DNA of 64,000 nt from Clostridia bacterium (GTDB taxonomy: Bacteria > Bacillota > Clostridia > Christensenellales > UMGS416), in contig JAFGUF010000016.1 of assembly GCA_016938675.1 (NCBI GenBank), positions 2,792 to 66,791 of the forward strand. The letters run 5' to 3'. Below the pieces are notes generated by a model. The model made no database searches and was not told where the DNA came from. It worked only from the letters and a program-made list of their open reading frames with translations. The position numbers were made by a program, and so were the translations under genes. Of the stretch, positions 1-64,000 are shown piece after piece (within the stretch, counting starts at the first letter, position 1; each line of letters opens with the position of its first letter).

Positions 1-389
1 CATGGCGTTTTCGTTGAATGCATTGAATGCAATTGTCTGAAATCATCTTTTTGTGGTTCATATATATTATCTCCACATCGTTCTATAATTTGACCTTGCG
101 GTGAATATAAAGGTTTTTTGTATTCAAATCTGCTATCCTTAAAATATTCACTAAATGTAAGTGCTTCAGTCACTTTCATTGCATATATCATTTTATTGCC
201 TAAGCCTTTGTTAGCTGGTGTTAATCCAATAATCCAGACAGACTTGCCTGAAGCACACAGCTTTCCTGCAGTTTTCCTTATCTTAGGTTTACAGCAAGCC
301 AAAGTGCAGTATCCTCCAAAAGGATTAGGAGCGAACCCTGAATCATGCTTTACTACATATGTAAATAATTTATCTATCTCAATTTGCAT
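1..389 (-). CDS. Nmad2-like (nucleotide modification associated domain 2) protein, partial; 3' end lies beyond the window start
   Basis: Absent from the ORF track because it runs off the window. Manual translation from ATG (cat at 387-389): MQIEIDKLFTYVVKHDSGFAPNPFGGYCTLACCKPKIRKTAGKLCASGKSVWIIGL... The Y-x-V-x-x-D-x-GFAPNPF-x-G-x-CTLA-x-CKP-x-IR signature matches my recollection of the Nmad2 family. Confidence 0.5.
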   Translation of the reverse strand, partial: MQIEIDKLFTYVVKHDSGFAPNPFGGYCTLACCKPKIRKTAGKLCASGKSVWIIGLTPANKGLGNKMIYAMKVTEALTFSEYFKDSRFEYKKPLYSPQGQIIERCGDNIYEPQKDDFRQLHSMHSTKTP

Positions 390-503
390 AAATTCAGTAT
401 ATCATTAATTAAAGACTACGACTATAGTATGAAGTATATTTATCCGCTATTTTCGGATAATTACATTGGCTTCACCCCTTGCGGAACTCTCCTAAAAATC
501 AGC

Positions 504-558
504 ATGTTAGATGGATGTTAGATGGTGCTGTTTCCGACCTCCTGACAAATGTTAGATA
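504..558. repeat. Direct repeats of ATGTTAGAT(G/A)(G/A): perfect tandem pair at 504-514 and 515-525, third copy at 549-558, degenerate fourth at 576-583
   Basis: Read directly from the sequence. They lie between a mobile-element-type gene and the 3' end of tRNA-Ala, where recombinase arm-type sites would sit. Confidence 0.6.
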
Positions 559-584
559 AGCACAATATATAGGGGGTAGATAAC

Positions 585-610
585 AAAAAACCACCATATA
601 TGGTGGTTTT
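585..610 (-). terminator. Rho-independent terminator downstream of tRNA-Ala (bidirectional shape)
   Basis: AAAAAA-CCACCA-TATA-TGGTGG-TTTT: a perfect 6-bp stem, with a T-run on the minus strand directly after the tRNA 3' end. Confidence 0.6.
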
Positions 611-612
611 TA

Positions 613-689
<77 letters not shown>

Positions 690-702
690 AAAATGTAATG
701 CC

Positions 703-731
703 ATTATATACAAAAAGCGCTGTAAGGTCAA
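703..731 (-). promoter_or_regulatory. Sigma-A type promoter for tRNA-Ala
   Basis: Minus strand reads TTGACC, 17 nt, TATAAT, about 14 nt upstream of the tRNA 5' end. Confidence 0.55.
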
Positions 732-767
732 GGAAATTACATTATCATTTATCTTTAATTTTTATAA

Positions 768-992
768 TTACCCGATTGGTATTATTCCTTTGGTTATAAG
801 GTAAACTATTATTAGGCCAATCAGCAATATTACAAGCAGTACCTTTGCCATTTTATACCCTATCTTTATAGCAAGCACGGCCAGCACTATCAGCCCTACT
901 GCGAATATAATATCAGAAATTGTAAAGGCCTTTATGTCGCCTTCCATCAGCTTTTCCCATATTTGCTTTGTCGTTGTTACTGCATCATTCAT
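768..992 (-). CDS. Small membrane protein, unknown function
   Basis: 74-aa ORF with two hydrophobic helices (IIFAVGLIVLAVLAI, VLLVILLIGLIIVYLI). No family recognised. Confidence 0.4.
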   Translation of the reverse strand: MNDAVTTTKQIWEKLMEGDIKAFTISDIIFAVGLIVLAVLAIKIGYKMAKVLLVILLIGLIIVYLITKGIIPIG

Positions 993-1008
993 ATATAATC
1001 CTCCATAC

Positions 1009-1383
1009 TCAGCTTTCTATCTTTTTCCCTCTGGTGTGTGTATATTCCTTTGGGTCAAAGCCGGTTATTTTCAATATTTTGCCGCGCTTCGGCTTAATGT
1101 CAACTATTCTTACACTTTTTAGGCTGTCATCATTGCAGATAAGGATACACTCCGTCAGCTTCTCCATAAACAAGCCCTTCTTCAGGTAGAATCCTTGATA
1201 TGCCGATGTCCCCTTTTTATCACTGTCAGCAAGCACTTTTTGTACACCATCAATAGTAGTCACATTATACATGCAGTCAAACGCTTCATATGACACATTT
1301 TTATTGAATAATGGTTCCATGGCAGCAAAATCCATTTTGTTATAGTTTGCACCAAAGCTTTTTAATAGTTTGCTCTTATCCAT
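1009..1383 (-). CDS. Hypothetical protein
   Basis: 124-aa ORF in the same orientation as its neighbours, closely spaced. No family recognised. Confidence 0.4.
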   Translation of the reverse strand: MDKSKLLKSFGANYNKMDFAAMEPLFNKNVSYEAFDCMYNVTTIDGVQKVLADSDKKGTSAYQGFYLKKGLFMEKLTECILICNDDSLKSVRIVDIKPKRGKILKITGFDPKEYTHTRGKKIES

Positions 1384-1466
1384 TGCCGCTGCGCCTCTTT
1401 TTGTATATTATATATACCTTTACCCTGTTTTTCAACAATTTATCTGCAAAATGTTCCAATCCGAGG

Positions 1467-2786
1467 TTATATTTTTATTCTTAAGAACCTTTTTGGATTT
1501 TCATAAGAGATTCTTTTAAAGTCTTTACCAAACGCAGTTTTAAACTGATTTAGGTACCTTGAAAGATCCGTTTCCGCCAGATCCAGCATAAAGAAATCCG
1601 AACCCCACATAATTTTCTTCTTTATTTTATTAGGAAGATTTGAATAAACTTTCTCATAAAATATCTCTTGGTTAAGGCGCGGAGATTCCACTGGCGTCAT
1701 AAAGCTTAAATCAGTATATGCATTTTTATAGTCATATACCAGCGATAATATCTCCTTAGTCCAGTATCCGGTGTCCAGTCCGTTCGCGTATTTCGCAACC
1801 TGCCTGTTGCCTCCCATATGAGCGAAATTTATCCTAAGCCGCGGATACTTCTCAAGAACCTTTCTCCAAAGCTTGGGGTGGTTTAAATATATCTGTCTTT
1901 CTTTCACCATCTCGTCAAAATCAAAAATGCCGTATTGATATTCAAGCACATTGTCTTCGCTAAGATGCTTCATCGGGATAACCTGGCCCGCCGGAGGATA
2001 GTATATATCTCCATGTACGACATTGCGTTTTAAAGTATGAGAAAATCCGCTGTATCCGCAATGCACAGTTATCGGAATATCGTGCCTCTGGCACCATGAA
2101 TAGACGCTCTGGCCTTTGCTGTTGTCAAAAAGCACTGGATCAGTCGGCGAATAGCCGAGGGCTGTATATAACTTTAGGCCTGCAAAAGTTTTGTTCTTTC
2201 CCACATGCTTTTTAATTTCTCCTAATACACCATGCTTAAATTCGCTGTCTCTTCTAGGGTCAATGCTGAAAAAGGGGTATACTCTGTCCGGCAGTGCCTC
2301 CTTGAGTGCTTCAAAATCCTGAATCTGAATTTCATAGTTGTCTTTAAAAATATTCTTTTTACCAAGATCCAGTTTGAACTGAATTTTTTCAAACAAATTA
2401 AGCATCTTGCTGGATTTTGCGCCCGATAAGGACTTTATGGCTTTCAATACTTTTTCGTTTATGCTGCGGGTTATAGTTTTTATCTTTTCTTCGTTTTCTT
2501 CATCATTTTCAAGAAAAGGGCTGACACTTGCGTAGGTCAAATCAAGCATCAGCGGCACAGCTATGAAGTCCTGTCCATAAGAGTTTTTCATATGGCTGTA
2601 TAGCTCGTAACAGTCATCGTCCATTCCATGAGAAATAAACTGCAGCACGTTTATTACGTCAGCATTTGAAAACCTTTTCGATATCTGTTCAGGGTTAATA
2701 TCTTTAAAATTATTGCTTATTCTCAAAAATTCTTCAGCTATCATCTCCTTGCTAAAGAGATGACAGTGTATATCAATTAGCATCAT
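1467..2786 (-). CDS. Amidohydrolase-family (TIM-barrel metal-dependent hydrolase) protein
   Basis: N-terminal IDIHCHLF metal-binding motif, internal HCGYSG, FAHMGG and a late GSDF motif. Confidence 0.6.
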   Translation of the reverse strand: MMLIDIHCHLFSKEMIAEEFLRISNNFKDINPEQISKRFSNADVINVLQFISHGMDDDCYELYSHMKNSYGQDFIAVPLMLDLTYASVSPFLENDEENEEKIKTITRSINEKVLKAIKSLSGAKSSKMLNLFEKIQFKLDLGKKNIFKDNYEIQIQDFEALKEALPDRVYPFFSIDPRRDSEFKHGVLGEIKKHVGKNKTFAGLKLYTALGYSPTDPVLFDNSKGQSVYSWCQRHDIPITVHCGYSGFSHTLKRNVVHGDIYYPPAGQVIPMKHLSEDNVLEYQYGIFDFDEMVKERQIYLNHPKLWRKVLEKYPRLRINFAHMGGNRQVAKYANGLDTGYWTKEILSLVYDYKNAYTDLSFMTPVESPRLNQEIFYEKVYSNLPNKIKKKIMWGSDFFMLDLAETDLSRYLNQFKTAFGKDFKRISYENPKRFLRIKI

Positions 2787-2912
2787 ATTCTCCGTTTTTG
2801 CTTATATATTTATTAATACTGTAAAAAATTATACCATATCAGCTTTAAGTATTCCATTCCTAGAAAAAAGATGACCCAAGCGAGTCATCCGGATTATTGT
2901 AAAATTCAAAAA

Positions 2913-4400
2913 CTATTCATTCTTATGTGTTTTTCTATATGTTGCCGGGGTCATGTTGTATTGCTTGGAAAACATCTTGGAAAAATGCTTTTCATCCAGA
3001 TAACCAACCATATGAGATATCTCATATACTTTAAGCCGTGTTGTAACCAGCAATTCACAGGCCTTCTCCATCCTTATGTTGCAAAGGTAATTGGAGTAAT
3101 TCTCACCTGTTATTTTCTTAAATGAAGCACTGAAATACGGTGTGCTAAGATTGATCATGTCCGCTATTTCCTTTGTGCTTATTTGCTTGTCATAGTTTTT
3201 ATTTATGTATTTTACTGCTTCTTCAATTGCTGCACCGGCTTGATTAAAGTTAATCTTTTGTAGGGAGATCAGCGCGGGCTTTATCAGCTTCATGAACTCC
3301 TCATGAATCCTTATAATAGAATAACTGCTATTGATATATTGGATAAACTCATCCACGTCTGATACATGCTCTGAATTGACTTCTTTTAATGAGTCCTGCA
3401 GCTTCAAGGCAAGCCTTTCTGCCATTTTGCGTGCATCTTTATAGTATATATCTTCTGCGGTAACGGCCTCTTCGAACCATTGATTGGAAAGATTTGAATA
3501 GTAAGTATAGCGTTTGAGTTCAAGCTGCTTTTCAATCTCATCAAATAAAATGCTCTTTGGCTTAACTAAATGCTCCTGCAGGTCCTTTCTGCACAAGAGC
3601 AGATTAGGCAGCCTTCCTTCCTTCTTCTCTGCAATATCAAGCAGCTTATATGCTTTAAGCGCTTCGTCCCCAATGCCCTCTCCATTCTCCACAATCTCTG
3701 AAATGGCCACATTCCCCTTAAGAGCATATGGCGACAGGCTCCTTGCTACGTTCATTACCTTCGCACTGAACATTACATCCGCAGTTTTTGCAGAGGCACA
3801 TATGCCTATATAGAGTCCGTCTTCAATCAGGTATACATACATATAGTCTTTCATTATTTCATAACTGCCTTTGTATGAACCCTTGTCATTAAGATAGCAT
3901 ACTATCAGGCTGATTTTATCCATGCCGTTTAGCCAATCGCCCGGTGTCCCGTTAAGCAAATCAGTAATATTTTTTTTGTATTTAATATCATTTAGTTCCG
4001 CAATTTCTGAGATACTGCGCATCGTATTATCGAGGTGCTTTTTTAGCTTTGTAAATACTTTTTCGATTTCCTCATACATATTCAGCTTCATTATGTAGTT
4101 GAATACACCGATATCCAGTCCCTGCTTGGCATATGAAAACTCATCATATCCCGATAAAAACACTATCTCAATACTGTTGTTAAACTGTTTTATCTGTCTG
4201 GCCATATCCAGGCCATTCATTTTGGGCATCCTGATATCAGTCAGCACGACATCCGCCTCTAGTTGTTTGGCCTTTAAAAGGCCTTCCTGCCCGTCGCGTC
4301 CGCACCCAACAATCTGAAACCCAAGTTTTGTCCAGTCAATCGTTGTTATTAGCCCGTTCCTTAATATTTCCTCATCCTCTACAATAAGCAGTTTATACAT
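2913..4400 (-). CDS. Response regulator with C-terminal AraC-type HTH (YesN-like)
   Basis: Receiver domain (MYKLLIVEDEE..., DVVLTDIRMPKMNGLD) plus an AraC HTH tail (ISTKEIADMINLSTPYFSASFKK...MTPATYRK). Confidence 0.85.
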   Translation of the reverse strand: MYKLLIVEDEEILRNGLITTIDWTKLGFQIVGCGRDGQEGLLKAKQLEADVVLTDIRMPKMNGLDMARQIKQFNNSIEIVFLSGYDEFSYAKQGLDIGVFNYIMKLNMYEEIEKVFTKLKKHLDNTMRSISEIAELNDIKYKKNITDLLNGTPGDWLNGMDKISLIVCYLNDKGSYKGSYEIMKDYMYVYLIEDGLYIGICASAKTADVMFSAKVMNVARSLSPYALKGNVAISEIVENGEGIGDEALKAYKLLDIAEKKEGRLPNLLLCRKDLQEHLVKPKSILFDEIEKQLELKRYTYYSNLSNQWFEEAVTAEDIYYKDARKMAERLALKLQDSLKEVNSEHVSDVDEFIQYINSSYSIIRIHEEFMKLIKPALISLQKINFNQAGAAIEEAVKYINKNYDKQISTKEIADMINLSTPYFSASFKKITGENYSNYLCNIRMEKACELLVTTRLKVYEISHMVGYLDEKHFSKMFSKQYNMTPATYRKTHKNE

Positions 4401-4405
4401 TTCCT

Positions 4406-7087
4406 CTACTCCTCCTTCTCAACAATTATAGGAAGCATTATTTCCACTTTCAGCCCTCTTCCGGAGTTGCTCTTTAGTATTACTCCGTATTCCTGGCCGC
4501 AATTCAGCTTTATTCTCTCATTAATATTAGCCAGTCCCAAATGATTCGACATATCAAAATTGTTTATGCTGGCCTGTAATCTATTTATTTTTTCCTCTTT
4601 CATTCCTTTGCCGTTGTCTGATACTTCCAATATAAGCACATTGTTTTTTACATATGCACTGATTTTTACTTTTAGGTCCCTTCCTTCCAGGTATCCTATG
4701 TTGTGTTCAATAGCATTTTCCACAATTGGCTGCAAAATAAACTTTACAACTTGGAAAGCCATAATGGATTCTTCTATATTAATATCTACTTTAATACAGT
4801 TATTATAGCGAATCTGCTGTATATTTATATACTGGCTCACATGGTCTATCTCTTCTTTGAGAGGTATCATCACATGCCCTCTGTACAATCCCATCCTCAT
4901 AAGGTTACCTGTATATACTACCATGTCCGTTGCTTTTTCTGTCTGGCCGGTTTTTATCAGAACAGCAATGGATGAAAATATATTGTACATGAAGTGCGGG
5001 TTTATCTGTGTCTGCAGCGTTAATATCTCTGCGTCTTTTCTCCTCTTCTCGTTTTCACGCCTCTCTTCCTCCAGCGCCTTCTGCTCCCTTGCATATATAT
5101 TCACCTGGTCTGAAAGGGTTTTTACCCTGTTTACAATAAGTGCGAATTCTTCCTTCCCCAGCAGCATTGTGCTCATTGGAATCTGTGGGCTGTCCGTATA
5201 GAGAGCATTGCTTATATGGATAATAGGATTAAGTGTCGCTCTGGTAAGAATGCTTGCGGCAAATATCAAGGTAATGCATATGAAAAATACTACGCTCATA
5301 AACATTACTACATACTTATCCCATATTCGGTCAAAAAATATCTTTTCTTTTTCAATGTATAGGTAGTTAATCTTTGCTTTAGGCAGCTCAATTATTTCAG
5401 CCTGCGGGTATTTGTCAATATTTCTTACAACGTCTATTACCTTCTCATCCGATATATTAGGGGAACCTAAAACAGCAAATATTTTGTCTGCATATCTATA
5501 TAAATAACTTGAATACTGATATCCGTTGTTATAAATCGAATTTTTTCTTAGTGTGTGGCTTTCCAGTTCCAGCTTGCAATACCCTATCGTTTCCCCTTCC
5601 TTGTTTCGTATTCTCTGATGCAGCACAAATGTATCCAATCCTTCTGTGAATAACCATTTGTATTCTTCGTCCACGTTCAGCCTGTATCGTATATACCTGT
5701 CATCTTCAAGATACTTGTTAGATGACACAACTGCCTCCCCATCAGGCATATAAATTGTAACTGAGCTGCCCTCATTATATATCAGCTGTGAGTATTCATG
5801 TATGTAATTAATAAAAAGGAAATCATAGTTCACATCCTTCTTTACTCTGTAGCCTTCAAGCGCATTCTGTATTCTCTCGTCCTTAGCTATCAGGTTAATC
5901 GGGTTGCGCCACATATCATAGTGCTCATCCAAAATGTGCCCGTAAAATTCTGCGCTATCGGCATACCTTTCTTCAATATATCCGTTTAGTATTTGATTTT
6001 CAGCATACCACTGAACTGCGCCAGCAAATATAATAGGTATGAGGCAAAAGGAGAAAAACAGCATTATATTATTCTGCAGTAGATAGTTCTCCTTAGGCAT
6101 TGGCATATCTGCCTTTTCTCCGTCATCCAAAGAACCTTTATCTCTTATCAGCTTTATCCACATTAAGAAAAAATCAAGCGGTTTTGTTATTTTCTCCGAC
6201 CAGAACCAAAAGAGTATGCTTACAAGAGCAAAGAACAGAATGAGCAAAACATAGATTACATACCTGTATGTCATGTCTATATCATTTATTATACCGAGGC
6301 AATAGTCGCCCTTCTCGTCTTCATTGCTAAAATAGCACATAATATATTTATTAGCACCAAATCCATACTTTCTGTAGTTTTTGCTGCTCCCAAGGCTGAA
6401 GCTAAAGGTATTTGTCCCCAGTGGCTCCGTGTTAATCCTTAGTTCTTCCTGCCCGTATCTGTTATATATTACTATATTGTTATCTGAAAAATTAAAAATC
6501 TTGTCGTATCTTGGTATTGCTATTATATACATGCCGGATTTATACATTAATTCTTCTGCAATTATATCACTGCTTTTATATGTATCTTCTTCCTTATATA
6601 TTCCGTAGTACGATAAAAACTCCAATGTCGATTGCTTGTCTTCAAAGTCTGCTTCCGGGCCATTTGCCATGCTTTCTGCAGATACGGAAATCCCTTCTTC
6701 CGAATTGCAAATATATACAATATTCTCTCCGTCTACAACTGAAATATTTGCGCCCGAAGTATATTCGGAAAATATTTCTGCCATCTGTTCGGCTTTTCCA
6801 TTCATGATCTCAGCAGGAGCATATTTTACTTCGTCCATTATACGAATAATTTCGTCATTGTAGTTTTTGCCGTTTGCAAGAAACGATATGCTTATATTAT
6901 AATAGCTTCTTAAATCTGAGTATAAATCATAAAGCTGCTGCATCTCTTTTATCTCGGATTCTGCTACAGCCTCAAAGTATGCAGTATTAGTAACAGTCTG
7001 AAGAGCTAGAACAAACAGTATCATAAACAAGCACATGAAAACAATGCACGTAAAAAACAGCTTCGTTCTTGTTTTGCTCCTGCTCAT
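4406..7087 (-). CDS. Sensor histidine kinase (YesM-like, His_kinase/HATPase_c) with a large N-terminal sensing region
   Basis: TM helices, then INPHFMYNIFSSI (LytS/YesM-type phosphoacceptor), QPIVENAIEH, DNGKGM and GLANINERI. Separated by 5 nt from the cognate regulator. Confidence 0.85.
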   Translation of the reverse strand: MSRSKTRTKLFFTCIVFMCLFMILFVLALQTVTNTAYFEAVAESEIKEMQQLYDLYSDLRSYYNISISFLANGKNYNDEIIRIMDEVKYAPAEIMNGKAEQMAEIFSEYTSGANISVVDGENIVYICNSEEGISVSAESMANGPEADFEDKQSTLEFLSYYGIYKEEDTYKSSDIIAEELMYKSGMYIIAIPRYDKIFNFSDNNIVIYNRYGQEELRINTEPLGTNTFSFSLGSSKNYRKYGFGANKYIMCYFSNEDEKGDYCLGIINDIDMTYRYVIYVLLILFFALVSILFWFWSEKITKPLDFFLMWIKLIRDKGSLDDGEKADMPMPKENYLLQNNIMLFFSFCLIPIIFAGAVQWYAENQILNGYIEERYADSAEFYGHILDEHYDMWRNPINLIAKDERIQNALEGYRVKKDVNYDFLFINYIHEYSQLIYNEGSSVTIYMPDGEAVVSSNKYLEDDRYIRYRLNVDEEYKWLFTEGLDTFVLHQRIRNKEGETIGYCKLELESHTLRKNSIYNNGYQYSSYLYRYADKIFAVLGSPNISDEKVIDVVRNIDKYPQAEIIELPKAKINYLYIEKEKIFFDRIWDKYVVMFMSVVFFICITLIFAASILTRATLNPIIHISNALYTDSPQIPMSTMLLGKEEFALIVNRVKTLSDQVNIYAREQKALEEERRENEKRRKDAEILTLQTQINPHFMYNIFSSIAVLIKTGQTEKATDMVVYTGNLMRMGLYRGHVMIPLKEEIDHVSQYINIQQIRYNNCIKVDINIEESIMAFQVVKFILQPIVENAIEHNIGYLEGRDLKVKISAYVKNNVLILEVSDNGKGMKEEKINRLQASINNFDMSNHLGLANINERIKLNCGQEYGVILKSNSGRGLKVEIMLPIIVEKEE

Positions 7088-7474
7088 ATCTTCCCCGATT
7101 TTACAAAATAAAGTGCGTTTATATAATACAAAATTATTATAATAGTATTTATTTTAATACATATAAGCTCTTTTGTTAATAAGCTAACACTAAAAAAAAT
7201 AAAATACACTTTCTATTGAAATTGATAGGTTTGTTATTTTTGCCGTTTTCTGTATCGTGCTATTTTATAATCCATCCTTCCATATACTTTGCGCCTTAAA
7301 CACATTCATTATTGCATAATCTTAATAAAGCCACTTTTCAGCCGCTTTTTTTAAATAGATTAGTCAAAAAACATTTGTATTATTAATAAATATTTTATAC
7401 AATAGAAAGACAGGGCTTTAAGATAGAAATTTAAACTAATTGAATTTATTAAAGAAAGAACAAGGAGATACAAT

Positions 7475-9553
7475 ATGAAGGACTACACAACATCGAACAT
7501 ACGGAATATAGGGCTGGTGGGCCACGGCAGCCAAGGTAAAACCATTCTCGCAGAGGCCATGGTTTATAACTCCGGCGAAATTGACCGGATGGGCAAAGTG
7601 GAGAATGGTAATACAGTAATGGACTTTGACCCTGAAGAAACGAAACGTGAAATATCAATTTCTCTGTCAATGGCTCCCGTAGAATGGAATAATCACAAAA
7701 TTAATGTTATAGACATCCCTGGGTATTTCGATATGGTTGGAGAAATGGCCAGCGGACTTAAGGTTTCAGATAGCGCTATAATAGTTCTAGGAGCAACTTC
7801 AGGCCTCGAAGTTGGCGCAGAAAAGGCATGGGACTACTGCGAAAAATATTCTATTGCAAAAATGTTTTTCGTTAATGCCATGGACAAAGAACACGCAAAC
7901 TTTGATAAGCTATTGGAAGAACTCCAATCCAAATACGGAACATCTGTAGTTCCTATTCAGCTTCCTATCATGGAAGGTGCAGCCTTCGTTGGGTATGTTG
8001 ACATATTATCAGGCAAAGCATATAAATTCGATGGATCTAAAAAAACAGAAATCGAAGTTCCCGGTGCATTATCAGCAAAGGTATCAGAGCTTCAGGAAAC
8101 ACTGACCGAGGCAGCCGCAAGCAGTGATGAAAAGCTGATGGAAGTGTATTTTGATAAAGGCGAACTTTCGAAAGAAGAGATTATTAAAGGCTTGAAATCC
8201 GGTATTCTAGAGGGTTCTTTGGTTCCGGTTGCATGCGGGTCGGCTTTGGAAAACAAGAATATAAATTCGCTGCTGGACTGTATAGTAGATCTGATGCCTT
8301 CGCCTCTACAGGCAAAGCCGTATGATGCTATGGATACAAAAGCAAACAAGGAAATTTCTCTGGAATGTGACAGCTCCAAGCCTGTTGTATTATTCGTATT
8401 TAAGTCAATTACCGACAAGCATGTCGGCAAGATAAACTTCTTTAGGATATTAAGCGGAACTTTGAAGTCGGGTGACCACCTTTATAATTCTTCAACTCAA
8501 AAAGAAGAACGTATTCAGCACGTTTACCTGATGCTTGGCAAAAAGCAAATTGATATTTCCGAGCTCCAATGCGGAGATATCGGAGCATTGACAAAGCTGA
8601 CCAATACAAACACTAATGATACATTGTATGATCCATCCTGGCCAGTAAAAGTAAATGAAATAGAATTCCCGGTACCCTGTATCTCCTATGCAATAAGCTC
8701 AGCCAAGGAAGGCGATGAAGACAAAGTATTCTCAGGACTAAGCAAACTCCAGGAAGAAGACCCTTCATTTGTAGTTGCAAAAGCTGAGGATACGTCAGAT
8801 ACCCTGATTTCCGGACAGGGCGCAATGCATATAAACATAGTGGTAAGCAAATTGGAAGCCAAATTCCACGCGGAAGCTATCCTTGCAGACCCTCAGATTG
8901 CATACAGAGAAACTATAAGAAAAACTGTAGAAGCTAAAGGCAGGCACAAAAAGCAATCCGGCGGACACGGACAATTCGGTGACGTTGCAATAAGGTTTGA
9001 ACCCATTCTTGACGGCTCAGCTGATTTTGAATTCGTTGATGCTATCGTAGGCGGTGTTGTTCCTAAAAACTATATCCCTGCCGTTGAAAAGGGACTGCGT
9101 GAATGCATAACAAAAGGCGCACTTGCAGGCTTCCCAGTTCTTAACCTGAAATGCACTCTCTTTGACGGATCATACCATCCGGTTGACTCCTCCGAAATGG
9201 CATTTAAGACAGCTGCTCACCTAGCATTCAAGAAAGGCTGCCTGGAGGCTAGCCCGGTAATTCTTGAGCCCATATATCATGTTTCCATTACTGTCCCAGA
9301 TGACTACATGGGAGATATAATGGGAGATATGAGCAGGAGACGCGGCAAAATACTCGGCTCAAGCCCTGCAGGCAAAGGCCAGCAGCAGGTTGAAGCGGAA
9401 GCGCCGCAGTCTGAGCTCTTCAAGTACGCCACTGACCTTCGTTCTATGACAGGTGCAAGAGGATCATTCATAATGAAGTTTTCACACTATGAAGACCTTC
9501 CTGGCAACCTGGCACAGAAAGTAATAGAAGAGGCTAAGAGCGAAGAAGAATAA
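7475..9553 (+). CDS. Elongation factor G paralogue (EF-G-like GTPase) with atypical G motifs
   Basis: 692 aa with EF-G domain order. G1 is GHGSQGKT, G3 is DIPGYFD, G4 is NAMDK. Domain IV/V-like C-terminus (HPVDSSEMAFK). Confidence 0.8.
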   Translation: MKDYTTSNIRNIGLVGHGSQGKTILAEAMVYNSGEIDRMGKVENGNTVMDFDPEETKREISISLSMAPVEWNNHKINVIDIPGYFDMVGEMASGLKVSDSAIIVLGATSGLEVGAEKAWDYCEKYSIAKMFFVNAMDKEHANFDKLLEELQSKYGTSVVPIQLPIMEGAAFVGYVDILSGKAYKFDGSKKTEIEVPGALSAKVSELQETLTEAAASSDEKLMEVYFDKGELSKEEIIKGLKSGILEGSLVPVACGSALENKNINSLLDCIVDLMPSPLQAKPYDAMDTKANKEISLECDSSKPVVLFVFKSITDKHVGKINFFRILSGTLKSGDHLYNSSTQKEERIQHVYLMLGKKQIDISELQCGDIGALTKLTNTNTNDTLYDPSWPVKVNEIEFPVPCISYAISSAKEGDEDKVFSGLSKLQEEDPSFVVAKAEDTSDTLISGQGAMHINIVVSKLEAKFHAEAILADPQIAYRETIRKTVEAKGRHKKQSGGHGQFGDVAIRFEPILDGSADFEFVDAIVGGVVPKNYIPAVEKGLRECITKGALAGFPVLNLKCTLFDGSYHPVDSSEMAFKTAAHLAFKKGCLEASPVILEPIYHVSITVPDDYMGDIMGDMSRRRGKILGSSPAGKGQQQVEAEAPQSELFKYATDLRSMTGARGSFIMKFSHYEDLPGNLAQKVIEEAKSEEE

Positions 9554-9581
9554 AGATAATAGTAGTTTAAATAAAGATAAT

Positions 9582-9610
9582 AAAATGGTATACTAATGTA
9601 TACCATTTTT
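9582..9610 (+). terminator. Rho-independent terminator after the EF-G paralogue
   Basis: AATGGTATAC-TAAT-GTATACCATT followed by a T-run. Confidence 0.6.
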
Positions 9611-9637
9611 ATTATATATAATAACTGGAGAAACTGA

Positions 9638-10345
9638 ATGATAAAAACCTATGCATCATATAACCAGGTAAAAGAGACGCATGAACTGGCCGGCCATCTT
9701 ACAATAGTTGTAGATGTCCTAAGGGCAACAAGCACAATGCTCACTGCATTAAAAAACGGCGCGAGCTATATATATCCTGTAGAGAGTGTATCCGATGCTA
9801 TGAAGCTAAAGCAGTATCATACTCAGGCAGTGCTGGGAGGAGAAAGGGACCTGAATAAAATCGAAGGTTTTCACTACTCAAATTCCCCCTATGATTACCC
9901 GATGCACCATATCTACAATAAGCAGCTTATATTCACTACCACTAACGGAACAAGAGCAATGCAAAAGTGCAACGACGCTGCGCAGTGCACAATTGCAGCA
10001 ATGCTGAATGCCGGAGCTATTATAAACCTTTGTAAAAACACATCTCTGCCTATATCTATAGTAATGGCGGGTACAGAAGGGATGTTTGCCCTAGAGGACG
10101 CCCTATGCGCAGGAGCCATAATATATGGGCTGAACAAGCTGCAGAAGGCTGACGACCTTGGCAATGTGTGCGCGGATATATTTTACAAGCACTTAGACAA
10201 AAAAGACTTTTACTCAGCCATGATGCAGGGAAACCACGCAAGATACCTGGCGGAGAATGGATTCAGAGATGATATCAAATTCTGCAGCCAGTACAATATA
10301 TATGATATAGCTCCCACCTACAAGGAGGGAGTACTGACATTATAA
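9638..10345 (+). CDS. comB: 2-phosphosulfolactate phosphatase family protein
   Basis: VVDVLRATST motif and overall length typical of the ComB family. Confidence 0.65.
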   Translation: MIKTYASYNQVKETHELAGHLTIVVDVLRATSTMLTALKNGASYIYPVESVSDAMKLKQYHTQAVLGGERDLNKIEGFHYSNSPYDYPMHHIYNKQLIFTTTNGTRAMQKCNDAAQCTIAAMLNAGAIINLCKNTSLPISIVMAGTEGMFALEDALCAGAIIYGLNKLQKADDLGNVCADIFYKHLDKKDFYSAMMQGNHARYLAENGFRDDIKFCSQYNIYDIAPTYKEGVLTL

Positions 10346-10357
10346 AGGAGAAAACTT

Positions 10358-11281
10358 ATGATATACAATGACATATTAGAGCTCGTAGGGAAAACCCCTA
10401 TGGTCAAACTAAATAGATATATGAAAAAATATAATCTCAGCGGAAACATAATTGCAAAGCTTGAAAACACAAATCCAATGAACTCGGTAAAAGACAGGGT
10501 AGCGCTGCAAATGGTACTAGACGCCGAGGAAGACGGAAGGATAAATAGCAGCACTACACTCATTGAAGCAACCAGCGGCAACACAGGCATTGGCCTAGCA
10601 CTGGTAGCCGCCATAAAAGGATATAAACTGATAATAACCATGCCGGAGACCATGAGCATTGAAAGAGTGCAGATTCTCAAAGCTTTCGGAGCAGAAGTTG
10701 TGCTTACCCCCGGCAGTGAAGGAATGAAGGGCTCCATAAGAAGGGCTGAAGAGCTAAACTCAGAAATTGCAAACAGCGTTGTAATGAGCCAGTTTACAAA
10801 TCAAAGCGTCGTAAAAGTACACAGGATAAATACCGGAAAAGAAATACTTAATGACCTTAACGGAGATGTCAATATCCTTGTAGCGGGCGTAGGCACAGGC
10901 GGCACTATTACAGGAACAAGCCAGGTGCTTAAGGAGCATAACCACGATATAAAAACAATAGCTGTTGAACCTGCAGGTTCGCCTATGATATCAAAAGGCG
11001 AGAAAGGCCCGCATAAAATCCCAGGCATCGGAGCAGGATTCATCCCGGAAGTGCTGGATGTAAATATAATTGACGAAGTAATAACAGTATCAGACGCTGA
11101 TGCGGCGGCCACAGCCAAGGAGCTGCTCGTTTCAGAGGGGCTATACGTAGGGGTATCCGCAGGGGCTGCTGTGTACGCGGCTAGGCAGGCTGCAGCAAGG
11201 AAAGAAAACACAGGCAAAAACATCGTAGTTATACTGCCCGATTCCGGCTACAGGTATATGTCAAATAACATTTTTGAATAA
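10358..11281 (+). CDS. cysK: Cysteine synthase A (O-acetylserine sulfhydrylase)
   Basis: ILELVGKTPMVKLN, PLP-lysine context NSVKDR, SGNTGIGLA, GVGTGGTITG. Confidence 0.9.
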   Translation: MIYNDILELVGKTPMVKLNRYMKKYNLSGNIIAKLENTNPMNSVKDRVALQMVLDAEEDGRINSSTTLIEATSGNTGIGLALVAAIKGYKLIITMPETMSIERVQILKAFGAEVVLTPGSEGMKGSIRRAEELNSEIANSVVMSQFTNQSVVKVHRINTGKEILNDLNGDVNILVAGVGTGGTITGTSQVLKEHNHDIKTIAVEPAGSPMISKGEKGPHKIPGIGAGFIPEVLDVNIIDEVITVSDADAAATAKELLVSEGLYVGVSAGAAVYAARQAAARKENTGKNIVVILPDSGYRYMSNNIFE

Positions 11282-11295
11282 TATGATTGAACAAT

Positions 11296-11331
11296 AAAAA
11301 GCCGGCATTACTTTATGTGCCGGCTTTTTTT
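11296..11331. terminator. Bidirectional terminator between convergent cysK and the Fe-S aldo/keto reductase
   Basis: AAAAA-GCCGGCA-(10 nt)-TGCCGGC-TTTTTTT. Confidence 0.65.
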
Positions 11332-12352
11332 ATACTATTGCTTTTTCATCCAGGAATTTCTCATAATGATCAAGATTCTTTTTTAGAAGATTTGGTATGT
11401 CAAGCCCGTAAGGGCACTTTTCAACGCACGCTCTGCATTCAATGCATTCATTAATCATTTGCATTTTTGCCTGCCATTCATCTGTTACAAAGTCCTGCCA
11501 TACAGCTCTTCCGCAAAGCTGCGTCATCCTCGCGCAGTTGTTTATCTCAATATGAACCGGGCATGCACTTGTGCAGTATCCGCAGCCTCTGCAAAACTCG
11601 CCTTGCAGTTCCTCTCTATATTTTTGGAGTTTATCTTTAAGCTCACCTTCCAGGGCTATCCCGCTTTTCTCGAGCTCTATAAAGTCATTTAGCTCCTCTT
11701 TTTTCTGGATACCCCATATAGTACATACGTTATCATAATTTTCTATGAATGAATATGCTACCTTCGGGTCATCTATCAATCCGCCTCCCATTCCCTTCAT
11801 CGCTATTATTCCCATGTTGTTATCTCTGCATTTTTCAGTAAGGCTCAGGTCCTTTTCATCCGACAGGCAGAATATTGGATACTGAAGGGTTTCATAAAGA
11901 CCGCATTCGATTGCTGTCACAGCGCTTTGATAGCTGTGGCTTGTCACTCCTATGTGCCTTATCACCCCCTGCTTTTTTAGCTCAAGCATGTATCTATACA
12001 TTGGGTTATCTTCATCCGGCACTTCATGTACATTGTGAAATTGATATATATCTATATAATCCGTCTGGAGCATTTGGAGACTTGTTTCCAGATGACTTTT
12101 CATTTCTTCTAGGCTGCCTGCATGTGTTTTGGTAGCAATTATTATATCTTTCCTGCTGCTCCCAAACGCTATGCCTAGCTTTTTCTCGCTGTCTGAATAT
12201 GCCCTGGCAGTATCAAAAAAATTGATTCCCGCATTCTTTGCAGCATTCAGTATTTCGACCGCCTCATCAACAGTGCACCTCTGAATCGGCAGCGCGCCGA
12301 AGGCAGTCTTGGTTACTTCTAGGTTTGTCCTGCCAAGTAGTATTTTTTTCAT
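11330..12352 (-). CDS. Aldo/keto reductase with C-terminal 4Fe-4S ferredoxin-type domain
   Basis: AKR-like N-terminus (GINFFDTARAYSDSE) and C-terminal Cys clusters CRGCGYCTSACP and CIECRACVEKCP. Confidence 0.75.
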   Translation of the reverse strand: MKKILLGRTNLEVTKTAFGALPIQRCTVDEAVEILNAAKNAGINFFDTARAYSDSEKKLGIAFGSSRKDIIIATKTHAGSLEEMKSHLETSLQMLQTDYIDIYQFHNVHEVPDEDNPMYRYMLELKKQGVIRHIGVTSHSYQSAVTAIECGLYETLQYPIFCLSDEKDLSLTEKCRDNNMGIIAMKGMGGGLIDDPKVAYSFIENYDNVCTIWGIQKKEELNDFIELEKSGIALEGELKDKLQKYREELQGEFCRGCGYCTSACPVHIEINNCARMTQLCGRAVWQDFVTDEWQAKMQMINECIECRACVEKCPYGLDIPNLLKKNLDHYEKFLDEKAIV

Positions 12353-13077
12353 AGGTCTTCCTTTCCAATATAGTCTATCAGGTCCCAGGCAGATAACATG
12401 CCCAGTATTTTTTGGCTTTCGTCCCCTGTCTCTGTAACAAACACTACTCCCAGCCTCTTTCCATCCATTATGTCGGAAGAATACATTTCTGTAAGCTCAC
12501 TCAACAGCATATCCTTTGCCACGAAACAATATCTCTCGTCTATGTGCTCTTTAATGCTGTCTCCTAAATCCTTTATTTTTAGGCCACTGCCAACCGCCGC
12601 TGTTGTATTCCTGCGCATGTATGTAAAAATGCTGTCTCCGCTTAAGACACCTGCAAATTCATCATTTCTGCAGACTGGAATATATGAATAATTTTTGTCG
12701 TGCATCACCTTTACGCAGTCAATCAGCAGCATTTCCGGCGAGGCAAAAAACATCTGATCAGCCTTTGTGGATATCGATAGGGCGGTCGGAGTATTTTTAA
12801 GTTTATTGAGTATGCGTTCATACCTTCTTACTGCTTCTGGATGAGGTTCAACTATTGGATTATAGCTTCCTGTGGAGTCGTGCACAATCATGTTTCGTAC
12901 ATTCGCAAAGGTGCGCAGCTCATCATAATTAGATTTTATAACATGATTCTTCTTGGACAAAATATTAAGCAGCTGTACATGGGAATGAAAATTCTTTTCA
13001 TGAAGCATTTTCTCCATCTCTTCACTGAGCTCATTATATATGTTAACAAATTGCGTGCTTAATCTATCTTCCTGCAT
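12349..13077 (-). CDS. CBS-pair protein with N-terminal HEPN-like helical domain
   Basis: N-terminal ~95 aa are helical and contain ELRTFANVRNMIVHD (an R-x4-H HEPN-type signature). The C-terminal ~140 aa look like a CBS pair (IPVCRNDEFAGVLSGDSIF..., VVFVTETGDESQKILGMLSAWDL). ATGA overlap with the downstream reductase. Confidence 0.5.
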   Translation of the reverse strand: MQEDRLSTQFVNIYNELSEEMEKMLHEKNFHSHVQLLNILSKKNHVIKSNYDELRTFANVRNMIVHDSTGSYNPIVEPHPEAVRRYERILNKLKNTPTALSISTKADQMFFASPEMLLIDCVKVMHDKNYSYIPVCRNDEFAGVLSGDSIFTYMRRNTTAAVGSGLKIKDLGDSIKEHIDERYCFVAKDMLLSELTEMYSSDIMDGKRLGVVFVTETGDESQKILGMLSAWDLIDYIGKEDL

Positions 13078-13183
13078 TTCTCATCCTCCCGCGGTTTTCA
13101 TTTCACTAGCAGACAAGGCTCTCATATTTGAAAGCCCTGCAATATTATAATATATATTTTTATTTATTTCTAGGCTCTATGAC

Positions 13184-13615
13184 CTATGCAGCATCTGCTG
13201 CCAGAAACTTATTGTCAATTATCCGGGAAACTATCGCACTGCATTTCAGTACTGATTCCATCAGATCCTCATGGTACATTCCGTGGAAAAGGCTTAGGTT
13301 TACTTCGTACTTCCTGTGGTCAATGAGACTGCCTTCATACCCTGCCATATGCGGCTTGCAAGAAAGATCCGAAAGAAAATGCGATACTATGCCCAGTCTT
13401 ACAGACATCGCAAATTTAGTTTTATTGTTCCTTCCGCAAAGCTTTTCAATTTTCTTCTGCAAATAATCGTATGACCTGATATTGTGCGGCCTGAATCTCA
13501 TATTTGGCAGTATATCTGGGAGAACTGAGCCCAGTCTGTAAAAAAACCTGTTTAAGTCGTCCTCAAACTTTTTGTGCACTACATCCGCGATGTGTAAATG
13601 TGTCTTAAGCTTCAT
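13184..13615 (-). CDS. Zinc-dependent phospholipase C-like family protein (tentative)
   Basis: THLHIADVV..., GSVLPDI..., HNI..., SHFLSD pattern resembles small Clostridial proteins annotated this way. From recollection only. Confidence 0.35.
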   Translation of the reverse strand: MKLKTHLHIADVVHKKFEDDLNRFFYRLGSVLPDILPNMRFRPHNIRSYDYLQKKIEKLCGRNNKTKFAMSVRLGIVSHFLSDLSCKPHMAGYEGSLIDHRKYEVNLSLFHGMYHEDLMESVLKCSAIVSRIIDNKFLAADAA

Positions 13616-13719
13616 GTATGTTCCTTTCCATCCTTGGTATATCTATATATCTATTCTATAGTATATTCATTGTCGGTACAACCGACAATAAATACAATTA
13701 ACTCATTTATTGCATTATT

Positions 13720-15129
13720 TTAATATGCTTTTTCCATTCCGTTCTCTATTTCGTGACGCTCCACATAAAATCGCTGAATTTTATACTCGTCATCTTTTGC
13801 TATGCCTGCCTTCTCAAGAGCGATTTCTATCTGATTATCCACATCTTTTACGCCGCTTAAGTTCGGGAGCAGAAGCCCTCTTCTATAATCTTTGGTAACG
13901 ACAATGCCGTACTTATTAATATCAAGCTGATCTCTGCTTGTGACCTCCTCCAAATGAGATAGTACATCAACGGATATTTCGAGCTCATCTAGCTCTTCAC
14001 TCTGAACTTCAGTAAACCGAGAGTCTTTAGCTGCGGCCTGAATAGCATTATCTATTATTTCCTCTGCGATGCTAGCCTTCGTCGGTGCCATTGTGCCTAT
14101 GCACCCGCGCAGCCTGCCTTCTCTCTTTATTGTAACAAATACGCCCGCCTGATTTATGCACAATTCCTCGCTTGCATCCCCAGGCACATCTATTTTTTCA
14201 CGCTTCTCTACAAATGTGTTTATGGCTTTCCTCGCGAGACGGATATATTCATCTTCGCGAACTTTATTTTTCTCATCAATATCCTTCTTAATCTGAAGGT
14301 ACTGGCTTATTAAGTGTTCCTTATCTTCATAGGTGCATTCTATATGCGCCGTCATATATCCGACTCCATAGGGAGCTTCATAGGAATATACTTGTGCCTG
14401 CGCTGAATATCCATCCATCGCGCCAATAAGCATCTCCATTGGTTTCTGTGCACACTGCCCTGCCTTTTGCACCATATTTTCATCCAGAGATAATATGCTA
14501 AGAAAATTATTATCCTTCACCATTCCTACAATGGCGCCGTCGTATGCTGCTCCCATCTCATCATAATCTTCGGCTTCCTTATTAAGCCTATGCGATAAAT
14601 CACCGCTAGCGATTATCACATTACCATCTCCCATTATCTCTGCAAGTATTTTGCCTGCCTGGTACATCTGCGTTTTAGGAAGGTATCCGATATTTATATG
14701 AAGCAGACGAAAATCTTTATACTGGCCTAGTATAAAATAAAGCGGCACCATCGCTCCGTGGTCAAGCTCAGTGCTTATCTCATATTTCTTTGCAGTTACT
14801 GCGTCGAGCGCAAGACAGTTAATTCCGCTTGCCCTCAGTCCGCTGCATAAAACAAGAGCTTTCTGAAAATCACCATTCAGCTCCATCTGGATTCGAGGCT
14901 GTCCGAATTCCACAAAACTACCAGAAAGTTTATCCTCAATATTAATGCACAGGCCGTCAGAAAAAACATTACCATGAGGCGTGATAACTGCTATTGTCTT
15001 GGGCGCAAGGCTTTTTACCTTCTCAGCGATTCTATTCATCGCCTCCACGGTAGCCTTTGCTGCGATTTCCTTGCCCTGCCCAATCTGTTCTATTGCCAGG
15101 GGCGGATGCGGCATAATAAAAAGATTCAT
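13720..15129 (-). CDS. Fusion protein: class-III extradiol dioxygenase/Memo-like N-domain plus AMMECR1 domain (AmmeMemoRadiSam protein A-like)
   Basis: N-terminus MPHPPLAI...ITPHGN... is LigB/Memo-like. C-terminus has the AMMECR1 hallmark GRLRGCIGTMAP and DSRF. Confidence 0.65.
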   Translation of the reverse strand: MNLFIMPHPPLAIEQIGQGKEIAAKATVEAMNRIAEKVKSLAPKTIAVITPHGNVFSDGLCINIEDKLSGSFVEFGQPRIQMELNGDFQKALVLCSGLRASGINCLALDAVTAKKYEISTELDHGAMVPLYFILGQYKDFRLLHINIGYLPKTQMYQAGKILAEIMGDGNVIIASGDLSHRLNKEAEDYDEMGAAYDGAIVGMVKDNNFLSILSLDENMVQKAGQCAQKPMEMLIGAMDGYSAQAQVYSYEAPYGVGYMTAHIECTYEDKEHLISQYLQIKKDIDEKNKVREDEYIRLARKAINTFVEKREKIDVPGDASEELCINQAGVFVTIKREGRLRGCIGTMAPTKASIAEEIIDNAIQAAAKDSRFTEVQSEELDELEISVDVLSHLEEVTSRDQLDINKYGIVVTKDYRRGLLLPNLSGVKDVDNQIEIALEKAGIAKDDEYKIQRFYVERHEIENGMEKAY

Positions 15130-15293
15130 ACTTCAGTGCCTCAATTCAAAAGAAAACTTTTGTTTTTTTAAATTATATCATAGTAATATGCTGCAAAAAA
15201 GCGTTCTTTATTATATTGCGCCCCCTTTTTTAATAATTTATTCTTTATTAATATTTTTAATATATATTCTATATTTCAAGGCTTATTTTCAGC

Positions 15294-15322
15294 AAAAAAC
15301 CATTTCATTTAATGAAACGGTT
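15294..15322 (-). terminator. Terminator after the rubrerythrin gene
   Basis: Minus strand reads AACCGTTTCATT-A-AATGAAATGGTT followed by TTTTTT. Confidence 0.6.
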
Positions 15323-15363
15323 CTCTGCCTTACTATAAGTTGTGTATTTATATCATTAAAGAA

Positions 15364-15909
15364 TCAGCTGAAATATCTTTCCAGCAATCCTTTGAATGCT
15401 TTCCCGTGGCGAGCTTCATCCTTCGCCATCTCATGAACTGTGTCGTGTATTGCATCAAGATTCTGCGCTTTTGCCATCTTTGCAATCTCAAATTTTCCTG
15501 CAGTAGCACCGTACTCAGCCTCTACTCTGGCCTGAAGGTTTGCTTTCGTATCAGCTGCTACGACTTCTCCCAGCATTTCTGCAAATTTAGCTGCGTGCTC
15601 TGCCTCCTCAAAGGCTATTCTCTTATAAGCCTCTGCAACCTCAGGATAACCTTCCCTGTCAGCCTGTCTGCTCATTGCCAGATACATTCCTACCTCTGTG
15701 CACTCTCCCATGAAGTTTGCCTTGAGACCCTCTAAGATTTCTGGGTCGACTCCTTTTGCAATACCGATTTCATGTTCTGTTGCCCACGTCATATTTGTGT
15801 CTGTAATTTCAACGAATTTTTCCGCCGGTGCATTACACACCGGACAATTTTTTGGCGGATTTTCACCCTCAACAATTTCACCACATACTGTGCATCTAAA
15901 TTTCTTCAT
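15364..15909 (-). CDS. rbr: Reverse rubrerythrin (N-terminal rubredoxin-like, C-terminal ferritin-like diiron domain)
   Basis: N-terminal CTVCG...CPVC rubredoxin knuckles, then E...EEAEH and E...DEARH diiron motifs. Confidence 0.85.
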
Positions 15910-15937
15910 TGAATCCTCCTTTAATCAGTAAAATATA

Positions 15938-16324
15938 TTATTGACTGCTCTGGCACTCTTTGCAGACTCCATAGCAGGTTAAATCATATGTATCTACCCG
16001 CATGTCTATTCCGGATATTGTTTCTTTGAGCTTTGCAGATGGCAGTGCGTCATGTATGTCTGTAACTTTTGAACACTTCCTGCAGACAAAATGAATATGA
16101 GGTTCCACATTCGCATCATATCTGTCAAATGTCGCTCCACATGAAAGCCTCTGTATCTTGCCCATTTCCTCCAGCACAGCCAGATTACGATAAACAGTAC
16201 CCATACTTATATCGGGGAATTCGGCCCTTGCTTTATCGTAAATCCAGTTCGCTGCAGGATGAGACGTAGTCCCTTGGAGGATTTCAAGAATTTTTTGCCT
16301 TTGTTTTGTTTTTCTGTATTCCAT
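15938..16324 (-). CDS. perR: Fur-family transcriptional repressor, probably PerR-type
   Basis: MEYRKTKQRQKILEIL..., HxHFxCxxC and C-terminal CxxC. Start moved to the internal ATG at 16324 because the longer ORF covers the promoter. Lies directly upstream of rubrerythrin. Confidence 0.7.
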   Translation of the reverse strand: MEYRKTKQRQKILEILQGTTSHPAANWIYDKARAEFPDISMGTVYRNLAVLEEMGKIQRLSCGATFDRYDANVEPHIHFVCRKCSKVTDIHDALPSAKLKETISGIDMRVDTYDLTCYGVCKECQSSQ

Positions 16325-16332
16325 AACAACCT

Positions 16333-16387
16333 TATCAGTAATCGTTCTTGTTATTGATAGTATAAAATAACATACCGTTCTTGTCAA
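16333..16387 (-). promoter_or_regulatory. Promoter (TTGACA-17-TATACT) plus imperfect inverted repeat (candidate Fur/PerR operator)
   Basis: Minus strand has TTGACA at 16387-16382 and TATACT at 16364-16359. An inverted repeat TATCAATAAC/ATTACTGATA (8 of 10 paired) at 16333-16359 lies between the -10 and the ATG. Confidence 0.5.
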
Positions 16388-16475
16388 GCGGCATTATTAT
16401 CAATTTCTAAAAAACCATTACCGCGTGTAAAAATATGGTATAATAAACTGTCAATTCTTAAAACAGGAGAAAGGT

Positions 16476-18011
16476 ATGAATAAAAAAATCCGGCTAGCAG
16501 CAATAGTAATATCAATTTTTCTTATATTGTCCATTTTTGCGCTTGTGTATATTTACCCTTTGTACAATTTCACGAAAATACTTGATAATGTATACATAAA
16601 TGAAATAAATATGGGTGGGCTTACGAAAGAGCAAGCCATAGATAAGCTTATAGCTTTGAGTCAGAATTTAGCTGACAACTTTTCCATCGATTTAACCTAT
16701 GGCGAAAAAATGTGGATTATTAGTTCTGATGACTTAAATTATGACCCTCTTTCTGCAATTGACTCTGCTGTAAGCGAAGCGATTGAATACGGGCATAATG
16801 GAACGCTTGTAGAGAGAATAGCAGCAATAAGATCTGCTCACCCCGTTAAGATACCGTGCAATTTATTATACGATGAAGCCTCCATAGTAAATATGCTTGA
16901 ACATGCAAAATCCGAGCTAGTATGCCCTTTTAATCCTGATGCAGTTACATTCTCTCCACAGGCAGAAAAAACATATACAATTGATGATTTAACTGCACTC
17001 AACTATATTCCGCAGGAAAGCATTGAAGATCAGGCTGAGCTGGATAATTTGAATTCCTATCTAAAAACTGTATTTGAGTATAACCTTGATGCGCCCGTAT
17101 ATGAAATGAACGTAGAAAAAACGTTGGATAAGATACTTGAGGACCTTAGTTATGATAATATTGCTGATGTCGAACTGGCTATAGAAAAAGGCGATAATTA
17201 CTATAGCATTGATGAACTAAAGAATAGAACCACTTTGGTTTATCATTCCTCCAGCGGCATCGCATATATATCAACTTATGACAGAGACTGTAACATAACT
17301 ACAGCTCTAGGCCGCTTTGACGGATATGTGCTTTATCCCGGCAGTCAGCTCTCCTTCAATGAAATTGCACTGGAAATCAATATAGAAAACGGATATAAGA
17401 TTGCACCCGGTATTTCAAGTAGTCCGCTTACTTTCCAAGGCATAACTCAGGCATCAACAATAATATTGAATGCCGCTATAATGTCATGCTGTGATATCAT
17501 TGAGCGGAACTCACATGCTTATCCTGTTTATACTGCAAATGATGACTACGCGCAGTGCGGCCTTGACTCATTCGTTGAATGGGGCGAGAAAGACCTTATA
17601 GTCAAAAACAATACTAATTATCCTATATATTTTGATACATATGTCCACTGGACAGAGATAGATAGTGCCTCTTATGCGTACTGCAACGTATACACCATGC
17701 CTTTACCCGACGGGCGAAAATATGTTATTGAGTCTGTTTTGGAGTACGAAGGCGAAATGCCTGAACCTATTTATACTGAAATAACAAATGAAAATGAATT
17801 GCCCGGCTATAACTATGAAGTTTATAGAGATGATAATCTAGGCAAAATGGTTTATACCTTAACGGCAGACCCTCTCCCAAAAAGAATATATGGTGTTTAC
17901 AGAATTATCAAAGATGCTGAAGGAGCAGAATTGAGCCGCGAAAAGTTGTATGACGCAGTATATGAGGAGATCACTTTAGAAGCATTTCTGCTTCCCATAC
18001 CTGAGGAATAA
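16476..18011 (+). CDS. VanW-family protein (YoaR-like) with N-terminal membrane anchor
   Basis: N-terminal TM helix and the motif DRDCNITTALGRFDGYVLYPGSQLSFNE typical of VanW domains. Confidence 0.55.
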   Translation: MNKKIRLAAIVISIFLILSIFALVYIYPLYNFTKILDNVYINEINMGGLTKEQAIDKLIALSQNLADNFSIDLTYGEKMWIISSDDLNYDPLSAIDSAVSEAIEYGHNGTLVERIAAIRSAHPVKIPCNLLYDEASIVNMLEHAKSELVCPFNPDAVTFSPQAEKTYTIDDLTALNYIPQESIEDQAELDNLNSYLKTVFEYNLDAPVYEMNVEKTLDKILEDLSYDNIADVELAIEKGDNYYSIDELKNRTTLVYHSSSGIAYISTYDRDCNITTALGRFDGYVLYPGSQLSFNEIALEINIENGYKIAPGISSSPLTFQGITQASTIILNAAIMSCCDIIERNSHAYPVYTANDDYAQCGLDSFVEWGEKDLIVKNNTNYPIYFDTYVHWTEIDSASYAYCNVYTMPLPDGRKYVIESVLEYEGEMPEPIYTEITNENELPGYNYEVYRDDNLGKMVYTLTADPLPKRIYGVYRIIKDAEGAELSREKLYDAVYEEITLEAFLLPIPEE

Positions 18012-18014
18012 TCA

Positions 18015-18042
18015 TTGACAAAGAACATATATCTGATATAAT
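18015..18042 (+). promoter_or_regulatory. Promoter of the thrS leader
   Basis: TTGACA (18015-18020), 16 nt, TATAAT (18037-18042). Confidence 0.6.
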
Positions 18043-18049
18043 ACAAACA

Positions 18050-18272
18050 ATATCAGCAGAATATGACAGGGTTTTAGTAGCTTTGGATTATCAGCTTAAA
18101 AGAGAATGTATGCAGCAGCTGTAAGCATACTAAGCTGAACTGAATGTGAATACCGCCCCTTGATTTTGCAGGGTAAGCCCTTTACAGCTATTTAAGCGGT
18201 CATATATAATATGGCAATTTGGGTGGAACCGCGGAATTAACCGTCCCTTAAGATTTCTTAAGGGGCGTTTTT
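18050..18272 (+). promoter_or_regulatory. T-box leader (tRNA-Thr sensing) with terminator
   Basis: AGAGA element, candidate ACC specifier at 18152-18154, T-box sequence AATTTGGGTGGAACCGCGG at 18217-18233, and a terminator CGTCCCTTAAG-(5 nt)-CTTAAGGGGCG followed by a T-run. Directly upstream of thrS. Confidence 0.8.
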
Positions 18273-18300
18273 TATATTATTTTTAAGAAAGGAAAAAATT

Positions 18301-20241
18301 ATGAACATTAAGTTAAAAGACGGCAGTATCAGGGAGTTTAAGTCAGGGCTTACAGTAAAAGATATACTATTTGAAATAAGCCCGGGCCTAGGTCGTGCAG
18401 CGGCAGCAGCCCTTGTAGACGGCGAAGTTGTTGACCTGCGCACAGTAGTAGAGAAGGACTCGGAGCTCACCGCCCTGACTACTGAGGACGAAGGCGGCAT
18501 GAAAGCCTATCGTCACACCGCTTCTCATATAATGGCACAGGCCGTAAAAAGGCTGTATCCAGATGCAAAGCTGGCAATCGGCCCTGCTATAGACAACGGA
18601 TTCTACTACGATTTTGATGTTGAAAAGCCCTTTTCTCCGGATGACCTGGAAAAAATCGAAAAAGAGACGAAGGAAATTGTCAAGGCGAATTATCCTATCG
18701 AAAGATTTGAGCTTCCAAGGAGCGAAGCAATAGAACTTATGGATAAACAAGGAGAACCCTACAAAGTGGAGTTAATAAACGATTTGCCTGCAGACAGCGT
18801 TATTTCCTTCTACAAGCAAGATGACTTCACCGACCTTTGCGCTGGTCCACACCTTCTGAGCACAGGGGCTAAGAAGTTCCAGTTTAAGCTGCTCTCTGCC
18901 GCTGGTGCCTATTGGAAAGGCAGCGAAAAAAACAAAATGCTGCAGCGTATCTACGCCACATGCTTCGAGAAAAAAGAAGATCTGGATAATTACCTAGAGC
19001 AGCTGGAGGAAGCAAAGAAAAGAGACCACAATAAGCTGGGCAGAGAGCTTGGCTACTTTACTACAAATGAAGCTGTTGGCCAAGGCCTGCCTCTGATTTG
19101 CCCGAAGGGTGCAAAGACTATTCAGATAATGCAGCGCTTTGTTGAGGATGAGGAGGAACGCAGGGGATATGAGCTGACTAAGACGCCTTACATGGCCAAA
19201 AGCGACCTGTATAAAATATCCGGCCACTGGGACCACTACAAAGATGGCATGTTCGTGCTGGGCGATGAGGAGAAGGACGACGAAGTGCTCGCTTTGCGCC
19301 CAATGACCTGCCCTTTCCAGTTTATGATATATAAAGCCTACCACCACAGCTACAGGGATTTGCCTGTGCGCTACACTGAAACCTCTCCCCTATTCAGAAA
19401 CGAAGCTTCAGGAGAAATGCACGGGCTTATTAGGGTACGCCAATTTACTCTGGCTGACGCTCACATCATATGTCGCCCGGACCAGATAGACCAGGAATTT
19501 AAAGACGTGCTTGACCTAATTCAATATATCATGAAGGCCTTAGGCGTAGATAAAGACGTAACATACAGATTCTCAAAATGGTCCAAAGACAATAGAGAAA
19601 AATATATAGACAATGAAGCGGCATGGGAATCCACTCAAGCAATAATGAAACGAATCATCGATGAAATCGGCCTGGAATATACGGAAGCCGATGATGAAGC
19701 CGCCTTCTACGGCCCTAAGCTGGATGTTCAATTTAAAAATGTATTCGGAAAAGAAGATACCCTGTTTACTCTGCAGGTTGACTTTGCCCTAGCTGAAAGA
19801 TTTGACATGTACTATGTCGATAAAGACGACGTACGACAGCGCCCATACATCCTTCACCGTTCATCCATAGGCTGCTATGAAAGAACGCTCGCTATGCTTA
19901 TAGAAAAATATGCAGGAGCTATGCCACTATGGGTAAGCGCCGAACAGATACGAATCCTTGCTGTTACAAACAGAAGTGATGAATATATAAACAGAATATC
20001 CGAAATGATGCGCAGCAAAGGATTAAGAGTCAAAACTGACCTTAGAAACGAAAGTATCGGATACAAAATCCGTGAAGCGCGGCTTGAAAAGGTTCCCTAT
20101 GTTCTGGTTGTGGGCGATAAGGAACAGGAAAGCGATACTGTTGCTGTCAGGCGCCGAGGCGAAGGAGAAATCGGCACAATGAACATAGATGAATTTATAG
20201 AGATGGCGGCTAAAGAAGACCTAACAAAGGTGATTTTCTAA
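18301..20241 (+). CDS. thrS: Threonine--tRNA ligase
   Basis: TGS N-domain, editing domain (HTASHIMAQA), class II core (RPMTCP, FRNEASG, VRQFTLADAH) and anticodon-binding C-terminus. Confidence 0.95.
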   Translation: MNIKLKDGSIREFKSGLTVKDILFEISPGLGRAAAAALVDGEVVDLRTVVEKDSELTALTTEDEGGMKAYRHTASHIMAQAVKRLYPDAKLAIGPAIDNGFYYDFDVEKPFSPDDLEKIEKETKEIVKANYPIERFELPRSEAIELMDKQGEPYKVELINDLPADSVISFYKQDDFTDLCAGPHLLSTGAKKFQFKLLSAAGAYWKGSEKNKMLQRIYATCFEKKEDLDNYLEQLEEAKKRDHNKLGRELGYFTTNEAVGQGLPLICPKGAKTIQIMQRFVEDEEERRGYELTKTPYMAKSDLYKISGHWDHYKDGMFVLGDEEKDDEVLALRPMTCPFQFMIYKAYHHSYRDLPVRYTETSPLFRNEASGEMHGLIRVRQFTLADAHIICRPDQIDQEFKDVLDLIQYIMKALGVDKDVTYRFSKWSKDNREKYIDNEAAWESTQAIMKRIIDEIGLEYTEADDEAAFYGPKLDVQFKNVFGKEDTLFTLQVDFALAERFDMYYVDKDDVRQRPYILHRSSIGCYERTLAMLIEKYAGAMPLWVSAEQIRILAVTNRSDEYINRISEMMRSKGLRVKTDLRNESIGYKIREARLEKVPYVLVVGDKEQESDTVAVRRRGEGEIGTMNIDEFIEMAAKEDLTKVIF

Positions 20242-20738
20242 TGAAACAAAAGGTAATAAACAAGCAGCCTAACGCCAGGCACTGCTTCATATGCGGCATG
20301 GAAAATGAAAAAGGGCTGAAGTGCCAATTTTATGAAACGGATAAAAACGAGCTTGCAGCATTGTTCACTCCGCATGAGATGCACCAGAGCTTCCCGGAAA
20401 GAGTGCACGGTGGGATAAGCGCATCAGTCTTGGATGAGCTTATCGGAAGATGCCTTCAAATAGGAAATCCGGACATGTGGGCTGTAACTGTTGAATTAAA
20501 TGTTAAATTTCTGAAACCTCTTCCCTATGGCAAGCAGCTAAAGGCAATAGGAAGAATAGACAAAGATACACGGCTTCTGGCATTTGGTTCAGGTGAAATA
20601 CTAAATGAAAACGGCGAAGTTGCTGTGTCGGCTACAGCAAAATACATGAAAATGCCAATTGATAAAATAACTGCAGAATCATTTGAAGGGGATGATTGGA
20701 AAGTATATCCCTTGCCGGATGATCCTGCAGAAATATGA
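20241..20738 (+). CDS. PaaI-family (hotdog fold) thioesterase
   Basis: CFICG N-terminus, VHGGISASVLDELIG motif, ~165 aa. Start overlaps the thrS stop (TAATG). Confidence 0.6.
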   Translation: MKQKVINKQPNARHCFICGMENEKGLKCQFYETDKNELAALFTPHEMHQSFPERVHGGISASVLDELIGRCLQIGNPDMWAVTVELNVKFLKPLPYGKQLKAIGRIDKDTRLLAFGSGEILNENGEVAVSATAKYMKMPIDKITAESFEGDDWKVYPLPDDPAEI

Positions 20739-20761
20739 TTTAAGTAAAATTAATTAAACCT

Positions 20762-20801
20762 AAAGAGCTTGTGATTTTTAGAAATTGTAAGCTCTTTTTT
20801 T
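20762..20801 (+). terminator. Terminator after the thioesterase gene
   Basis: AAAGAGCTT...AAGCTCTTT stem followed by a T-run. Confidence 0.5.
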
Positions 20802-21008
20802 CGTTAATATTATACCTATAAATCAAAGTTTAAAAAACAAAGGGGTATTAATTGTAAACATTCTAACAATTTATTGTTAATAATTTGACTTGATTATGAA
20901 CTTGTGTTATTCTCACAATTAGATTGTATAATTTTAATATTCTTATACAAGTAGTAACCCTAAATATATAGACAAGGGCTTAACATCAACACAAAAAGAG
21001 GGATTCCC

Positions 21009-24000
21009 ATGAAAAAAGCATTTGTCGTACTCACTTTAACTTTTGTTATTCTTATTTCACAATTTTTTGGTATAGGCCTACACCTGCAAACTGTGCAGGC
21101 TGCTGACTTAACAGGTACAGCATCTATAAACGATTTTGTGGAAAATCTAGTACTTACTCAGATAAGTCCAAACGATACTCAGCCTCTGGGCAACGATGTG
21201 CCAAAAAACGGCGACTTCAGAATGACTTATTCATTCAGAATTCCTCAGAACTCAGGAATGCGTGATGAAGATTTCTTTTATCTAGATTTACCAAGTTATG
21301 TCCACGTTCCTGTTAACGTTATGGATGTGGCGATAATTGACAGCTCTTACAACTACCATGTTCTTGATGTAAGCATGATGCAAGGGGCCGGCACAGGCGG
21401 CCTGGACGCAATTCGTGTGGATTTCACATCTGATTTGGAGACACAGACAAGTAACTACGAATTCACGGGAGAGTTCTGGTTTGAGGCTAGCTTTGACGAG
21501 ACTGAAGTAGGCACCGGCGGACCCATTACAATTGATTTTGACAGCGGCAGAGTGTCAGACCCCATCAGCATTCTGGTGGATTTCGAGGCCGACCCGCCAC
21601 CGCAGGCTAACTTTTCGAAGACTAATAATTACAGTTCTTCTAATCCTAATGCACTCTTTGACGCTACTGACCACAGGCATTATATTACATGGACTTTGGA
21701 TATAAACAGCAATAACGTAGACATGGGCGACAATATAGTAATAGAAGATGTAATAGATACAACATGGATGGAAATATGGCCCGATATGACTGACCCTATA
21801 AATCCCGTTTATGTAAATCAAACAGTAGGCTCCGCTGCGTATACAGAAAATTACGACAGCGCTACAAACACGCTCACAATCACTTTTACGGAGGCTGTAA
21901 CAGATCAACAGGTATTCACTTACCAGACAGCTGTTCTAACAAGCGCATATATAGATAGGCTTTCCTCGAATAATACTACATTAAGCATAACTAACGATGC
22001 CGAGATTATATTCCCTAATTCAGAAACAATAGAATCCAACGATTCATCCATTTCCTATGCTTTAGATGTAATTAACAAAAGCTTGGATGAATCAGTAGTC
22101 ACCGGGGGAATTGATTATACTAACCGCCTTATATACTGGCAGATTGATGTGAATCCCAATAATTACATAATAGACGGCGCATACGTTACCGATTCTATAC
22201 CTTCTGATTTTACAATGATTGACTCTTCCATCAGATATGAGTTTTTGACATCGGGAACTGTATATACAGGCGGCTCATTTGACGCAACTGTTAATTACTC
22301 CAATGTCGGGCAGGATTATCAATTCAATTTAGGAGATATATCAGAGCCTATAACTATAACATTTACTACAGAATACTCTGATGACATATACTACACTCAG
22401 ACAAACGAAAGCTACACAAATACTGCTTATTTTCATCCACCGGGAACGAATATCAACAGTACTCGTGACAGCCAGGGAGTCGGCTTCAATACGGAAGTAA
22501 TAACAAAAACCTCTACAGGATCAGACTACACCAATGTGGAGCCTGCTTATATAGATTGGGAACTTGTAATAAACCCAAATGCAAGCTCAACAGCTGTTAG
22601 CCTTACTGATATATATGTTGTAGACACAATTCCTACTGGGTTGATTCTTTATGACCCTACAAATGACGGCGATTACTCAGATGCTTTTACATTAAACAGA
22701 TCCATAACCGGCGAGGTGGCTGACGCCTCAATAAGCTATAATACATCAACAAATGAGATAATAATAGATTTCGATACAGATGATACCCGAAGCTTAAGTG
22801 ATGTCCAGATATCTGATTATAATGCAGCAAATGATCCTGATATAGGCAGAGATACTATATCAGAAAGATACGAAATTTCTTTCAGGACCATTGTAGCGCC
22901 AGGATACGAATACTACTATAAGCAGAACGACAATACAACCTTTACAAACAGAGCTGAATACGAATCATATAATGCAGGGGCCGGCACTGATACCGCTTCC
23001 CGCACACTGAGCCCGCAGATTCTTCTTAAGGACTACATGAATTATGACTATAATACCCATTACATTACCTGGCGTTTCCAAGTAAACAGGGATGATAATG
23101 ATATCTATAACCCTTATTTCATTGACTATATTCCTGAAGGATTGAAATATGTGGACGGTACTTTCCGGCTCTTCAGAGGTTCCACTTCCGTCCCACTGGA
23201 TGCTTTCGGCGGCTATATGACATATACAGAGCATGACCCCGTCATACCTAATCCTGAAAACACAAGCCTGAATAGAAGCGGAACAATTGAATATACCTTC
23301 TTCCCGCGAATCGGAGATCCGGGCTACTCCGCTGCTAATTTTATTACTGATGACTATTACATCTATTTCGAGACTGAATTTGTCGACTTAGATATTCTGT
23401 CGGAAAACCACCTCGGCGACGGAGTAACCAGTGATGTAGATGTTTCTAACGTCGCATATCTCCTACATGACCAGGATCACCCGACAATCATAATACAGGA
23501 TAATGAGACTGATTCGTTTACATCCAGCGTAATTGAGAAATCTTCAAGCTACAGCACCGGAAACCAGTTTATTGACTGGGTAGTTACCATAAATAAAAAC
23601 CAGATAGACATATATGGCCCTAATCCTGACCCATACCCCGCTAACAGTTACATCGGTCCGGTAATATACGATACACTTCAGGAAGGCCTTGTGCTGGATC
23701 TGGAGTCAATAGTTTTATATAACGCAACAGTGGCGTCTAACGGCACAGTAACACATGACCCGGCAGACATTGTGCCTTTCAACATTGAGCAGGTAACATA
23801 TGATGCCAACACTAGGAATTTGACGTTTGAATTTCCGAACACAATAAATACCTGTTATCAGATGACCTTTACTACATATATCAGCTCAGGCTATCGGGGC
23901 CCCTTCACCAATACTGCCTCCTTCCATGCACTTACAGGAGAGCCGGATGATGAATCAGATGAGCAAGATGTACTCTTCGCAACTGGAGGCGGATACGCTG

Positions 24001-25295
24001 CAGCCAACATTGGTCATCTTGTGCTTACAAAAATCGATGAGGAATCCCTTGCTCCACTCCAGGGCGCAACATTTGAGCTAATTGATGCAAACGGAACAGT
24101 AGTGGATGCACAGGTGACAGATGCCGACGGCCATGCAACATTCGAATTTGTATTCTTCAACAGAGATTACTGGTACAGGGAAAGCATACCGCCATACGGC
24201 TATTCCGCTGATACAACTACCACTACATACTTCACAATAGATGGAGCCGCAGCCATAGATGAGGGCGAGAATGACCCCGACAGGACAGTATCGCCTGACG
24301 CCATTACAAACTCAGCTAATCCTATAACGGTTCAGTTTATGAAGTATGCAGAGGATGGAACAACAGGCCTGCAGGGAGCGTCATTCGCGATATATGACGC
24401 TGCCGACCCAGCTGCCGTAGTGGCGATAGCTACATCGGATGCTACAGGCTTGGTAACATTCAGCGACCTTCCTGCTAATAGAACATATAATATATCAGAA
24501 ATAGCGCCTCCGCTCGGATATTTGCTTGATACAACAGTGCTGACAGTTGCAGTAACAGTCGGTGATATACCGTTTGTTCCTACTCCGTCAAGCATTACAA
24601 ACGTTAGAGACGCTTCAGCACTAAGCTCAATAGTATTTACAAAATACGCAGAAGACAGCACAACGCCGCTCGCAGGATGTGTGTTTGGTGTATATCCTGC
24701 CGCATTCCCAACTCTGCTTCTGGCTACAGCCACATCTCAGGCGGACGGAAGCGTGGAGTTCTTGAATGTGCCTGCCGGAGACTATGTGATACGAGAAATA
24801 TCCACTGTAAGCGGATATGCTTTGAGTACCGAGGAGCTTACAGTAACTGTTGGCACAGCAACAGGAGCGTATGCAACTACGCCAGCGTCCATGACAAACT
24901 ATCTGGATGGCTCTGTAGAAGTTCAGGTTCATTCAACCTTCTCACTAAGCGGGATGAGCTTCCGAGTAGGGCTTTACTCATACCCAGGTGGTGCATTCGT
25001 ACGGCAGCTCAATTATGTAAACGGAAGCCTTACTAATTTCACAAACCTGCCATTCGGTGCATACTCTGCTCGGATAATGCCAAACGCATACGGACTGATA
25101 GGAACATCGCAGAACGACACCATAACAATCTCCGAAAGCCACGGACATGTCGATATTTATCTGACGCGCAACCCTCAGACAGGAGACAGGACAGCGCCTA
25201 TCAGATACATCTTAGCGGGCATTTTAATTCTTTTCTGGATGATATTTGCTGGCTTATATATAAGAAGGTACTACAAAAATAAATCCATTTGTTAA
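21009..25295 (+). CDS. Large cell-wall-anchored adhesin: collagen-binding-type (CnaA-like) repeats plus CnaB/SpaA-type domains, NPQTG sorting signal
   Basis: Signal peptide. Five repeats with a Y-I-x-W-x-(hydrophobic)-x-(hydrophobic)-N signature (YITWTLDIN, LIYWQIDVN, YIDWELVIN, YITWRFQVN, FIDWVVTIN). Three domains of the type LVLTKIDEESLAPLQGATFEL. C-terminal NPQTG (25170-25184) followed by a TM helix and a basic tail. Confidence 0.8.
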   Translation: MKKAFVVLTLTFVILISQFFGIGLHLQTVQAADLTGTASINDFVENLVLTQISPNDTQPLGNDVPKNGDFRMTYSFRIPQNSGMRDEDFFYLDLPSYVHVPVNVMDVAIIDSSYNYHVLDVSMMQGAGTGGLDAIRVDFTSDLETQTSNYEFTGEFWFEASFDETEVGTGGPITIDFDSGRVSDPISILVDFEADPPPQANFSKTNNYSSSNPNALFDATDHRHYITWTLDINSNNVDMGDNIVIEDVIDTTWMEIWPDMTDPINPVYVNQTVGSAAYTENYDSATNTLTITFTEAVTDQQVFTYQTAVLTSAYIDRLSSNNTTLSITNDAEIIFPNSETIESNDSSISYALDVINKSLDESVVTGGIDYTNRLIYWQIDVNPNNYIIDGAYVTDSIPSDFTMIDSSIRYEFLTSGTVYTGGSFDATVNYSNVGQDYQFNLGDISEPITITFTTEYSDDIYYTQTNESYTNTAYFHPPGTNINSTRDSQGVGFNTEVITKTSTGSDYTNVEPAYIDWELVINPNASSTAVSLTDIYVVDTIPTGLILYDPTNDGDYSDAFTLNRSITGEVADASISYNTSTNEIIIDFDTDDTRSLSDVQISDYNAANDPDIGRDTISERYEISFRTIVAPGYEYYYKQNDNTTFTNRAEYESYNAGAGTDTASRTLSPQILLKDYMNYDYNTHYITWRFQVNRDDNDIYNPYFIDYIPEGLKYVDGTFRLFRGSTSVPLDAFGGYMTYTEHDPVIPNPENTSLNRSGTIEYTFFPRIGDPGYSAANFITDDYYIYFETEFVDLDILSENHLGDGVTSDVDVSNVAYLLHDQDHPTIIIQDNETDSFTSSVIEKSSSYSTGNQFIDWVVTINKNQIDIYGPNPDPYPANSYIGPVIYDTLQEGLVLDLESIVLYNATVASNGTVTHDPADIVPFNIEQVTYDANTRNLTFEFPNTINTCYQMTFTTYISSGYRGPFTNTASFHALTGEPDDESDEQDVLFATGGGYAAANIGHLVLTKIDEESLAPLQGATFELIDANGTVVDAQVTDADGHATFEFVFFNRDYWYRESIPPYGYSADTTTTTYFTIDGAAAIDEGENDPDRTVSPDAITNSANPITVQFMKYAEDGTTGLQGASFAIYDAADPAAVVAIATSDATGLVTFSDLPANRTYNISEIAPPLGYLLDTTVLTVAVTVGDIPFVPTPSSITNVRDASALSSIVFTKYAEDSTTPLAGCVFGVYPAAFPTLLLATATSQADGSVEFLNVPAGDYVIREISTVSGYALSTEELTVTVGTATGAYATTPASMTNYLDGSVEVQVHSTFSLSGMSFRVGLYSYPGGAFVRQLNYVNGSLTNFTNLPFGAYSARIMPNAYGLIGTSQNDTITISESHGHVDIYLTRNPQTGDRTAPIRYILAGILILFWMIFAGLYIRRYYKNKSIC

Positions 25296-25322
25296 AACGG
25301 ATATAAATATTTAAAAAGAGGG

Positions 25323-25366
25323 CTGTTACAGTACTTAGCTGTAGCAGCCCTCTTTCATGTATTCTA
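25323..25366. terminator. Bidirectional terminator between the adhesin and the convergent oxidoreductase operon
   Basis: AGAGGGCTGTTACAG-(7 nt)-CTGTAGCAGCCCTCT: a 15-bp stem with one mismatch, flanked by A- and T-rich runs. Confidence 0.65.
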
Positions 25367-25374
25367 ATCAATTA

Positions 25375-25908
25375 TCAAACTTGCCTCGAGCCTTCCTCCA
25401 CTGCCTTTTCGTTTATAGGGATTAGGTCCAGTTTCTTTTCTCCCAGCACTTTTTTAAGGGATTCAATTATTGTTTCAGCTTTAACAACATTTGTTGTTTT
25501 AATGTATGCACCCATTACCACCATTCCTGCAACTTTTGAATTCCCCAGCTCTACTGCTGTTTCATTCGCCTTTATGTAGTGCACGTTAATATCATCCCTA
25601 TTTGCTTTTCTTTCGATTAAGGAGGAATTTATAAATAAGTTTCCGCCTTTCTTAACACGGGGCTCGAACTTATCAAGAGAAGGGAGATTCATCGCAATGA
25701 CTGTATCGGCTTCGGAAATTATCGGTGCTGCAATCGGTTCATCTGATACTATTACCTGGCAGTTAGCTGTTCCTCCGCGCATCTCAGGCCCATATGACGG
25801 CAGCCATGATACTTCTCTGCCCTCGGTCATTCCTGAATAAGCAATCATCTGTCCCAGGCTCATTACTCCCTGGCCGCCGAATCCTGCAATGATTATTTTT
25901 TCTGTCAT
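25375..25908 (-). CDS. 2-oxoacid:ferredoxin oxidoreductase, gamma subunit
   Basis: IIIAGFGGQGV motif, 177 aa, last gene of the four-gene operon. Confidence 0.85.
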   Translation of the reverse strand: MTEKIIIAGFGGQGVMSLGQMIAYSGMTEGREVSWLPSYGPEMRGGTANCQVIVSDEPIAAPIISEADTVIAMNLPSLDKFEPRVKKGGNLFINSSLIERKANRDDINVHYIKANETAVELGNSKVAGMVVMGAYIKTTNVVKAETIIESLKKVLGEKKLDLIPINEKAVEEGSRQV

Positions 25909-26657
25909 TTCAGCTCCCCCTCTCCTCTGTCCTTGTATACTCCAAGCGGATAGTAAGGAATCATATTGTCGTCAACCCATTTGAGCGCCTCAATCGGCGT
26001 CATTCCCCAGTTTGTAGGGCAGGTAGAGAGAAGCTCCACTAGCGAAAAGCCCTTGTTCTCCACTTGATTTTGGAAAGCTTTCTTCACAGCCTTTTTTGCA
26101 TTCTTAATGTTTTTTACGGTGTTAAGCGCCGCTCTCTCTATATAGTATGTGCCATCTAAGGTAGAGAGCATCTCGCTGATTTTTAATGGCATACCGCAGT
26201 GGCTTGCATCTCTTCCGTAGGGCGACGTGGTAGTCACCTGATTCGGCAGAGTTGTAGGTGCCATCTGCCCGCCTGTCATGCCGTAGATAGCATTGTTTAT
26301 AAATATAACAGTTATGTTTTCATTCCTTGCCGCGGCATGCACTATTTCAGCTGTTCCTATTGATGCCAGGTCGCCGTCGCCCTGATAAGTGAAAACTATA
26401 TTATCCGGAAGCACTCTTTTAATTCCAGTTGCTACCGCAGGTGCGCGTCCGTGAGCGGCCTCGTGCATATCGCAATTGAAATAATTATATGCAAATACTG
26501 CGCAGCCTACCGGCGCAACGCCAACAGACCTTCCGCCTACGCCCAGCTCATCTAGTGATTCCGCTACCAGCCTGTGTGCTATTCCGTGCGTACATCCCGG
26601 GCAATAATGCTGCGGAACATCCACCAGCATCTCCGTTCTTTTAAATACAGTGGCCAT
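25905..26657 (-). CDS. 2-oxoacid:ferredoxin oxidoreductase, beta (TPP-binding) subunit
   Basis: CPGCTHG, GDGD...NNAIYGMTGGQ TPP motif. Overlaps both neighbours. Confidence 0.9.
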   Translation of the reverse strand: MATVFKRTEMLVDVPQHYCPGCTHGIAHRLVAESLDELGVGGRSVGVAPVGCAVFAYNYFNCDMHEAAHGRAPAVATGIKRVLPDNIVFTYQGDGDLASIGTAEIVHAAARNENITVIFINNAIYGMTGGQMAPTTLPNQVTTTSPYGRDASHCGMPLKISEMLSTLDGTYYIERAALNTVKNIKNAKKAVKKAFQNQVENKGFSLVELLSTCPTNWGMTPIEALKWVDDNMIPYYPLGVYKDRGEGELK

Positions 26658-27724
26658 TACTTTGCACCTCCTGTCTTCTTGATTACATTCTCATATATTT
26701 CCTCAGGCAGCGGAACGACGCCTCCGGTTCTTCCGTAGAAATAGACGGGTTTTACTCCGTTTACAGCAATTTTTACATCGTCTACCATCTGTCCAGTTGA
26801 AAGCTCAACAGAGAATACTGAGTTCACACTGCTCTGGGATGCATATTTTGCTATCGTTTCGCTAGGGAAAGGCCACAGCGTAATCGGCCTGATAAGCCCG
26901 ATTTTTACGCCGTTTTTCTCCCCGATCTTTATTACATTTTTCACTATTCTTGCGGTAGTGCCGTAAGCAACAATCAATATTTCACAATCCTCGGCATTTG
27001 TTATCTCTGCTCTTGTTTCATTCTTGGCTATTTCCTCATAAGTATTCATCAGCTTTATATTTTCTTTTTCCAGATCGTCGGGGTCAATAAAGAGTGAATT
27101 GATTATGTTTGGTTTTCTTTTTCCTTCTGTTCCTGTGGATGCCCATTCCTTATCCGGCACTTCACGTTTTTTATATTTGCCGAATTCTACCGGCTCCATC
27201 ATCTGTCCTATCATTCCGTCGCCAAGAACTATTACAGGGATTCTGTATATATCCGCTAAATCAAATGCCTCCTGTGTCAGCTCAACTGCCTCCTGAACAC
27301 TAGCAGGTGCCAAAACCAATGTGCGGTAGTCCCCGTGCCCGCCTCCGCGAGTTGACTGGAAATAGTCCGATTGTGCCGGCTGGATTCCGCCTAAGCCCGG
27401 GCCTCCACGTACTATATTTACAATTACGGCCGGCAGCCTTGCCCCCGCTATGTAGGATATACCTTCCTGCTTCAAGGCTATGCCCGGCGAAGAAGAACTA
27501 GTCATCACCCTTGCTCCCGCCCCTGCTGCTCCGTATACCATATTTATCGCTGCGATCTCTGATTCCGCCTGTAAAAAACAGCCGCTGACCTGCGGCATTC
27601 TTCTGGACATGTATTCGGGAATCTGGTTCTGCGGAGTAATCGGGTAACCGAAAAAGTGCCTGCAGCCTGCTTGTATAGCAGCCTCTGCAATAGCCTCATT
27701 ACCTTTCATTAATTGCTTTGCCAT
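26657..27724 (-). CDS. 2-oxoacid:ferredoxin oxidoreductase, alpha subunit
   Basis: MKGNEAIAEAAIQAGCRHFFGYPITPQ N-terminus, 355 aa. Confidence 0.9.
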   Translation of the reverse strand: MAKQLMKGNEAIAEAAIQAGCRHFFGYPITPQNQIPEYMSRRMPQVSGCFLQAESEIAAINMVYGAAGAGARVMTSSSSPGIALKQEGISYIAGARLPAVIVNIVRGGPGLGGIQPAQSDYFQSTRGGGHGDYRTLVLAPASVQEAVELTQEAFDLADIYRIPVIVLGDGMIGQMMEPVEFGKYKKREVPDKEWASTGTEGKRKPNIINSLFIDPDDLEKENIKLMNTYEEIAKNETRAEITNAEDCEILIVAYGTTARIVKNVIKIGEKNGVKIGLIRPITLWPFPSETIAKYASQSSVNSVFSVELSTGQMVDDVKIAVNGVKPVYFYGRTGGVVPLPEEIYENVIKKTGGAK

Positions 27725-27789
27725 ATTCTGCTCCTACGTCTTTAGATTTAGATTATTCTACAGGGCCAATCTATAAGCCCGGCATTTTG

Positions 27790-27996
27790 CTACTTTTCCA
27801 CTGTGATGCATACATCAGGACAAATCGTAGCGCAGAAAGCGCAGCCTATACACTTATCCATATCTATACATCTTGACGGATGATAGCCCTTAATGTTTAT
27901 CGCAGTCTTGTCCAACTGCATTATTTCTTTTGGGCATACTGTTGTGCAAAGCCCGCAGCCTTTACACCTGTTTTCATCCACTATAACTCTGGCCAT
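27790..27996 (-). CDS. 2-oxoacid:ferredoxin oxidoreductase, delta subunit (2x[4Fe-4S] ferredoxin)
   Basis: CKGCGLCTTVCP and CIGCAFCATICP. Start set at MARVIV (GGGAGG lies 7 nt upstream) rather than at the longest ORF. Confidence 0.85.
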   Translation of the reverse strand: MARVIVDENRCKGCGLCTTVCPKEIMQLDKTAINIKGYHPSRCIDMDKCIGCAFCATICPDVCITVEK

Positions 27997-28297
27997 TTGC
28001 ATCCCTCCCAATTTTGAAATTACAATTAAATTATATTCGCTGAAAAATGCTTTGTCAAAAAAATGAACTTATACCTTTGTAAACTAGCTGTAAATGTTTT
28101 TTGCTTAATTTTTAAATATAATTTGGGAACCAATACTTGAATAATTTAATCAAACGCCGAAAATAATTAATTTAATTCGGGAAATTTAATCAAACGGTTA
28201 ATTTATTATGCTAAAAATGGGTGTTTTATATATTTGTATATGTCATGCAAAGCTGATATACTTTATATATGATTTTAATCAGCAGGAGGTGCTTTAA

Positions 28298-28867
28298 ATG
28301 AACTTAATAGAATGGTTTAACCAGAATCAGGGCTTTGTTATGGCTTTTCTTACGCTGATATATGTTACCGCTACTGTTTTAATATTGATTTCAAACAGCA
28401 AAAGCACCCGGATAATGCAGCAAAACCTTCTGCTAACTGACAAAATACAAAAGGAGAATGCCAAGCTGGCGCTGCACACAAAGAGGCTTGAGGCGTTTGA
28501 CAAGCTAAACCAGCTTGTAATAAAAATATATGAAGAAGGCCCGAAGTCTGATTATATCACTGAGCTGCTCAAAACATGCACCAATGTTTACTATCTCTTT
28601 GATGATGAAATTGATATCCGTGTTAAAAAAATAGTTTTTGATATACAGCGACTTCGCAGAATTGAATATAAAGCGCGCAGCTTTGCCCAGACGAAAAAGG
28701 AAAAGCAGTCTTTGGATGAGCACAAAAAAGCACTTCATGAAAACCTGCTTGAAAGCTTAAAAGAATTGACCGAGCAGGTAACGTCATATCTTGATATCGG
28801 CGATTCTGGCCTTGATGATGAGGAGGATGACGAGAAGGAAGATGATACAGCTGAAGATAAAGACTAA
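28298..28867 (+). CDS. Hypothetical membrane-anchored coiled-coil protein with acidic tail
   Basis: AGGAGG RBS, one N-terminal TM helix, helical middle, C-terminal DDEEDDEKEDDTAEDKD. No family recognised. Confidence 0.5.
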   Translation: MNLIEWFNQNQGFVMAFLTLIYVTATVLILISNSKSTRIMQQNLLLTDKIQKENAKLALHTKRLEAFDKLNQLVIKIYEEGPKSDYITELLKTCTNVYYLFDDEIDIRVKKIVFDIQRLRRIEYKARSFAQTKKEKQSLDEHKKALHENLLESLKELTEQVTSYLDIGDSGLDDEEDDEKEDDTAEDKD

Positions 28868-29062
28868 TTTCCTGCCTTCGTTGCAATTACCCTCTTAGCA
28901 TCAGAAAAGACTGCCATTTATAATCACTTAATCTGATTTTGAAACGCCTCTCAGCTAATGTTCATTATTTGTTCATATTTTATTAATAAATATCTTTATT
29001 GTTTATGCTAATATCTAACATAAGTAAAAGCATTTAAATTAAACACTATTCGAGGTAAAACA

Positions 29063-29524
29063 ATGATTATTGACGGCAATTTCAATTCTTTAAATATAAC
29101 AGGCTCTTTTGATATGAAAAACAGAAGCGGTGCTCCTGTGTTTCGCGTAGAGCGCAATAAATATATGAGCAGTAAAATATATATATCAAGCCCCGACAAA
29201 AATATTGAATACCTGGGCGAAGTGATGCACTCAAAGGAGAATGATGAATTCGCACTTTACGAGGATGACGCTGAAATACTTCGCATAAAACAGATTTCCT
29301 CTCTTGGGGTTCCAAAATTTGATATATCTTCACCATTTGGCGATTTTTCAGCTAAGTATTCAATTATGAAAAAAACCCTGTTTTTATACGACGGCACGGA
29401 GGAAGTGTTGACATTCAACGGCACTGCTTCTAATTATACAATGAACATAGATGATAACTGCAATACATTCTACGTTATGTCTATCGCCTATGGAATAACG
29501 ACCTTGCTTAATATTCAGGATTAA
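29063..29524 (+). CDS. Hypothetical protein, possibly LURP-one-related/YxjI-like (tubby C-terminal-like fold)
   Basis: Size and alternating beta-strand pattern (FDMKNRSGAPVFRVE, ILRIKQ, KFDISSPFG) resemble this family. Weak, from recollection. Confidence 0.35.
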   Translation: MIIDGNFNSLNITGSFDMKNRSGAPVFRVERNKYMSSKIYISSPDKNIEYLGEVMHSKENDEFALYEDDAEILRIKQISSLGVPKFDISSPFGDFSAKYSIMKKTLFLYDGTEEVLTFNGTASNYTMNIDDNCNTFYVMSIAYGITTLLNIQD

Positions 29525-29582
29525 AGCAGTTCTTAATTAGCTTTTATTCAAAGGTGCGCTTATAAACAGCGCATCTTTTTCA

Positions 29583-29611
29583 TTGACATATATAATAAGA
29601 TATGTTATATT
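29583..29611 (+). promoter_or_regulatory. Promoter of the infC-rpmI-rplT operon
   Basis: TTGACA (29583-29588), 17 nt, TATATT (29606-29611). Confidence 0.55.
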
Positions 29612-29619
29612 ATCTAAGC

Positions 29620-29757
29620 AAAGTAGAAGATTATCCCTTCTCACCTGATGGTGCAACATCCTCAACAGGTAGCAAAAAAGCATATTACTTCTTATTGAAG
29701 TGTGTTTTAATGTGTGGATAAGTTTTTACTTGTTCGCATTTTTATTATGCAAAAATA
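29620..29757 (+). promoter_or_regulatory. Probable L20-responsive leader of the infC operon
   Basis: About 150-nt untranslated leader between the promoter and infC, in the position where Firmicutes carry the L20 leader. The structure was not verified by folding. Confidence 0.3.
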
Positions 29758-29775
29758 TTGATGGAGGTGTTCCTT

Positions 29776-30291
29776 ATAAAAGAATTGACTATTAACGAAG
29801 ATATTCGTGCCGATGAAGTAAGGCTAATTTCAAGCACAGGAGAGCAGCTGGGCGTAGTAAAATTTGGAGAAGCGCTCAATGCCGCATTTGAAGAGGACAT
29901 GGATTTGGTTTTGATGTCGCCAGACGCAAAGCCGCCCGTATGCAAAATAATGGACTACGGCAAATATCGCTTTGAGCAATCAAAAAAGGAAAAGGAAGCG
30001 AAGAAGAAACAGAACGTAATTGAAATTAAAGAGGTGCGACTATCTCCTTCAATTGAGGAGCATGATATCAACGTAAGGGTCAAAAACACGCAGAAGTTTT
30101 TAAAGCAAGGCAACAAAGTAAAGGTAAGCATTCGCTTTAAAGGCAGGCAGATGGCCCATACTGCGCTTGGTTTCGATGTGATGAACGACTTCGCAAAAAG
30201 ACTGGAAGATGATTGCGTTGTAGAATCCAAACCAAAGCTTGACGGACGCAACATGATGATGATGCTAAGCGCCGAAACAAAGAAAAAATAA
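29776..30291 (+). CDS. infC: Translation initiation factor IF-3, probable non-canonical ATA start
   Basis: KELTINEDIRADEVRLIS...KPPVCKIMDYGKYRFE...VKEVRLSPSIEEHD. GGAGGTG at 29763-29769 lies 6-8 nt before ATA at 29776. The TTG/ATG at 29758/29761 overlap the SD and have none of their own. Confidence 0.85.
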   Translation: MKELTINEDIRADEVRLISSTGEQLGVVKFGEALNAAFEEDMDLVLMSPDAKPPVCKIMDYGKYRFEQSKKEKEAKKKQNVIEIKEVRLSPSIEEHDINVRVKNTQKFLKQGNKVKVSIRFKGRQMAHTALGFDVMNDFAKRLEDDCVVESKPKLDGRNMMMMLSAETKKK

Positions 30292-30327
30292 TTTATAGTT
30301 CTGCTATAAACGAGAGGAGTGACTGAC

Positions 30328-30525
30328 ATGCCAAAGATTAAAACAAAGAAATCCGCTGCGAAGCGTTTCAAGGTTACAGGTTCTGGGAAGATTAAGCGCA
30401 CCAGATCCGGGAAAAACCACAAGTTAAACAACAAAAGCGGTAAGACTATTCGTTCTCTTAGAAAGCAAGATTACGTCTCAAAATCTGAAGAGAAAAATAT
30501 CAAAGAACTATTACCGTACAAATAG
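30328..30525 (+). CDS. rpmI: 50S ribosomal protein L35
   Basis: [24 protein letters not shown]. Start set at the ATG preceded by GAGAGGAG. Confidence 0.9.
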
Positions 30526-30567
30526 CAATAACTTTATTGAAAGAGCATTCGCAGAAAGGAAACCAAT

Positions 30568-31257
30568 ATGGCAAGAGTAAAACGTGGGGTTACTGCCCAC
30601 AAGAGAAAATCAAAAGTTTTAAGAATGGCCAAAGGCTATTACGGTGCCAAGAGCAAGCAATTCAGAAGTGCTAACCAGGCCGTAATTAAATCTATGGCTT
30701 ATGCATATAAAGGACGTAAACAAAAGAAGCGCGACTATAGAAGGCTTTGGATTGTAAGAATTAACGCGGCCGCAAGATTAAACGGCATGTCCTATTCTAC
30801 CTTTATAAACGGCCTTAAGCTGGCAGGCATCGATATCAACCGCAAGATGCTTTCCGAGCTTGCAATTGCTGACATGAGCGCATTCGCTGAGCTGACAAAA
30901 GCAGCAAAAAGCGCAATAGAAAAAGGCGAGAAAGCACCTGCTAAGAAAGCCGAACCTGCACCCAAAGCTGCGCCAGCAAAAGCAGAAGAGCCGAAAACTG
31001 AAACAGCAAAAAAAGCTGAACCGGCAGAGAAAAAACCGGCAGCTACAGCTGCTAAAAAGACCACTGCTGCTAAGCCAGCCGCTTCTACTGCTAAGAAGAC
31101 CACTGCTGCTAAGCCAGCCACTTCAACCGCTAAGAAGACCACCGCTGCTAAGCCAGCCACTTCTACCGCTAAGAAGACCACTGCTGCTAAACCAGCTGCT
31201 TCTACCGCCAAGAAGACCACCACTGCTAAGCCAGCCGCTAAAAAAGAAGAAAAATAA
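30568..31257 (+). CDS. rplT: 50S ribosomal protein L20 with ~110-aa C-terminal Ala/Lys/Thr/Pro-rich repeat extension
   Basis: Canonical L20 for ~118 aa ([26 protein letters not shown]...[14 protein letters not shown]...), then an in-frame low-complexity tail with five [10 protein letters not shown](A/T)ST units. Confidence 0.9.
31051..31245 (+). repeat. Five tandem 39-bp repeats (13-aa units) inside the rplT 3' extension
   Basis: GCTAA(A/G)AAGACCACTGCTGCTAAGCCAGCC(G/A)CTTC(T/A)AC(T/C) repeated head to tail at 31051, 31090, 31129, 31168 and 31207. Confidence 0.85.
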
Positions 31258-31350
31258 TTGTCATAAAAGAGTTTTTGCACTACTAACTGCAGAGGCTCTT
31301 TTTTATACCTAAAACAGCATATGTAAAATGTCAGTGCAATAATTCAATTT

Positions 31351-32166
31351 ATGAATTATAATAACTGTATGAATGAAGATTTAATAATTACCAGTGTACA
31401 AAACAGCAAAATAAAGCTAGCCCGAAGCCTTAAGCAGAAAAACTCAAGGAATGAGACAAACATGTTTTTAGCAGAGGGCAGCAAAATTATAACCGAGGCC
31501 ATCCTTTCGGGGTTTACTGCGCATGATATCTTCCTGCAGGATTCAAAGGCGGAGAAATTAAAAGGCCTTATAACCCTTTGTGCAAAAAATGATATTCCAT
31601 TAACTTACGTCAATGAAAAAGTGATGGATGCCCTCTGCAACACAAAGTCCCCCCAAGGAGCGGCAGCCATATTTGAAAAAAAAGCTTTGAAGTTTTCTTC
31701 CGAAGTAATCAACGATACCCGTTTTATAGTAATGCTTGAAGAAATACAAGACCCCGGCAACCTGGGCACGATTATTAGAACTTGCGATGCTGTGGGCGTT
31801 GATATGATAATCCTTGAAAACTGCACTGACATATATAACGACAAAGTGATACGCTCATCCATGGGCTCTGTTTTCCACATTCCCTGCTATGAATCTCTGC
31901 TCGCTGAAAATATTAATTATATGAAGGCAAACTCCTGGCAGATAGCCTGTGGCCACCTCAGCGGAGAGAATTTCTACAGCCGCATGCAAAAAACTAAAAC
32001 TGCGCTTATAATAGGAAATGAATCAAAGGGAGTCAGCAAGGCAATAAGCGATATGTGCACAGATTTATGGAAGCTTCCCATGCGCGGTGAAGCGGAATCG
32101 CTAAACGCGTCTGTAGCGGCAGGAATAATGCTTTATGAGATTAGCAACCGGCTTTTTTCACAATAA
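31351..32166 (+). CDS. TrmH/SpoU-family RNA 2'-O-methyltransferase
   Basis: DPGNLGTIIRTCDAVG, LIIGNESKGVS, ESLNASVAAGIMLYE. Confidence 0.8.
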   Translation: MNYNNCMNEDLIITSVQNSKIKLARSLKQKNSRNETNMFLAEGSKIITEAILSGFTAHDIFLQDSKAEKLKGLITLCAKNDIPLTYVNEKVMDALCNTKSPQGAAAIFEKKALKFSSEVINDTRFIVMLEEIQDPGNLGTIIRTCDAVGVDMIILENCTDIYNDKVIRSSMGSVFHIPCYESLLAENINYMKANSWQIACGHLSGENFYSRMQKTKTALIIGNESKGVSKAISDMCTDLWKLPMRGEAESLNASVAAGIMLYEISNRLFSQ

Positions 32167-32263
32167 TATTACTAGATTTTTATCCCTTTTCACAGGTATA
32201 AACAGCCGCTCGTTTGGTCAAATTACCAGCACCAAAAACAGCCATATAAAACCAAAAAAAGTA

Positions 32264-32292
32264 TTGAAATTGTATCTTTGATATGTTATAAT
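32264..32292 (+). promoter_or_regulatory. Promoter of tRNA-Asn
   Basis: TTGAAA (32264-32269), 17 nt, TATAAT (32287-32292). Confidence 0.6.
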
Positions 32293-32323
32293 GCACTCAC
32301 GTCTTTGAGTAGATAGGGTCTAT

Positions 32324-32398
32324 TCCTCAGTAGCTCAATGGTAGAGCACACGGCTGTTAACCGTGGGGTTACAAGTTCGAGTCTTGTCTGGGGAGCCA
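32324..32398 (+). tRNA. tRNA-Asn (anticodon GTT), CCA encoded
   Basis: TCCTCAGTAGCTCAATGGTAGAGCACACGGCTGTTAACCGTGGGGTTACAAGTTCGAGTCTTGTCTGGGGAGCCA. Anticodon loop CT-GTT-AA, cloverleaf pairs check by hand. Confidence 0.9.
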
Positions 32399-32406
32399 AC
32401 TTAATT

Positions 32407-32440
32407 CATCCGAACTTTTTAAGTTCGGATGTTTCATTTT
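32407..32440 (+). terminator. Terminator of tRNA-Asn
   Basis: CATCCGAAC-TTTTTAA-GTTCGGATG followed by TTTCATTTT. Confidence 0.7.
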
Positions 32441-32524
32441 AAGTTTATGCCACACATAGCTGTGTGTAGCAGTTCTATTTAAAAAAAGGGATGTTTCTTA
32501 AGTTTGTAGTTTGAAAAAACGAAA

Positions 32525-33295
32525 TTAACACAAATTATATAAAAACTTCAAAACTATCGCATTAAATTCGATAGGGTTATCCATATTAAGCAAGTGATGC
32601 GCATTCGAAATAATATTGAACTGTGATTGATTTATTTCTTTATTAAATCGTTTTCCTTGAGAATGTGTTTGTTTGTTTTTGTCACCAACAAGTATAAGTG
32701 TATTTACTTTTAAATCTTTTAACTTGTTCAATGAAGAATAGCCTGTTACAGCATTCATTACCTTTCTTGATTCTTCAATACTATAGGCTGACATAGCCAT
32801 CTTTATATATTCAGAACTTTCAGAACTACCCTTACCATAGCTTTTTGCAGAAAGTTTTATCAATTGCTTTTGAGTAGTCAATTTCATTAAAGAGTTTGTC
32901 ATGTTTGTTAAAACATTATTAACAAAACTATCTCTTGTGCCATACGACGTTTCAGCAAGTATTAGTGCATTAACCAAATCAGGATAATTTAAAGCTATCT
33001 CCTGTGCTATTATACCACCAAATGAATGACCACATAAAACAAATGTATATATGCCATTAGATTTTAATGCATTTACCACACATTTCGCAATTTCAGATAT
33101 GCTGTATTCTTTTAGGATTATATTCTTTGATTCTCCATGACCAGGTAAATCTAATGTTACAACTTTAAATGATTTACTAAAAGCATTTATTTGATGTTTC
33201 CACATGCTAGAATCCACTAATGCACCATGAAGTAAAACTAGTGCTTCACCTTCACCTTTTATATTGAGCCTTATTGTTTTTTCAGTTATTTCCAT
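32525..33295 (-). CDS. Alpha/beta-fold hydrolase
   Basis: LVLLHGAL, DLPGHGES, nucleophile elbow GHSFGG, late H in NAHHL. Confidence 0.75.
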   Translation of the reverse strand: MEITEKTIRLNIKGEGEALVLLHGALVDSSMWKHQINAFSKSFKVVTLDLPGHGESKNIILKEYSISEIAKCVVNALKSNGIYTFVLCGHSFGGIIAQEIALNYPDLVNALILAETSYGTRDSFVNNVLTNMTNSLMKLTTQKQLIKLSAKSYGKGSSESSEYIKMAMSAYSIEESRKVMNAVTGYSSLNKLKDLKVNTLILVGDKNKQTHSQGKRFNKEINQSQFNIISNAHHLLNMDNPIEFNAIVLKFLYNLC

Positions 33296-33331
33296 TTTAA
33301 TTCTCCTCGTATAATATTAGTTGTAATCACT

Positions 33332-33934
33332 TCATTTATAATAATTTGCCCTTAAATTATTAATTAATTGCTTTACGTCTTTTTCTATTTCTGCAAAATC
33401 CAATGGATGTATTCTTAATTTTTTTGCCAAATATCCTTCGAACATATTCACAATAATATCATATAGTGTATTTACATCATCAGGATTTCTAAACTTTGAT
33501 GTATCTATCGCACTGAGGAGTTCCTGTTTATTGGTCAATATTAAACTAGCTTTTTTATCTGCTATTTCAGAAACCACTTCCTCACAATCCTCAAAGTAAA
33601 CATTAATGACAAACTGGTAAATGTATGGATAAACACTAATTAACGCTATACGTGTTTCGATTTCACGTTCAATTATATTAAAGAAATCATTACTTGAAGT
33701 ACGATATTGTGCCTGGATCTTTTTTAAGTCCTCAACCGCTAGATTATATAGATAAAAATATAGCTCCTTTTTATTTCGAAAGTAGTGAAATAAAAGTGAT
33801 TTTGATACATCTCCCTCATCAGCGATATACTGCATCGATGTTTTCCTATATGACTGCTGTGAAAATGCTTTATATCCTGAATTAACAATCTGATTTTGCT
33901 TTTCTTTTGATAGGTTATAGAATTTATTATTCAT
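33332..33934 (-). CDS. TetR/AcrR-family transcriptional regulator
   Basis: HTH region TSMQYIADEGDVSKSLLFHYFRNKKELY. Start set at MNNKFY (a G-rich SD lies 6 nt upstream). Confidence 0.8.
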   Translation of the reverse strand: MNNKFYNLSKEKQNQIVNSGYKAFSQQSYRKTSMQYIADEGDVSKSLLFHYFRNKKELYFYLYNLAVEDLKKIQAQYRTSSNDFFNIIEREIETRIALISVYPYIYQFVINVYFEDCEEVVSEIADKKASLILTNKQELLSAIDTSKFRNPDDVNTLYDIIVNMFEGYLAKKLRIHPLDFAEIEKDVKQLINNLRANYYK

Positions 33935-34040
33935 AATATGCCCCCCCATTAACCGTATCAGTCAACACAGTGATTGTATCATGATTGACCATTTTGGAGA
34001 AGACCTAATATTATTGAATATGAGGTAACAAATGATTAAT

Positions 34041-34150
34041 AAAAGTGCGGATGGTACATACAATGGGGAGCCATAAAGCGATTTACTAATTAGTAAGTCG
34101 CTTTTTTGTTTGTCTAAAAATGTAAAGTTTATGCCACACATACTTATGTC
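34041..34150 (+). repeat. Module copy 1: pseudo tRNA-Asn 3' end (GGGGAGCCA at 34065-34073), terminator hairpin, AAGTTTATGCCACACA
   Basis: AAAAGTGCGGATGGTACATACAAT-GGGGAGCCA-TAAA-GCGATTTACTA-ATT-AGTAAGTCGC-TTTTTTGTTTGTCTAAAAATGTAAAGTTTATGCCACACAT. Confidence 0.8.
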
Positions 34151-34306
34151 TAGATTCTTTATTTGCATTGTATATATACGACAATTTATTTTTTGTAACA
34201 TCTTTTTGACACAGTATAACCTAAATCATAATTTGTCTCAAACCATGCTGTCATCTCAGATGTGATAAAAAGAAAATAAAATATAGATTATAATTATTTG
34301 TTTATC

Positions 34307-34867
34307 CTAATATGGTAAATTTATATTATGATTCCGTTTATTCTTTATAATAATGTCCATATATTGGAATTCCGGCGCAAATAAATGCGCTTTTAAAGAG
34401 GTACAGAGAGAATACTCACGTGGATTTCCATAACTAGTCCAACTACTTTCATAAACTAAATCATTTTCAATAAACTTACTCAAGCATGAGCCATAATTTG
34501 TAGATAGAATACTATCTAGACTATTTTTTGATTCCCAGCATTTAATATCCTCAATTTGCCCTTCTGCCATCCATCTATCACCAAAGGCAACTATTTTTTC
34601 TTCGATAATATATGCGATAAAAAGTTTCTCGATATCGTCAAATTCTCCGGATTTCCACATATCTTCGAAGGTGAAACTGCTTAATTTTCTGTTATTCTCA
34701 ACGATTGAGTGTAATTGTGGCAGGAGCATATCACTAGCATTTACATATTTTCTAAATATGTCTATATCTAGCTCTAACGTTTCTTCTGTATAATTGCCGT
34801 TTCCTAAAGTAGCCAATAAATCGAATGCATTATCAACATTCACATTATATAGTTCCTCACTTTTCAT
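34307..34867 (-). CDS. Hypothetical protein (186 aa as listed); the reading frame stays open upstream to 34975 and is probably the detached C-terminal part of the TIR gene
   Basis: No family recognised. The upstream in-frame extension encodes FDISSDDEAVILYYIIERKIRKVKKGDIISW, whose YYIIERKI motif recurs as AYIIEEKI inside the ORF. Confidence 0.55.
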   Translation of the reverse strand: MKSEELYNVNVDNAFDLLATLGNGNYTEETLELDIDIFRKYVNASDMLLPQLHSIVENNRKLSSFTFEDMWKSGEFDDIEKLFIAYIIEEKIVAFGDRWMAEGQIEDIKCWESKNSLDSILSTNYGSCLSKFIENDLVYESSWTSYGNPREYSLCTSLKAHLFAPEFQYMDIIIKNKRNHNINLPY

Positions 34868-34899
34868 CCAAGAAATTATATCGCCTTTTTTTACTTTCC

Positions 34900-35493
34900 T
34901 TATTTTTCTCTCAATAATGTAATATAATATAACTGCTTCATCATCAGATGAAATATCAAAATATCTTGTGATTTTTCATAGTTATGACTTATTATTCTTT
35001 TTGAAATATAAGTTTCATAGCGGTTTTTTAGTTTTGAAATCTCGGCTGTAACTATACTTGCCTTGCACTGCTTCACCTCAAAAACATTCCTTATCGAATC
35101 ATATATATAAGAAATATCACCATCATTATTTAGTCTACGAATCTTGTATTCACTATTCAAAAACCCATACATGTTTTTTTCGGAAACTTCAGGAAGTGCA
35201 ATAGGAATAACCAAGACTTTATCGCAAAACCACATTATACCCGCTTCATTAAGACAGTATGCGCTTTGATAATACTCTAGAGATAAAATGGCAATGTTAA
35301 TTGAACTGTTTTTAAGCTTGGATTTTACTTCTGTATTTATTCTTTCGTCAACATCATTACCAGGCAAAGATGAACAAAACATATATTCACGCGGGATGCC
35401 CGTTCCAATAAGAAAATCGAAAAGCATATCAGCGATTTCTTTATCCATAGAACGATGACTAATAAATACAACTGATTCTAATTCACATTCCAT
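34900..35493 (-). CDS. TIR-like domain protein (197 aa as listed; C-terminal ~20 aa probably out of frame)
   Basis: VVFISHRSMDKEIADMLFDFL..., SINIAILSLEYYQSAYCLNEAGIMW: a TIR-type beta-alpha pattern with a conserved Glu. Confidence 0.65.
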   Translation of the reverse strand: MECELESVVFISHRSMDKEIADMLFDFLIGTGIPREYMFCSSLPGNDVDERINTEVKSKLKNSSINIAILSLEYYQSAYCLNEAGIMWFCDKVLVIPIALPEVSEKNMYGFLNSEYKIRRLNNDGDISYIYDSIRNVFEVKQCKASIVTAEISKLKNRYETYISKRIISHNYEKSQDILIFHLMMKQLYYITLLREK

Positions 35494-35609
35494 AATAATT
35501 GCTCCTATTTTTTTACATTTATTATAGCATACTATAATGATATATGATATTCAATCCCTTCAATATTACTATATTTTCTTCTTTAAATATATTCTTAAAC
35601 TAATAGTAT

Positions 35610-35690
35610 AAAAACGTTCGGATGGGACATACAGTGGGGAGCCATAAAAGGTCATTCGAATATTTCGAATGACCTTTAGTGTTATTTGTC
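35610..35690 (+). repeat. Module copy 2: pseudo tRNA-Asn 3' end (GGGGAGCCA at 35636-35644) plus a different perfect hairpin
   Basis: AAAAACGTTCGGATGGGACATACAGT-GGGGAGCCA-TAAAA-GGTCATTCGAA-TATT-TCGAATGACC-TTTAGTG. Confidence 0.75.
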
Positions 35691-35874
35691 CCAAACATGT
35701 ACTATACGTATACACTTTACGAAAGACGCTTTTTTATCTTCATCTATCTTTGAACTATGACACACTAAAAAGTTTTGAAAGTAAAGTGTTAACGCTAAAT
35801 TTGCTTGCTCTTTCTGTTATGTATGGCATTTTTATTTGTAAATTAGTTCTTTTACTTTAAAAAACAACTAATAC

Positions 35875-36621
35875 TTAATGAAATTCATCAAACAATTCTA
35901 TCAAATATACTTCATCATTAAAAAGGGCATACACCACAATTATATGGAAATTCTCGTCAGCAGCTAAGCTTAAATACATAATATACTCTCCGTCGCCATA
36001 TTTAATAAATCCACAAAACTCTCCATTCTCGTATAGACTTGTATCAGTTTTATTTATCTGCTCTTTCGTTAAGCCTAGAACAGATAATACTTTTTCTTCA
36101 CTATCGCCAACCCTTATACTCATAGGTCCTATATAGCTTTCATCATATATATCTATATGCCCTACATAACCATCGTCATATATATTGCCGGTATTTGACA
36201 CAAATATCACTATACCAAAATCATAATAGTAATATATATACCATCCGTTATCCCCGTGCATGCCTCCTTCAGTATACCACCTATCTATATAATTAGGTTT
36301 CCCATATAAGCTCTCTATATCCTGAGCTGACATCTTCAACTCTATATCACCTAAAGAAACATTTTCAAAGTCTATCGGGTTATCAATATCAAACTCCTTT
36401 TTCGGCTCCACTTCTTCAACAATAGGCTGTACAGTTGCATAAGGTGTATAAGTTACATGGAGAGTAGGCTCAAGGGTAATTTCAGCCAATTGTACTGCAT
36501 TAGTTGGAGCTATGGTAGCACCTGATTGAATTGAATTTAACTCATTTGCTTTACATCCTGAAAGAGTTAAAAGCAAAAACATATTGATAATTCCAATAAT
36601 AATTATGTGTAATTTTTTCAT
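35875..36621 (-). CDS. Putative lipoprotein, unknown function
   Basis: MKKLHIIIIGIINMFLLLTLSGC lipobox. Start set at the second ATG (GAGG lies 9 nt upstream). Confidence 0.6.
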   Translation of the reverse strand: MKKLHIIIIGIINMFLLLTLSGCKANELNSIQSGATIAPTNAVQLAEITLEPTLHVTYTPYATVQPIVEEVEPKKEFDIDNPIDFENVSLGDIELKMSAQDIESLYGKPNYIDRWYTEGGMHGDNGWYIYYYYDFGIVIFVSNTGNIYDDGYVGHIDIYDESYIGPMSIRVGDSEEKVLSVLGLTKEQINKTDTSLYENGEFCGFIKYGDGEYIMYLSLAADENFHIIVVYALFNDEVYLIELFDEFH

Positions 36622-36702
36622 GTTGCATAACCTCAATATTTACATAATATAGGTTATATATAAAATGTCAAGTTTTTGAAACTACCCGCAATTTCATTGC
36701 AC

Positions 36703-36798
36703 AAAAAGTTCGGATGGGACATACAGTGGGGAGCCACAAAACGATTTACTAATTAGTAAGTCGCTTTTTTGTTTGTCTAAAAATGTAAAGTCTATGCT
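36703..36798 (+). repeat. Module copy 3: near-identical to copy 1 (GGGGAGCCA at 36728-36736)
   Basis: ACAAAAAGTTCGGATGGGACATACAGT-GGGGAGCCA-CAAAA-CGATTTACTAATTAGTAAGTCG-CTTTTTTGTTTGTCTAAAAATGTAAAGTCTATGC. Confidence 0.8.
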
Positions 36799-36930
36799 CT
36801 GCCTTTATTTCAAAGATTTATTGAGACTTTTTCTCAAAGCGGCGCAGATCTTGTACATATTTTCTACTTACCTCTTTACCACTTATTATTATCATGATAT
36901 AATTATTACCATAAAAATCGGAGGTATGAT

Positions 36931-37293
36931 ATGGATTATTCTTATAGTTATGAAGCAAGCCCATTTATGACATTGGTTTGGCTTGCAGTTGCAGTACTTG
37001 GCATCGTTGCAATGTGGAAATTGTTTACTAAGGCTGGTGAACCTGGCTGGGCTGCTATTATTCCCTTGTATAACGCATATGTATTATTTAAGATTACATG
37101 GGGAAACGGTTGGAAATTCCTTTTAATGCTAATCCCAATAGTTAATATAGTTATTGCAATAATGACTATGGTTAAGCTTGCTCAAGCATTCGGAAAAGAC
37201 GGCGGATTTGCAGTAGGACTTATATTCTTAAGTATCATTTTCTATTGCATTCTTGCTTTTGGCGATTCTGAATACGTAGGAGTGCCTACATAA
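36931..37293 (+). CDS. Small multi-pass membrane protein (DUF5684-like)
   Basis: WKLFTKAGEPGWAAIIPLYNAYVLFKITWGNGW matches my recollection of DUF5684. It is the only plus-strand gene in the array. Confidence 0.55.
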   Translation: MDYSYSYEASPFMTLVWLAVAVLGIVAMWKLFTKAGEPGWAAIIPLYNAYVLFKITWGNGWKFLLMLIPIVNIVIAIMTMVKLAQAFGKDGGFAVGLIFLSIIFYCILAFGDSEYVGVPT

Positions 37294-37403
37294 TTTTATT
37301 ACTAAATAAAATGTAAACAAACTTAAGCACCTATGAACAAATCATTCTAGGTGCTTTTATATTTAACCTTTTATTAAGCTAAAATATTTAATTATGTTCA
37401 ATA

Positions 37404-37518
37404 AATAGTGCAGATGGGGCATACACTGAAAACCCGCAAGTGATTTATTAATTAGCAAGTCGCTTTTTTATTTGCTTATAAAATAAAGTTTATGCCACAC
37501 ATTATGTGTGGCATTTTT
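37404..37518 (+). repeat. Module copy 4: decayed pseudo-tRNA end, terminator hairpin, perfect ATGCCACACAT hairpin
   Basis: AAATAGTGCAGATGGGGCATACACTGAAAACCCGCAAGTGATTTATTAATTAGCAAGTCGCTTTTTTATTTGCTTATAAAATAAAGTTT-ATGCCACACAT-T-ATGTGTGGCAT-TTTT. Confidence 0.7.
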
Positions 37519-37531
37519 CATATTACTTTTT

Positions 37532-38458
37532 CTATTCTTTAATCACTACTAATTTAAACTTAATAAACAATATCGGCGCATAATACACAAACCACATTGC
37601 TGCAAAGAAACTAATGACCACCGAGATTAATCCTTCTATCCATATAATGCTTGTAAGCTTGCATGAATACTTTAAAATGAGCGGGTACAGCGCAAATGAA
37701 ACACCGCATGCAACAAGCTTTATAAGCTGCTTCCACCATACAACTTTTACGTCAAATTCGCCATATTTTCTAATCTTTATCATACCAATGGCAAAACCAG
37801 TGAACAATCCCGCCAGCTGAAAGGTCGATGACAAATCATCTATACCATTACCATCACTGTATAAAGCATATGAAACTATAGCCATTAGAACAAAAACTAT
37901 TGGCAGTGCGGCGGCTAAAGTATACTGCATCCATTTTTTTAAATTAAAAAACTTCTCATGAAAGGGCTTTTCCAATTTGATAAATAGAACAACTACTAAA
38001 GTCCCAAGTAAAAATCCAGCAAGCACCTGGCTGGGAAAATGGCTATCCCGATATATCCTTGATATGCCAATGCCTAATATCATAAGTATCGAAATCACCC
38101 ACATAAATCTTTTCTTCAACGTATGGCTAGTGTATGACCAAAAAGCCACCGCACTCAGCGCATGTCCGGATGGCATACCATAGCCGTCGATTACAGTTAT
38201 TCCCTCAGCTATGTGCCTGGGCCTTGGCATATGAAAAACCAATTTCAGTGCTGAAGCCATCAGTCCGCTAAAGGGCACCAGCAAAGTCAGCTTGGAATAT
38301 TTACTAAAGTTTATGCACCATATCAAAACGATTATGACCAAAAAATACGTGTTATCTTTGCCGATTACTGTCAAGGATTTCATCAGTAGACTGAAGCCAT
38401 TGCCTAGAGATTTAATTGCATCATAAATAAAAACGTCTAAATCAAACATCTTTTTCAC
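37532..38458 (-). CDS. PAP2-family membrane phosphatase (BcrC/UppP-like candidate) with extra C-terminal TM helices
   Basis: PAP2 motifs KLVFHMPRP, PSGH and SRIYRDSHFPSQV. Confidence 0.7.
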   Translation of the reverse strand: MKKMFDLDVFIYDAIKSLGNGFSLLMKSLTVIGKDNTYFLVIIVLIWCINFSKYSKLTLLVPFSGLMASALKLVFHMPRPRHIAEGITVIDGYGMPSGHALSAVAFWSYTSHTLKKRFMWVISILMILGIGISRIYRDSHFPSQVLAGFLLGTLVVVLFIKLEKPFHEKFFNLKKWMQYTLAAALPIVFVLMAIVSYALYSDGNGIDDLSSTFQLAGLFTGFAIGMIKIRKYGEFDVKVVWWKQLIKLVACGVSFALYPLILKYSCKLTSIIWIEGLISVVISFFAAMWFVYYAPILFIKFKLVVIKE

Positions 38459-38494
38459 TCCTTAAATTTAATTTTGTTTTCTGGTTGGCTTAAT

Positions 38495-38932
38495 TCATTT
38501 TTTACTATGTATGTTAAACAGTAATACAGCAAGTTCTATGAAAACACCAAATACAATACAAGATACGGCAATATAGGGTGCATAGCTTCCGACAACATTC
38601 CCACCCATAAACATTACTATCATAATGAAAAATACTACATAATTCATCATAGCAAAGCATATCTTTGATTTTATTTTTATTGCGTTGGATTTCGGAGTGG
38701 TTAAGTAAAGATTCTTTGTATCTAGTCTCATATCCTCAATAATATGTACTAGGCCCATTGTGACTATCAATATAAAGGGCAAAAGAAAATTTAGTATAGA
38801 AATCGTTATAACTAACTCTTCATGATCCGGGTCAATCAACAGAAGCAATACGCCGCAAAGCATCATCATACCAACTAATATTAATATAATCCTCTTGCTT
38901 CTCTTTATTTCAAATCTCAATAGGTTAATCAT
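38495..38932 (-). CDS. Small ABC-2-type membrane protein
   Basis: 145 aa, four hydrophobic helices, overlaps the ATPase gene by 8 nt. Confidence 0.5.
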   Translation of the reverse strand: MINLLRFEIKRSKRIILILVGMMMLCGVLLLLIDPDHEELVITISILNFLLPFILIVTMGLVHIIEDMRLDTKNLYLTTPKSNAIKIKSKICFAMMNYVVFFIMIVMFMGGNVVGSYAPYIAVSCIVFGVFIELAVLLFNIHSKK

Positions 38933-39617
38933 TTTTCATAACCTCCAAATATATGCTCTTTATGGAACTGCCGTTTTCAGACCGCAAGGTATCACAGTCC
39001 TCAAAAAGCATGACTTTACCGTTCTTTATAAATAATACCTTGTCAAAGAGCCTCTCCACCTCATCTATAAGATGGGTCGCAAGAATAATGGTCACATCCT
39101 CCGAGATACAGTCAAAAATTGTATTCATCACTTGCTCTCTTGAGAGTGTATCTATACCACCTAGCGGTTCATCCAGCAGAAATACTCTAGCCCTTCTTGA
39201 TAATACCAGTCCCAGTCGCAGTTTCTGCAGCACTCCTTTAGAAAGATCAATTATGCTTTCATTGTCTTTAAGTCCAAACTTTTCTTTCATTAATATAAAC
39301 TTCTCTTTATCAAAATCATAAAATAAATTATCATAAAACTTTTCAATATCTTTTACCTTCATCCATCTGTAAAGATTATTATTCTCCGGAAAATAAGATA
39401 CTATAGATTTTGTATATTCTCCGATTTGTCTTTTATCAATATATATATTTCCGTCATCCTGCTTCAGCGAACCTGCCAATATATTCATCAGCGTACTTTT
39501 CCCGCTCCCGTTCGGTCCTAAAAGACCCAACACTCTCCCCTGCTCTATCTCAAAGCTAAAGTCACAAAGTGCCGTTTTTTGATTATATTTTTTATTCAGG
39601 TTTTTTACATTAATCAT
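38925..39617 (-). CDS. ABC transporter ATP-binding protein
   Basis: Walker A GPNGSGKST, signature-like LSKGVLQK, Walker B VFLLDEP. Confidence 0.85.
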   Translation of the reverse strand: MINVKNLNKKYNQKTALCDFSFEIEQGRVLGLLGPNGSGKSTLMNILAGSLKQDDGNIYIDKRQIGEYTKSIVSYFPENNNLYRWMKVKDIEKFYDNLFYDFDKEKFILMKEKFGLKDNESIIDLSKGVLQKLRLGLVLSRRARVFLLDEPLGGIDTLSREQVMNTIFDCISEDVTIILATHLIDEVERLFDKVLFIKNGKVMLFEDCDTLRSENGSSIKSIYLEVMKND

Positions 39618-39987
39618 TTATTTCACCTTTATTTAGATATTGTTCTATTGCTTTCTTTATATCAAAATCACTCAAACCCATTTTACTCATCTTGTCTGTA
39701 AAATCGGATATCTCTTTGCTTACAAATTCATCAAGCAGCTTTTTTATCTTTACTTTGTCATCCGTCACAAACGAACCCATTCCCCGTCTGGTATGGCATA
39801 ATCCTTTTTGCTCTATTTCTCTATATGCCCGTTGTATAGTGTTCGGATTTACCTGAAATTGGTTGGCCAAATCCCTCACAGAAGGCAATTTATCGCCTGG
39901 CGAGAGCCTTGAGGATATTATCTCGTTCTCAAGCCACTTTACCACCTGAATATAGATAGGAATGTTATTGTCAAAATCGCAATTCAA
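39610..39987 (-). CDS. GntR-family (YtrA-subfamily size) transcriptional regulator
   Basis: IPIYIQVVKWLENEIISSRLSPGDKLPSVRDLANQFQVNPNTIQRAYREIEQKG, 125 aa. Confidence 0.85.
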   Translation of the reverse strand: MNCDFDNNIPIYIQVVKWLENEIISSRLSPGDKLPSVRDLANQFQVNPNTIQRAYREIEQKGLCHTRRGMGSFVTDDKVKIKKLLDEFVSKEISDFTDKMSKMGLSDFDIKKAIEQYLNKGEIND

Positions 39988-40015
39988 AATATACCGTCCT
40001 AATTTAGCTCTGTAT

Positions 40016-40059
40016 TACTGTATTAAGATTATAATACAGTAGTGGTGTCGTTTTGTCAA
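40016..40059 (-). promoter_or_regulatory. Promoter with overlapping perfect 10-bp inverted repeat (candidate GntR operator) for the GntR-ABC-PAP2 cassette
   Basis: Minus strand has TTGACA (40059-40054), 17 nt, TATTAT(AAT). Inverted repeat TACTGTATTA (40016-40025) / TAATACAGTA (40032-41) brackets the -10. CTGTATTA is also tandemly duplicated. Confidence 0.55.
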
Positions 40060-40126
40060 TACTGCTTAGTTTATATGTGCTTAATATATCGTCTATATAA
40101 ACTACAAAAGATATATAAAGAAAATA

Positions 40127-40240
40127 CTCCGGATTCGACATACTATTGGGGGCAATCATTATTCACTAGAACTTTTTATTTAATAATTATTAGTGGATGG
40201 ATTATAAAAATCTTATGCCACACATTACGTGTGGCATTTT
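40127..40240 (+). repeat. Module copy 5 (most diverged): T-loop-like GGATTCGA, GGGGGCAATCA, AT-rich spacer, ATGCCACAC hairpin
   Basis: CTCCGGATTCGACATACTATTGGGGGCAATCA...CTT-ATGCCACAC-ATTAC-GTGTGGCAT-TTTC. Confidence 0.55.
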
Positions 40241-40314
40241 CTATTTAAATCTAATAAATGCAATCAAATTTTTTGTTGCATTAGCAAGCCTATTTGAATT
40301 AGAACAAAACCCAT

Positions 40315-41379
40315 TTATTTACGCAAAATCCGCAGTATTCGGTTATAAACTGCTGTTGCCACCATCACTTTTGTTCCACCCTGTGTATCAAAAAGATCAA
40401 TTAAGGGTGTCCCACCATTTGTATTAACAAACTGGACTACAACAGTATCAATATCTTCTTGATAATAGGCAATACTGTAGTAACCCAGTACCCAGCCGGT
40501 ATGCCCGTATTCATAAATCGAAGAATAAATCGCCTGCTCATTATCATTAAATAATGAGCCGTCATTCAGCGCTCTAATGAATGAACCTACATCCTCCGCT
40601 GTAGCCACCATACCAGTGTCAATATCCTTGAAATCATCTTCTGAGCCAACGTAATATCCACTCATCACATCATTAATATCCACTTCACTCAACGAAAAAT
40701 AGGTGCTTTCCAGCCCCAGTGGTTTCAAAATCTCTTCTTTAATATATTCAGTATGGCTATATCCTAAAGCTTTATCAAGAATACCACTTAGCAACAAGTA
40801 GTTTGTATTTGAATAACTATAATTCTCATCCGGCGCAAAAGCTGCTGGCTTATCAAAAATTAAAGCTAGAGATTCCTCAATGGTTTTTGATGATTCATCC
40901 CACCTGAATCCAGGCTGATCTGTATAATTTAATAAACCACTACGGTGCTGTATCATCATTCTTACAGTAATCCGCTCTGCGTATTCAATTCTACCCAAAA
41001 GTTCTGGGAAGTAATCAGTCAGCTTATCATCTAGGGATATAAGCTCATCATTTACCATCATAGCAGCCGCAGCGGCGATATACAATTTGCTGATACTGCC
41101 AATTTTGAAATACGATTGCGAATCAGCTGGAATTTGATTATCCCTGTCTTTCCATCCTGCAGTGTAAAATTCTGGCGGCTGACCAGCCTCATCCACATAG
41201 ACGATGATTCCATCTAGCCCAAGTTTGATTGATCTATCAACTTCCTCTTGGATTGTATCAGGCAGTGGTGTCATCATTGCCCAGAGCCCATCCCAAGGAG
41301 GAAACCCTACAATACAAGTTATAGCAAAGATAATCATTACAATTCTTAATACTAAAACTATTTTTTTCTTTTTATTCAT
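40315..41379 (-). CDS. Serine hydrolase of the class C beta-lactamase / penicillin-binding family, N-terminal membrane anchor
   Basis: S-x-x-K (GSISKLY), Y-S-N (YSYSNTNY), H-T-G (YGHTGWV). Confidence 0.75.
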   Translation of the reverse strand: MNKKKKIVLVLRIVMIIFAITCIVGFPPWDGLWAMMTPLPDTIQEEVDRSIKLGLDGIIVYVDEAGQPPEFYTAGWKDRDNQIPADSQSYFKIGSISKLYIAAAAAMMVNDELISLDDKLTDYFPELLGRIEYAERITVRMMIQHRSGLLNYTDQPGFRWDESSKTIEESLALIFDKPAAFAPDENYSYSNTNYLLLSGILDKALGYSHTEYIKEEILKPLGLESTYFSLSEVDINDVMSGYYVGSEDDFKDIDTGMVATAEDVGSFIRALNDGSLFNDNEQAIYSSIYEYGHTGWVLGYYSIAYYQEDIDTVVVQFVNTNGGTPLIDLFDTQGGTKVMVATAVYNRILRILRK

Positions 41380-41778
41380 TTATAAACTCCTTTCAAGCTG
41401 CCTTGAATAAGTAAAATATCTATTCTGTTTAATGCCGTCCACCTAATTTTATTGGATGGTATGTTTCTATAATAAATAGTACTTTAGTAATTATTATATT
41501 AAGACACAAAGAGTTGTTAATCAAGCAATATTCAATTAACCCAACTATTTTCGGCCTTTGTTAGTGATTAATTATATAAACCATTGTCTTTGATTCAACA
41601 TAATTTTGTACAGCATGAAAATCAGCAGCCACATTTAGTATATGTTAATTTTAAAAGAATCTTGATTATAGAACCTAAATCTTGATTAAGTAATATACAC
41701 CGCAATGCCTAGTATATAGATAGCAGTGGGCAGTGTGACAATATTCAACAAAATCAGAAAGAAAAGAGGCGAAATCCT

Positions 41779-42065
41779 ATGTTAAAAGACTTTGGAAGAA
41801 ACTAAAAGAAACTGGAGAAAACGCACTTGATAAAACAAAAAAAGTGGCAGAGATAGCAAACCTGAATTTGAAAATCAATAAGAGTGAAAGCGACTTGGAA
41901 AAGGCAATGCTAGCTTTAGGAAAGAAGTTCTACTCAAATGTACAGGGAACGCTGCCGGAAGAGTATAAATCCGAATTCGGTACAATAGAAAAAATAAAAG
42001 CGGATATTAGCGAAATGAAGGTAAAGATTGCCGAATTGAAAGAAGACAAGGAGACAGAAGAATAA
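41779..42065 (+). pseudogene. Small coiled-coil protein gene with apparent 1-nt frameshift near the 5' end (or a GTG-initiated 73-aa remnant)
   Basis: ATG at 41779 (AGAGG upstream) reads MLKDFGRN then stops. The frame of the listed ORF is open from 41739 and reads ...LWKKLKETGENALDKTKKVAEIANL... One extra A in GGAAG would join the two frames. Confidence 0.35.
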
Positions 42066-42327
42066 AAAACCAACACTATCATTAACCAGCAGAAATAATC
42101 TACTGGTTAAATACTCTGTACGCTTGAATATAGTTTGCACTAGCTTGCTGGTATTGAGCAATAACCATTGATAGGTACTGAAGTATAATAAATATCTCTT
42201 AATAATATTATGTAGGCTGAGAAATTATACCCCTAGATATAATTCCGTTTGCACTACACTTTTGATGTTGCGCTGAAATTGCTTGTGTTCTAAAAATCAT
42301 TGCAAGATTGCCAAGATAATCACCAGC

Positions 42328-43788
42328 TTACTTGTTGTTGCTTAGGTTATTATTTGTTTGATATCTCATTGTTGTAAAGTAGGCATCCTTATTCTTTCTA
42401 TATTGAAGTTGTGGAATGATCAGCAGAAGCGGAATTAAAACTAACGGCACAATAATTCCTAAATAACTCGATAGAACCATAGTACCCGCCCATAGAGTTG
42501 CCCAGTCAAACATCCCCATCCAGCCTATGATTTGCTTCGGCCCTACAAGATAGGTCAGTACCCAAGCTGAACCAAACACCTGAATTAACCCCGCAAAAAA
42601 AGGAATAATTGCTGCCGCTTTGCGTCCTCCAGCCTTATTTGCATACACCGCCAGCGTGCCATTATCAATAAATAAACAAATGAATCCCGAAAGTATCAAT
42701 ACAGGGGATTTAAGCAATATTAAAGTAAATATAGCAATTAACTGACCAATCAATCCGAAAATAAACCCGTAAATAGGTGCTTGAATTGAGTAGCTAAAAG
42801 TCACTACACAATCAACAGCCGGCACTGAGCCCTTTAGAATTTTATCCGAAATACCTTTAAATGACTGAGTAAGCTCAGCAACAAACATTTTTACACCCAT
42901 CAGAAGAATAGTTATATAAACTGCAAAATATGCACATGTCTCCCATACATATGTTGCAAAATAGTAATTATCCGAATCATATGCAAAGTTCTCTTTCCCC
43001 AAAAGCAGCATAATTGTACCAACGAATACGGTCATTATCAATGCGTTTGCGACAACTGAATCGTTAAGGATGGATAAGAAACCCGGTGCCTTTATTTCAT
43101 TAACATCATGGCTTTTGTTGCCAACTTTACCGGCAATCTTGTATGCCAGCCATATGCCAAGCATTTGCTGATGGCCAACCGAGAATCCTTCACCATTTGT
43201 AACGTCCTGTGTGGGCTCTACAATCAGATTGCTCATCACTGACCAGTAAGTGCCAACCAAAAGCCCAGTTGTAATGAGAAGGGGCGCAGAGACTGCATCG
43301 CCGCCTGTCCCTTCTATCACCCAGTATAGTGCCCATAGCATTACTGCTGACTGCATGTACATTATATGCCCTGTAATAAACAAGGTTCTGATTTTTGTGA
43401 ATTTGCGTAACGCAACAAGAAAAATATTGAACGCAAACGCAATCATCATTACATATCCCACGAAAGCAAGCGAATCAACGGAATCCAGAAACTCAGTTGC
43501 CGAGGTTTGACCATAGTACGGATCAATGACCAATGCTGTAATACCATACTTAGAAGCTAGCAGGTCTATAATTGGCCTGAATACTCCTACAAGCCCGCTG
43601 GTGCCAATCTGCAGTATTTTAAATCCTACGTATGTCTTGATGAATCCGGCAAGCGCTTTGTACCATTTCTCCTTAAGCATCAAATATCCGATAAATACAA
43701 CTGTGCCCAGAAGCAAAGGTGCCTGTCCCAAAAACTTATTGAAAAAACTTAAAAATCCTGTAGCTAACCAATCCATAAAAGCCCCCAT
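42328..43788 (-). CDS. PTS ascorbate-type (SgaT/UlaA family) EIIC permease
   Basis: About 480 aa, polytopic, N-terminus MDWLATGFLSFFNKFLGQAPLLLG...IKTYVGFKILQ typical of UlaA. The true start may be the ATG at 43776. Confidence 0.7.
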   Translation of the reverse strand: MGAFMDWLATGFLSFFNKFLGQAPLLLGTVVFIGYLMLKEKWYKALAGFIKTYVGFKILQIGTSGLVGVFRPIIDLLASKYGITALVIDPYYGQTSATEFLDSVDSLAFVGYVMMIAFAFNIFLVALRKFTKIRTLFITGHIMYMQSAVMLWALYWVIEGTGGDAVSAPLLITTGLLVGTYWSVMSNLIVEPTQDVTNGEGFSVGHQQMLGIWLAYKIAGKVGNKSHDVNEIKAPGFLSILNDSVVANALIMTVFVGTIMLLLGKENFAYDSDNYYFATYVWETCAYFAVYITILLMGVKMFVAELTQSFKGISDKILKGSVPAVDCVVTFSYSIQAPIYGFIFGLIGQLIAIFTLILLKSPVLILSGFICLFIDNGTLAVYANKAGGRKAAAIIPFFAGLIQVFGSAWVLTYLVGPKQIIGWMGMFDWATLWAGTMVLSSYLGIIVPLVLIPLLLIIPQLQYRKNKDAYFTTMRYQTNNNLSNNK

Positions 43789-43983
43789 ATCTCTATTTAG
43801 CAGACCATCTTAATCCATTGATTATAGCAATACGCCTTATGTATGTCTACTGATTTAGGGTGGCTGTTCGGCTTCCGCCTTTCTACACGTCTGATTTTTA
43901 TAATCAAATGACCGGCAGCAGTATATCTTTTTGCCTTGCGGTGTTATAGTATATATTCATTATCTAACGACAATATTTCTCGG

Positions 43984-44538
43984 CTACCTTATCCACTCGT
44001 AAACATCCATATTCCGCTTAGGCTTATTGAAAACTTTCTCCGGATTTTCATATCCCAGACATACAGCAAAATATGGTTTGTAGCCATCCTTCAGGTTCAA
44101 TTTTTTACGGCTCTCATCAAGCTTAAAGTAATGATCTATCAGCCCAACCCATACAGCACCAATACCTAGGCTTGTTGCTGCCAGCATCATATTCTCTATT
44201 GCAGCACTGCTGTCTTCAACCGGGGAATACGCCTCTTGGCTTGCAGATACTATAATGACTGTTGGCGCCTTGTGCAGAACATGATATCTTTCATTGCTTC
44301 CGAATTTTAATATCCAGTCTTCGTCTGATTTGCGCATTTCCTCTTTTGCTTTTAGATTCATGTGATCTATCAAATCTTCATTCTGTACAATTGTATAGTA
44401 TACAGACTGTGCATTGTGGCCGCTTGGTGCTTGTATCCCCGCCTCAACGATTGATTTTATATCATCATCAGAAATCTGTTTTTCTAAAAACTTTCTTACG
44501 CTCTTTCGTTCATATATATTTTTTATTACTGAATTCAT
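43984..44538 (-). CDS. Nitroreductase-family protein
   Basis: RKSVRKF...APSGHNAQ...; 184 aa. Confidence 0.8.
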   Translation of the reverse strand: MNSVIKNIYERKSVRKFLEKQISDDDIKSIVEAGIQAPSGHNAQSVYYTIVQNEDLIDHMNLKAKEEMRKSDEDWILKFGSNERYHVLHKAPTVIIVSASQEAYSPVEDSSAAIENMMLAATSLGIGAVWVGLIDHYFKLDESRKKLNLKDGYKPYFAVCLGYENPEKVFNKPKRNMDVYEWIR

Positions 44539-44539
44539 T

Positions 44540-45028
44540 TTATTTATCCTTCTCTGTCAATACTTTTTTATTATTTGCTCCGTTTTCCAGAGCTTCGGCA
44601 ATGCCGTTTATTTCCTTAACCATTTCTTCGCCTTTTTCATAGCTTATTATTTTTGAGTAGCTGTGATGCAGCTTTCTCCAGTGTTTTACTATTTGCTCCT
44701 GGATGTCTTCGCCCTCCTTAGTAAGGCTTATTATGCTGTTCCTTCCTGTTATGGTTCGCTCTACATATCCGTGATACATCATCTTGTCTACCAATCTTGT
44801 CAAAGTAGACTGAGCAATAAATAACTCCTCTGCCAGCGCCTTTGATGAAATGCCCGGATGATCCTTAAGCTCCATCAATAAATATGCGTATGTCGGAGAA
44901 AGCCCTAAGGGTTTAAATGTTTCTTCTGCCAGTTTTGTTATTACTCTGTTTAGGCGGTTAGATGCAAAATATAAACAACAGTTTTTTACTTCATTGGCCA
45001 ATTTCTTTGCCTCCTTATAAATGTTCAA
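44540..45028 (-). CDS. MarR-family transcriptional regulator
   Basis: LGLSPTYAYLLMELKDHPGISSKALAEELFIAQSTLTRLVDKMMYHGYVER. Confidence 0.85.
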   Translation of the reverse strand: MNIYKEAKKLANEVKNCCLYFASNRLNRVITKLAEETFKPLGLSPTYAYLLMELKDHPGISSKALAEELFIAQSTLTRLVDKMMYHGYVERTITGRNSIISLTKEGEDIQEQIVKHWRKLHHSYSKIISYEKGEEMVKEINGIAEALENGANNKKVLTEKDK

Positions 45029-45036
45029 TTCAGTTC

Positions 45037-45453
45037 TTATGTTGGCGGCATTACAGTTGCCGTTCCCTTAAGAACCAATATTCCTTCTTGATTTGTGCAG
45101 ATCGTCTCAAGCCTTACACGATTTTTTTCTTCAATTAATTCAACAACCTCAGCTTCTGCCAATATAGTATCTCCTATTCTCACAGGGGCAATAAACTTCA
45201 GATCCTGAGCTAAGTAAATAGATCCCGGCCCGGGAAGCTGCACTCCCAATACCGCCGAAATCAGGCCAGCCGTCAGCATTCCATGAGCCACTCTACCCTC
45301 AAATATCGTATTCTTTGCTGCTACTTCGTTTACATGTGCTGGGTTAATATCTCCTGTAATTCCTGCATAAAGATAAACATCTGACTCTGAAATCGTCTTT
45401 TGAAAGCTAGCTTTGTCGCCAATTTTTATCTCCTTAATGGTTTTCCCTTTCAT
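45037..45453 (-). CDS. MaoC-like (R-specific enoyl-CoA hydratase-type) dehydratase
   Basis: ISESDVYLYAGITGDINPAHVN...GRVAHGML. Start set at MKGKTIKEI (GAAGGAG lies upstream) because the longer ORF covers the promoter. Confidence 0.8.
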   Translation of the reverse strand: MKGKTIKEIKIGDKASFQKTISESDVYLYAGITGDINPAHVNEVAAKNTIFEGRVAHGMLTAGLISAVLGVQLPGPGSIYLAQDLKFIAPVRIGDTILAEAEVVELIEEKNRVRLETICTNQEGILVLKGTATVMPPT

Positions 45454-45489
45454 TTTAATGCTCCTTCTTGCGGACTTTCGATTTATTTG

Positions 45490-45530
45490 CTTGTACATAC
45501 AAGTATATTTAATATATTGGTTTTTATCAA
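45490..45530 (-). promoter_or_regulatory. Promoter (TTGATA-17-TATACT) with adjacent palindrome CTTGTA-N2-TACAAG (candidate MarR operator)
   Basis: Minus strand has -35 at 45530-45525, -10 at 45507-45502 and a palindrome at 45490-45503 overlapping the -10 and +1. Confidence 0.5.
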
Positions 45531-45742
45531 CTAGTTTCTGTTGCTTATTTTCACTGTAACCGAAAAAATTTATCATTGGTAATGCAGCTAAATGCCATAA
45601 AAATAGTGCTTCGTAATAAACATAAATTTTATTCTATTTATATATAACTATGTCTGAAAATTTCCGTTCACAACGCTTTCTCTTTACATGAACATACGGA
45701 AATATTATAATATAATAACAGAAGAAGAAGTGAGGAAATAGA

Positions 45743-46609
45743 ATGTACAACCTGATATTTAACCCTGCAGCAGGACATGGAAGAAGCCAGAAGCAGCTGG
45801 ACATAGTAACAGAAATACTCGACAAGAAGAATATTGCCTATTCCGTGCACAAAACCGAACAACCCGGACATGCGACAGAGATAGCAAAGGCCCTAATTGC
45901 AAAGGGCGAAAAGACAATAGTAGCTGTCGGGGGAGATGGAACCGTTGCTGAGGTCGCAAAGGCAGTTTACGGAACAGGTGCCGCGCTGGGAATTATACCG
46001 GCAGGCACAGGCAATGACTACCGCCGTGCGGTAGGCGTGCCCGATGAAATAGAAAAATCTATTGATTTTATTTTAAATGGCAAACCCGTAGCTTGTGATG
46101 CAATAGAATGCAACGGAGAAGTCTATTTGAATATCGTTTCCATGGGATTTGATGTAGAGGTTGTGGACAGGGCGTCAAAATACAAGCTTTTTGGTTCTGC
46201 TGCGTATACTCTGGCTGCAATAGACAGAGCACTATTTGCAAAGAACCTTTACGCCAATATTACAATAGACGGCAAAACAACCAGAAAAAACATACTTCTC
46301 ACCGCTATAGGAAATGGCTCCCACTATGGGGGAGGAATGAACTCTCTGCCCACCGCAGACATAACAGACGGGCTTTTGGATATATGCATTATAGAAGCTA
46401 CTACATCCTTTAAAATACTAAGCCTGCTTCCTAAATACATGGCAGGACAGCATATGGATATGGATTTAGTCGAAATGCACAAAGCAAAAGAGATAACAAT
46501 TGAGCTGGAAGATAAGGCCCTTCCGATTAATGCAGACGGAGAAATCCTGCCGCCTTCAAAAACATTAAATGTCAAGATTCTCAAAGGCTTGATAAACGTG
46601 ATAAGATAA
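45743..46609 (+). CDS. Diacylglycerol/lipid kinase (YegS/DagK family)
   Basis: NPAAGHG..., GGDGTVAEV, PAGTGNDY. Confidence 0.85.
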   Translation: MYNLIFNPAAGHGRSQKQLDIVTEILDKKNIAYSVHKTEQPGHATEIAKALIAKGEKTIVAVGGDGTVAEVAKAVYGTGAALGIIPAGTGNDYRRAVGVPDEIEKSIDFILNGKPVACDAIECNGEVYLNIVSMGFDVEVVDRASKYKLFGSAAYTLAAIDRALFAKNLYANITIDGKTTRKNILLTAIGNGSHYGGGMNSLPTADITDGLLDICIIEATTSFKILSLLPKYMAGQHMDMDLVEMHKAKEITIELEDKALPINADGEILPPSKTLNVKILKGLINVIR

Positions 46610-46704
46610 TGTTCAAAATAATATTACAAAAAATCTCTTTACCACGCTAAAATTGCATGGTATTATTTAAAAAATAGGAAATAAACTAGAGAAAGGATAA
46701 TAAA

Positions 46705-46917
46705 ATGGCTGTAAAAGTTAATAAAGATATGACAATCAACGAAGTGCTGCAGCTGGACAGAAGAACCGCTCCTTTATTTATGGAGTTCGGAATGCACTGC
46801 CTGGGCTGCCCAATGTCAACAAACGAAAGCATTGAAGACGCATGTGCAACACATGGTGTCAGCGCTGACGAGCTGATTGATCAAATAAATGATTTTTTCG
46901 AACAAAACACACTATAA
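46705..46917 (+). CDS. DUF1858-type small redox-associated protein
   Basis: MTINEVLQLDRRTAPLFMEFGMHCLGCPMSTNESIEDAC. Confidence 0.65.
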   Translation: MAVKVNKDMTINEVLQLDRRTAPLFMEFGMHCLGCPMSTNESIEDACATHGVSADELIDQINDFFEQNTL

Positions 46918-46939
46918 AAAGTAAAAAGGAGAGTTTAAT

Positions 46940-47077
46940 ATGAAAGTATATGTTTGCACAGTTTGTGGTTACGAGTACGACGAAGAGGCTGAAGGCGTTC
47001 TTTTTGAAGATCTGCCGGAAGACTACGAATGCCCACTCTGCGGCGCAGGAAAAGACGCTTTCGAGGTAAAGGAATGA
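46940..47077 (+). CDS. Rubredoxin (45 aa; below the ORF-track size cut-off)
   Basis: Manual translation gives [45 protein letters not shown], with two CxxCG knuckles, a GGAGAG RBS, and a stop that overlaps the next start (ATGA). Confidence 0.85.
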
Positions 47078-48261
47078 TACAAAACATAACCGACAAAATT
47101 TATTATGTTGGCGTCAAAAACCCTGATTTGAAGGTTTTTGATGTTATAATGCATACAAAGTACGGTACGACCTACAATGCATACGTAATAAAAGGAAACG
47201 ATAAGGTAGCCCTTGTTGAAATGGTTAAGAATGGCTTTAACAAAGAACACATGGATTATGTGGCCGAAATAGTACCACTTGATTCAATTGATTACATTGT
47301 TATGAGTCATACTGAGCCGGATCATTCAGGCTCCTTAGAGGAGTATTTGTCGATTAACCCCAACGCGACCGTTGTAGCCTCAAGACCCGCCCTTAACTTC
47401 CTTAAGGAAATTGTAAACAAGGATTTCAAGCAGCAGGTTGCGGAGAACGGCGACACAATTGATCTGGGCGGAGTAAGCCTGGAATTTATAATGGCGCCAT
47501 ATCTGCACTGGCCCGATACTATGTTCACCTATGTAAAAGAGGAAAAAGCCTTGATTACAGGGGATATGTTTGGCTGCCACTTTACTTGCAGGAATGTATT
47601 TGACGTAGACTTTTCCCCAGAGCTTCTAGACGCGCAAAAATACTATTTTGACGTAATCATTTCGCCCTTTAAAGACTATGCCCTTCAGGCTATTGAAAAA
47701 ATAAAGGATTTGGATTTCAAGGTTATATGTCCTTCTCATGGCCCGGTGCTTCTACATCAGCCACATGAAACAATAGCCAGGTTCAAAGCATGGTCTGAGG
47801 AGATAATGCCCGAAAAAAACGAAAAGAAAATAGTAGTTATAGCTTATGTTTCAGCCTATGGGTACACTAAGGAACTGGCGGAACTAGCCAAAACAGCGCT
47901 GCTGAATCTTGGCTTCGACGCAAGGATATATGAAATCACATCCTATGAAGCCTCTGAATTGAAATCAAAAATCGATAAGGCGGACGCTGTGCTCATCGGC
48001 TCGCCCACTTTCAACAGGGATGCCCTGCCTCCAGTATGGAATCTGCTTACTCACTTTTCTGCTTTTGCTCAAAAGGGCATGCCAGCTGCTGCCTTCGGAA
48101 GCTATGGCTGGACAGGCGAAGCTGTGAAAATGCTGCAGGAAAGGATGAGATCCTTAGGAATGAAAGTCCCCACTGAAGGTTTCAGGTCTAGATTTAAACC
48201 CTCTGAAAAGGATAGAGAAGGCATGATAGCTTTCATAAATGACTTTTCCAAAGAAATTTAA
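47074..48261 (+). CDS. Flavodiiron protein (FprA-type: metallo-beta-lactamase-like plus flavodoxin domains)
   Basis: [14 protein letters not shown]..., HTEPDHSG diiron motif, C-terminal flavodoxin ([13 protein letters not shown]...GSPTFN). Start set at 47074, coupled to rubredoxin. Confidence 0.85.
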
Positions 48262-48284
48262 ACGGGACTAAATACAGCAATTAC

Positions 48285-48319
48285 AAAAGAACTGCTTTTA
48301 TAAAGAGCAGTTCTTTTTT
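48285..48319 (+). terminator. Terminator after the flavodiiron gene
   Basis: AAAAGAACTGC...GCAGTTCTTTTTT. Confidence 0.6.
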
Positions 48320-48449
48320 GATTATATTGTCCTGACGAGCGTTTTTAAGCCCCGTTTCATTGGCTACAAACTGCTCTCAAATCGTTGATATAATCCTTAA
48401 ATATGTTATAATATTTAAGTTAGTTAAATATAGAGCAGAGGAGCAGCAG

Positions 48450-51400
48450 GTGTTATTAAAAAGATTGGAACTGTACGGCTTTAAGTCATTTGCAGATAAA
48501 GTTGAAATAGAATTCGACAGCGGAATTACCGGGGTAGTAGGCCCCAATGGTTCCGGAAAAAGCAATATCGGCGATGCTGTACGCTGGGTTTTGGGTGAAC
48601 AGAGCGCCAAATCATTGAGGGGCTCAAAAATGGAAGATGTCATATTCAACGGCGCACAAGGCAGGTCTCCTTTGGCTTGGTGTGAAGTGAATTTGATTTT
48701 CGATAATACTGATGCTTCTGTAAAAAGTGATTATTCGGAGCTGTCTGTTGCCAGGCGGTTTTACCGTTCAGGCGAAAGCGAATACTACTTGAATAAGCAG
48801 CTATGCAGACGCAAGGAAATCATTGACCTTTTCAGAGATACCGGTATCGGCAAAGAGGGCTATTCCATAATCGGCCAGGGAAGAATAGAAGACATTATAT
48901 CCTCAAAACCCGAAGCCAGAAGAGACCTTTTTCATGAAGCTGTCGGCATTATGAAGCACAGGGCAAAGCGCGACGAATCCAACAAAAGGCTGGAAAACAC
49001 GCGCGCGAATGTTCAGCGCCTTGTAGACAAAATGGAGGAAATGGAGCGTCAGTTGCGCCCATTGAAGCGACAATGCGACAATGCAAGAAGATACCTTACC
49101 TTAAGTGAAAGACTAAAGAGCCTGGAAGTTAATAAATTCCTCGTTCTATATAAGCAACTTACAGCAAGTGTAGACGAGCTTAAAAAAGAGCAGCAAAATT
49201 TAGAAGATATTGAGAGGCAGAATGTACAGAGCGTAGAAAAAACAAAAAATTCAATTGCCTCAGCACAGAGCCAGCTGTATGAAAGCAATAGCTCTCTTGA
49301 TGCGCTGCAGCAAAAAATCAATCAGATAGAGAAGGATATTGCCGCATCAGAAAATGAGATAAAGCTGATAAACGAGCGTATTAATTTCGGAATGCAAACC
49401 AAGCTTCGGTTAGGCGACGAAATTGAGTTTGCAAACCAGCGTTCCGCCGAACTAAAAAGCCAAGCTGATACTTTGGAAAAGGACTTAACCATAAAGGAAG
49501 AAAAAAGAACCAGCCGCAAATCGGAAATTGAGAAATACACTGCTTTAGTAGAGCAGTCTCTTGCTGAATACAATAGGCGCCAAAGGGAACTGGATGAAAA
49601 AAAGCTTAAGCTGATTGAGCAGATTTCAGCTCAATCAGATAGCAAAACCGCTGTAGGCAAATACGAAACAATGATTGAAAGCCTTACAGAACGAAAAGCG
49701 TCATTACAGAATGAAATCGCTGCCCTTAAAAATGATCAAACGATTTATTCAACCTCCAGAGTCGAGATTCAGGCAAATATAGATTCACTGGATGCAGATG
49801 TAAAAAGCATGCAGGAAAGAGCAAATGAACTTCTCGCAGAACGAGACAGAATAAAATCCGCGCTTGCTGACGCACAAATATTAAGCAGGGAAAAAGGCGT
49901 CGCCTTCAAATCAATAGAAAACAAGATATCCATCCTGAAAAGCATGCAGGCCGACCACGAAGGATATGACCGGGCTGTAAAATATCTTCTGGAGTCAGAA
50001 GATGCGCAAAAATACGTAACGGGAATAATCGGAGATATTATTGATGTTCCCGCGGAATACACAGCTGCAATTGATACGGCTCTGGGAAGAGCAGTGCATA
50101 ATGTAGTTACCAAAGATGAATACGATGCAAAGGAGCTCATTCGCCAACTGCGGAACAATCAGGCCGGTCGTGCTACGTTCTTCCCTATGACGGCAATCAA
50201 GGGCCGATACCCCAATGACAGCGAGCGAGCGCTTCTTAAGTCAAAGGGCTGCCTTGGAATCGGCGCTGAATTAATTAAATACGATAAAAAATATTCTGAG
50301 ATAATATATTCTCTTCTCGGCAGGACAGCCGTCTGCGAAAACCTGGACATAGCCGTTGAGCTCGCTAAAAAGTGCGGCTTTTCATTAAGGTTTGTAACAT
50401 TGGAAGGCGATATCGTAAACGCAGGCGGAAGCATGAGCGGCGGAAGCAAAAAAGGGCAATCCAGCTCTATACTCTCCCGCAGGACAGAAATAGCAGAGCA
50501 CGAAAAGCAGCTGGTATATATTGAAGACAGCTATAAGCAAGCCGCAAAAGAAGCAGACAAGCTGGATAAAGCGCTGGAAAACATACAGTCCGAAATGGAA
50601 AGCCACTCCAGAGCCGTAAACGAATCTAATATTCAGCTGGTTAAGGAGCTTGAAAAGATAGAACGGCTGACAGAGCTTGAAGGGAAAAATACAGCTAAGC
50701 TCAGTTCATTACAGCAGGACAGCAGCAATATCGAAAACAACCTTATAGATTTGTACAATTCTGTTGATGAAATCACTGCCACAAAAAGCGACGGAACCGG
50801 CATCCAGGCTCTTTCACAGGAAGCGCTGAAATCCGAGCAGGCAGAGCTTAATAAGCTTGGCGAAGACTTGGATGAACTCCAGCACAATCTTAACTCTCTG
50901 CTTATACGCGATGCAGCCGATGAAAAGGAGCTGGCAAGCGTAAAGAAGGACATCTATCGCCTGAGAAATGACAGCGAAACGGTTGTCAGCGATGCCCAGA
51001 AAAAGCTTTCGGAAACGCAGGATTCATCGCAGATAATAAGTGAACAAGAAGAAACGATTCAGAAGCACAACAATACAATTGCTGAGCTTAAATCATCCCT
51101 TGATGCCGCAAACTTGGAGCTGCAAGCAGCGCTGGAAACCCGCGGAACACTAAGCTCCAGAGCGAAGGATGCCGCAGATGCCCACGAACAGGCAAGAGAG
51201 ATGCTGCTGAATGTGACAGAGAAAAAATTCCGTCTTGCTACGAAACTTGACCACAGCGAGACAGAGCTTGTTAATATTCAAAACAGAATGTGGGATATGT
51301 ATGAGCTTACCTACGCCAATGCTCAGCCTATGGAGAGCCCTGATTTTGACTTCGATGCATCCGCAGAAGAGATAGAGTCCGTCCGCAGGACCATTAAAAA

Positions 51401-52004
51401 CATGGGCACGGTAAACGTCAATGCTCTCGAAGACTATACTGAAATAAACGAAAGATATAATGAACATAAAGTACAGTATGATGACCTTATACAGGCAGAA
51501 AGCGACCTGCTTGAGGTAATTGACGACCTTAATAAGCACATGAGGGCAGTGTTTGAAAAAGAGTTCGGCAAATTGAACGAATACTTCAAGTCCACCTTTA
51601 CCCAGCTTTTCGGCGGAGGAGAAGCGAGCCTTATTATTCATGATGACGAAGATATATTAGAAAGCGGAATAGACATAATCGCTCAGCCTCCCGGAAAGAA
51701 GCTGCAGCATCTGTCCCTGCTCTCCGGCGGAGAAAAGGCACTTACAGCTATAGCGATACTTTTTGCAATGTTAAAGCACAAACCTTCGCCATTCTGCCTG
51801 CTGGATGAAATTGAGGCAGCGCTGGATGAAGCCAATCTTTATCATTTCGCGAACTACGTAAAAGACTATTCTAATGATACACAGTTCGTAATCATTACCC
51901 ACAGGCGCGGAACTATGGAATCCTGCGACAGGCTCTACGGTGTGGCTATGGAAGAAAAGGGCGTAAGCAAGATGATAACCGTAAAGCTCTCGGACTATCA
52001 ATAA
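48450..52004 (+). CDS. smc: Chromosome partition protein SMC
   Basis: (V)LLKRLELYGFKSFADK, GPNGSGKSN, long coiled coils with a hinge, LSGGEKALTAIA, LLDEIEAALD. GTG start at 48450 preceded by GAGGAG. Confidence 0.9.
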   Translation: MLLKRLELYGFKSFADKVEIEFDSGITGVVGPNGSGKSNIGDAVRWVLGEQSAKSLRGSKMEDVIFNGAQGRSPLAWCEVNLIFDNTDASVKSDYSELSVARRFYRSGESEYYLNKQLCRRKEIIDLFRDTGIGKEGYSIIGQGRIEDIISSKPEARRDLFHEAVGIMKHRAKRDESNKRLENTRANVQRLVDKMEEMERQLRPLKRQCDNARRYLTLSERLKSLEVNKFLVLYKQLTASVDELKKEQQNLEDIERQNVQSVEKTKNSIASAQSQLYESNSSLDALQQKINQIEKDIAASENEIKLINERINFGMQTKLRLGDEIEFANQRSAELKSQADTLEKDLTIKEEKRTSRKSEIEKYTALVEQSLAEYNRRQRELDEKKLKLIEQISAQSDSKTAVGKYETMIESLTERKASLQNEIAALKNDQTIYSTSRVEIQANIDSLDADVKSMQERANELLAERDRIKSALADAQILSREKGVAFKSIENKISILKSMQADHEGYDRAVKYLLESEDAQKYVTGIIGDIIDVPAEYTAAIDTALGRAVHNVVTKDEYDAKELIRQLRNNQAGRATFFPMTAIKGRYPNDSERALLKSKGCLGIGAELIKYDKKYSEIIYSLLGRTAVCENLDIAVELAKKCGFSLRFVTLEGDIVNAGGSMSGGSKKGQSSSILSRRTEIAEHEKQLVYIEDSYKQAAKEADKLDKALENIQSEMESHSRAVNESNIQLVKELEKIERLTELEGKNTAKLSSLQQDSSNIENNLIDLYNSVDEITATKSDGTGIQALSQEALKSEQAELNKLGEDLDELQHNLNSLLIRDAADEKELASVKKDIYRLRNDSETVVSDAQKKLSETQDSSQIISEQEETIQKHNNTIAELKSSLDAANLELQAALETRGTLSSRAKDAADAHEQAREMLLNVTEKKFRLATKLDHSETELVNIQNRMWDMYELTYANAQPMESPDFDFDASAEEIESVRRTIKNMGTVNVNALEDYTEINERYNEHKVQYDDLIQAESDLLEVIDDLNKHMRAVFEKEFGKLNEYFKSTFTQLFGGGEASLIIHDDEDILESGIDIIAQPPGKKLQHLSLLSGGEKALTAIAILFAMLKHKPSPFCLLDEIEAALDEANLYHFANYVKDYSNDTQFVIITHRRGTMESCDRLYGVAMEEKGVSKMITVKLSDYQ

Positions 52005-52026
52005 AAATGACTGGATGAAAATTTAG

Positions 52027-52926
52027 ATGGCAATGTTTCAAAAGCTGAGTGAACGGCTTAAAAAAACTTCATCTGCCATATCGGGCAGAATAGATGAAAT
52101 CATAAATTATTATAAAGAAATCGATGATGATTTTTTTGAAGACCTGCTGGATGTTTTGATATCTTCTGATATGGGTATAGATACATCACATGAACTTATT
52201 GAATCCGTTCAATCATATGTCAGATCAAAAAAAATCGGCGATGTAAAAACCATTAAAGGAATCCTTCAGGATAAAATTGCTGAGGCAATGGATAATGAAG
52301 GCTTAGAATTAGTTTCGCCAATGGTTATCCTGATGGTCGGAGTAAACGGAACGGGAAAAACCACTTCTGCCGGCAAACTCGCAGCCAAATATGCTGCGCA
52401 AGGGAAAAAGGTAGCTCTTTGTGCCGCAGATACATTCCGCGCCGCAGCAATTGAGCAGCTAAGTGAATGGAGCGAACGGGCAAATGTCCCTATAACAAAG
52501 GCTCAAACAGGTTCCGACGCAGCTGCCGTTGTATATGATGCCATATCATCTGCGAAATCTAAAAAAACCGATATATTGATTTGTGATACGGCAGGGCGGC
52601 TGCACAACAAAAAGAACCTAATGATGGAGCTTGAGAAAATAAGCAGAACAATAGATAAAGAATTCCCTGAAGCAAAAAAAGAGACTCTGCTGGTTATTGA
52701 CGCAACAACCGGCCAGAACGCCATATCGCAGGCGAAGCTCTTTTCAGAAGCTGCTGATGTAACAGGCATAGTCCTGACCAAACTTGATGGCACTGCCCGC
52801 GGAGGGGTGGCAGTTGCTGTAAAGAGCATCACTAACATCCCTGTTTATTACATAGGGATAGGAGAAAGCGTAGATGACCTAGAGGAATTCAACGCAAAGG
52901 ACTACGCTGCAGCGATAATAAGCTAG
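52027..52926 (+). CDS. ftsY: Signal recognition particle receptor FtsY
   Basis: GVNGTGKTTS, DTAGR, TKLDG. Confidence 0.9.
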   Translation: MAMFQKLSERLKKTSSAISGRIDEIINYYKEIDDDFFEDLLDVLISSDMGIDTSHELIESVQSYVRSKKIGDVKTIKGILQDKIAEAMDNEGLELVSPMVILMVGVNGTGKTTSAGKLAAKYAAQGKKVALCAADTFRAAAIEQLSEWSERANVPITKAQTGSDAAAVVYDAISSAKSKKTDILICDTAGRLHNKKNLMMELEKISRTIDKEFPEAKKETLLVIDATTGQNAISQAKLFSEAADVTGIVLTKLDGTARGGVAVAVKSITNIPVYYIGIGESVDDLEEFNAKDYAAAIIS

Positions 52927-52948
52927 ATATTAAAGAAAGGTAAAGTAT

Positions 52949-55276
52949 ATGAGCAAAAACACATTACCATTAGTGCCCCTAAGGGGATTAATAGTATTTC
53001 CAAATATGTCGATAAATTTTGATGTAGGCAGGGCTAAGTCCTTGGCTGCTGTTAAGCTTGCCATGAACTCCGGCAAGACAATTATTCTTTCGTCCCAGAT
53101 TGACGCAACAATTGAAGACCCGTCTGAAAAAGACATATATAAAATAGGAACAGTAGCAAAAATAAAGCAATTCGGTAAGCTTGGCGGCAGTGTTTCCCGC
53201 GTATCAGTTGAGGGCCTTTACAGAGTCCGTATATCAGAATACACCAAGGAAACATCCTGCTTCATGGCAATATACGAGGAACTTGAAGAAGAAAAAAACA
53301 TAGATAAAAATCAGGGCCTGCAAGCATTGATGAGAACAAATACGGAGCTTTATAAGGAGCTTTCAAATATATCGAAAAAGCCAAACCCTGAAGTAATGCT
53401 AAAGCTGATGCAGGAGTCATCCCCCGAAACTCTTGCAAACCTAATCAGCGTAAACGGCCTCTATCAGCTTGAGGACAAGCAGAAATCCATGCAGATAACG
53501 GATATCAAAGAGCGCCTGGAAACAACAGCCAAAATGCTGAGCAATGAAATAGAAGTTGTGAAGCTCGGAATACAGATTAACAACAGAGTACGCCAGCAAA
53601 TGGACAAAATGCAGAAAGAGCACTATCTTCATGAGCAGGTAAAGGCTATAAAGGCTGAACTCGGCGAAGGGGATGCAGACAAAGCCCCTGAGCAAAAGGA
53701 AATAGTTGACGAACTGCCACTTGATGATGCGCATAAAGAAAAGATAAAAAAGGAAATCGATAAGCTTTCCTCACTGCCAAGCGCTTCTCCTGAAACGGGC
53801 ATGCTGCGCACATGGATAGACTTGGTTTTCGATATGCCATGGAATATATCCAGTAAGGACAATATGGACCTTGATATTGCGCAGAAAGTGCTAGATGAAG
53901 ACCACTACGGCCTGAAAGAAGTGAAAGAAAGAATCATTGAGTATCTTGCGGTGCGCGCCCTTACAAAGAGCATGAAAGGGCCAATCCTATGCTTTGTAGG
54001 CCCTCCCGGTGTCGGGAAGACCTCCATAGGCAAATCTATTGCAAGAGCGACAGACCGGAAATTTGTGCGCATGTCCTTGGGCGGAGTCAGGGATGAAGCC
54101 GAAATAAGGGGACACAGGCGCACATACATTGGCGCTATACCCGGCAGAATTATATCAAACATCAAACAGGCGGGAACAAATAATCCTGTTTTCCTACTGG
54201 ATGAAATCGAAAAAATGAGTAATGACTTCAGAGGCGACCCCGCCTCTGCCATGCTTGAAGTGCTAGACCCTGAGCAGAACTCAACATTCACAGACCACTA
54301 TCTTGAGCTTCCGTTTGATCTTTCGCAGGTCATGTTCATTGCGACTGCAAACTCTATAGATAGCATCCCTCCTGCGCTTTTCGATAGGATGGAAATAATC
54401 CATATTTCAGGGTATACGGATGATGAAAAGCTAAATATCGCAAAGAAATACCTCCTGCCTAAGCAGCTCGGCGCTCATGGCATCGAAGAGGGTCTGGTCA
54501 AAATTGACGATACTGTTATTCTGGAGATCATAAACGCCTATACAAGAGAAGCCGGTGTCAGAAACCTGGAAAGGCAGTTTGCCAACATTTGCAGAAAATG
54601 CGCAAGGCAGATAGTATCAAAAAAGAAGACCTCCATTGAAATAACATCCAAGAACTTAGAGAAATATCTCGGCGTTAAAAAATACCTGCCGGATGATACA
54701 AACACCGAAGACCAGGTAGGCGTAGCCACCGGCCTTGCGTGGACTTCTGTCGGCGGGGTAACACTTAATATAGAAGTGAACGTAATGAAAGGCAGCGGCA
54801 AACTCCAGCTTACCGGACAATTAGGTGATGTAATGAAAGAATCCGCTTCTGCCGGCCTCAGCTATATCCGTGCCAATGCATCAGCGCTTGGAATCCCCGA
54901 TGATAATAAATTTTATGAGGATAAAGATATACACATACACATACCTGAGGGAGCAACTCCAAAGGATGGCCCTTCCGCAGGAATATCAATGGCTACAGCA
55001 ATGCTTTCAGCCCTAACAGGCATCCCGGTAAGCGCAAGCGTCGCTATGACCGGCGAGATAACTCTGCGCGGCAAGGTCCTGCCGATAGGCGGGCTTAAGT
55101 CCAAGGCACTGGCTGCATACCGGGCAGGCATCAAAAAGATTCTTATTCCAAAAGAGAACCAGAAAGACCTGCATGAAATACCGGATAAAGTGAAAAATAA
55201 GCTGGAGATTATATGCGTCTCTACTTTAGAAGATGTTCTGAAGCATGCTTTGGTAAAGACTGATGAAGATAAGTAA
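52949..55276 (+). CDS. lon: ATP-dependent Lon protease (LonA)
   Basis: LPLVPLRGLIVFP N-domain, GPPGVGKTS, PKDGPSAG catalytic Ser context. Confidence 0.95.
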   Translation: MSKNTLPLVPLRGLIVFPNMSINFDVGRAKSLAAVKLAMNSGKTIILSSQIDATIEDPSEKDIYKIGTVAKIKQFGKLGGSVSRVSVEGLYRVRISEYTKETSCFMAIYEELEEEKNIDKNQGLQALMRTNTELYKELSNISKKPNPEVMLKLMQESSPETLANLISVNGLYQLEDKQKSMQITDIKERLETTAKMLSNEIEVVKLGIQINNRVRQQMDKMQKEHYLHEQVKAIKAELGEGDADKAPEQKEIVDELPLDDAHKEKIKKEIDKLSSLPSASPETGMLRTWIDLVFDMPWNISSKDNMDLDIAQKVLDEDHYGLKEVKERIIEYLAVRALTKSMKGPILCFVGPPGVGKTSIGKSIARATDRKFVRMSLGGVRDEAEIRGHRRTYIGAIPGRIISNIKQAGTNNPVFLLDEIEKMSNDFRGDPASAMLEVLDPEQNSTFTDHYLELPFDLSQVMFIATANSIDSIPPALFDRMEIIHISGYTDDEKLNIAKKYLLPKQLGAHGIEEGLVKIDDTVILEIINAYTREAGVRNLERQFANICRKCARQIVSKKKTSIEITSKNLEKYLGVKKYLPDDTNTEDQVGVATGLAWTSVGGVTLNIEVNVMKGSGKLQLTGQLGDVMKESASAGLSYIRANASALGIPDDNKFYEDKDIHIHIPEGATPKDGPSAGISMATAMLSALTGIPVSASVAMTGEITLRGKVLPIGGLKSKALAAYRAGIKKILIPKENQKDLHEIPDKVKNKLEIICVSTLEDVLKHALVKTDEDK

Positions 55277-55871
55277 AGCAGAGTTCGTAAAATCCATTGC
55301 GGACTATAAAACAGCAAAGATATTGCCAAAGCCACAAATTGCTCTTGTAGGCAGGTCAAATGTGGGCAAATCAACTCTGATCAATATTTTGTGCAGCCAA
55401 AATAAACTTGCTAAGGTCAGCTCTTCGCCGGGCAAGACAAGGCTTATTAACCTGTTTAATATAAATGATGATTTCTATCTAGTGGACCTTCCGGGCTACG
55501 GATACGCGAAGGTGAACCCGCAGGAAAAAGACAGGTGGTCTGAAATGATGGAAAACTACTTTGCGCTGGCAAAAGATTTGAAGCATATATTTCTGCTGAT
55601 GGATATAAGAAGAGAGCCGAGCCAGGACGATTTACAGATGTCATTATGGATTCAGCATTCTGCTATACCCTGCACTATAATCGCAACGAAGGCAGACAAG
55701 CTGCCCAAGTCCAGAAGAAAGCCTGCTGCTTCACTTCTGTCTGACAAGCTGGCCATGACATTTGCTACGCCTACAATTATCTTCTCTTCTCTGGAAAAGA
55801 GCGGTATATCCGAAATACGACAGCGTATAGGCGACATAATGGATGATAAACCTCTTTATAAAAGAGATTAG
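55263..55871 (+). CDS. engB: Ribosome biogenesis GTP-binding protein YihA/YsxC
   Basis: GRSNVGKSTLIN, DLPGYGYA, TKADK. Follows lon as in many Firmicutes. Confidence 0.9.
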   Translation: MKISKAEFVKSIADYKTAKILPKPQIALVGRSNVGKSTLINILCSQNKLAKVSSSPGKTRLINLFNINDDFYLVDLPGYGYAKVNPQEKDRWSEMMENYFALAKDLKHIFLLMDIRREPSQDDLQMSLWIQHSAIPCTIIATKADKLPKSRRKPAASLLSDKLAMTFATPTIIFSSLEKSGISEIRQRIGDIMDDKPLYKRD

Positions 55872-55879
55872 CGGATATT

Positions 55880-55906
55880 AAAAAAGCCTGTTAACACAGG
55901 CTTTCA
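55880..55906. terminator. Bidirectional terminator between engB and convergent msrA
   Basis: AAAAAGCCTGT-TAAC-ACAGGCTTTC. Confidence 0.6.
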
Positions 55907-56392
55907 TTATTTCTTTAATGGCGGCAGGTCTATGTGGCAATAGCCGTTGGGATTCTTTTTCAGATAATCCTGATGATATTCCTCAGCTTCGTAGAAATTC
56001 TTCAGCTTCATTACTTCAACTGCAAGCTTTTCATCATATTTTGTCTGCTCCTTGAGAAATCTTAAATTTATTATTTCAAGGTCTGATTCATCAGTATAGT
56101 ATATTCCCGTCCGGTATTGTGTGCCCCTGTCCGGTCCCTGCCTGTTTATGCTTACCGGGTCAATTACATCAAAATAATATGTTAGCAGTCTATTTAAGCT
56201 CACAACATTCTCATCATAGATAATCATCAGCGTCTCCGCCGCATCCGTCGCTCCGGTGCAGACCAGCTCATATGACGGAGCTTCAATCGTGGAATTAGCG
56301 TAGCCCACTGTCGTGCTTTCTACGCCGTTTATCCGAGAAAAGTATTCTTCTACTCCCCAGAAGCATCCTCCTGCTAAATAAATCTTTTTCAT
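55907..56392 (-). CDS. msrA: Peptide-methionine (S)-S-oxide reductase
   Basis: [16 protein letters not shown]. Confidence 0.9.
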
Positions 56393-56513
56393 TTTAACCC
56401 TCTTTCCTATAGCTGATTATATCATCAGTATCGCATCTTAGTCAAAACCCCTTCAACTAGAAAAGCCAACCTTAATAATAAGATTGACTTGGAATTACAT
56501 CATTTTATGCCCG

Positions 56514-56930
56514 CTACAGCGTGACTGTCGCCTTCACCTTGTTTCCTACGTTGTTATATACTACATCGTGGGAAAAAGCCCTAACCAGTATCAGCCCGCG
56601 CCCCTGCTCGCTGTCTACATTGGGTTCTCTTACGCTGTGCACCACGTCGAATCCTGCGCCGCCGTCTTCTACCGTAATTTCAAGTATTGAGTTTTCTGCG
56701 TCTATTGCAATTTCTAAATTCAATTCCTTTGCCTTGCCATGTATAAACCCATTAATTATAAGCTCAGAAAGAACCAGCTTAACAGTGTATCGGGTAGGCT
56801 CGTCTGTTTCTACCATGCTGTTTATGCACTCAATTATACTGGTATTAGTTTTGCCTAAATCAGCTAAAGATTCCAACTTATATTTTTTTATAGTTAACTC
56901 ACTCACCGTGCACCTCTGCCAGACATTCAT
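56514..56930 (-). CDS. Anti-sigma factor-type serine kinase (RsbW/SpoIIAB-like, intact ATP-binding motifs)
   Basis: N-box SELIINGFIHG, G1 EDGGAGFD, G2 GRGLILV; 138 aa. Confidence 0.7.
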   Translation of the reverse strand: MNVWQRCTVSELTIKKYKLESLADLGKTNTSIIECINSMVETDEPTRYTVKLVLSELIINGFIHGKAKELNLEIAIDAENSILEITVEDGGAGFDVVHSVREPNVDSEQGRGLILVRAFSHDVVYNNVGNKVKATVTL

Positions 56931-56977
56931 CTATAATATACACATACTTAAAAAATATAAAACAATTATTATGCAGA

Positions 56978-57715
56978 TTATAGCCTGTGGCGGAGCTTTT
57001 CAAATATTTTTCTCTCCGCTCTTGAAATGTACATCTGCGAAACATCCAAAATGTCTGCCACTTCTCTCTGGCTTTTGTTCTTATAATATCTTTGTACTAT
57101 GATGTATCTTTCCTTCTCACTTAAAACATCGAGCGCTCTTTTTATTGAGTCCTTTATGTCTACACTGTCATATCCCTTATCAAAATTCCCTACAAGTTCA
57201 CCCAGAGTATATGCATTCTCAGATGAATACACAGTATCAAGCGATGTCGAATTGGAGTTCTCCATCACATCCAGCATCTCCAGCACATATTCTTCACTCA
57301 TATCGGCTCGGCTGGCTATCTCCGCTACTGTCGGCTGCCTTCCGAGATCCACAGATAGCTCATTGGCAATCAGTTTAATTTTTGTTATATCGCCCAGCGA
57401 ACGGCGCGATATTTTAACACTGTTTCCGTATGCTCTGAAGTAGTTCTTTATTTCGCCGATAATAGTAGGAGTTGCAAAGCTTTGCAGCTTTACTCCCCTT
57501 TCAATATCAAATCTTTCGATACTCTTTAACAAGGACATTCTTGCAACTTGAAGTATGTCCTCGTATTCAATGCCCCTGCCTACATATTTGCGTGCTACTG
57601 CCTGCGCAACATTTGCATAGCGCTTATATATTTCATTTCGCAATTCTACTGTGGGTTTTTTGTGGTATTTTTCCAGAAGTTCTTCGTTGGAAAAATCATC
57701 ATAAGGCATATTCAA
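56978..57715 (-). CDS. Sigma-70 family sigma factor (SigB/F/G-like group 3)
   Basis: Region 2 (YEDILQVARMSLLKSIERFD), region 3, and region 4 HTH (SQREVADILDVSQMYISRAERK). Confidence 0.85.
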   Translation of the reverse strand: MNMPYDDFSNEELLEKYHKKPTVELRNEIYKRYANVAQAVARKYVGRGIEYEDILQVARMSLLKSIERFDIERGVKLQSFATPTIIGEIKNYFRAYGNSVKISRRSLGDITKIKLIANELSVDLGRQPTVAEIASRADMSEEYVLEMLDVMENSNSTSLDTVYSSENAYTLGELVGNFDKGYDSVDIKDSIKRALDVLSEKERYIIVQRYYKNKSQREVADILDVSQMYISRAERKIFEKLRHRL

Positions 57716-57717
57716 AA

Positions 57718-58089
57718 CTATATCCCAGTCTTCGTAAACTTGATATAATCCACCGTATTATCAGTTTTATGTATTTCCAGTTCGCTTGTAGTCGCCTCAA
57801 GTATATGTGTGCTTAAATCCGTTTCAATATCCTCTTCAGAAACTTCTCTCTTTTCGGCAATTCCCTTTACTTCGCATTCAGCAATATTGTTTTTAATAGT
57901 ATATTCAATGGAAATGTCTTTGTACTTTCCGCTTCCGATAAGCAGTATGCAGCTCTCTGCGATTGCTGTTTTTAAATCATCAACGTCGCCAATTGTCATA
58001 TTTATTCTTGCCCCTATGGAAGAGGACGCAAGGCGTGCCGTAAGAAGATACTGGGCTTTCGCAGGTATAATTAACTTAATAATATCCAT
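57718..58089 (-). CDS. Degenerate anti-sigma factor-like protein (SpoIIAB/RsbW N-terminal homology, no ATP-binding boxes seen)
   Basis: IPAKAQYLLTARLASSSIGARINMTIGDVDDLKTAIAESC resembles the dimerisation/sigma-binding part of SpoIIAB-type kinases. No DxGxG or GxG motifs; 123 aa. Confidence 0.5.
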   Translation of the reverse strand: MDIIKLIIPAKAQYLLTARLASSSIGARINMTIGDVDDLKTAIAESCILLIGSGKYKDISIEYTIKNNIAECEVKGIAEKREVSEEDIETDLSTHILEATTSELEIHKTDNTVDYIKFTKTGI

Positions 58090-58094
58090 GCTCT

Positions 58095-58406
58095 TTACCC
58101 CTCACTAACAATGTTAAATACCGTATCTAGCCCCGTAATAGTAAATATTTTTTTAATATGCTCTTTTAATCCTACGATGGTTACTACTCCGTCGTATACT
58201 TTGATATGCTTATTTATACTTACAAGCACTCCAAGGCCTGTAGAGTCTATGTAGTCCATATTCGTGCAATCCAATTTGAAATTAGCCTTCTGCTCGTTTA
58301 TACACCCTAACATGAGCTCTTTCAGTTTTGGAACGCTATATAAATCCATATCCGAATCAATATTAATTACCCATAAATTTTTTGCGCTGTCAAACGACTT
58401 ATTCAT
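58095..58406 (-). CDS. STAS-domain anti-sigma factor antagonist (SpoIIAA/RsbV-like)
   Basis: LDCTNMDYIDSTGLGVLV with the phosphorylatable Ser context DST GLG; 103 aa. Confidence 0.85.
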   Translation of the reverse strand: MNKSFDSAKNLWVINIDSDMDLYSVPKLKELMLGCINEQKANFKLDCTNMDYIDSTGLGVLVSINKHIKVYDGVVTIVGLKEHIKKIFTITGLDTVFNIVSEG

Positions 58407-58664
58407 AAGGTCCTCCGCTCTAATGCTTTTATTTATCTTTTCTATTTCTCACTGTACACCGATTTTCTTATATTTTACAATGTTATTGAATATTTTTCAA
58501 CAACATATAGTTAAATTTATCAATATCATATTAACAAAGTGTAAAAAAATACTGACTTATTGAATAAATCAGCCTTAAATGGTGTATATATATCTTTTTA
58601 CAATCTTCAAATTAAATTAAACTTTTTTATTCTTTTGTTTATTCTAGTATCATAAATTGACTAT

Positions 58665-59282
58665 TTAAATTATAAATACCCTGTTTTTATCTATCCTGAT
58701 TCTGTCATCGCACAAAAGAGCCAGTGAATTAACAAGGCATTTATGCTCATGCGGCAGAATTTTCTCAGCAAGGCTTTGGGGAGTATCCTCTTCTTCTACT
58801 GTCACGCATTCCTGCATAATTATAGGTCCAGTATCATAGTTAGCATCCACTAGGTGCACAGTGCACCCCGATATCTTTACCCCACCATCTATGACAGCCT
58901 TGTGCACATTCTGACCGAAATAGCCCTTGCCGCAAAACATCGGTATCAGCGATGGATGAACATTGATGATTTTATTTTCCCAGTTTTCAACTACTTTTTT
59001 CCCCAGTTTCTCAAGGTAGCCTGCAAGTACAATAATCTCTGCTTCAGCAGCGCAGAGTTCCTCATATACCTCCTGCTGCATCTTTTCTACCCCGCCGGAT
59101 GCAATCCTGTTTATGTATTTCGCGGGAATCCCCCTTCTTTGCGCCCTTTGCCTGGAGTACGCCTCTTTCCTGTTATATATCAATAGAACGACTTCGCCGT
59201 TTATTTTTCCCTGCTTGCAGCCATTAAGCACAGCCTCAAAATTGGTTCCTCCCCCGCTGGAAAGTACGGCAATTTTTTTCAT
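58665..59282 (-). CDS. purN: Phosphoribosylglycinamide formyltransferase
   Basis: [30 protein letters not shown]. Confidence 0.9.
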
Positions 59283-60283
59283 CGTATTTCCACTGCCTTT
59301 TCTCCGCTTTTTATTTCACCTATTATATAGCCGTCCACAATCTCACGCACCTTTTCTGCGTTCTTCGCATCGGTGCACATTACCATACCGATTCCCATAT
59401 TAAATGTGTTGTATGCGCTTTCTTTATTTATCCCGCTTTTTTTAACCAGTATGTCGAATATAGGAGGCCTCGGAAAGCTATTTAGATCAATTGATGCGGT
59501 CAGTCCGTCTGATAAAATCCTTGGTATGTTTTCTATGAACCCTCCTCCGGTAATGTGGCTGATTCCTTTTATCTGAGCGTTTTCAATCGCTTTCAACGCG
59601 TCCTTTACATATATTTTTGTAGGTTTCAATAGCTCTTCCCCTATTGTCATGCCCAGTTCATCGCTGTATACACTTAGGGATTTCTTGTCGTCTCCCAGCA
59701 CTTTCCTTACAAGTGAAAACCCATTGCTGTGTACTCCTGAAGAAGGTAAGCCAATGAGAACGTCTCCCGGCATTATGCCCTCGCCCTTTATGATTGCTTC
59801 CTTTTCCACTGCGCCTACGCAGAAGCCCGCTAGGTCATATTCCCCTTGCTGATAGAACCCCGGCATCTCGGCCGTCTCTCCCCCTATCAGCGCGCAGCCT
59901 GCTTGTATGCAGCCGTCACTTATTCCCTTTACTATTGATGCGGCAGTCTGGGGATCCAGCTTGCCTGTCGCAAGATAATCCAAAAAGAACATCGGCCTTG
60001 CGCCCTGGCATACAATATCGTTGGCGCACATCGCAACGCAGTCTATTCCTATTGTGTCGTGCTTTTCCATGCTGAAGGCTATTTTCAGCTTGGTTCCTAC
60101 GCCGTCCGTGCCGGATACAAGAACGGGCTGCTTCATGCCGCCCGGCAGCTGATATAAGCCGCCAAATGAGCCTATGTCGCCTATCACATTGCTGTCGTAT
60201 GTTTTTGCCGTATGCTCTTTCATCAGCTTCACGGCCTCATATCCAGCCTCTACGTCAACGCCTGCTGATTTATAGTCTATCAT
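59279..60283 (-). CDS. purM: Phosphoribosylformylglycinamidine cyclo-ligase (AIR synthase)
   Basis: [30 protein letters not shown]. Confidence 0.95.
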
Positions 60284-60297
60284 ATCTATTTAATCCT

Positions 60298-61734
60298 TTA
60301 CATGTCTTCAAAGCTCTGCTTTTCGAGTTCCAGCTTTATCGGGTAATCTCCGTCAAAGCAGCCCATGCAGAATTGATTTTTGCTTCCATTTACGCTCTGC
60401 AGCAAATCCTCTGCCGTAAGGTATTCCAAAGAATCCGCTCCTATTAGCTGGCATATTTCATCCACGGAATTGCTTGAGCCTATCAGCTGGTCAGCGGTAG
60501 GCGTATCTATTCCAAAATAGCATGGCCATTTAACAGGCGGAGATGATATGCGCATGTGCACTTCCCTTGCGCCGGCTTCCCTCAGCATCTCAACTATTTT
60601 TTTGGAAGTCGTACCTCTTACTATGCTGTCATCCACCAGCACCACTTTTTTGCCCTTTACGTTTCTGCTTAGCGCGTTAAGCTTCACCTTTACGCTCTGC
60701 TCTCTAACCTTTTGCTTGGGCTTAATAAATGTTCTTCCCACATATCGATTTTTAGCCAGCGCTTCACCATACAGTATGCCGCTCTCTTCTGAATAACCAA
60801 GAGCTGCTGTCACCGCTGAATCAGGCACTCCGGCAACTATATCTGCATCAACGGGCGCTTTCCTCGCCAGTATCCTTCCCGCCTTCGCCCTTGCGTCATA
60901 TACGGATATTCCGTCAATATGGCTGTCTGTTCTCGCGAAGTATACAAATTCAAAAATACAGAGCTTCTTGTGGTCTTTTTCTTCAATCATTGTGGAGCGT
61001 ACTCCATCCTTGCTGATTACTACCATTTCTCCCGGAAGAATATCCCTTATAAATTCTCCGTTCACTGCGTCCATAGCGCATGTTTCGCTGGATATTACGT
61101 ACATGTCGCCAACCCGCCCTAATGAAAGAGGCCGTATGCCATGCGGGTCACGCACACCAATAAGCTTATCATTTACAGCTATAACAAGTGCATAAGAACC
61201 CTTAAGCCATCTTGATGTTTTAATTATCGCATTTTCTATTGTATCTTCTGAATATCTGGCTAATAAATGTGCTATTACTTCTGTGTCAAGTGTAGTCTGG
61301 TTTATGTGCCCCAGCTGTAGCAGTTCGTCCCTCAATGTTTTATAATTTATTAGATTACCGTTGTGAGCCAATGCCATCTGTCCGCGCTTTGATGATATAA
61401 CCAAGGGCTGGGCATTAATAAGCTGCGATTCTCCACTGGTTGAGTAGCGGACGTGACCAATTCCAAGATGCCCGGGAGCCACAAGCTCGTCTATTCCCTC
61501 GTCGCCAAATACCTCCGTAACCAGGCCCATATCCTTGTGAAATGATATTTTGGAGCCATCGCTGGAAGCAATTCCCGCGGATTCCTGTCCTCTGTGCTGC
61601 AGCGCATAAAGCCCATAAAAAACCGCGTCTGTCACATTGTGTCCTGAAGCATCATACGCCCCAAAAACACCGCATTCCTCCGGAAGCCTGTCTGAATACG
61701 GCTTTATCAATTCAAATGAAATATTCGGCTTCAT
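60298..61734 (-). CDS. purF: Amidophosphoribosyltransferase
   Basis: ECGVFG Ntn Cys, HRGQESAGI, VVLVDDSIVRGTT. Confidence 0.95.
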   Translation of the reverse strand: MKPNISFELIKPYSDRLPEECGVFGAYDASGHNVTDAVFYGLYALQHRGQESAGIASSDGSKISFHKDMGLVTEVFGDEGIDELVAPGHLGIGHVRYSTSGESQLINAQPLVISSKRGQMALAHNGNLINYKTLRDELLQLGHINQTTLDTEVIAHLLARYSEDTIENAIIKTSRWLKGSYALVIAVNDKLIGVRDPHGIRPLSLGRVGDMYVISSETCAMDAVNGEFIRDILPGEMVVISKDGVRSTMIEEKDHKKLCIFEFVYFARTDSHIDGISVYDARAKAGRILARKAPVDADIVAGVPDSAVTAALGYSEESGILYGEALAKNRYVGRTFIKPKQKVREQSVKVKLNALSRNVKGKKVVLVDDSIVRGTTSKKIVEMLREAGAREVHMRISSPPVKWPCYFGIDTPTADQLIGSSNSVDEICQLIGADSLEYLTAEDLLQSVNGSKNQFCMGCFDGDYPIKLELEKQSFEDM

Positions 61735-62450
61735 TAATCAGCAGTTCCCCCCATCAGCCTATGCAGAACTTCCTGATATGCGTCCTCAACGCCGCCTAAG
61801 TCTCTGCGGAATCTGTCCTTGTCCAGCTTCTCATTTGTGTTTACGTCCCAGAACCTGCACGTATCCGGTGATATCTCGTCCGCAAGCAGGATTTCGCCTT
61901 TGTATCTTCCAAATTCAAGCTTAAAATCAATAAGCGTTATATCCATACCCTTTAAGTACTCTGTCATAAAGTCATTTACCATAAAAGAATATTTCGCTAT
62001 TTTGTCCATTTCTTCTTTTGTTGCCAGATTCATTGCTGCTATATGATAGTCGTTTATCATGGGGTCTCCGAGCTCATCATCCTTGTAGCAATATTCAAGA
62101 ACCGTGGTTGAAAGCTTTGTTCCCTCCTCCAGCCCCAGCCTTTTTGAAAGCGAACCTGCGGCAATATTCCGAACAATTACCTCTACCGGCACTATCTCAA
62201 CTTTCTTAACCAAAGTTTCCCTATCACTTAGTTCCTCTACATAGTGTGTAGGTATTCCTTGCTCTTCCAGAAGCCTGAACATGTGGTTGCTCATAAGGTT
62301 GTTAACTACGCCCTTGCCCACGATTGTCCCTTTTTTTACGCCGTTAAAAGCCGTTGCATCATCTTTATATGATACTATTACAAAATCTTCGTTTGAGGTT
62401 GCAAATACTTTTTTAGCTTTGCCTTCGTATAGCTGATTCAGCTTTTCCAT
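61734..62450 (-). CDS. purC: Phosphoribosylaminoimidazole-succinocarboxamide synthase
   Basis: [30 protein letters not shown]. Confidence 0.95.
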
Positions 62451-62465
62451 TATGCACTCCTTTGC

Positions 62466-62960
62466 CTATTGAATAGAGTTATTGCTCTCTATTACTTTTT
62501 GTTTCATGGTCTCTTTATATTCCTTAAGTTTATCATCCAACGCACTGTATTTTAGTGCCATCATCTGTACTGCAAGCACAGCGGCGTTTTCAGAGCCGTT
62601 TACCGCGACAGTCGCTACAGGCACTCCCGGAGGCATCTGAACAATTGAAAGCAGGCTGTCAAGCCCGTCCATAAATGAGGATTTAACGGGAAGCCCTATC
62701 ACAGGCAATGTGGTATACGCCGCAATTACTCCCGGCAGGTGTGCAGCCTTTCCCGCGGCTGCTATTATTACATCAATCCCTTTGCTTTGTGCATTTCTTG
62801 AAAATTCTGAAGCAATGTCGGGAGTCCTGTGCGCAGAGCATACCAGCACTTCTACTTCGACCCCGAATTGCCTTAATGTGTTGATCGATCCCTCAACTAC
62901 CGGCATATCCGATGCTGACCCCATTATTATAGCCGCCTTTGGCATCTTGTCAGTTTTCAC
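62466..62960 (-). CDS. purE: 5-(carboxyamino)imidazole ribonucleotide mutase
   Basis: IIMGSASD, SAHRTP, AAGKAAHLPGV. GTG start preceded by AAGGATGGG. Confidence 0.9.
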   Translation of the reverse strand: MKTDKMPKAAIIMGSASDMPVVEGSINTLRQFGVEVEVLVCSAHRTPDIASEFSRNAQSKGIDVIIAAAGKAAHLPGVIAAYTTLPVIGLPVKSSFMDGLDSLLSIVQMPPGVPVATVAVNGSENAAVLAVQMMALKYSALDDKLKEYKETMKQKVIESNNSIQ

Positions 62961-63101
62961 TTTTATATCCCATCCTTTTTTGGCTGTATAAACAAATTTG
63001 GTTCGTTAATTATCATAACAAACCAAATATCAATTTACAACATAAAATCATATATTATTCTTATTTTTTTAAAAAATGTTCGTGTTTTTCGGAGAAGTTC
63101 C

Positions 63102-63809
63102 TTAGTTTGCATAAACCAGTTCCTGCAGCACGCCGCTGTCTTTGTACTCACTTAACTTCTGGTTAAATGCCTCCATCAGGCTGTTGTCTCCCTGCTCAAA
63201 CACCAGGTAAACATCTCTTGTATTTATAACATTGAAGTCGACTGCTTCGTCTGAAAGATTGCAGTATCGCAGGTAGTCTACCTCATTCACTATGATCCCG
63301 TCAAGCAGCCCGGATTCAAAGTCAGCGGTCAGCATCTCCGGGATTGCATAATATGAGTATCTTGCATTGTGAAAATCCGTAATAGCTTGGGCAGATTCCC
63401 TGATAAAGCCCACATCCAACACTCCGATTAATCCACCATCATCCAGATTTGCATTATCATGCTTTACAAAAAGAACCCTTGTTGTAAATATTACATCGCT
63501 GAGCATGTCTATATCATTTTTTTCGTCTATCATTATGTCTATCTCATCATTATGCAAGTCCGCCTGCCATGTGAGGTCCGTTTCACTTTTAAGGTAGACT
63601 TTAAGCCCCAATGAATTGGCGGCAGCTTTGATTACATTGACAACGGGCTCGTTAAGATACGAGCCCGGATAATAGCCTATTGTGATGCTTCCTTTGTATT
63701 CAGCTGTCTTTAAAGACGGGTCTTCGCTGCATGAGCATAAAAGCACTCCTGCAAGAACAACGAAAAAAACATTCATCAGTTTACGTGTTTTCTTTATTGA
63801 TTTCAGCAT
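63102..63809 (-). CDS. Lipoprotein, probable family-3 (amino-acid type) ABC substrate-binding protein
   Basis: Lipobox LAGVLLCSC, pattern ITIGYYPGSY...DIMID. Start set at MLKSIKK (GGAAAGGA upstream). Confidence 0.5.
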   Translation of the reverse strand: MLKSIKKTRKLMNVFFVVLAGVLLCSCSEDPSLKTAEYKGSITIGYYPGSYLNEPVVNVIKAAANSLGLKVYLKSETDLTWQADLHNDEIDIMIDEKNDIDMLSDVIFTTRVLFVKHDNANLDDGGLIGVLDVGFIRESAQAITDFHNARYSYYAIPEMLTADFESGLLDGIIVNEVDYLRYCNLSDEAVDFNVINTRDVYLVFEQGDNSLMEAFNQKLSEYKDSGVLQELVYAN

Positions 63810-63860
63810 TCGTTCCTTTCCGGCATCATCATTTTTTAAGGCAGCCACTATTGCCTATAA

Positions 63861-64000
63861 TTACTCTACAGAAATAATATAATAATACAGAGGCTGTCCG
63901 CCTGTCTGGAGGTCAACTTCGTGCTCAGGATACTTCTTCTTTACGGAAGCAAGCAAGGTCTCTGCTTCTTTTTCCTTTGTGTCCTCACCTCTGAAAATAG
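63861..64000 (-). CDS. Partial CDS (C-terminal 46 aa), possibly a DAK2-domain YloV-like protein
   Basis: Manual translation gives ...IFRGEDTKEKEAETLLASVKKKYPEHEVDLQTGGQPLYYYIISVE*. The GGQP-x-Y-x-Y-x-ISVE ending matches my recollection of YloV C-termini. The 5' part lies outside the window. Confidence 0.35.
   Translation of the reverse strand, partial: IFRGEDTKEKEAETLLASVKKKYPEHEVDLQTGGQPLYYYIISVE

Follow-up and report, generated by a model that had tools for sequence, protein, structure and literature searches.

In an uncultured Clostridia bacterium, downstream of an intact tRNA-Asn(GUU) gene with an encoded CCA end (32324-32398, plus strand; ARAGORN; Rfam, 69 bits), small blocks of accessory genes alternate with copies of one short module, and no block contains a recognizable recombinase. 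The question raised by this locus is how such blocks came to be stacked behind a tRNA gene. We examined the window, the whole 64-kb stretch of DNA that was analyzed, together with related loci (designated here by L numbers), and we lean towards the view that six small mobile cassettes form the array from 32.4 to 41.5 kb, having entered successively through site-specific recombination with the final 10 nt of tRNA-Asn.

A module that repeats the end of tRNA-Asn

Five modules, each ~90-125 nt long and oriented as the tRNA, are confined to the 8 kb downstream of tRNA-Asn. Each is composed, in order, of a ~23-nt element-side arm (AAAGTGCGGATGGnACATACA), a core (TGGGGAGCCA), an intrinsic terminator and, usually, a palindrome (ATGCCACACAT-n-ATGTGTGGCAT). 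The core is the last 10 nt of tRNA-Asn (32389-32398, plus strand), which makes the tRNA end a candidate attB/attI-like target; the 64-kb window contains four exact copies of the core, one in the tRNA itself and one in each of modules 1-3. Similarly, TTATGCCACACA was found four times, in each case at this locus, compared to 0.43 expected occurrences (at least 4 in 0/100 shuffles). An nhmmer profile based on 11 internal modules from four species identified the same five copies (M1, 34040-34162; M2, 35610-35699; M3, 36701-36805; M4, 37401-37520; M5, 40121-40243), as well as a tRNA-proximal half-site (32389-32474), all on the plus strand, while no further copy in 1-64000 was better than E about 0.7. 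Thus, the five ordered copies described in a first-pass annotation of this DNA are real. Terminator-like sites are also in excess (12 versus 3.6 expected), and nine of these 12 are the hairpins of modules.

The modules, all on the plus strand, differ in their terminators and in their state of preservation. M1 (34036-34162) has a P arm (34039-34063), an exact core (34064-34073), a hairpin of the term1 type (34075-34104) and a TTATGCCACAC motif at 34129, with the right arm decayed. M2 (35605-35700) has a P arm, an exact core (35635-35644) and a term2 hairpin (GGTCATTCGAA/TTCGAATGACC, 35647-35677). M3 (36699-36805), with a P arm, an exact core (36727-36736) and a term1 hairpin, is 94% identical to M1 across 94 nt, a likeness that stops within the left arm of the palindrome. 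M4 (37399-37522) combines a P arm, a decayed core (TGAAAACCCG, 5/10, 37427-37436) and a term1 hairpin with a perfect palindrome (37492-37514); in M5 (40121-40243), the P arm, the core (TTGGGGGCAA, 7/10, 40146-40155) and the terminator, of CATCCGAAC type, are all decayed, and a palindrome follows (40215-40237). As the annotation had noted, the core is exact in copies 1-3 and decayed in copies 4-5; its identity falls with distance from the tRNA both in the window (10, 10, 10, 5 and 7 of 10) and in the related array L026 (10, 9 and 8).

The segment upstream of the core had been taken for a decayed T-loop, an assignment that we could not uphold. Compared in register with the tRNA, the 30 nt that precede each core agree at 5-10 of 30 positions, about chance level, and apart from its last 10 nt no part of the tRNA is present in the modules. 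Instead, the modules match each other, with 71% identity in the arm (over 25 nt) versus 34% further upstream. A tRNA origin of the T-loop-like segment is thus unsupported.

The junction next to the tRNA is different. This half-site (32399-32474, plus strand) has only core and P', since the nhmmer match begins at model position 29, which is the core. Indeed, tRNA-proximal junctions match the profile only from the core onward (B-core-P'), whereas internal junctions match as P-core-P'. The half-site has a terminator (CATCCGAAC/GTTCGGATG, 32407-32431), followed by AAGTTTATGCCACACATAGCTGTGTG, a decayed palindrome. Direct reading of the sequence also confirmed that an extra remnant (32489-32511, plus strand; GGATGTTTC-TTAAGTTTGTAG) is a true partial duplicate of the P' segment at 32427-32451 (GGATGTTTC..TTAAGTTT), probably the scar of a lost junction.

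Six small cassettes and their cargo

The array holds six accessory-gene cassettes of 0.7-2.7 kb, with GC of 0.30-0.35 compared to 0.40-0.46 in most flanking sequence. Pfam searches bore out the listed gene content, with 10 of the 11 ORFs on the minus strand, and the AT-richer composition past tRNA-Asn was also as described. Cassette A (1.67 kb core to core, 32399-34063) encodes an alpha/beta hydrolase (32525-33295) and a TetR regulator (33332-33949), both on the minus strand. Cassette B carries an SpbK-like TIR-domain gene (34307-35493, minus strand; Pfam; PADLOC spbK, 1.4e-23), which reads as two ORFs (34900-35493 and 34307-34867) with an apparent frameshift between them. A putative lipoprotein occupies cassette C (35875-36636, minus strand; ORF list and Pfam), and cassette D encodes a DUF5684 membrane protein (36931-37293), the only plus-strand cargo in the window array, which has a promoter-like site and a terminator of its own. 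Cassette E encodes a PAP2 phosphatase, a membrane protein, an ABC ATPase and a GntR regulator (37532-39987, minus strand). Finally, cassette F (40315-41510, minus strand) comprises a beta-lactamase-family hydrolase (40315-41379) and its upstream region, and has homologs by blastn (78-84% nucleotide identity) among the cassettes of L007 and L026, where they occupy different places in the array.

Beyond cassette F, neither the nhmmer profile nor blastn revealed a recognizable distal P-core-B' junction. Another 4.2 kb of module-free DNA (41511-45680), encoding a 73-aa ORF, an EIIC-GAT transporter, a nitroreductase, MarR and a MaoC dehydratase, is absent from the empty site in L009; the conserved right flank, with the promoter and gene of diacylglycerol kinase (DAGK), begins at ~45681.

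As reported in the first-pass annotation, the array encodes no recombinase: Pfam searches of cargo ORFs and small intergenic ORFs of the window array found no recombinase or transposase domain. Moreover, inspection by eye of the ORFs of 170 aa or longer across the 64 kb revealed no recombinase, nor did the called genes of related arrays include one.

An empty site and differing arrays in related species

In the window, as in four related species, the module is restricted to DNA downstream of tRNA-Asn and always points the same way as this gene. In one species the site is empty (L009-L011), with a methylase, tRNA-Asn, a term1-type terminator and the DAGK gene but no palindrome or cassette; in three others (L007, L012 and L026), different arrays with the same module occupy the same tRNA. 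The L007/L008 array consists of a beta-lactamase-family gene, a module, a VanZ gene, a module and a DUF2247 gene; L012 has a 256-aa membrane protein followed by a module; and in L026 each of three genes (DUF3795-like, 494-aa beta-lactamase-family and 340-aa beta-lactamase-family) is followed by a module. Because two L026 cassettes hold plus-strand cargo, the minus-strand bias is not a rule.

Arrays also differ between strains. L012 and L013, from two strains of one species, have an identical methylase protein and share 97% identity over 1.24 kb ending in the conserved palindrome, but their first cassettes differ: the sequences diverge 5 nt past the CCA, where the terminators are different, and again past the palindrome, where the cargo is different. 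To the left of the tRNA, L013, L017 and L021 have 50-75% identity; beginning with the tRNA and continuing rightwards over a stretch of at least 3.1 kb, they have 98-100%. A single project supplied the metagenome scaffolds in which this 100%-identical cargo follows three distinct left flanks, and chimeric joins at the shared 75-nt tRNA are possible. An integrase may lie at the right end of this identical segment, past the sequence read.

If insertion is serial, each type of terminator is expected both next to a tRNA and within arrays. Indeed, the term1, term2 and CATCCGAAC-type terminators were each found in both places, and in L007 the terminator of M2 and the DNA downstream of it lie directly 3' of the tRNA. 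Furthermore, the last L007 junction has an arm, a core and a native-type terminator but no palindrome, as expected of attR. Taken with the empty site, the polymorphic arrays and the half-site without a P arm, this distribution is consistent with site-specific insertions made one by one at the 3' end of the tRNA, and the P-core-P' footprint of repeated insertion that had been proposed for the locus gains from all of them. In three hosts, three different types of terminator stand in front of the beta-lactamase-family cassette; thus, the terminator does not always travel with the cargo. By blastn, the divergence of this cassette between hosts (78-84% identity) is similar to that of core genes (78%), and a large part of the array may be ancient and no longer mobile.

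Insertion, alternative origins and known systems

From the sequence, we infer a circular intermediate and a putative crossover at the tRNA end. Each cassette circle would carry one attachment region of ~125 nt, with the arm, the core, the terminator and the palindrome. Recombination would restore the tRNA and endow it with the terminator of the incoming cassette, which would also keep transcripts that read through the tRNA out of the cargo, most of it antisense. The earlier terminator and palindrome would be displaced outward, with the arm of the newcomer now in front, and old junctions would decay afterwards. Because the cassettes encode no recombinase, the enzyme would be supplied in trans, either by a helper element or by a chromosomal gene outside the available sequence; the case for action in trans comes from the absence of a recombinase within 64 kb and within the short contigs of relatives.

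A serious if unlikely alternative is that the cassettes are stumps of autonomous tRNA-Asn-specific elements (an island, IME or prophage), which lost their integrases by internal deletion and are now fixed, the classical origin of CIMEs without current mobility. This route is documented for CIMEs (PMC5704250) and has likewise been proposed for Dehalococcoides ssrA islands without integration modules (PMC3146451) and for tycheposon remnants (bioRxiv 10.1101/2020.12.28.424599); the decayed cores at outer junctions, the frameshifted TIR gene and a beta-lactamase-family cassette that diverged about as far as core genes would all agree with it. However, we found no integrase fragment across five arrays with at least 14 cassettes, and the intergenic gaps are too short to hide one. 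Moreover, all cassettes are tiny, near-identical strains differ in the first cassette, and both ends are kept very regularly, with an arm on one side and a terminator and palindrome on the other, which is not expected of random deletion.

We give distinctly less credence to a hotspot of homologous recombination, in which the modules would be conserved insulator units (a tRNA-type terminator plus a bidirectional terminator hairpin) acting as portable homology. Transformation and RecA recombination would add, remove and reorder cassettes between the DAGK flank on one side and the tRNA or a module on the other, like a minimal mobile element, with no dedicated recombinase. By terminator scan the hairpins are good bidirectional terminators, and terminators apparently shuffle independently of cargo. 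The modules are 75-94% identical over ~100 nt, and M1 and M3 share 94 nt before parting inside the hairpin. In every species the anchors are conserved, namely the DAGK promoter and the tRNA together with its own promoter, but they are short (75-125 nt) and diverged between species. Such shuffling leaves unexplained why, at each internal junction, the non-tRNA arm meets precisely the final 10 nt of the tRNA and why the tRNA-proximal junction alone has no arm; in addition, conservation of the arm and of the palindrome's left arm extends to the sequence itself and is not just structural.

Finally, although AT-rich intergenic terminators resemble one another and our view is limited to ~64 kb of this genome, a very improbable and largely refuted origin is an ordinary repeat of REP or terminator type that is spread through the genome, or the remains of tRNA-Asn genes once clustered in tandem. 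In the window the module was found only at this locus; the non-array parts of ~150 kb of related loci contained no copies, and there were no true matches in GTDB representative genomes, JGI metagenomes, IMG/VR, a plasmid collection or a phage collection. Gene order differs among arrays, L009 is empty and the modules share only the last 10 nt of the tRNA. These two origins, and a recombinase inside the array, were the objections that the first-pass annotation had raised against its own reading, and the checks bore out none of the three.

The organization favored here, serial insertion of small cassettes, has precedents, contrary to the initial impression that no such system had been described. 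In Dehalococcoides, a small RNA gene, ssrA, is immediately followed by multiple islands in tandem, whose boundaries are direct repeats of its 3' end; on the element side, each repeat is preceded by a short conserved motif that cannot be matched to ssrA. Of these islands, 16 have an integration module with a CcrB-like serine recombinase and 15 have none, and the latter have been discussed as possible cis-mobilizable elements (McMurdie et al. 2011, PMC3146451). Those islands are many kb long and target tmRNA, whereas the units here are 0.7-2.7 kb and target tRNA-Asn, have no recombinase-bearing member that we found, and each have a replacement terminator and a conserved palindrome. The same concept applies to CIMEs and to tycheposon arrays. 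CIMEs, known from site-specific accretion in the ICESt1/ICESt3 family of Streptococcus thermophilus, are att-flanked and tandemly placed at the target, lack integration and transfer genes, and can be mobilized by the integrase of a related element (PMC5704250). They are, however, defined as deletion derivatives of identifiable ICEs or IMEs with known helpers, whereas this array has no known parent or helper and its cassettes look like compact purpose-built units rather than deletion stumps. In Prochlorococcus, successive integrations of tycheposons at one tRNA displace older elements deeper into the island, leaving partial tRNA copies between elements and degenerate remnants (bioRxiv 10.1101/2020.12.28.424599); tycheposons have tyrosine recombinases, replication genes and, in remnants, fragmented integrases, none of which we saw in this array.

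The analogy to integrons that had been drawn for this locus holds for function only. Like integron arrays and CALINs (attC clusters lacking an integrase), the array has short cassettes of 1-4 genes without a recombinase, a structured site of ~100 nt between them, one fixed insertion site, and the same cassette at different positions in different hosts. In contrast, the defining features, IntI and the attC signature (RYYYAAC...GTTRRRY), are not present, nor is Pc-driven expression; cassettes have their own promoters and regulators, mostly antisense to the tRNA promoter, and the repeated core is a tRNA 3' end. Small recombinase-less modules between short recombination sites are also moved in trans by a host enzyme in Xer-dependent elements (IMEX, and pdif modules of Acinetobacter plasmids). 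The cassettes resemble these in lacking their own recombinase, but by inspection the array has no dif-like 11-6-11 site: the palindrome centre is only 1-3 nt and the sequence beyond is not conserved.

In current terminology, the cassettes are CIME-like or satellite mini-islands. The locus is thus a miniature, integrase-free version of the known pile-up of islands at tRNA genes, unusual in the size of its cassettes, in its total lack of integrases, and in the terminator-plus-hairpin module that accompanies every cassette.

The tRNA-Asn locus, its cargo and the module

The intact tRNA-Asn(GUU) gene (32324-32398, + strand) lies downstream of infC-rpmI-rplT and a SpoU-family methylase gene, in an uncultured Eubacteriales/Clostridia lineage for which the closest homologues of the methylase are just 58-64% identical. 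From the tRNA end to ~41.5 kb the GC content is 0.30-0.35, compared to 0.40-0.46 in most of the flanking sequence, and the gene content of this array is accessory, as assessed with Pfam and, for the TIR gene, also with PADLOC. Pfam identified an alpha/beta hydrolase with a TetR regulator, a frameshifted SpbK-like TIR gene, a DUF5684 protein, a group consisting of PAP2, a membrane protein, an ABC ATPase and a GntR regulator, and a beta-lactamase-family hydrolase; a lipoprotein is also carried. This cargo (for example the TIR defence gene, hydrolases, the beta-lactamase-family enzyme, an ABC exporter and regulators) is typical flexible-genome material. The TIR-domain gene (34307-35493, - strand; PADLOC spbK 1.4e-23, Pfam TIR_2) is split into two ORFs, and since its downstream frame is open beyond its ATG in the upstream direction, it is probably a frameshifted defence gene or else reflects a sequencing error.

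To the right of the array and left of the diacylglycerol kinase (DAGK) gene, the segment 41511-45680 carries a further four genes on the minus strand (EIIC-GAT transporter, nitroreductase, MarR, MaoC dehydratase), together with a + strand ORF of 73 aa. This DNA has near-core GC and is missing from the empty-site relative, and the module profile described below found no modules in these 4.2 kb of non-ancestral DNA (41.5-45.7 kb). On the other side, we note that ribosomal protein L20 (30568-31257, + strand) has 229 aa, with a long C-terminal Ala/Lys/Pro/Thr-rich tail composed of tandem repeats (11 residues followed by [AT]ST), and that the relatives' L20 genes are likewise enlarged (234-256 aa). 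Further upstream, 21009-25295 (+ strand) encodes a surface protein of the SpaA/collagen-binding type (1428 aa) that has a membrane anchor at its C terminus and whose synteny is conserved in all relatives (L007, L009, L012).

Five modules (M1-M5) stand between the cargo genes of the array, each reading from left to right arm, 10-nt core, intrinsic terminator (one of several sequence types) and palindrome. The core, TGGGGAGCCA, corresponds to the tRNA's final 10 nt with the CCA, and its only exact copies in the whole 64 kb are those at the tRNA end and in M1-M3. With distance from the tRNA the core becomes less well conserved, both in the window (10, 10, 10, 5 and 7 of 10 positions in M1-M5) and in the array of a relative, L026 (10, 9 and 8). 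The sequence TTATGCCACACA occurs at four sites, all in this locus, compared to 0.43 expected. The arm (~23 nt, consensus AAAGTGCGGATGGnACATACA) is 71% identical between modules, as against 34% in the 25 nt further upstream. The palindrome, AAAGTTTATGCCACACAT-n-ATGTGTGGCAT (9-11 bp), is present in most module copies, scores as a bidirectional terminator and is positioned directly 3' of minus-strand cargo. M1 and M3 are 94% identical and diverge within the palindrome, and in one module of L026 (L26_Mc) the core is joined directly to a palindrome remnant. A profile built from 11 internal modules of four species matched, in the window, only M1-M5 and the tRNA-proximal half-site, all on the + strand. 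Thus, the ordered modules with copies of the tRNA end that the first-pass annotation had described downstream of tRNA-Asn were confirmed, and the scan that it had proposed confined the window copies to the array.

Several local irregularities were seen within and near the modules. At 32489-32511 there is a partial second copy (GGATGTTTC-TTAAGTTTGTAG) of the segment between the 3' arm of the tRNA terminator and the palindrome, ~60 nt downstream of the first; this partial P' copy may have been left behind by the deletion of a junction. The palindrome after M2 looks split (CTATGACACAC … ~50 nt … ATGTATGGCATTTTT; window 35750-35835, L007 11060-11160), as if by insertion into, or rearrangement of, the hairpin, and its intervening and neighbouring DNA (…TTTGAAAGTAAAGTGTTAAC…) is also found near the tRNA in L007. 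The arm (GGATGGnACATACA) and the left arm of the palindrome (TTATGCCACACATA) share a direct-orientation ATGnnACA.A (34051-34064 and 34129-34142, and likewise in other modules); speculatively, these repeats are putative binding sites for one protein. M1 also has a tiny ORF (MINKSADGTYNGEP, ending in a stop codon; 34031-34075, + strand), with an ATG and a GAGG ribosome-binding site, that overlaps its arm and core; this ORF has no conserved counterpart in the other modules and probably arose by chance.

We considered other readings of the module. REP/BIME elements and MITEs are numerous, scattered over intergenic sites that have nothing in common and inserted either way round, the MITEs with terminal inverted repeats and target duplications; in contrast, all module copies lie downstream of tRNA-Asn in a single orientation. 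Pattern searches of viral contigs (four patterns), genome contigs (including one coding match in a Bacteroidales genome) and metagenome contigs (two scans) gave chance matches only, and blastn of M4 against plasmids and phages gave no match. The generic genome-wide repeat, which the annotation had named as a reading that would undo its own, was thus seen neither in the window nor at the relatives' loci nor in public collections. The same viral, genome, metagenome, plasmid and phage collections yielded no attP-bearing phage, plasmid or ICE. Exact-protein look-up of the window proteins returned the same strain only (SRR13394436/7), with contig breaks at the tRNA and the M1/M3 repeat.

The T-loop-like element reported for each module did not survive as a homologue of the tRNA: it rests on AAGTTCG in two copies, and upstream of the core the modules match the tRNA about as often as expected by chance (5-10 of 30 in-register positions). 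A coding reading of arm plus core (…DGTYxGEP-stop), prompted by the sole genome-collection match, the chance match to a Bacteroidales coding sequence, was rejected on an in-frame TAG in L26_Mc and in L12_Ma (a module of the relative L012), the lack of an upstream ORF, a start codon in M1 only, and variable sites distributed across all codon positions. A sixth, decayed module right of the beta-lactamase-family gene was also rejected, the DNA at 41450-41510 being the gene's conserved upstream region, common to L007 and L026. Rfam returned two tRNAs and nothing else.

Related loci and probable serial insertion at the tRNA 3' end

Contigs of relatives with the same tRNA-Asn locus provided both an empty site and other arrays. 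In the empty site (L009-L011), methylase, tRNA-Asn, terminator (AGCGTTTTAC…GTAAAGCGC) and DAGK genes follow one another, and the palindrome is absent; this native terminator is of the type (term1) found inside M1, M3 and M4 of the window. In another species (L007/L008) the order is tRNA, a second terminator type (term2), a beta-lactamase-family gene, module, a VanZ gene, module, a DUF2247 gene and DAGK, and term2 with its downstream DNA in L007 is homologous to M2 and the DNA that follows it in the window. Two further arrays (L012 and L026) have the same module with different cargo, and L026 has + strand genes in two cassettes. An intact tRNA with repeats of its 3' end at unit boundaries is also found in L007, L012 and L026. 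The cassette polymorphism that the annotation had suggested looking for was found as well: L012 and a further relative, L013, encode an identical methylase protein and carry different first cassettes. These two contigs are 97% identical across 1.24 kb ending in the conserved palindrome, and diverge at two points: 5 nt past the CCA, with different terminators, and beyond the palindrome, with different cargo.

In every species, the tRNA-proximal junction matches the module from the core rightwards only, the arm being missing, whereas internal junctions have arm, core and right half; the element-side arms (P, and P' made up of terminator and palindrome) differ from the target's flanks. Three terminator types (term1, term2 and the CATCCGAAC type) are each found both right after a tRNA and inside arrays, and a fourth is tRNA-adjacent only (L013, L017, L021). 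This distribution is what we would expect if each incoming cassette supplied the tRNA's new terminator and the previous one were pushed outward behind the newcomer's arm. The last junction of L007 (arm, core and native-type terminator, with no palindrome) is, by its sequence, attR-like (P-core-B'); no distal attR was recognised in the window. With the empty site in L009-L011, the different arrays in relatives and the structure of the junctions, the claim of repeated insertion into the tRNA 3' end is supported. The feature is real, and we consider it very probable that it arose by serial site-specific insertion at the 3' end of tRNA-Asn.

The beta-lactamase-family cassette occupies the last position in the window, the first in L007 and the third in L026, and each of these three hosts has a different terminator type in front of it, so the crossover may be at the core or at the palindrome, or else terminators may shuffle independently. 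Since cassette divergence between hosts is about that of core genes, much of the array may be old. Between three contigs (L013, L017, L021), identity is 50-75% on the left side of the tRNA and 98-100% over at least 3.1 kb beginning with the tRNA, in an acetyltransferase-SIS-sugar ABC transporter block (L013 1076-4222; L017 7841-13139; L021 6127-11281, with the acetyltransferase in two ORFs in L021). Such near-identity behind different left flanks would indicate either a recent (inter-species) transfer bounded on the left by the tRNA or chimeric scaffolds joined at the shared tRNA; a search via the permease for a longer contig with the right end of this cargo found none.

Recombinase search and comparison with known systems

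In agreement with the first-pass annotation, Pfam detected no integrase, resolvase or transposase domain in the cargo ORFs or small intergenic ORFs of the window array. Outside the array, ORFs of the window with 170 aa or more were housekeeping-like by eye, with no recombinase among them, and the related arrays had no recombinase among their called genes. Thus, the array, the window ORFs of at least 170 aa and the related arrays yielded no cognate recombinase of the tyrosine or serine type, whether within the element or in a related helper, and intergenic gaps in the arrays are too short to conceal recombinase remnants. Action in trans is the most economical reading of this absence from a limited body of sequence, and a helper recombinase may lie elsewhere in the genomes. 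For the full statement, serial insertion of integrase-less mini-cassettes including their mobilisation in trans, we see the balance as tipping slightly in favour.

The organisation, for which the annotation had known of no described system, has precedents. In Dehalococcoides, tandem islands downstream of ssrA are bounded by 20-bp 3'-end repeats and a 15-bp element-side motif, and 15 islands without an integration module, compared to 16 with one, are discussed as CIMEs (PMC3146451); CIMEs and accretion were defined for streptococcal elements (PMC5704250), and tycheposons are stacked at tRNAs with partial tRNAs between them (bioRxiv 10.1101/2020.12.28.424599). Like tRNA-targeted tandem islands of the CIME type, the array has an intact tRNA at one end and 3'-end direct repeats at every boundary, an empty target in relatives with strain-variable occupancy, and conserved element-side att arms; unlike them, it has no cognate recombinase in the sequences examined here. 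It also differs from known tRNA/tmRNA islands in its small units (0.7-2.7 kb), in the lack of an integrase-bearing member in five arrays, and in an attachment module with a replacement tRNA terminator and a sequence-conserved palindrome.

The resemblance to integrons, which the annotation had drawn, is functional only; IntI, the attC signature and expression from Pc have no counterpart here. Where an integron or CALIN has IntI with adjacent attI and Pc, there is no tyrosine recombinase in the array or the window ORFs of at least 170 aa, and the insertion point is the tRNA 3' end. attC sites are imperfect palindromes bounded by RYYYAAC and GTTRRRY, whereas the module ends are AAAGTGCGGATGG... 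and ...ATGTGTGGCAT, and GTTCGGA, present in two copies only, violates GTTRRRY. Instead of mostly promoterless, co-oriented cassettes driven from Pc, the array has TetR and GntR regulators and promoter-like sites, and five of the six cassettes are antisense to the tRNA promoter, with terminators in between. Sites of the Xer/dif type, as in Xer-dependent modules (IMEX/pdif), are absent too: a dif-like site spans 28 bp, of which a 6-bp spacer separates the XerC arm from the XerD arm, whereas the palindrome arms are 1-3 nt apart with no conserved second arm, and inspection gave no convincing two-arm site with dif/Xer-like or loxP-like symmetry around core or palindrome.

The boldest reading, which we regard as tentative and rather doubtful, is of an integron analogue in Clostridia. 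In it, a chromosomal or helper-encoded recombinase would have its fixed acceptor in the tRNA-Asn 3' end and use the ~125-nt arm-core-terminator-palindrome as the attC equivalent, capturing, stacking and reshuffling self-contained, self-insulated cassettes of 1-4 genes that never had their own integrase. Every cassette would bring the tRNA a new terminator.

If the units are instead the fixed stumps of old islands, the locus would be an ordinary, though tidy, tRNA-linked variable region. If they are moved in trans, this uncultured Clostridia lineage would possess a cassette-capture platform that is integron-like in its working and built from different parts: the acceptor would be the 3' end of a tRNA, and every cassette would bring an attachment module with a terminator in it. 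This would show that the accretion of genes next to a tRNA can be scaled down to units of a single gene, and the arm-core-terminator-palindrome would provide a concrete sequence signature for finding the responsible recombinase.

What the first reader, a model, noticed from the sequence alone, without database searches (positions are those of the whole stretch)
34307..35493. TIR-like gene with an uncharacterised partner or C-terminal region in its own cassette: candidate novel defence gene
ORF 34900-35493 has a TIR-type N-terminal domain: VVFISHRSMDKEIADMLFDFL, then INIAILSLEYYQSAYCLNEAGIMW. The Glu sits in the C/W-x-x-E context where TIR NADases carry their catalytic glutamate. It is followed after 32 nt by a 186-aa ORF that I cannot assign to any family. 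That ORF contains an internal duplication (see the next finding) and has a C-terminal part rich in W, Y and C. The pair sits alone between two att-like modules in an accessory array next to a tRNA gene, the typical context of anti-phage genes. None of the known TIR-system partners is nearby: no SIR2/SLOG ThsA-like gene, STING, cyclase, Argonaute, NACHT/STAND ATPase or helicase. It therefore does not fit the Thoeris, CBASS, Pycsar or SPARTA architectures as far as I can see.
Basis: partly seen in the sequence, partly recalled or inferred. Interest (0 to 1): 0.7.

Follow-up and report, generated by a model that had tools for sequence, protein, structure and literature searches.

The report
Frameshifted TIR anti-phage gene cassette
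The two reading frames are the two halves of one gene, broken here by a single missing base. It encodes an uncharacterised type of candidate anti-phage protein: an NAD-destroying TIR domain like that of Bacillus SpbK, joined to a new double winged-helix domain that probably senses infection.

Summary
The sequence features are real, but the "TIR gene plus partner" is one gene. A 99%-identical metagenome copy and hundreds of homologues encode a single 395-aa protein (most homologues are 489 aa). The window lacks one T of a T5 run (34959-34962), which splits the gene into ORFs of 197 and 186 aa.

- **N-terminal half:** a TIR domain whose closest relative by sequence and predicted fold is SpbK, the B. 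subtilis abortive-infection NADase. The SpbK residues N191, E192, G194 and W197 correspond to N82, E83, G85 and W88 here.
- **C-terminal half (217 aa):** predicted with high confidence as two acidic winged-helix units. It has no Pfam, PHROGs, PDB or BFVD match.
- **Effector swapping:** in rare relatives the same module follows a DUF4062 NADase-like domain, an HNH nuclease or a different TIR. This is the pattern expected of a sensor joined to interchangeable effectors.
- **Context of homologues:** they lie beside restriction-modification genes and have no conserved partner.
- **Context in the window:** the gene is a discrete 1.6-kb cassette bounded by repeats that resemble a tRNA 3' end, downstream of tRNA-Asn.

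Verdict: a probably inactive copy of an untested single-protein TIR defence family. It is a new variant of the SpbK / Swarozyc kind and of moderate interest.

The parts
34307..35493 (-). One disrupted gene: the frame-restored product is 395 aa (SpbK-like TIR plus tandem winged-helix module)
   Evidence: the restored protein is 99% identical to the intact P0001, and 798 homologues reach E<=1e-3; only 5 substitutions and 1 indel in the CDS compared with L001.
34999..35469 (-). TIR domain (about residues 9-165), SpbK-type
   Evidence: Pfam TIR_2 32.2 bits, above the cutoff of 28. PADLOC spbK E=7.2e-23. PDB SpbK 9phb E=7.8e-17. AF2 model plus Foldseek: top hit 9phb_A, TM 0.74.
35245..35247 (-). 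Codon of E83, the putative catalytic glutamate in YCLNEAGIMW
   Evidence: Aligned to SpbK E192. N82, G85 and W88 align with SpbK N191, G194 and W197, which the SpbK study mutated (PMC12847820). C80, E83, G85 and W88 are invariant in 120 homologues.
34959..34962 (-). Frameshift site: a T4 run where the intact allele has T5 (GATATTTT[T]GAT)
   Evidence: Pairwise alignment of the window against L001. The same T4 allele occurs in a Logan assembly of SRR13394436.
34900..34958 (-). Out-of-frame tail of ORF1 (19 aberrant residues plus the stop codon)
   Evidence: Three-frame translation.
34310..34960 (-). Reading frame of the C-terminal module (217 aa). Only residues from Met210 onward are listed as 'ORF2'.
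   Evidence: AF2 model pLDDT 92.8, pTM 0.83.
34772..34945 (-). Winged-helix unit 1 (module residues 6-63, H-E-H-H-E-E)
   Evidence: DSSP on the AF2 model. Foldseek hits are all MarR, PadR, SarA or histone H1 type, and none is significant.
34406..34636 (-). Winged-helix unit 2 (module residues 109-185), with the conserved W/Y-rich wing SSWTSYGNPREY
   Evidence: Homologous to the C-terminal auxiliary domain of roughly 310-aa DUF4062 proteins of Bacilli (hhalign E=2.5e-26).
35494..35618 (-). Cassette-borne 5' region: candidate extended -10 (TGcTATAAT, 35521-35529) and RBS (AGGAG, 35502-35506)
   Evidence: Read directly from the sequence. The consensus promoter scan did not list this -10, so it is an inference.
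35619..35648 (+). Upstream cassette boundary: repeat core resembling a tRNA 3' end, ending TGGGGAGCCA
   Evidence: The 99% match to L001 ends exactly here.
34041..34134 (+). Downstream cassette boundary: repeat core (34041-34072) plus terminator-like hairpin (34075-34104) plus the AAAGTTTATGC element
32324..32398 (+). tRNA-Asn(GTT). Its last 10 nt, TGGGGAGCCA, equal the end of each repeat core.

Best explanation
Window 34307-35493 (minus strand) is a single gene of a widespread but uncharacterised family, probably a single-protein abortive-infection system. The N-terminal 170 residues are a SpbK-type TIR NADase, the effector. The C-terminal 217 residues are two acidic winged-helix units joined by three helices, and they act as the trigger-binding and assembly module. 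Most relatives also carry a hypervariable N-terminal extension of about 95 aa, which this copy lacks.

Proposed mechanism for intact relatives, inferred by analogy with SpbK and with the DUF4062 system Swarozyc: a phage component made during infection binds the winged-helix module. That component is more likely a multimeric protein than nucleic acid. Binding brings TIR domains together into head-to-tail assemblies that form composite active sites around E83. NAD+ is then hydrolysed and the infected cell stops supporting the phage.

In this window, loss of one T from a T5 run uncouples the TIR from its sensor. What remains is a TIR-only fragment of 178 native residues plus 19 aberrant ones, followed by an untranslatable remainder with no RBS. 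The locus is therefore most likely a recently inactivated pseudogene. The gene travels as a 1.6-kb cassette bounded by repeats resembling a tRNA 3' end.

Shown here: it is one gene; the frameshift; TIR homology and motif conservation; the predicted fold of the module; effector swapping; the defence-island context of homologues; the cassette boundaries. Inferred: NADase activity, the nature of the trigger, and the abortive-infection outcome.
For: One gene: the intact 395-aa P0001 is 99% identical, and the 120 best of 798 homologues are each a single ORF spanning the TIR and the C-terminal module. T4 against T5 is the only indel within the gene. No Shine-Dalgarno sequence precedes the ORF2 ATG, whereas AGGAG precedes ORF1.

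TIR and SpbK. Residues aligned with SpbK N191/E192/G194/W197 are invariant or nearly invariant. The published SpbK mechanism is in PMC12847820.

Sensor module: the confident AF2 model shows two winged-helix topologies. The module is as conserved as the TIR (pairwise identity 0.61 and 0.65 against 0.67), while the N-extension is variable (0.38). It is found behind alternative effectors: DUF4062 (P0156, P0237, P0238), HNH (P0179, P0211) and a canonical TIR_2/SEFIR domain (P0140). Unit 2 is homologous to the auxiliary domain of a Bacilli lineage of DUF4062 proteins (E=2.5e-26), whose relatives at about 39% identity are carried on 156 Enterococcus plasmid records. A net charge of -11.7 +/- 2.7 argues for a protein ligand and against nucleic acid. 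Precedent: the Swarozyc auxiliary domain has an HTH/winged fold and binds the phage portal (10.64898/2026.05.01.722283).

Defence context: homologues lie next to type I, LlaJI and DpnII restriction-modification systems, GmrSD, Schlafen-type helicases, PemK and integrases. Among 118 immediate neighbours at 31 loci the counts were ResIII 9, DNA_methylase 6, N6_N4_Mtase 5 and Eco57I 4, with no conserved partner. Among 83 ORFs lying 6.5 kb or more away, these families are nearly absent. Independent inactivations occur elsewhere (L013 has two stop codons, L045 a frameshift), as expected for a costly defence gene.
Against: No member of the family has been tested, so NADase activity and phage protection are inferred. 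The window itself is not a classical defence island: the neighbouring cassettes encode a TetR regulator with a hydrolase, and a lipoprotein-like protein. The C-terminal module has no significant structural neighbour (best Foldseek E=0.055), so the 'sensor' role rests on effector swapping and analogy. The module is highly conserved, whereas sensors under an arms race are often variable; the hypervariable N-extension could be the true specificity determinant and the module a scaffold or regulator. No detectable homology links the module to the auxiliary domain of roughly 280-aa enterobacterial DUF4062 proteins, which I took as possibly Swarozyc-like without being able to confirm it (hhalign E=0.09). 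I cannot exclude that the window and the Logan contig come from the same sample, so the evidence that the frameshift is biological is good but not independent beyond doubt.
Confidence: 0.62

Rival explanations
1. A two-gene operon, as in the first reader's primary wording: a small TIR protein plus a separate 186-aa partner that work together.
For: Two ORFs 32 nt apart on the same strand. The same split allele occurs in a second assembly.
Against: The ORF2 frame is open about 110 nt upstream of its ATG, and that stretch encodes the conserved first helix of winged-helix unit 1. The intact allele differs by one T. All 120 best homologues are fused. No RBS precedes ORF2. The other disrupted copies are broken at different positions.
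Confidence: 0.03
2. A Thoeris-like signal generator: the TIR makes a cyclic ADPR-type messenger for an effector encoded elsewhere, and the winged-helix module senses the phage.
For: SpbK itself produces N1-cADPR, and its authors discuss a possible receptor located elsewhere (PMC12847820). P0058 has a weak ThsB_TIR hit (E=0.069).
Against: No SIR2, SLOG, Macro or caspase-like gene was seen beside the five homologues whose contigs were examined, and none ranks among the 25 commonest Pfam families of the 118 immediate neighbours at 31 further loci. The same module is fused to an HNH nuclease and to DUF4062 NADase-like domains, which places the N-terminal position in the role of a terminal effector.
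Confidence: 0.12
3. The winged-helix module binds nucleic acid (phage DNA or RNA, or its own operator), so the protein is a nucleic-acid-activated NADase or a TIR-linked transcription factor.
For: All structural neighbours, though none is significant, are DNA-binding winged-helix proteins: MarR, PadR, SarA/SarS, histone H1. For Evangelion Eva01, mutagenesis of basic patches and replication-linked triggering have been described (10.64898/2026.06.25.731849).
Against: The module is strongly acidic across 120 homologues: net -11.7, pI 4.8, and each unit is about -6.
Confidence: 0.15
4. Not defence at all: a TIR protein acting on a eukaryotic host (like BtpA/TcpB or TirS), or a housekeeping NAD-metabolism protein of gut Clostridia.
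For: The family is concentrated in gut-associated Clostridia and Treponema. BtpA is the second-best structural hit.
Against: No signal peptide is evident by inspection of the N-terminus (MECELESVVFISH...); no secretion predictor was run. Homologues are tightly linked to restriction-modification and other defence genes. Distribution is patchy and crosses phyla. The closest relative is a proven anti-phage protein.
Confidence: 0.05

Closest known systems
SpbK (ICEBs1 of Bacillus subtilis; abortive-infection TIR NADase activated by the SPbeta portal YonE)
   Same: The TIR domains are homologous (PADLOC spbK E=7e-23; PDB 9phb E=8e-17; Foldseek TM 0.74 at 26% identity). They share the FISH(R/S)S and YYxSxYCLNExGxxW motifs, including SpbK N191, E192, G194 and W197. 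Both are single-gene systems carried on mobile DNA.
   Different: SpbK is 266 aa, with a 4-helix-bundle sensor at the N-terminus followed by the TIR. Here the TIR comes first and is followed by a 217-aa tandem winged-helix module that SpbK lacks. The window copy has no N-terminal domain at all. The spbK profile is matched over only about 40% of its length.
Swarozyc / Evangelion / NIR-type DUF4062 systems (TIR-like NADase core plus C-terminal auxiliary sensor)
   Same: The layout is the same: an N-terminal NADase-type core, a helical linker, and a C-terminal auxiliary domain with an HTH/winged fold. In KpSwz that domain binds the phage portal. Winged-helix unit 2 here is homologous (E=2.5e-26) to the auxiliary domain of a Bacilli DUF4062 lineage whose relatives at about 39% identity are common on Enterococcus plasmids.
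   Different: The catalytic core is a canonical TIR_2/SpbK-type domain, not DUF4062. There are two winged-helix units, not one. No homology to the auxiliary domain of roughly 280-aa enterobacterial DUF4062 proteins was detectable (E=0.09); the KpSwz and Eva01 sequences themselves were not available. The enterococcal lineage has, as far as I could find, not been tested.
Thoeris ThsB
   Same: A bacterial TIR protein with a conserved Glu, found in defence islands.
   Different: There is no ThsA-type partner. The ThsB_TIR profile is not met (E=0.069, below its cutoff). A large C-terminal module is present.
Integron gene cassettes, and tRNA-targeting island arrays such as tycheposons (context only; the tycheposon comparison is from memory, not tested)
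   Same: A single promoter-bearing gene is bounded by short conserved sites. The identical cassette is found in a different array (L001). The array abuts a tRNA gene.
   Different: The sites are not attC-like hairpins. They are imitations of a tRNA 3' end followed by a terminator hairpin. No integrase was recognised among the genes of about 30.5-43.8 kb that were scanned against Pfam; the rest of the window was not annotated.

Membership tests
TIR domain superfamily (Pfam TIR_2 / TIR) | Sequence match above the curated threshold | tested here: met
   TIR_2 32.2 bits against 28; TIR 22.4 against 21.3.
TIR domain superfamily (Pfam TIR_2 / TIR) | Flavodoxin-like fold with five beta-alpha units | tested here: met
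   AF2 model. The top Foldseek hits are TIR structures: 9phb_A TM 0.74, BtpA 0.65. Local pLDDT around the active-site loop is low (residues 81-84 below 50).
TIR NADases | Conserved catalytic glutamate in the alphaC region | tested here: met
   E83 aligns with SpbK E192 and is invariant in 120 homologues.
TIR NADases | NAD+ hydrolase or cyclase activity | not testable with these tools
   Needs an enzyme assay.
SpbK family | SpbK-type TIR domain, best reciprocal relative | tested here: met
   PADLOC spbK is the only strong hit. SpbK is the best PDB hit by both sequence and fold.
SpbK family | [quoted passage not shown] | tested here: not met
   The window protein starts 8 residues before the TIR, and only 125 nt of non-coding DNA lie upstream. 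The TIR is followed by a 217-aa module absent from SpbK. The profile match covers positions 148-271 of 308.
SpbK family | Activation by a phage portal protein; abortive infection | not testable with these tools
   Needs phage challenge and escape mutants.
Thoeris | A ThsB-type TIR together with a ThsA effector (SIR2/SLOG, Macro-TM or similar) in the same locus | tested here: not met
   ThsB_TIR scores E=0.069, below its cutoff. No such neighbour occurs in the window or beside the five homologues examined by contig, and no such family is among the 25 commonest in the neighbour census of 31 further loci.
Swarozyc / Evangelion (DUF4062 systems) | DUF4062 (NIR) catalytic core | tested here: not met
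   No PF13271 hit in P0001 or in the 489-aa homologues. Only rare relatives of the C-module carry DUF4062.
Swarozyc / Evangelion (DUF4062 systems) | C-terminal auxiliary domain with an HTH/winged fold, required for sensing | tested here: inconclusive
   The fold class matches. Homology to the auxiliary domain of one Bacilli DUF4062 lineage is clear (E=2.5e-26), but homology to roughly 280-aa enterobacterial DUF4062 proteins is not (E=0.09).
Class 1-type integron cassette | attC site (imperfect inverted repeat with R''/L''-L'/R' and GTTRRRY) and a nearby intI | tested here: not met
   The repeat core is GTKCGGATGGKACATACARTGGGGAGCCA and is not a palindrome. The hairpins are terminator-like. No integrase was found among the annotated neighbours.

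The most novel reading that the evidence does not exclude
The intact form of this gene founds a new single-protein anti-phage system of gut Clostridia and spirochaetes. Its acidic tandem winged-helix module would be a previously undescribed, portable sensor that recognises a conserved phage protein and can drive three different effectors: SpbK-type TIR, DUF4062/NIR and HNH. In addition, the gene would be moved as a promoter-bearing mini-cassette by a recombination system that uses imitations of a tRNA-Asn 3' end plus terminator as its sites. That would be an integron-like cassette array of a kind not yet described in Firmicutes.
Probability: 0.4. Interest if true: 0.65.

Novelty: new variant of a known kind. 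Interest (0 to 1): 0.42.

Why it matters
TIR NADases are a central theme of immunity from bacteria to plants and animals, and what remains poorly known is how each one senses infection. This family couples an SpbK-type TIR to a conserved sensor-like module that exists in no domain database. The same module is also attached to DUF4062 and HNH effectors, including a lineage common on Enterococcus plasmids. Finding its trigger would add a new sensor class, and it would explain a gene found on many clinically relevant plasmids. For this locus the practical message is the opposite: the copy is broken, so it should be annotated as a pseudogene and not as two hypothetical proteins.

Tried and rejected
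1. Internal duplication at the sequence level. hhalign of the two halves of the module gave E=0.1, which is not significant. Only the fold repeats.

2. Structural neighbours of the C-module. Foldseek against the PDB and BFVD gave nothing below E=0.05. Pfam, NCBIfam and PHROGs gave nothing.

3. Homology of the module to an enterobacterial DUF4062 auxiliary domain. This was not detectable (E=0.09). The KpSwz sequence itself was not obtainable: it is absent from the PDB copy, and the supplement gives only accession numbers.

4. Programmed frameshift or phase variation. Rejected: there is no X XXY YYZ heptamer at the site, the run is only 4-5 T, and the other disrupted homologues are broken elsewhere.

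5. Looking for the repeat core elsewhere. There were 0 matches in viral contigs and in two metagenome scans, and no Rfam family matches the repeats.

6. Identifying the source organism through exact-protein look-ups. The SpoU methylase is not on record. The TetR and TIR ORFs appear only in short contigs of SRR13394436.

7. A conserved partner gene. None was found.
Full report
**1. What is in the sequence**

On the minus strand there are two ORFs: 34900-35493 (197 aa) and 34307-34867 (186 aa), separated by 32 nt. ORF1 has a good ribosome-binding site (AGGAG, 35502-35506). ORF2 has none.

A three-frame translation shows that the ORF2 frame is open for a further 110 nt or so upstream of its ATG. 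There it reads FDISSDDEAVILYYIIERKIRKVKKGDIISW, which overlaps the last 19 codons of ORF1. Joining the frames at GATATTTTGAT gives a 395-aa protein.

**2. One gene, broken by one base**

- A search of 5.8 billion proteins with the joined sequence found 798 relatives at E<=1e-3. The best, P0001, is an intact 395-aa protein, 99% identical, and it reads ...SQDIFDISSDDEAV... across the junction.
- All 120 best hits are single proteins that span both the TIR and the C-terminal module.
- The contig carrying P0001 (L001) matches window 35648-34041 at 99%.
- Within the coding region the two DNAs differ by five substitutions and one indel: T5 in L001 against T4 in the window at 34959-34962.
- The split allele is also present, 100% identical over 2673 bp, in a Logan assembly of run SRR13394436. 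It is therefore not a private assembly artefact of the window, although the sample could be the same.
- Two other homologues in reference genomes are also disrupted, at other positions: L013 (Lacrimispora) has two in-frame stops, and L045 (a Treponema MAG) has a frameshift near residue 58. The breaks are thus sporadic decay, not a programmed event.

**3. The N-terminal half**

- ORF1 passes the Pfam thresholds for TIR_2 and TIR.
- In PADLOC the only strong hit is spbK (E=7.2e-23), over the TIR part of that profile.
- A family profile searched against all PDB sequences finds SpbK (9phb) first, at E=7.8e-17.
- The alignment pairs FISHRS with FISHSS, and YYQSAYCLNEAGILW with YYDSVYCLNEMGATW.
- In SpbK, E192 is modelled among the NAD+-contacting residues and was mutated to E192A. 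N191, G194 and W197 were also targeted by mutagenesis. [quoted passage not shown]
- The equivalents here are N82, E83, G85 and W88, which are invariant or nearly invariant in 120 homologues.
- An AlphaFold2 model (mean pLDDT 84.5) has SpbK's TIR as its best structural match (TM 0.74 on the target, 26% identity), followed by BtpA and plant, SARM1 and SPARTA TIRs.

The closest known relative is SpbK specifically.

**4. The C-terminal half**

- Modelled on its own with 120 homologues, the 217-aa region gives pLDDT 92.8 and pTM 0.83. It folds as two H-E-H-H-E-E winged-helix units (module residues 6-63 and 109-185), joined by three helices and followed by two more.
- Foldseek finds only weak, non-significant similarity to MarR, PadR, SarA/SarS, histone H1 and NLR winged-helix domains (best E=0.055). 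Nothing is significant among viral models.
- Pfam, NCBIfam and PHROGs give nothing.
- The "internal duplication" is therefore a duplication of fold. At the sequence-profile level it is not significant.
- The module is strongly acidic in all homologues: net charge -11.7 +/- 2.7, pI 4.8, and each unit about -6. This speaks against a generic nucleic-acid-binding role.

**5. Is the module a sensor?**

An exhaustive phmmer search of 1.84 billion representatives with the module found 219 proteins at E<=1e-3. Nearly all carry the same SpbK-type TIR. The exceptions are informative:

| Proteins | Domain in front of the module |
|---|---|
| P0156, P0237, P0238 | DUF4062 |
| P0179, P0211 | HNH nuclease |
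| P0140 | canonical TIR_2/SEFIR domain |

DUF4062 has recently been shown to be a TIR-like NADase used in the Swarozyc, Evangelion, Vulcan/Vesta and Avs systems (10.64898/2026.05.01.722283; 10.64898/2026.06.25.731849; 10.64898/2026.09.04.749371).

Winged-helix unit 2 is clearly homologous (hhalign probability 99.7%, E=2.5e-26) to the C-terminal auxiliary domain of a family of roughly 310-aa DUF4062 proteins of Bacilli. Full-length relatives of that family, at about 39% identity, are found on 156 Enterococcus plasmid records. A single enterococcal/Vagococcus member aligns with the same region at E=0.002.

Interchangeable effectors in front of one conserved module are the usual signature of a sensor or regulatory module. 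In KpSwz the auxiliary domain has an HTH/winged fold and wraps the phage portal, anchored by a W-Y hairpin. The most conserved feature of unit 2 here is its wing, SSWTSYGNPREY. I could not show homology to roughly 280-aa enterobacterial DUF4062 auxiliary domains (E=0.09), so that parallel is an analogy only.

One caveat. The module is as conserved as the TIR (mean pairwise identity 0.61 and 0.65 against 0.67). The roughly 95-aa N-terminal extension, present in about three quarters of the relatives and absent here, is hypervariable (0.38). The extension may set phage specificity, as the SpbK N-terminal domain does, with the module acting as a common platform.

**6. Context of homologues**

- P0013 follows a type I restriction-modification operon inserted between ftsZ and spoIIGA.
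- P0095 lies between an LlaJI-type restriction-modification system and a STAND/helicase gene.
- P0102 follows DpnII restriction-modification, an EcoRI-type methylase and GmrSD, and precedes an integrase and PemK.
- P0088 precedes a Schlafen-type helicase, MazG, HNH and a PLD-helicase.
- P0037 lies in an island of hypothetical genes that includes a P4 cII-like gene.

A scan of one genome per species found 57 loci. Most are in gut Clostridia (Oscillospiraceae, Lachnospiraceae), and some are in Treponema and Sphaerochaeta.

I then compared families among immediate neighbours with a control set from the same loci:

| Set | ORFs | Commonest Pfam families |
|---|---|---|
| Two neighbours each side, 31 loci | 118 | ResIII 9, DNA_methylase 6, N6_N4_Mtase 5, SWI2_SNF2 4, Eco57I 4, HSDR_N 3, Schlafen 2 |
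| ORFs 6.5 kb or more away | 83 | HTH_26 3, integrase 2, resolvase 2, metabolic genes; N6_Mtase 1; no ResIII or cytosine methylase among the top families |

No family recurs often enough among the neighbours to be a partner. The family is therefore tightly linked to restriction-modification and other defence genes and works alone.

**7. Context in the window**

- Three direct copies of a roughly 30-nt core (AAAGTKCGGATGGKACATACARTGGGGAGCCA on the + strand) lie at 34041-34072, 35619-35648 and 36703-36735. None is expected by chance.
- The last 10 nt of each core equal the 3' end of tRNA-Asn(GTT) at 32324-32398.
- Each core is followed by a terminator-like hairpin on the + strand, as the tRNA itself is.
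- The match to L001 runs exactly from core to core, and L001 has different cassettes on either side (Barstar plus DUF7660 upstream). The TIR gene is thus a discrete, exchangeable 1.6-kb cassette with its own 5' region.
- Neighbouring cassettes encode TetR plus an alpha/beta hydrolase, and a lipoprotein-like protein. No integrase was found among the genes annotated nearby.
- Parts of the module (the hairpin and an ATGCCACACAT...GTGTGGCAT palindrome) recur as far as about 40240.
- The core was not found in the viral or JGI metagenome collections.

**8. Mechanism and comparison**

The best-supported reading is a single-protein, SpbK-like abortive-infection NADase. Its trigger-binding part is a new tandem winged-helix module, and the layout matches the DUF4062-plus-auxiliary-domain systems. 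It is not a member of the SpbK family in the strict sense, because the sensor domain and the domain order differ. It is not Thoeris, because there is no ThsA. It is not a DUF4062 system, because the catalytic core differs.

In this window the gene is most likely dead. The TIR fragment has lost the module that would cluster it, and the remainder lacks a translation start signal.

**9. Verdict**

The interpretation as a candidate defence gene outside the established multi-gene architectures is supported for the family and weakened for this copy. Novelty: a new variant of a known kind. Interest is moderate (0.42). The most interesting residues of the finding are the portable winged-helix module and the tRNA-end-mimicking cassette array.

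Noticed in passing
window 32324-40240 (cores at 34041-34072, 35619-35648, 36703-36735; hairpins 34075-34104, 35647-35677, 36742-36763; related elements at 32432-32480, 37438-37517, 40146-40240): An array of small cassettes lies downstream of tRNA-Asn. Each cassette is bounded by a module that imitates a tRNA 3' end (ending TGGGGAGCCA) plus a terminator hairpin, often followed by an ATGCCACACAT..GTGTGGCAT palindrome. The TIR cassette recurs at 99% identity, core to core, in a different array (L001). No integrase was found nearby, and the core is absent from the viral and JGI metagenome collections. This may be an undescribed cassette-exchange system.
   Followed up: partly
L001 316-1005: The cassette next to the intact TIR gene in the metagenome contig encodes a Barstar-like protein and a DUF7660 protein. 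These are immunity-type small proteins, which suggests that such arrays collect conflict-related genes.
   Followed up: partly
L013 9686-11179 (Lacrimispora sp. AGF001) and L045 10001-11166 (Treponema MAG): These are independent inactivations of the same gene family: two TTA-to-TAA nonsense codons in L013 (its near-identical relative L012 is intact), and a frameshift near residue 58 in L045.
   Followed up: yes
P0237 family; plasmid hits H1-H15 (for example NZ_CP138643.1 89231-90229): A roughly 310-335-aa protein with DUF4062 followed by one winged-helix unit is present on 156 Enterococcus plasmid records, many of them conjugative. Its auxiliary domain is homologous to unit 2 of the module studied here. 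The records annotate it only as 'DUF4062 domain-containing protein'.
   Followed up: partly
P0211 (511 aa) and P0179 (334 aa): In these proteins the winged-helix module is fused to an HNH nuclease. In P0211 it is followed by a PRiA4_ORF3 domain. These look like further, untested effector variants.
   Followed up: no
homologues P0003, P0058, P0075 and others (N-terminal 90-165 residues): Most family members carry a hypervariable N-terminal extension of at least two unrelated types. One of them has a winged-helix-like sequence pattern. The window copy and about 15% of relatives lack the extension.
   Followed up: partly
window 30568-31257, repeats at 31033-31239: The ribosomal protein L20 gene carries a C-terminal extension of about 110 aa built from 39-nt tandem repeats that encode Lys/Ala/Thr-rich units ([10 protein letters not shown]...). 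This is an unusual histone-H1-like tail on L20.
   Followed up: no
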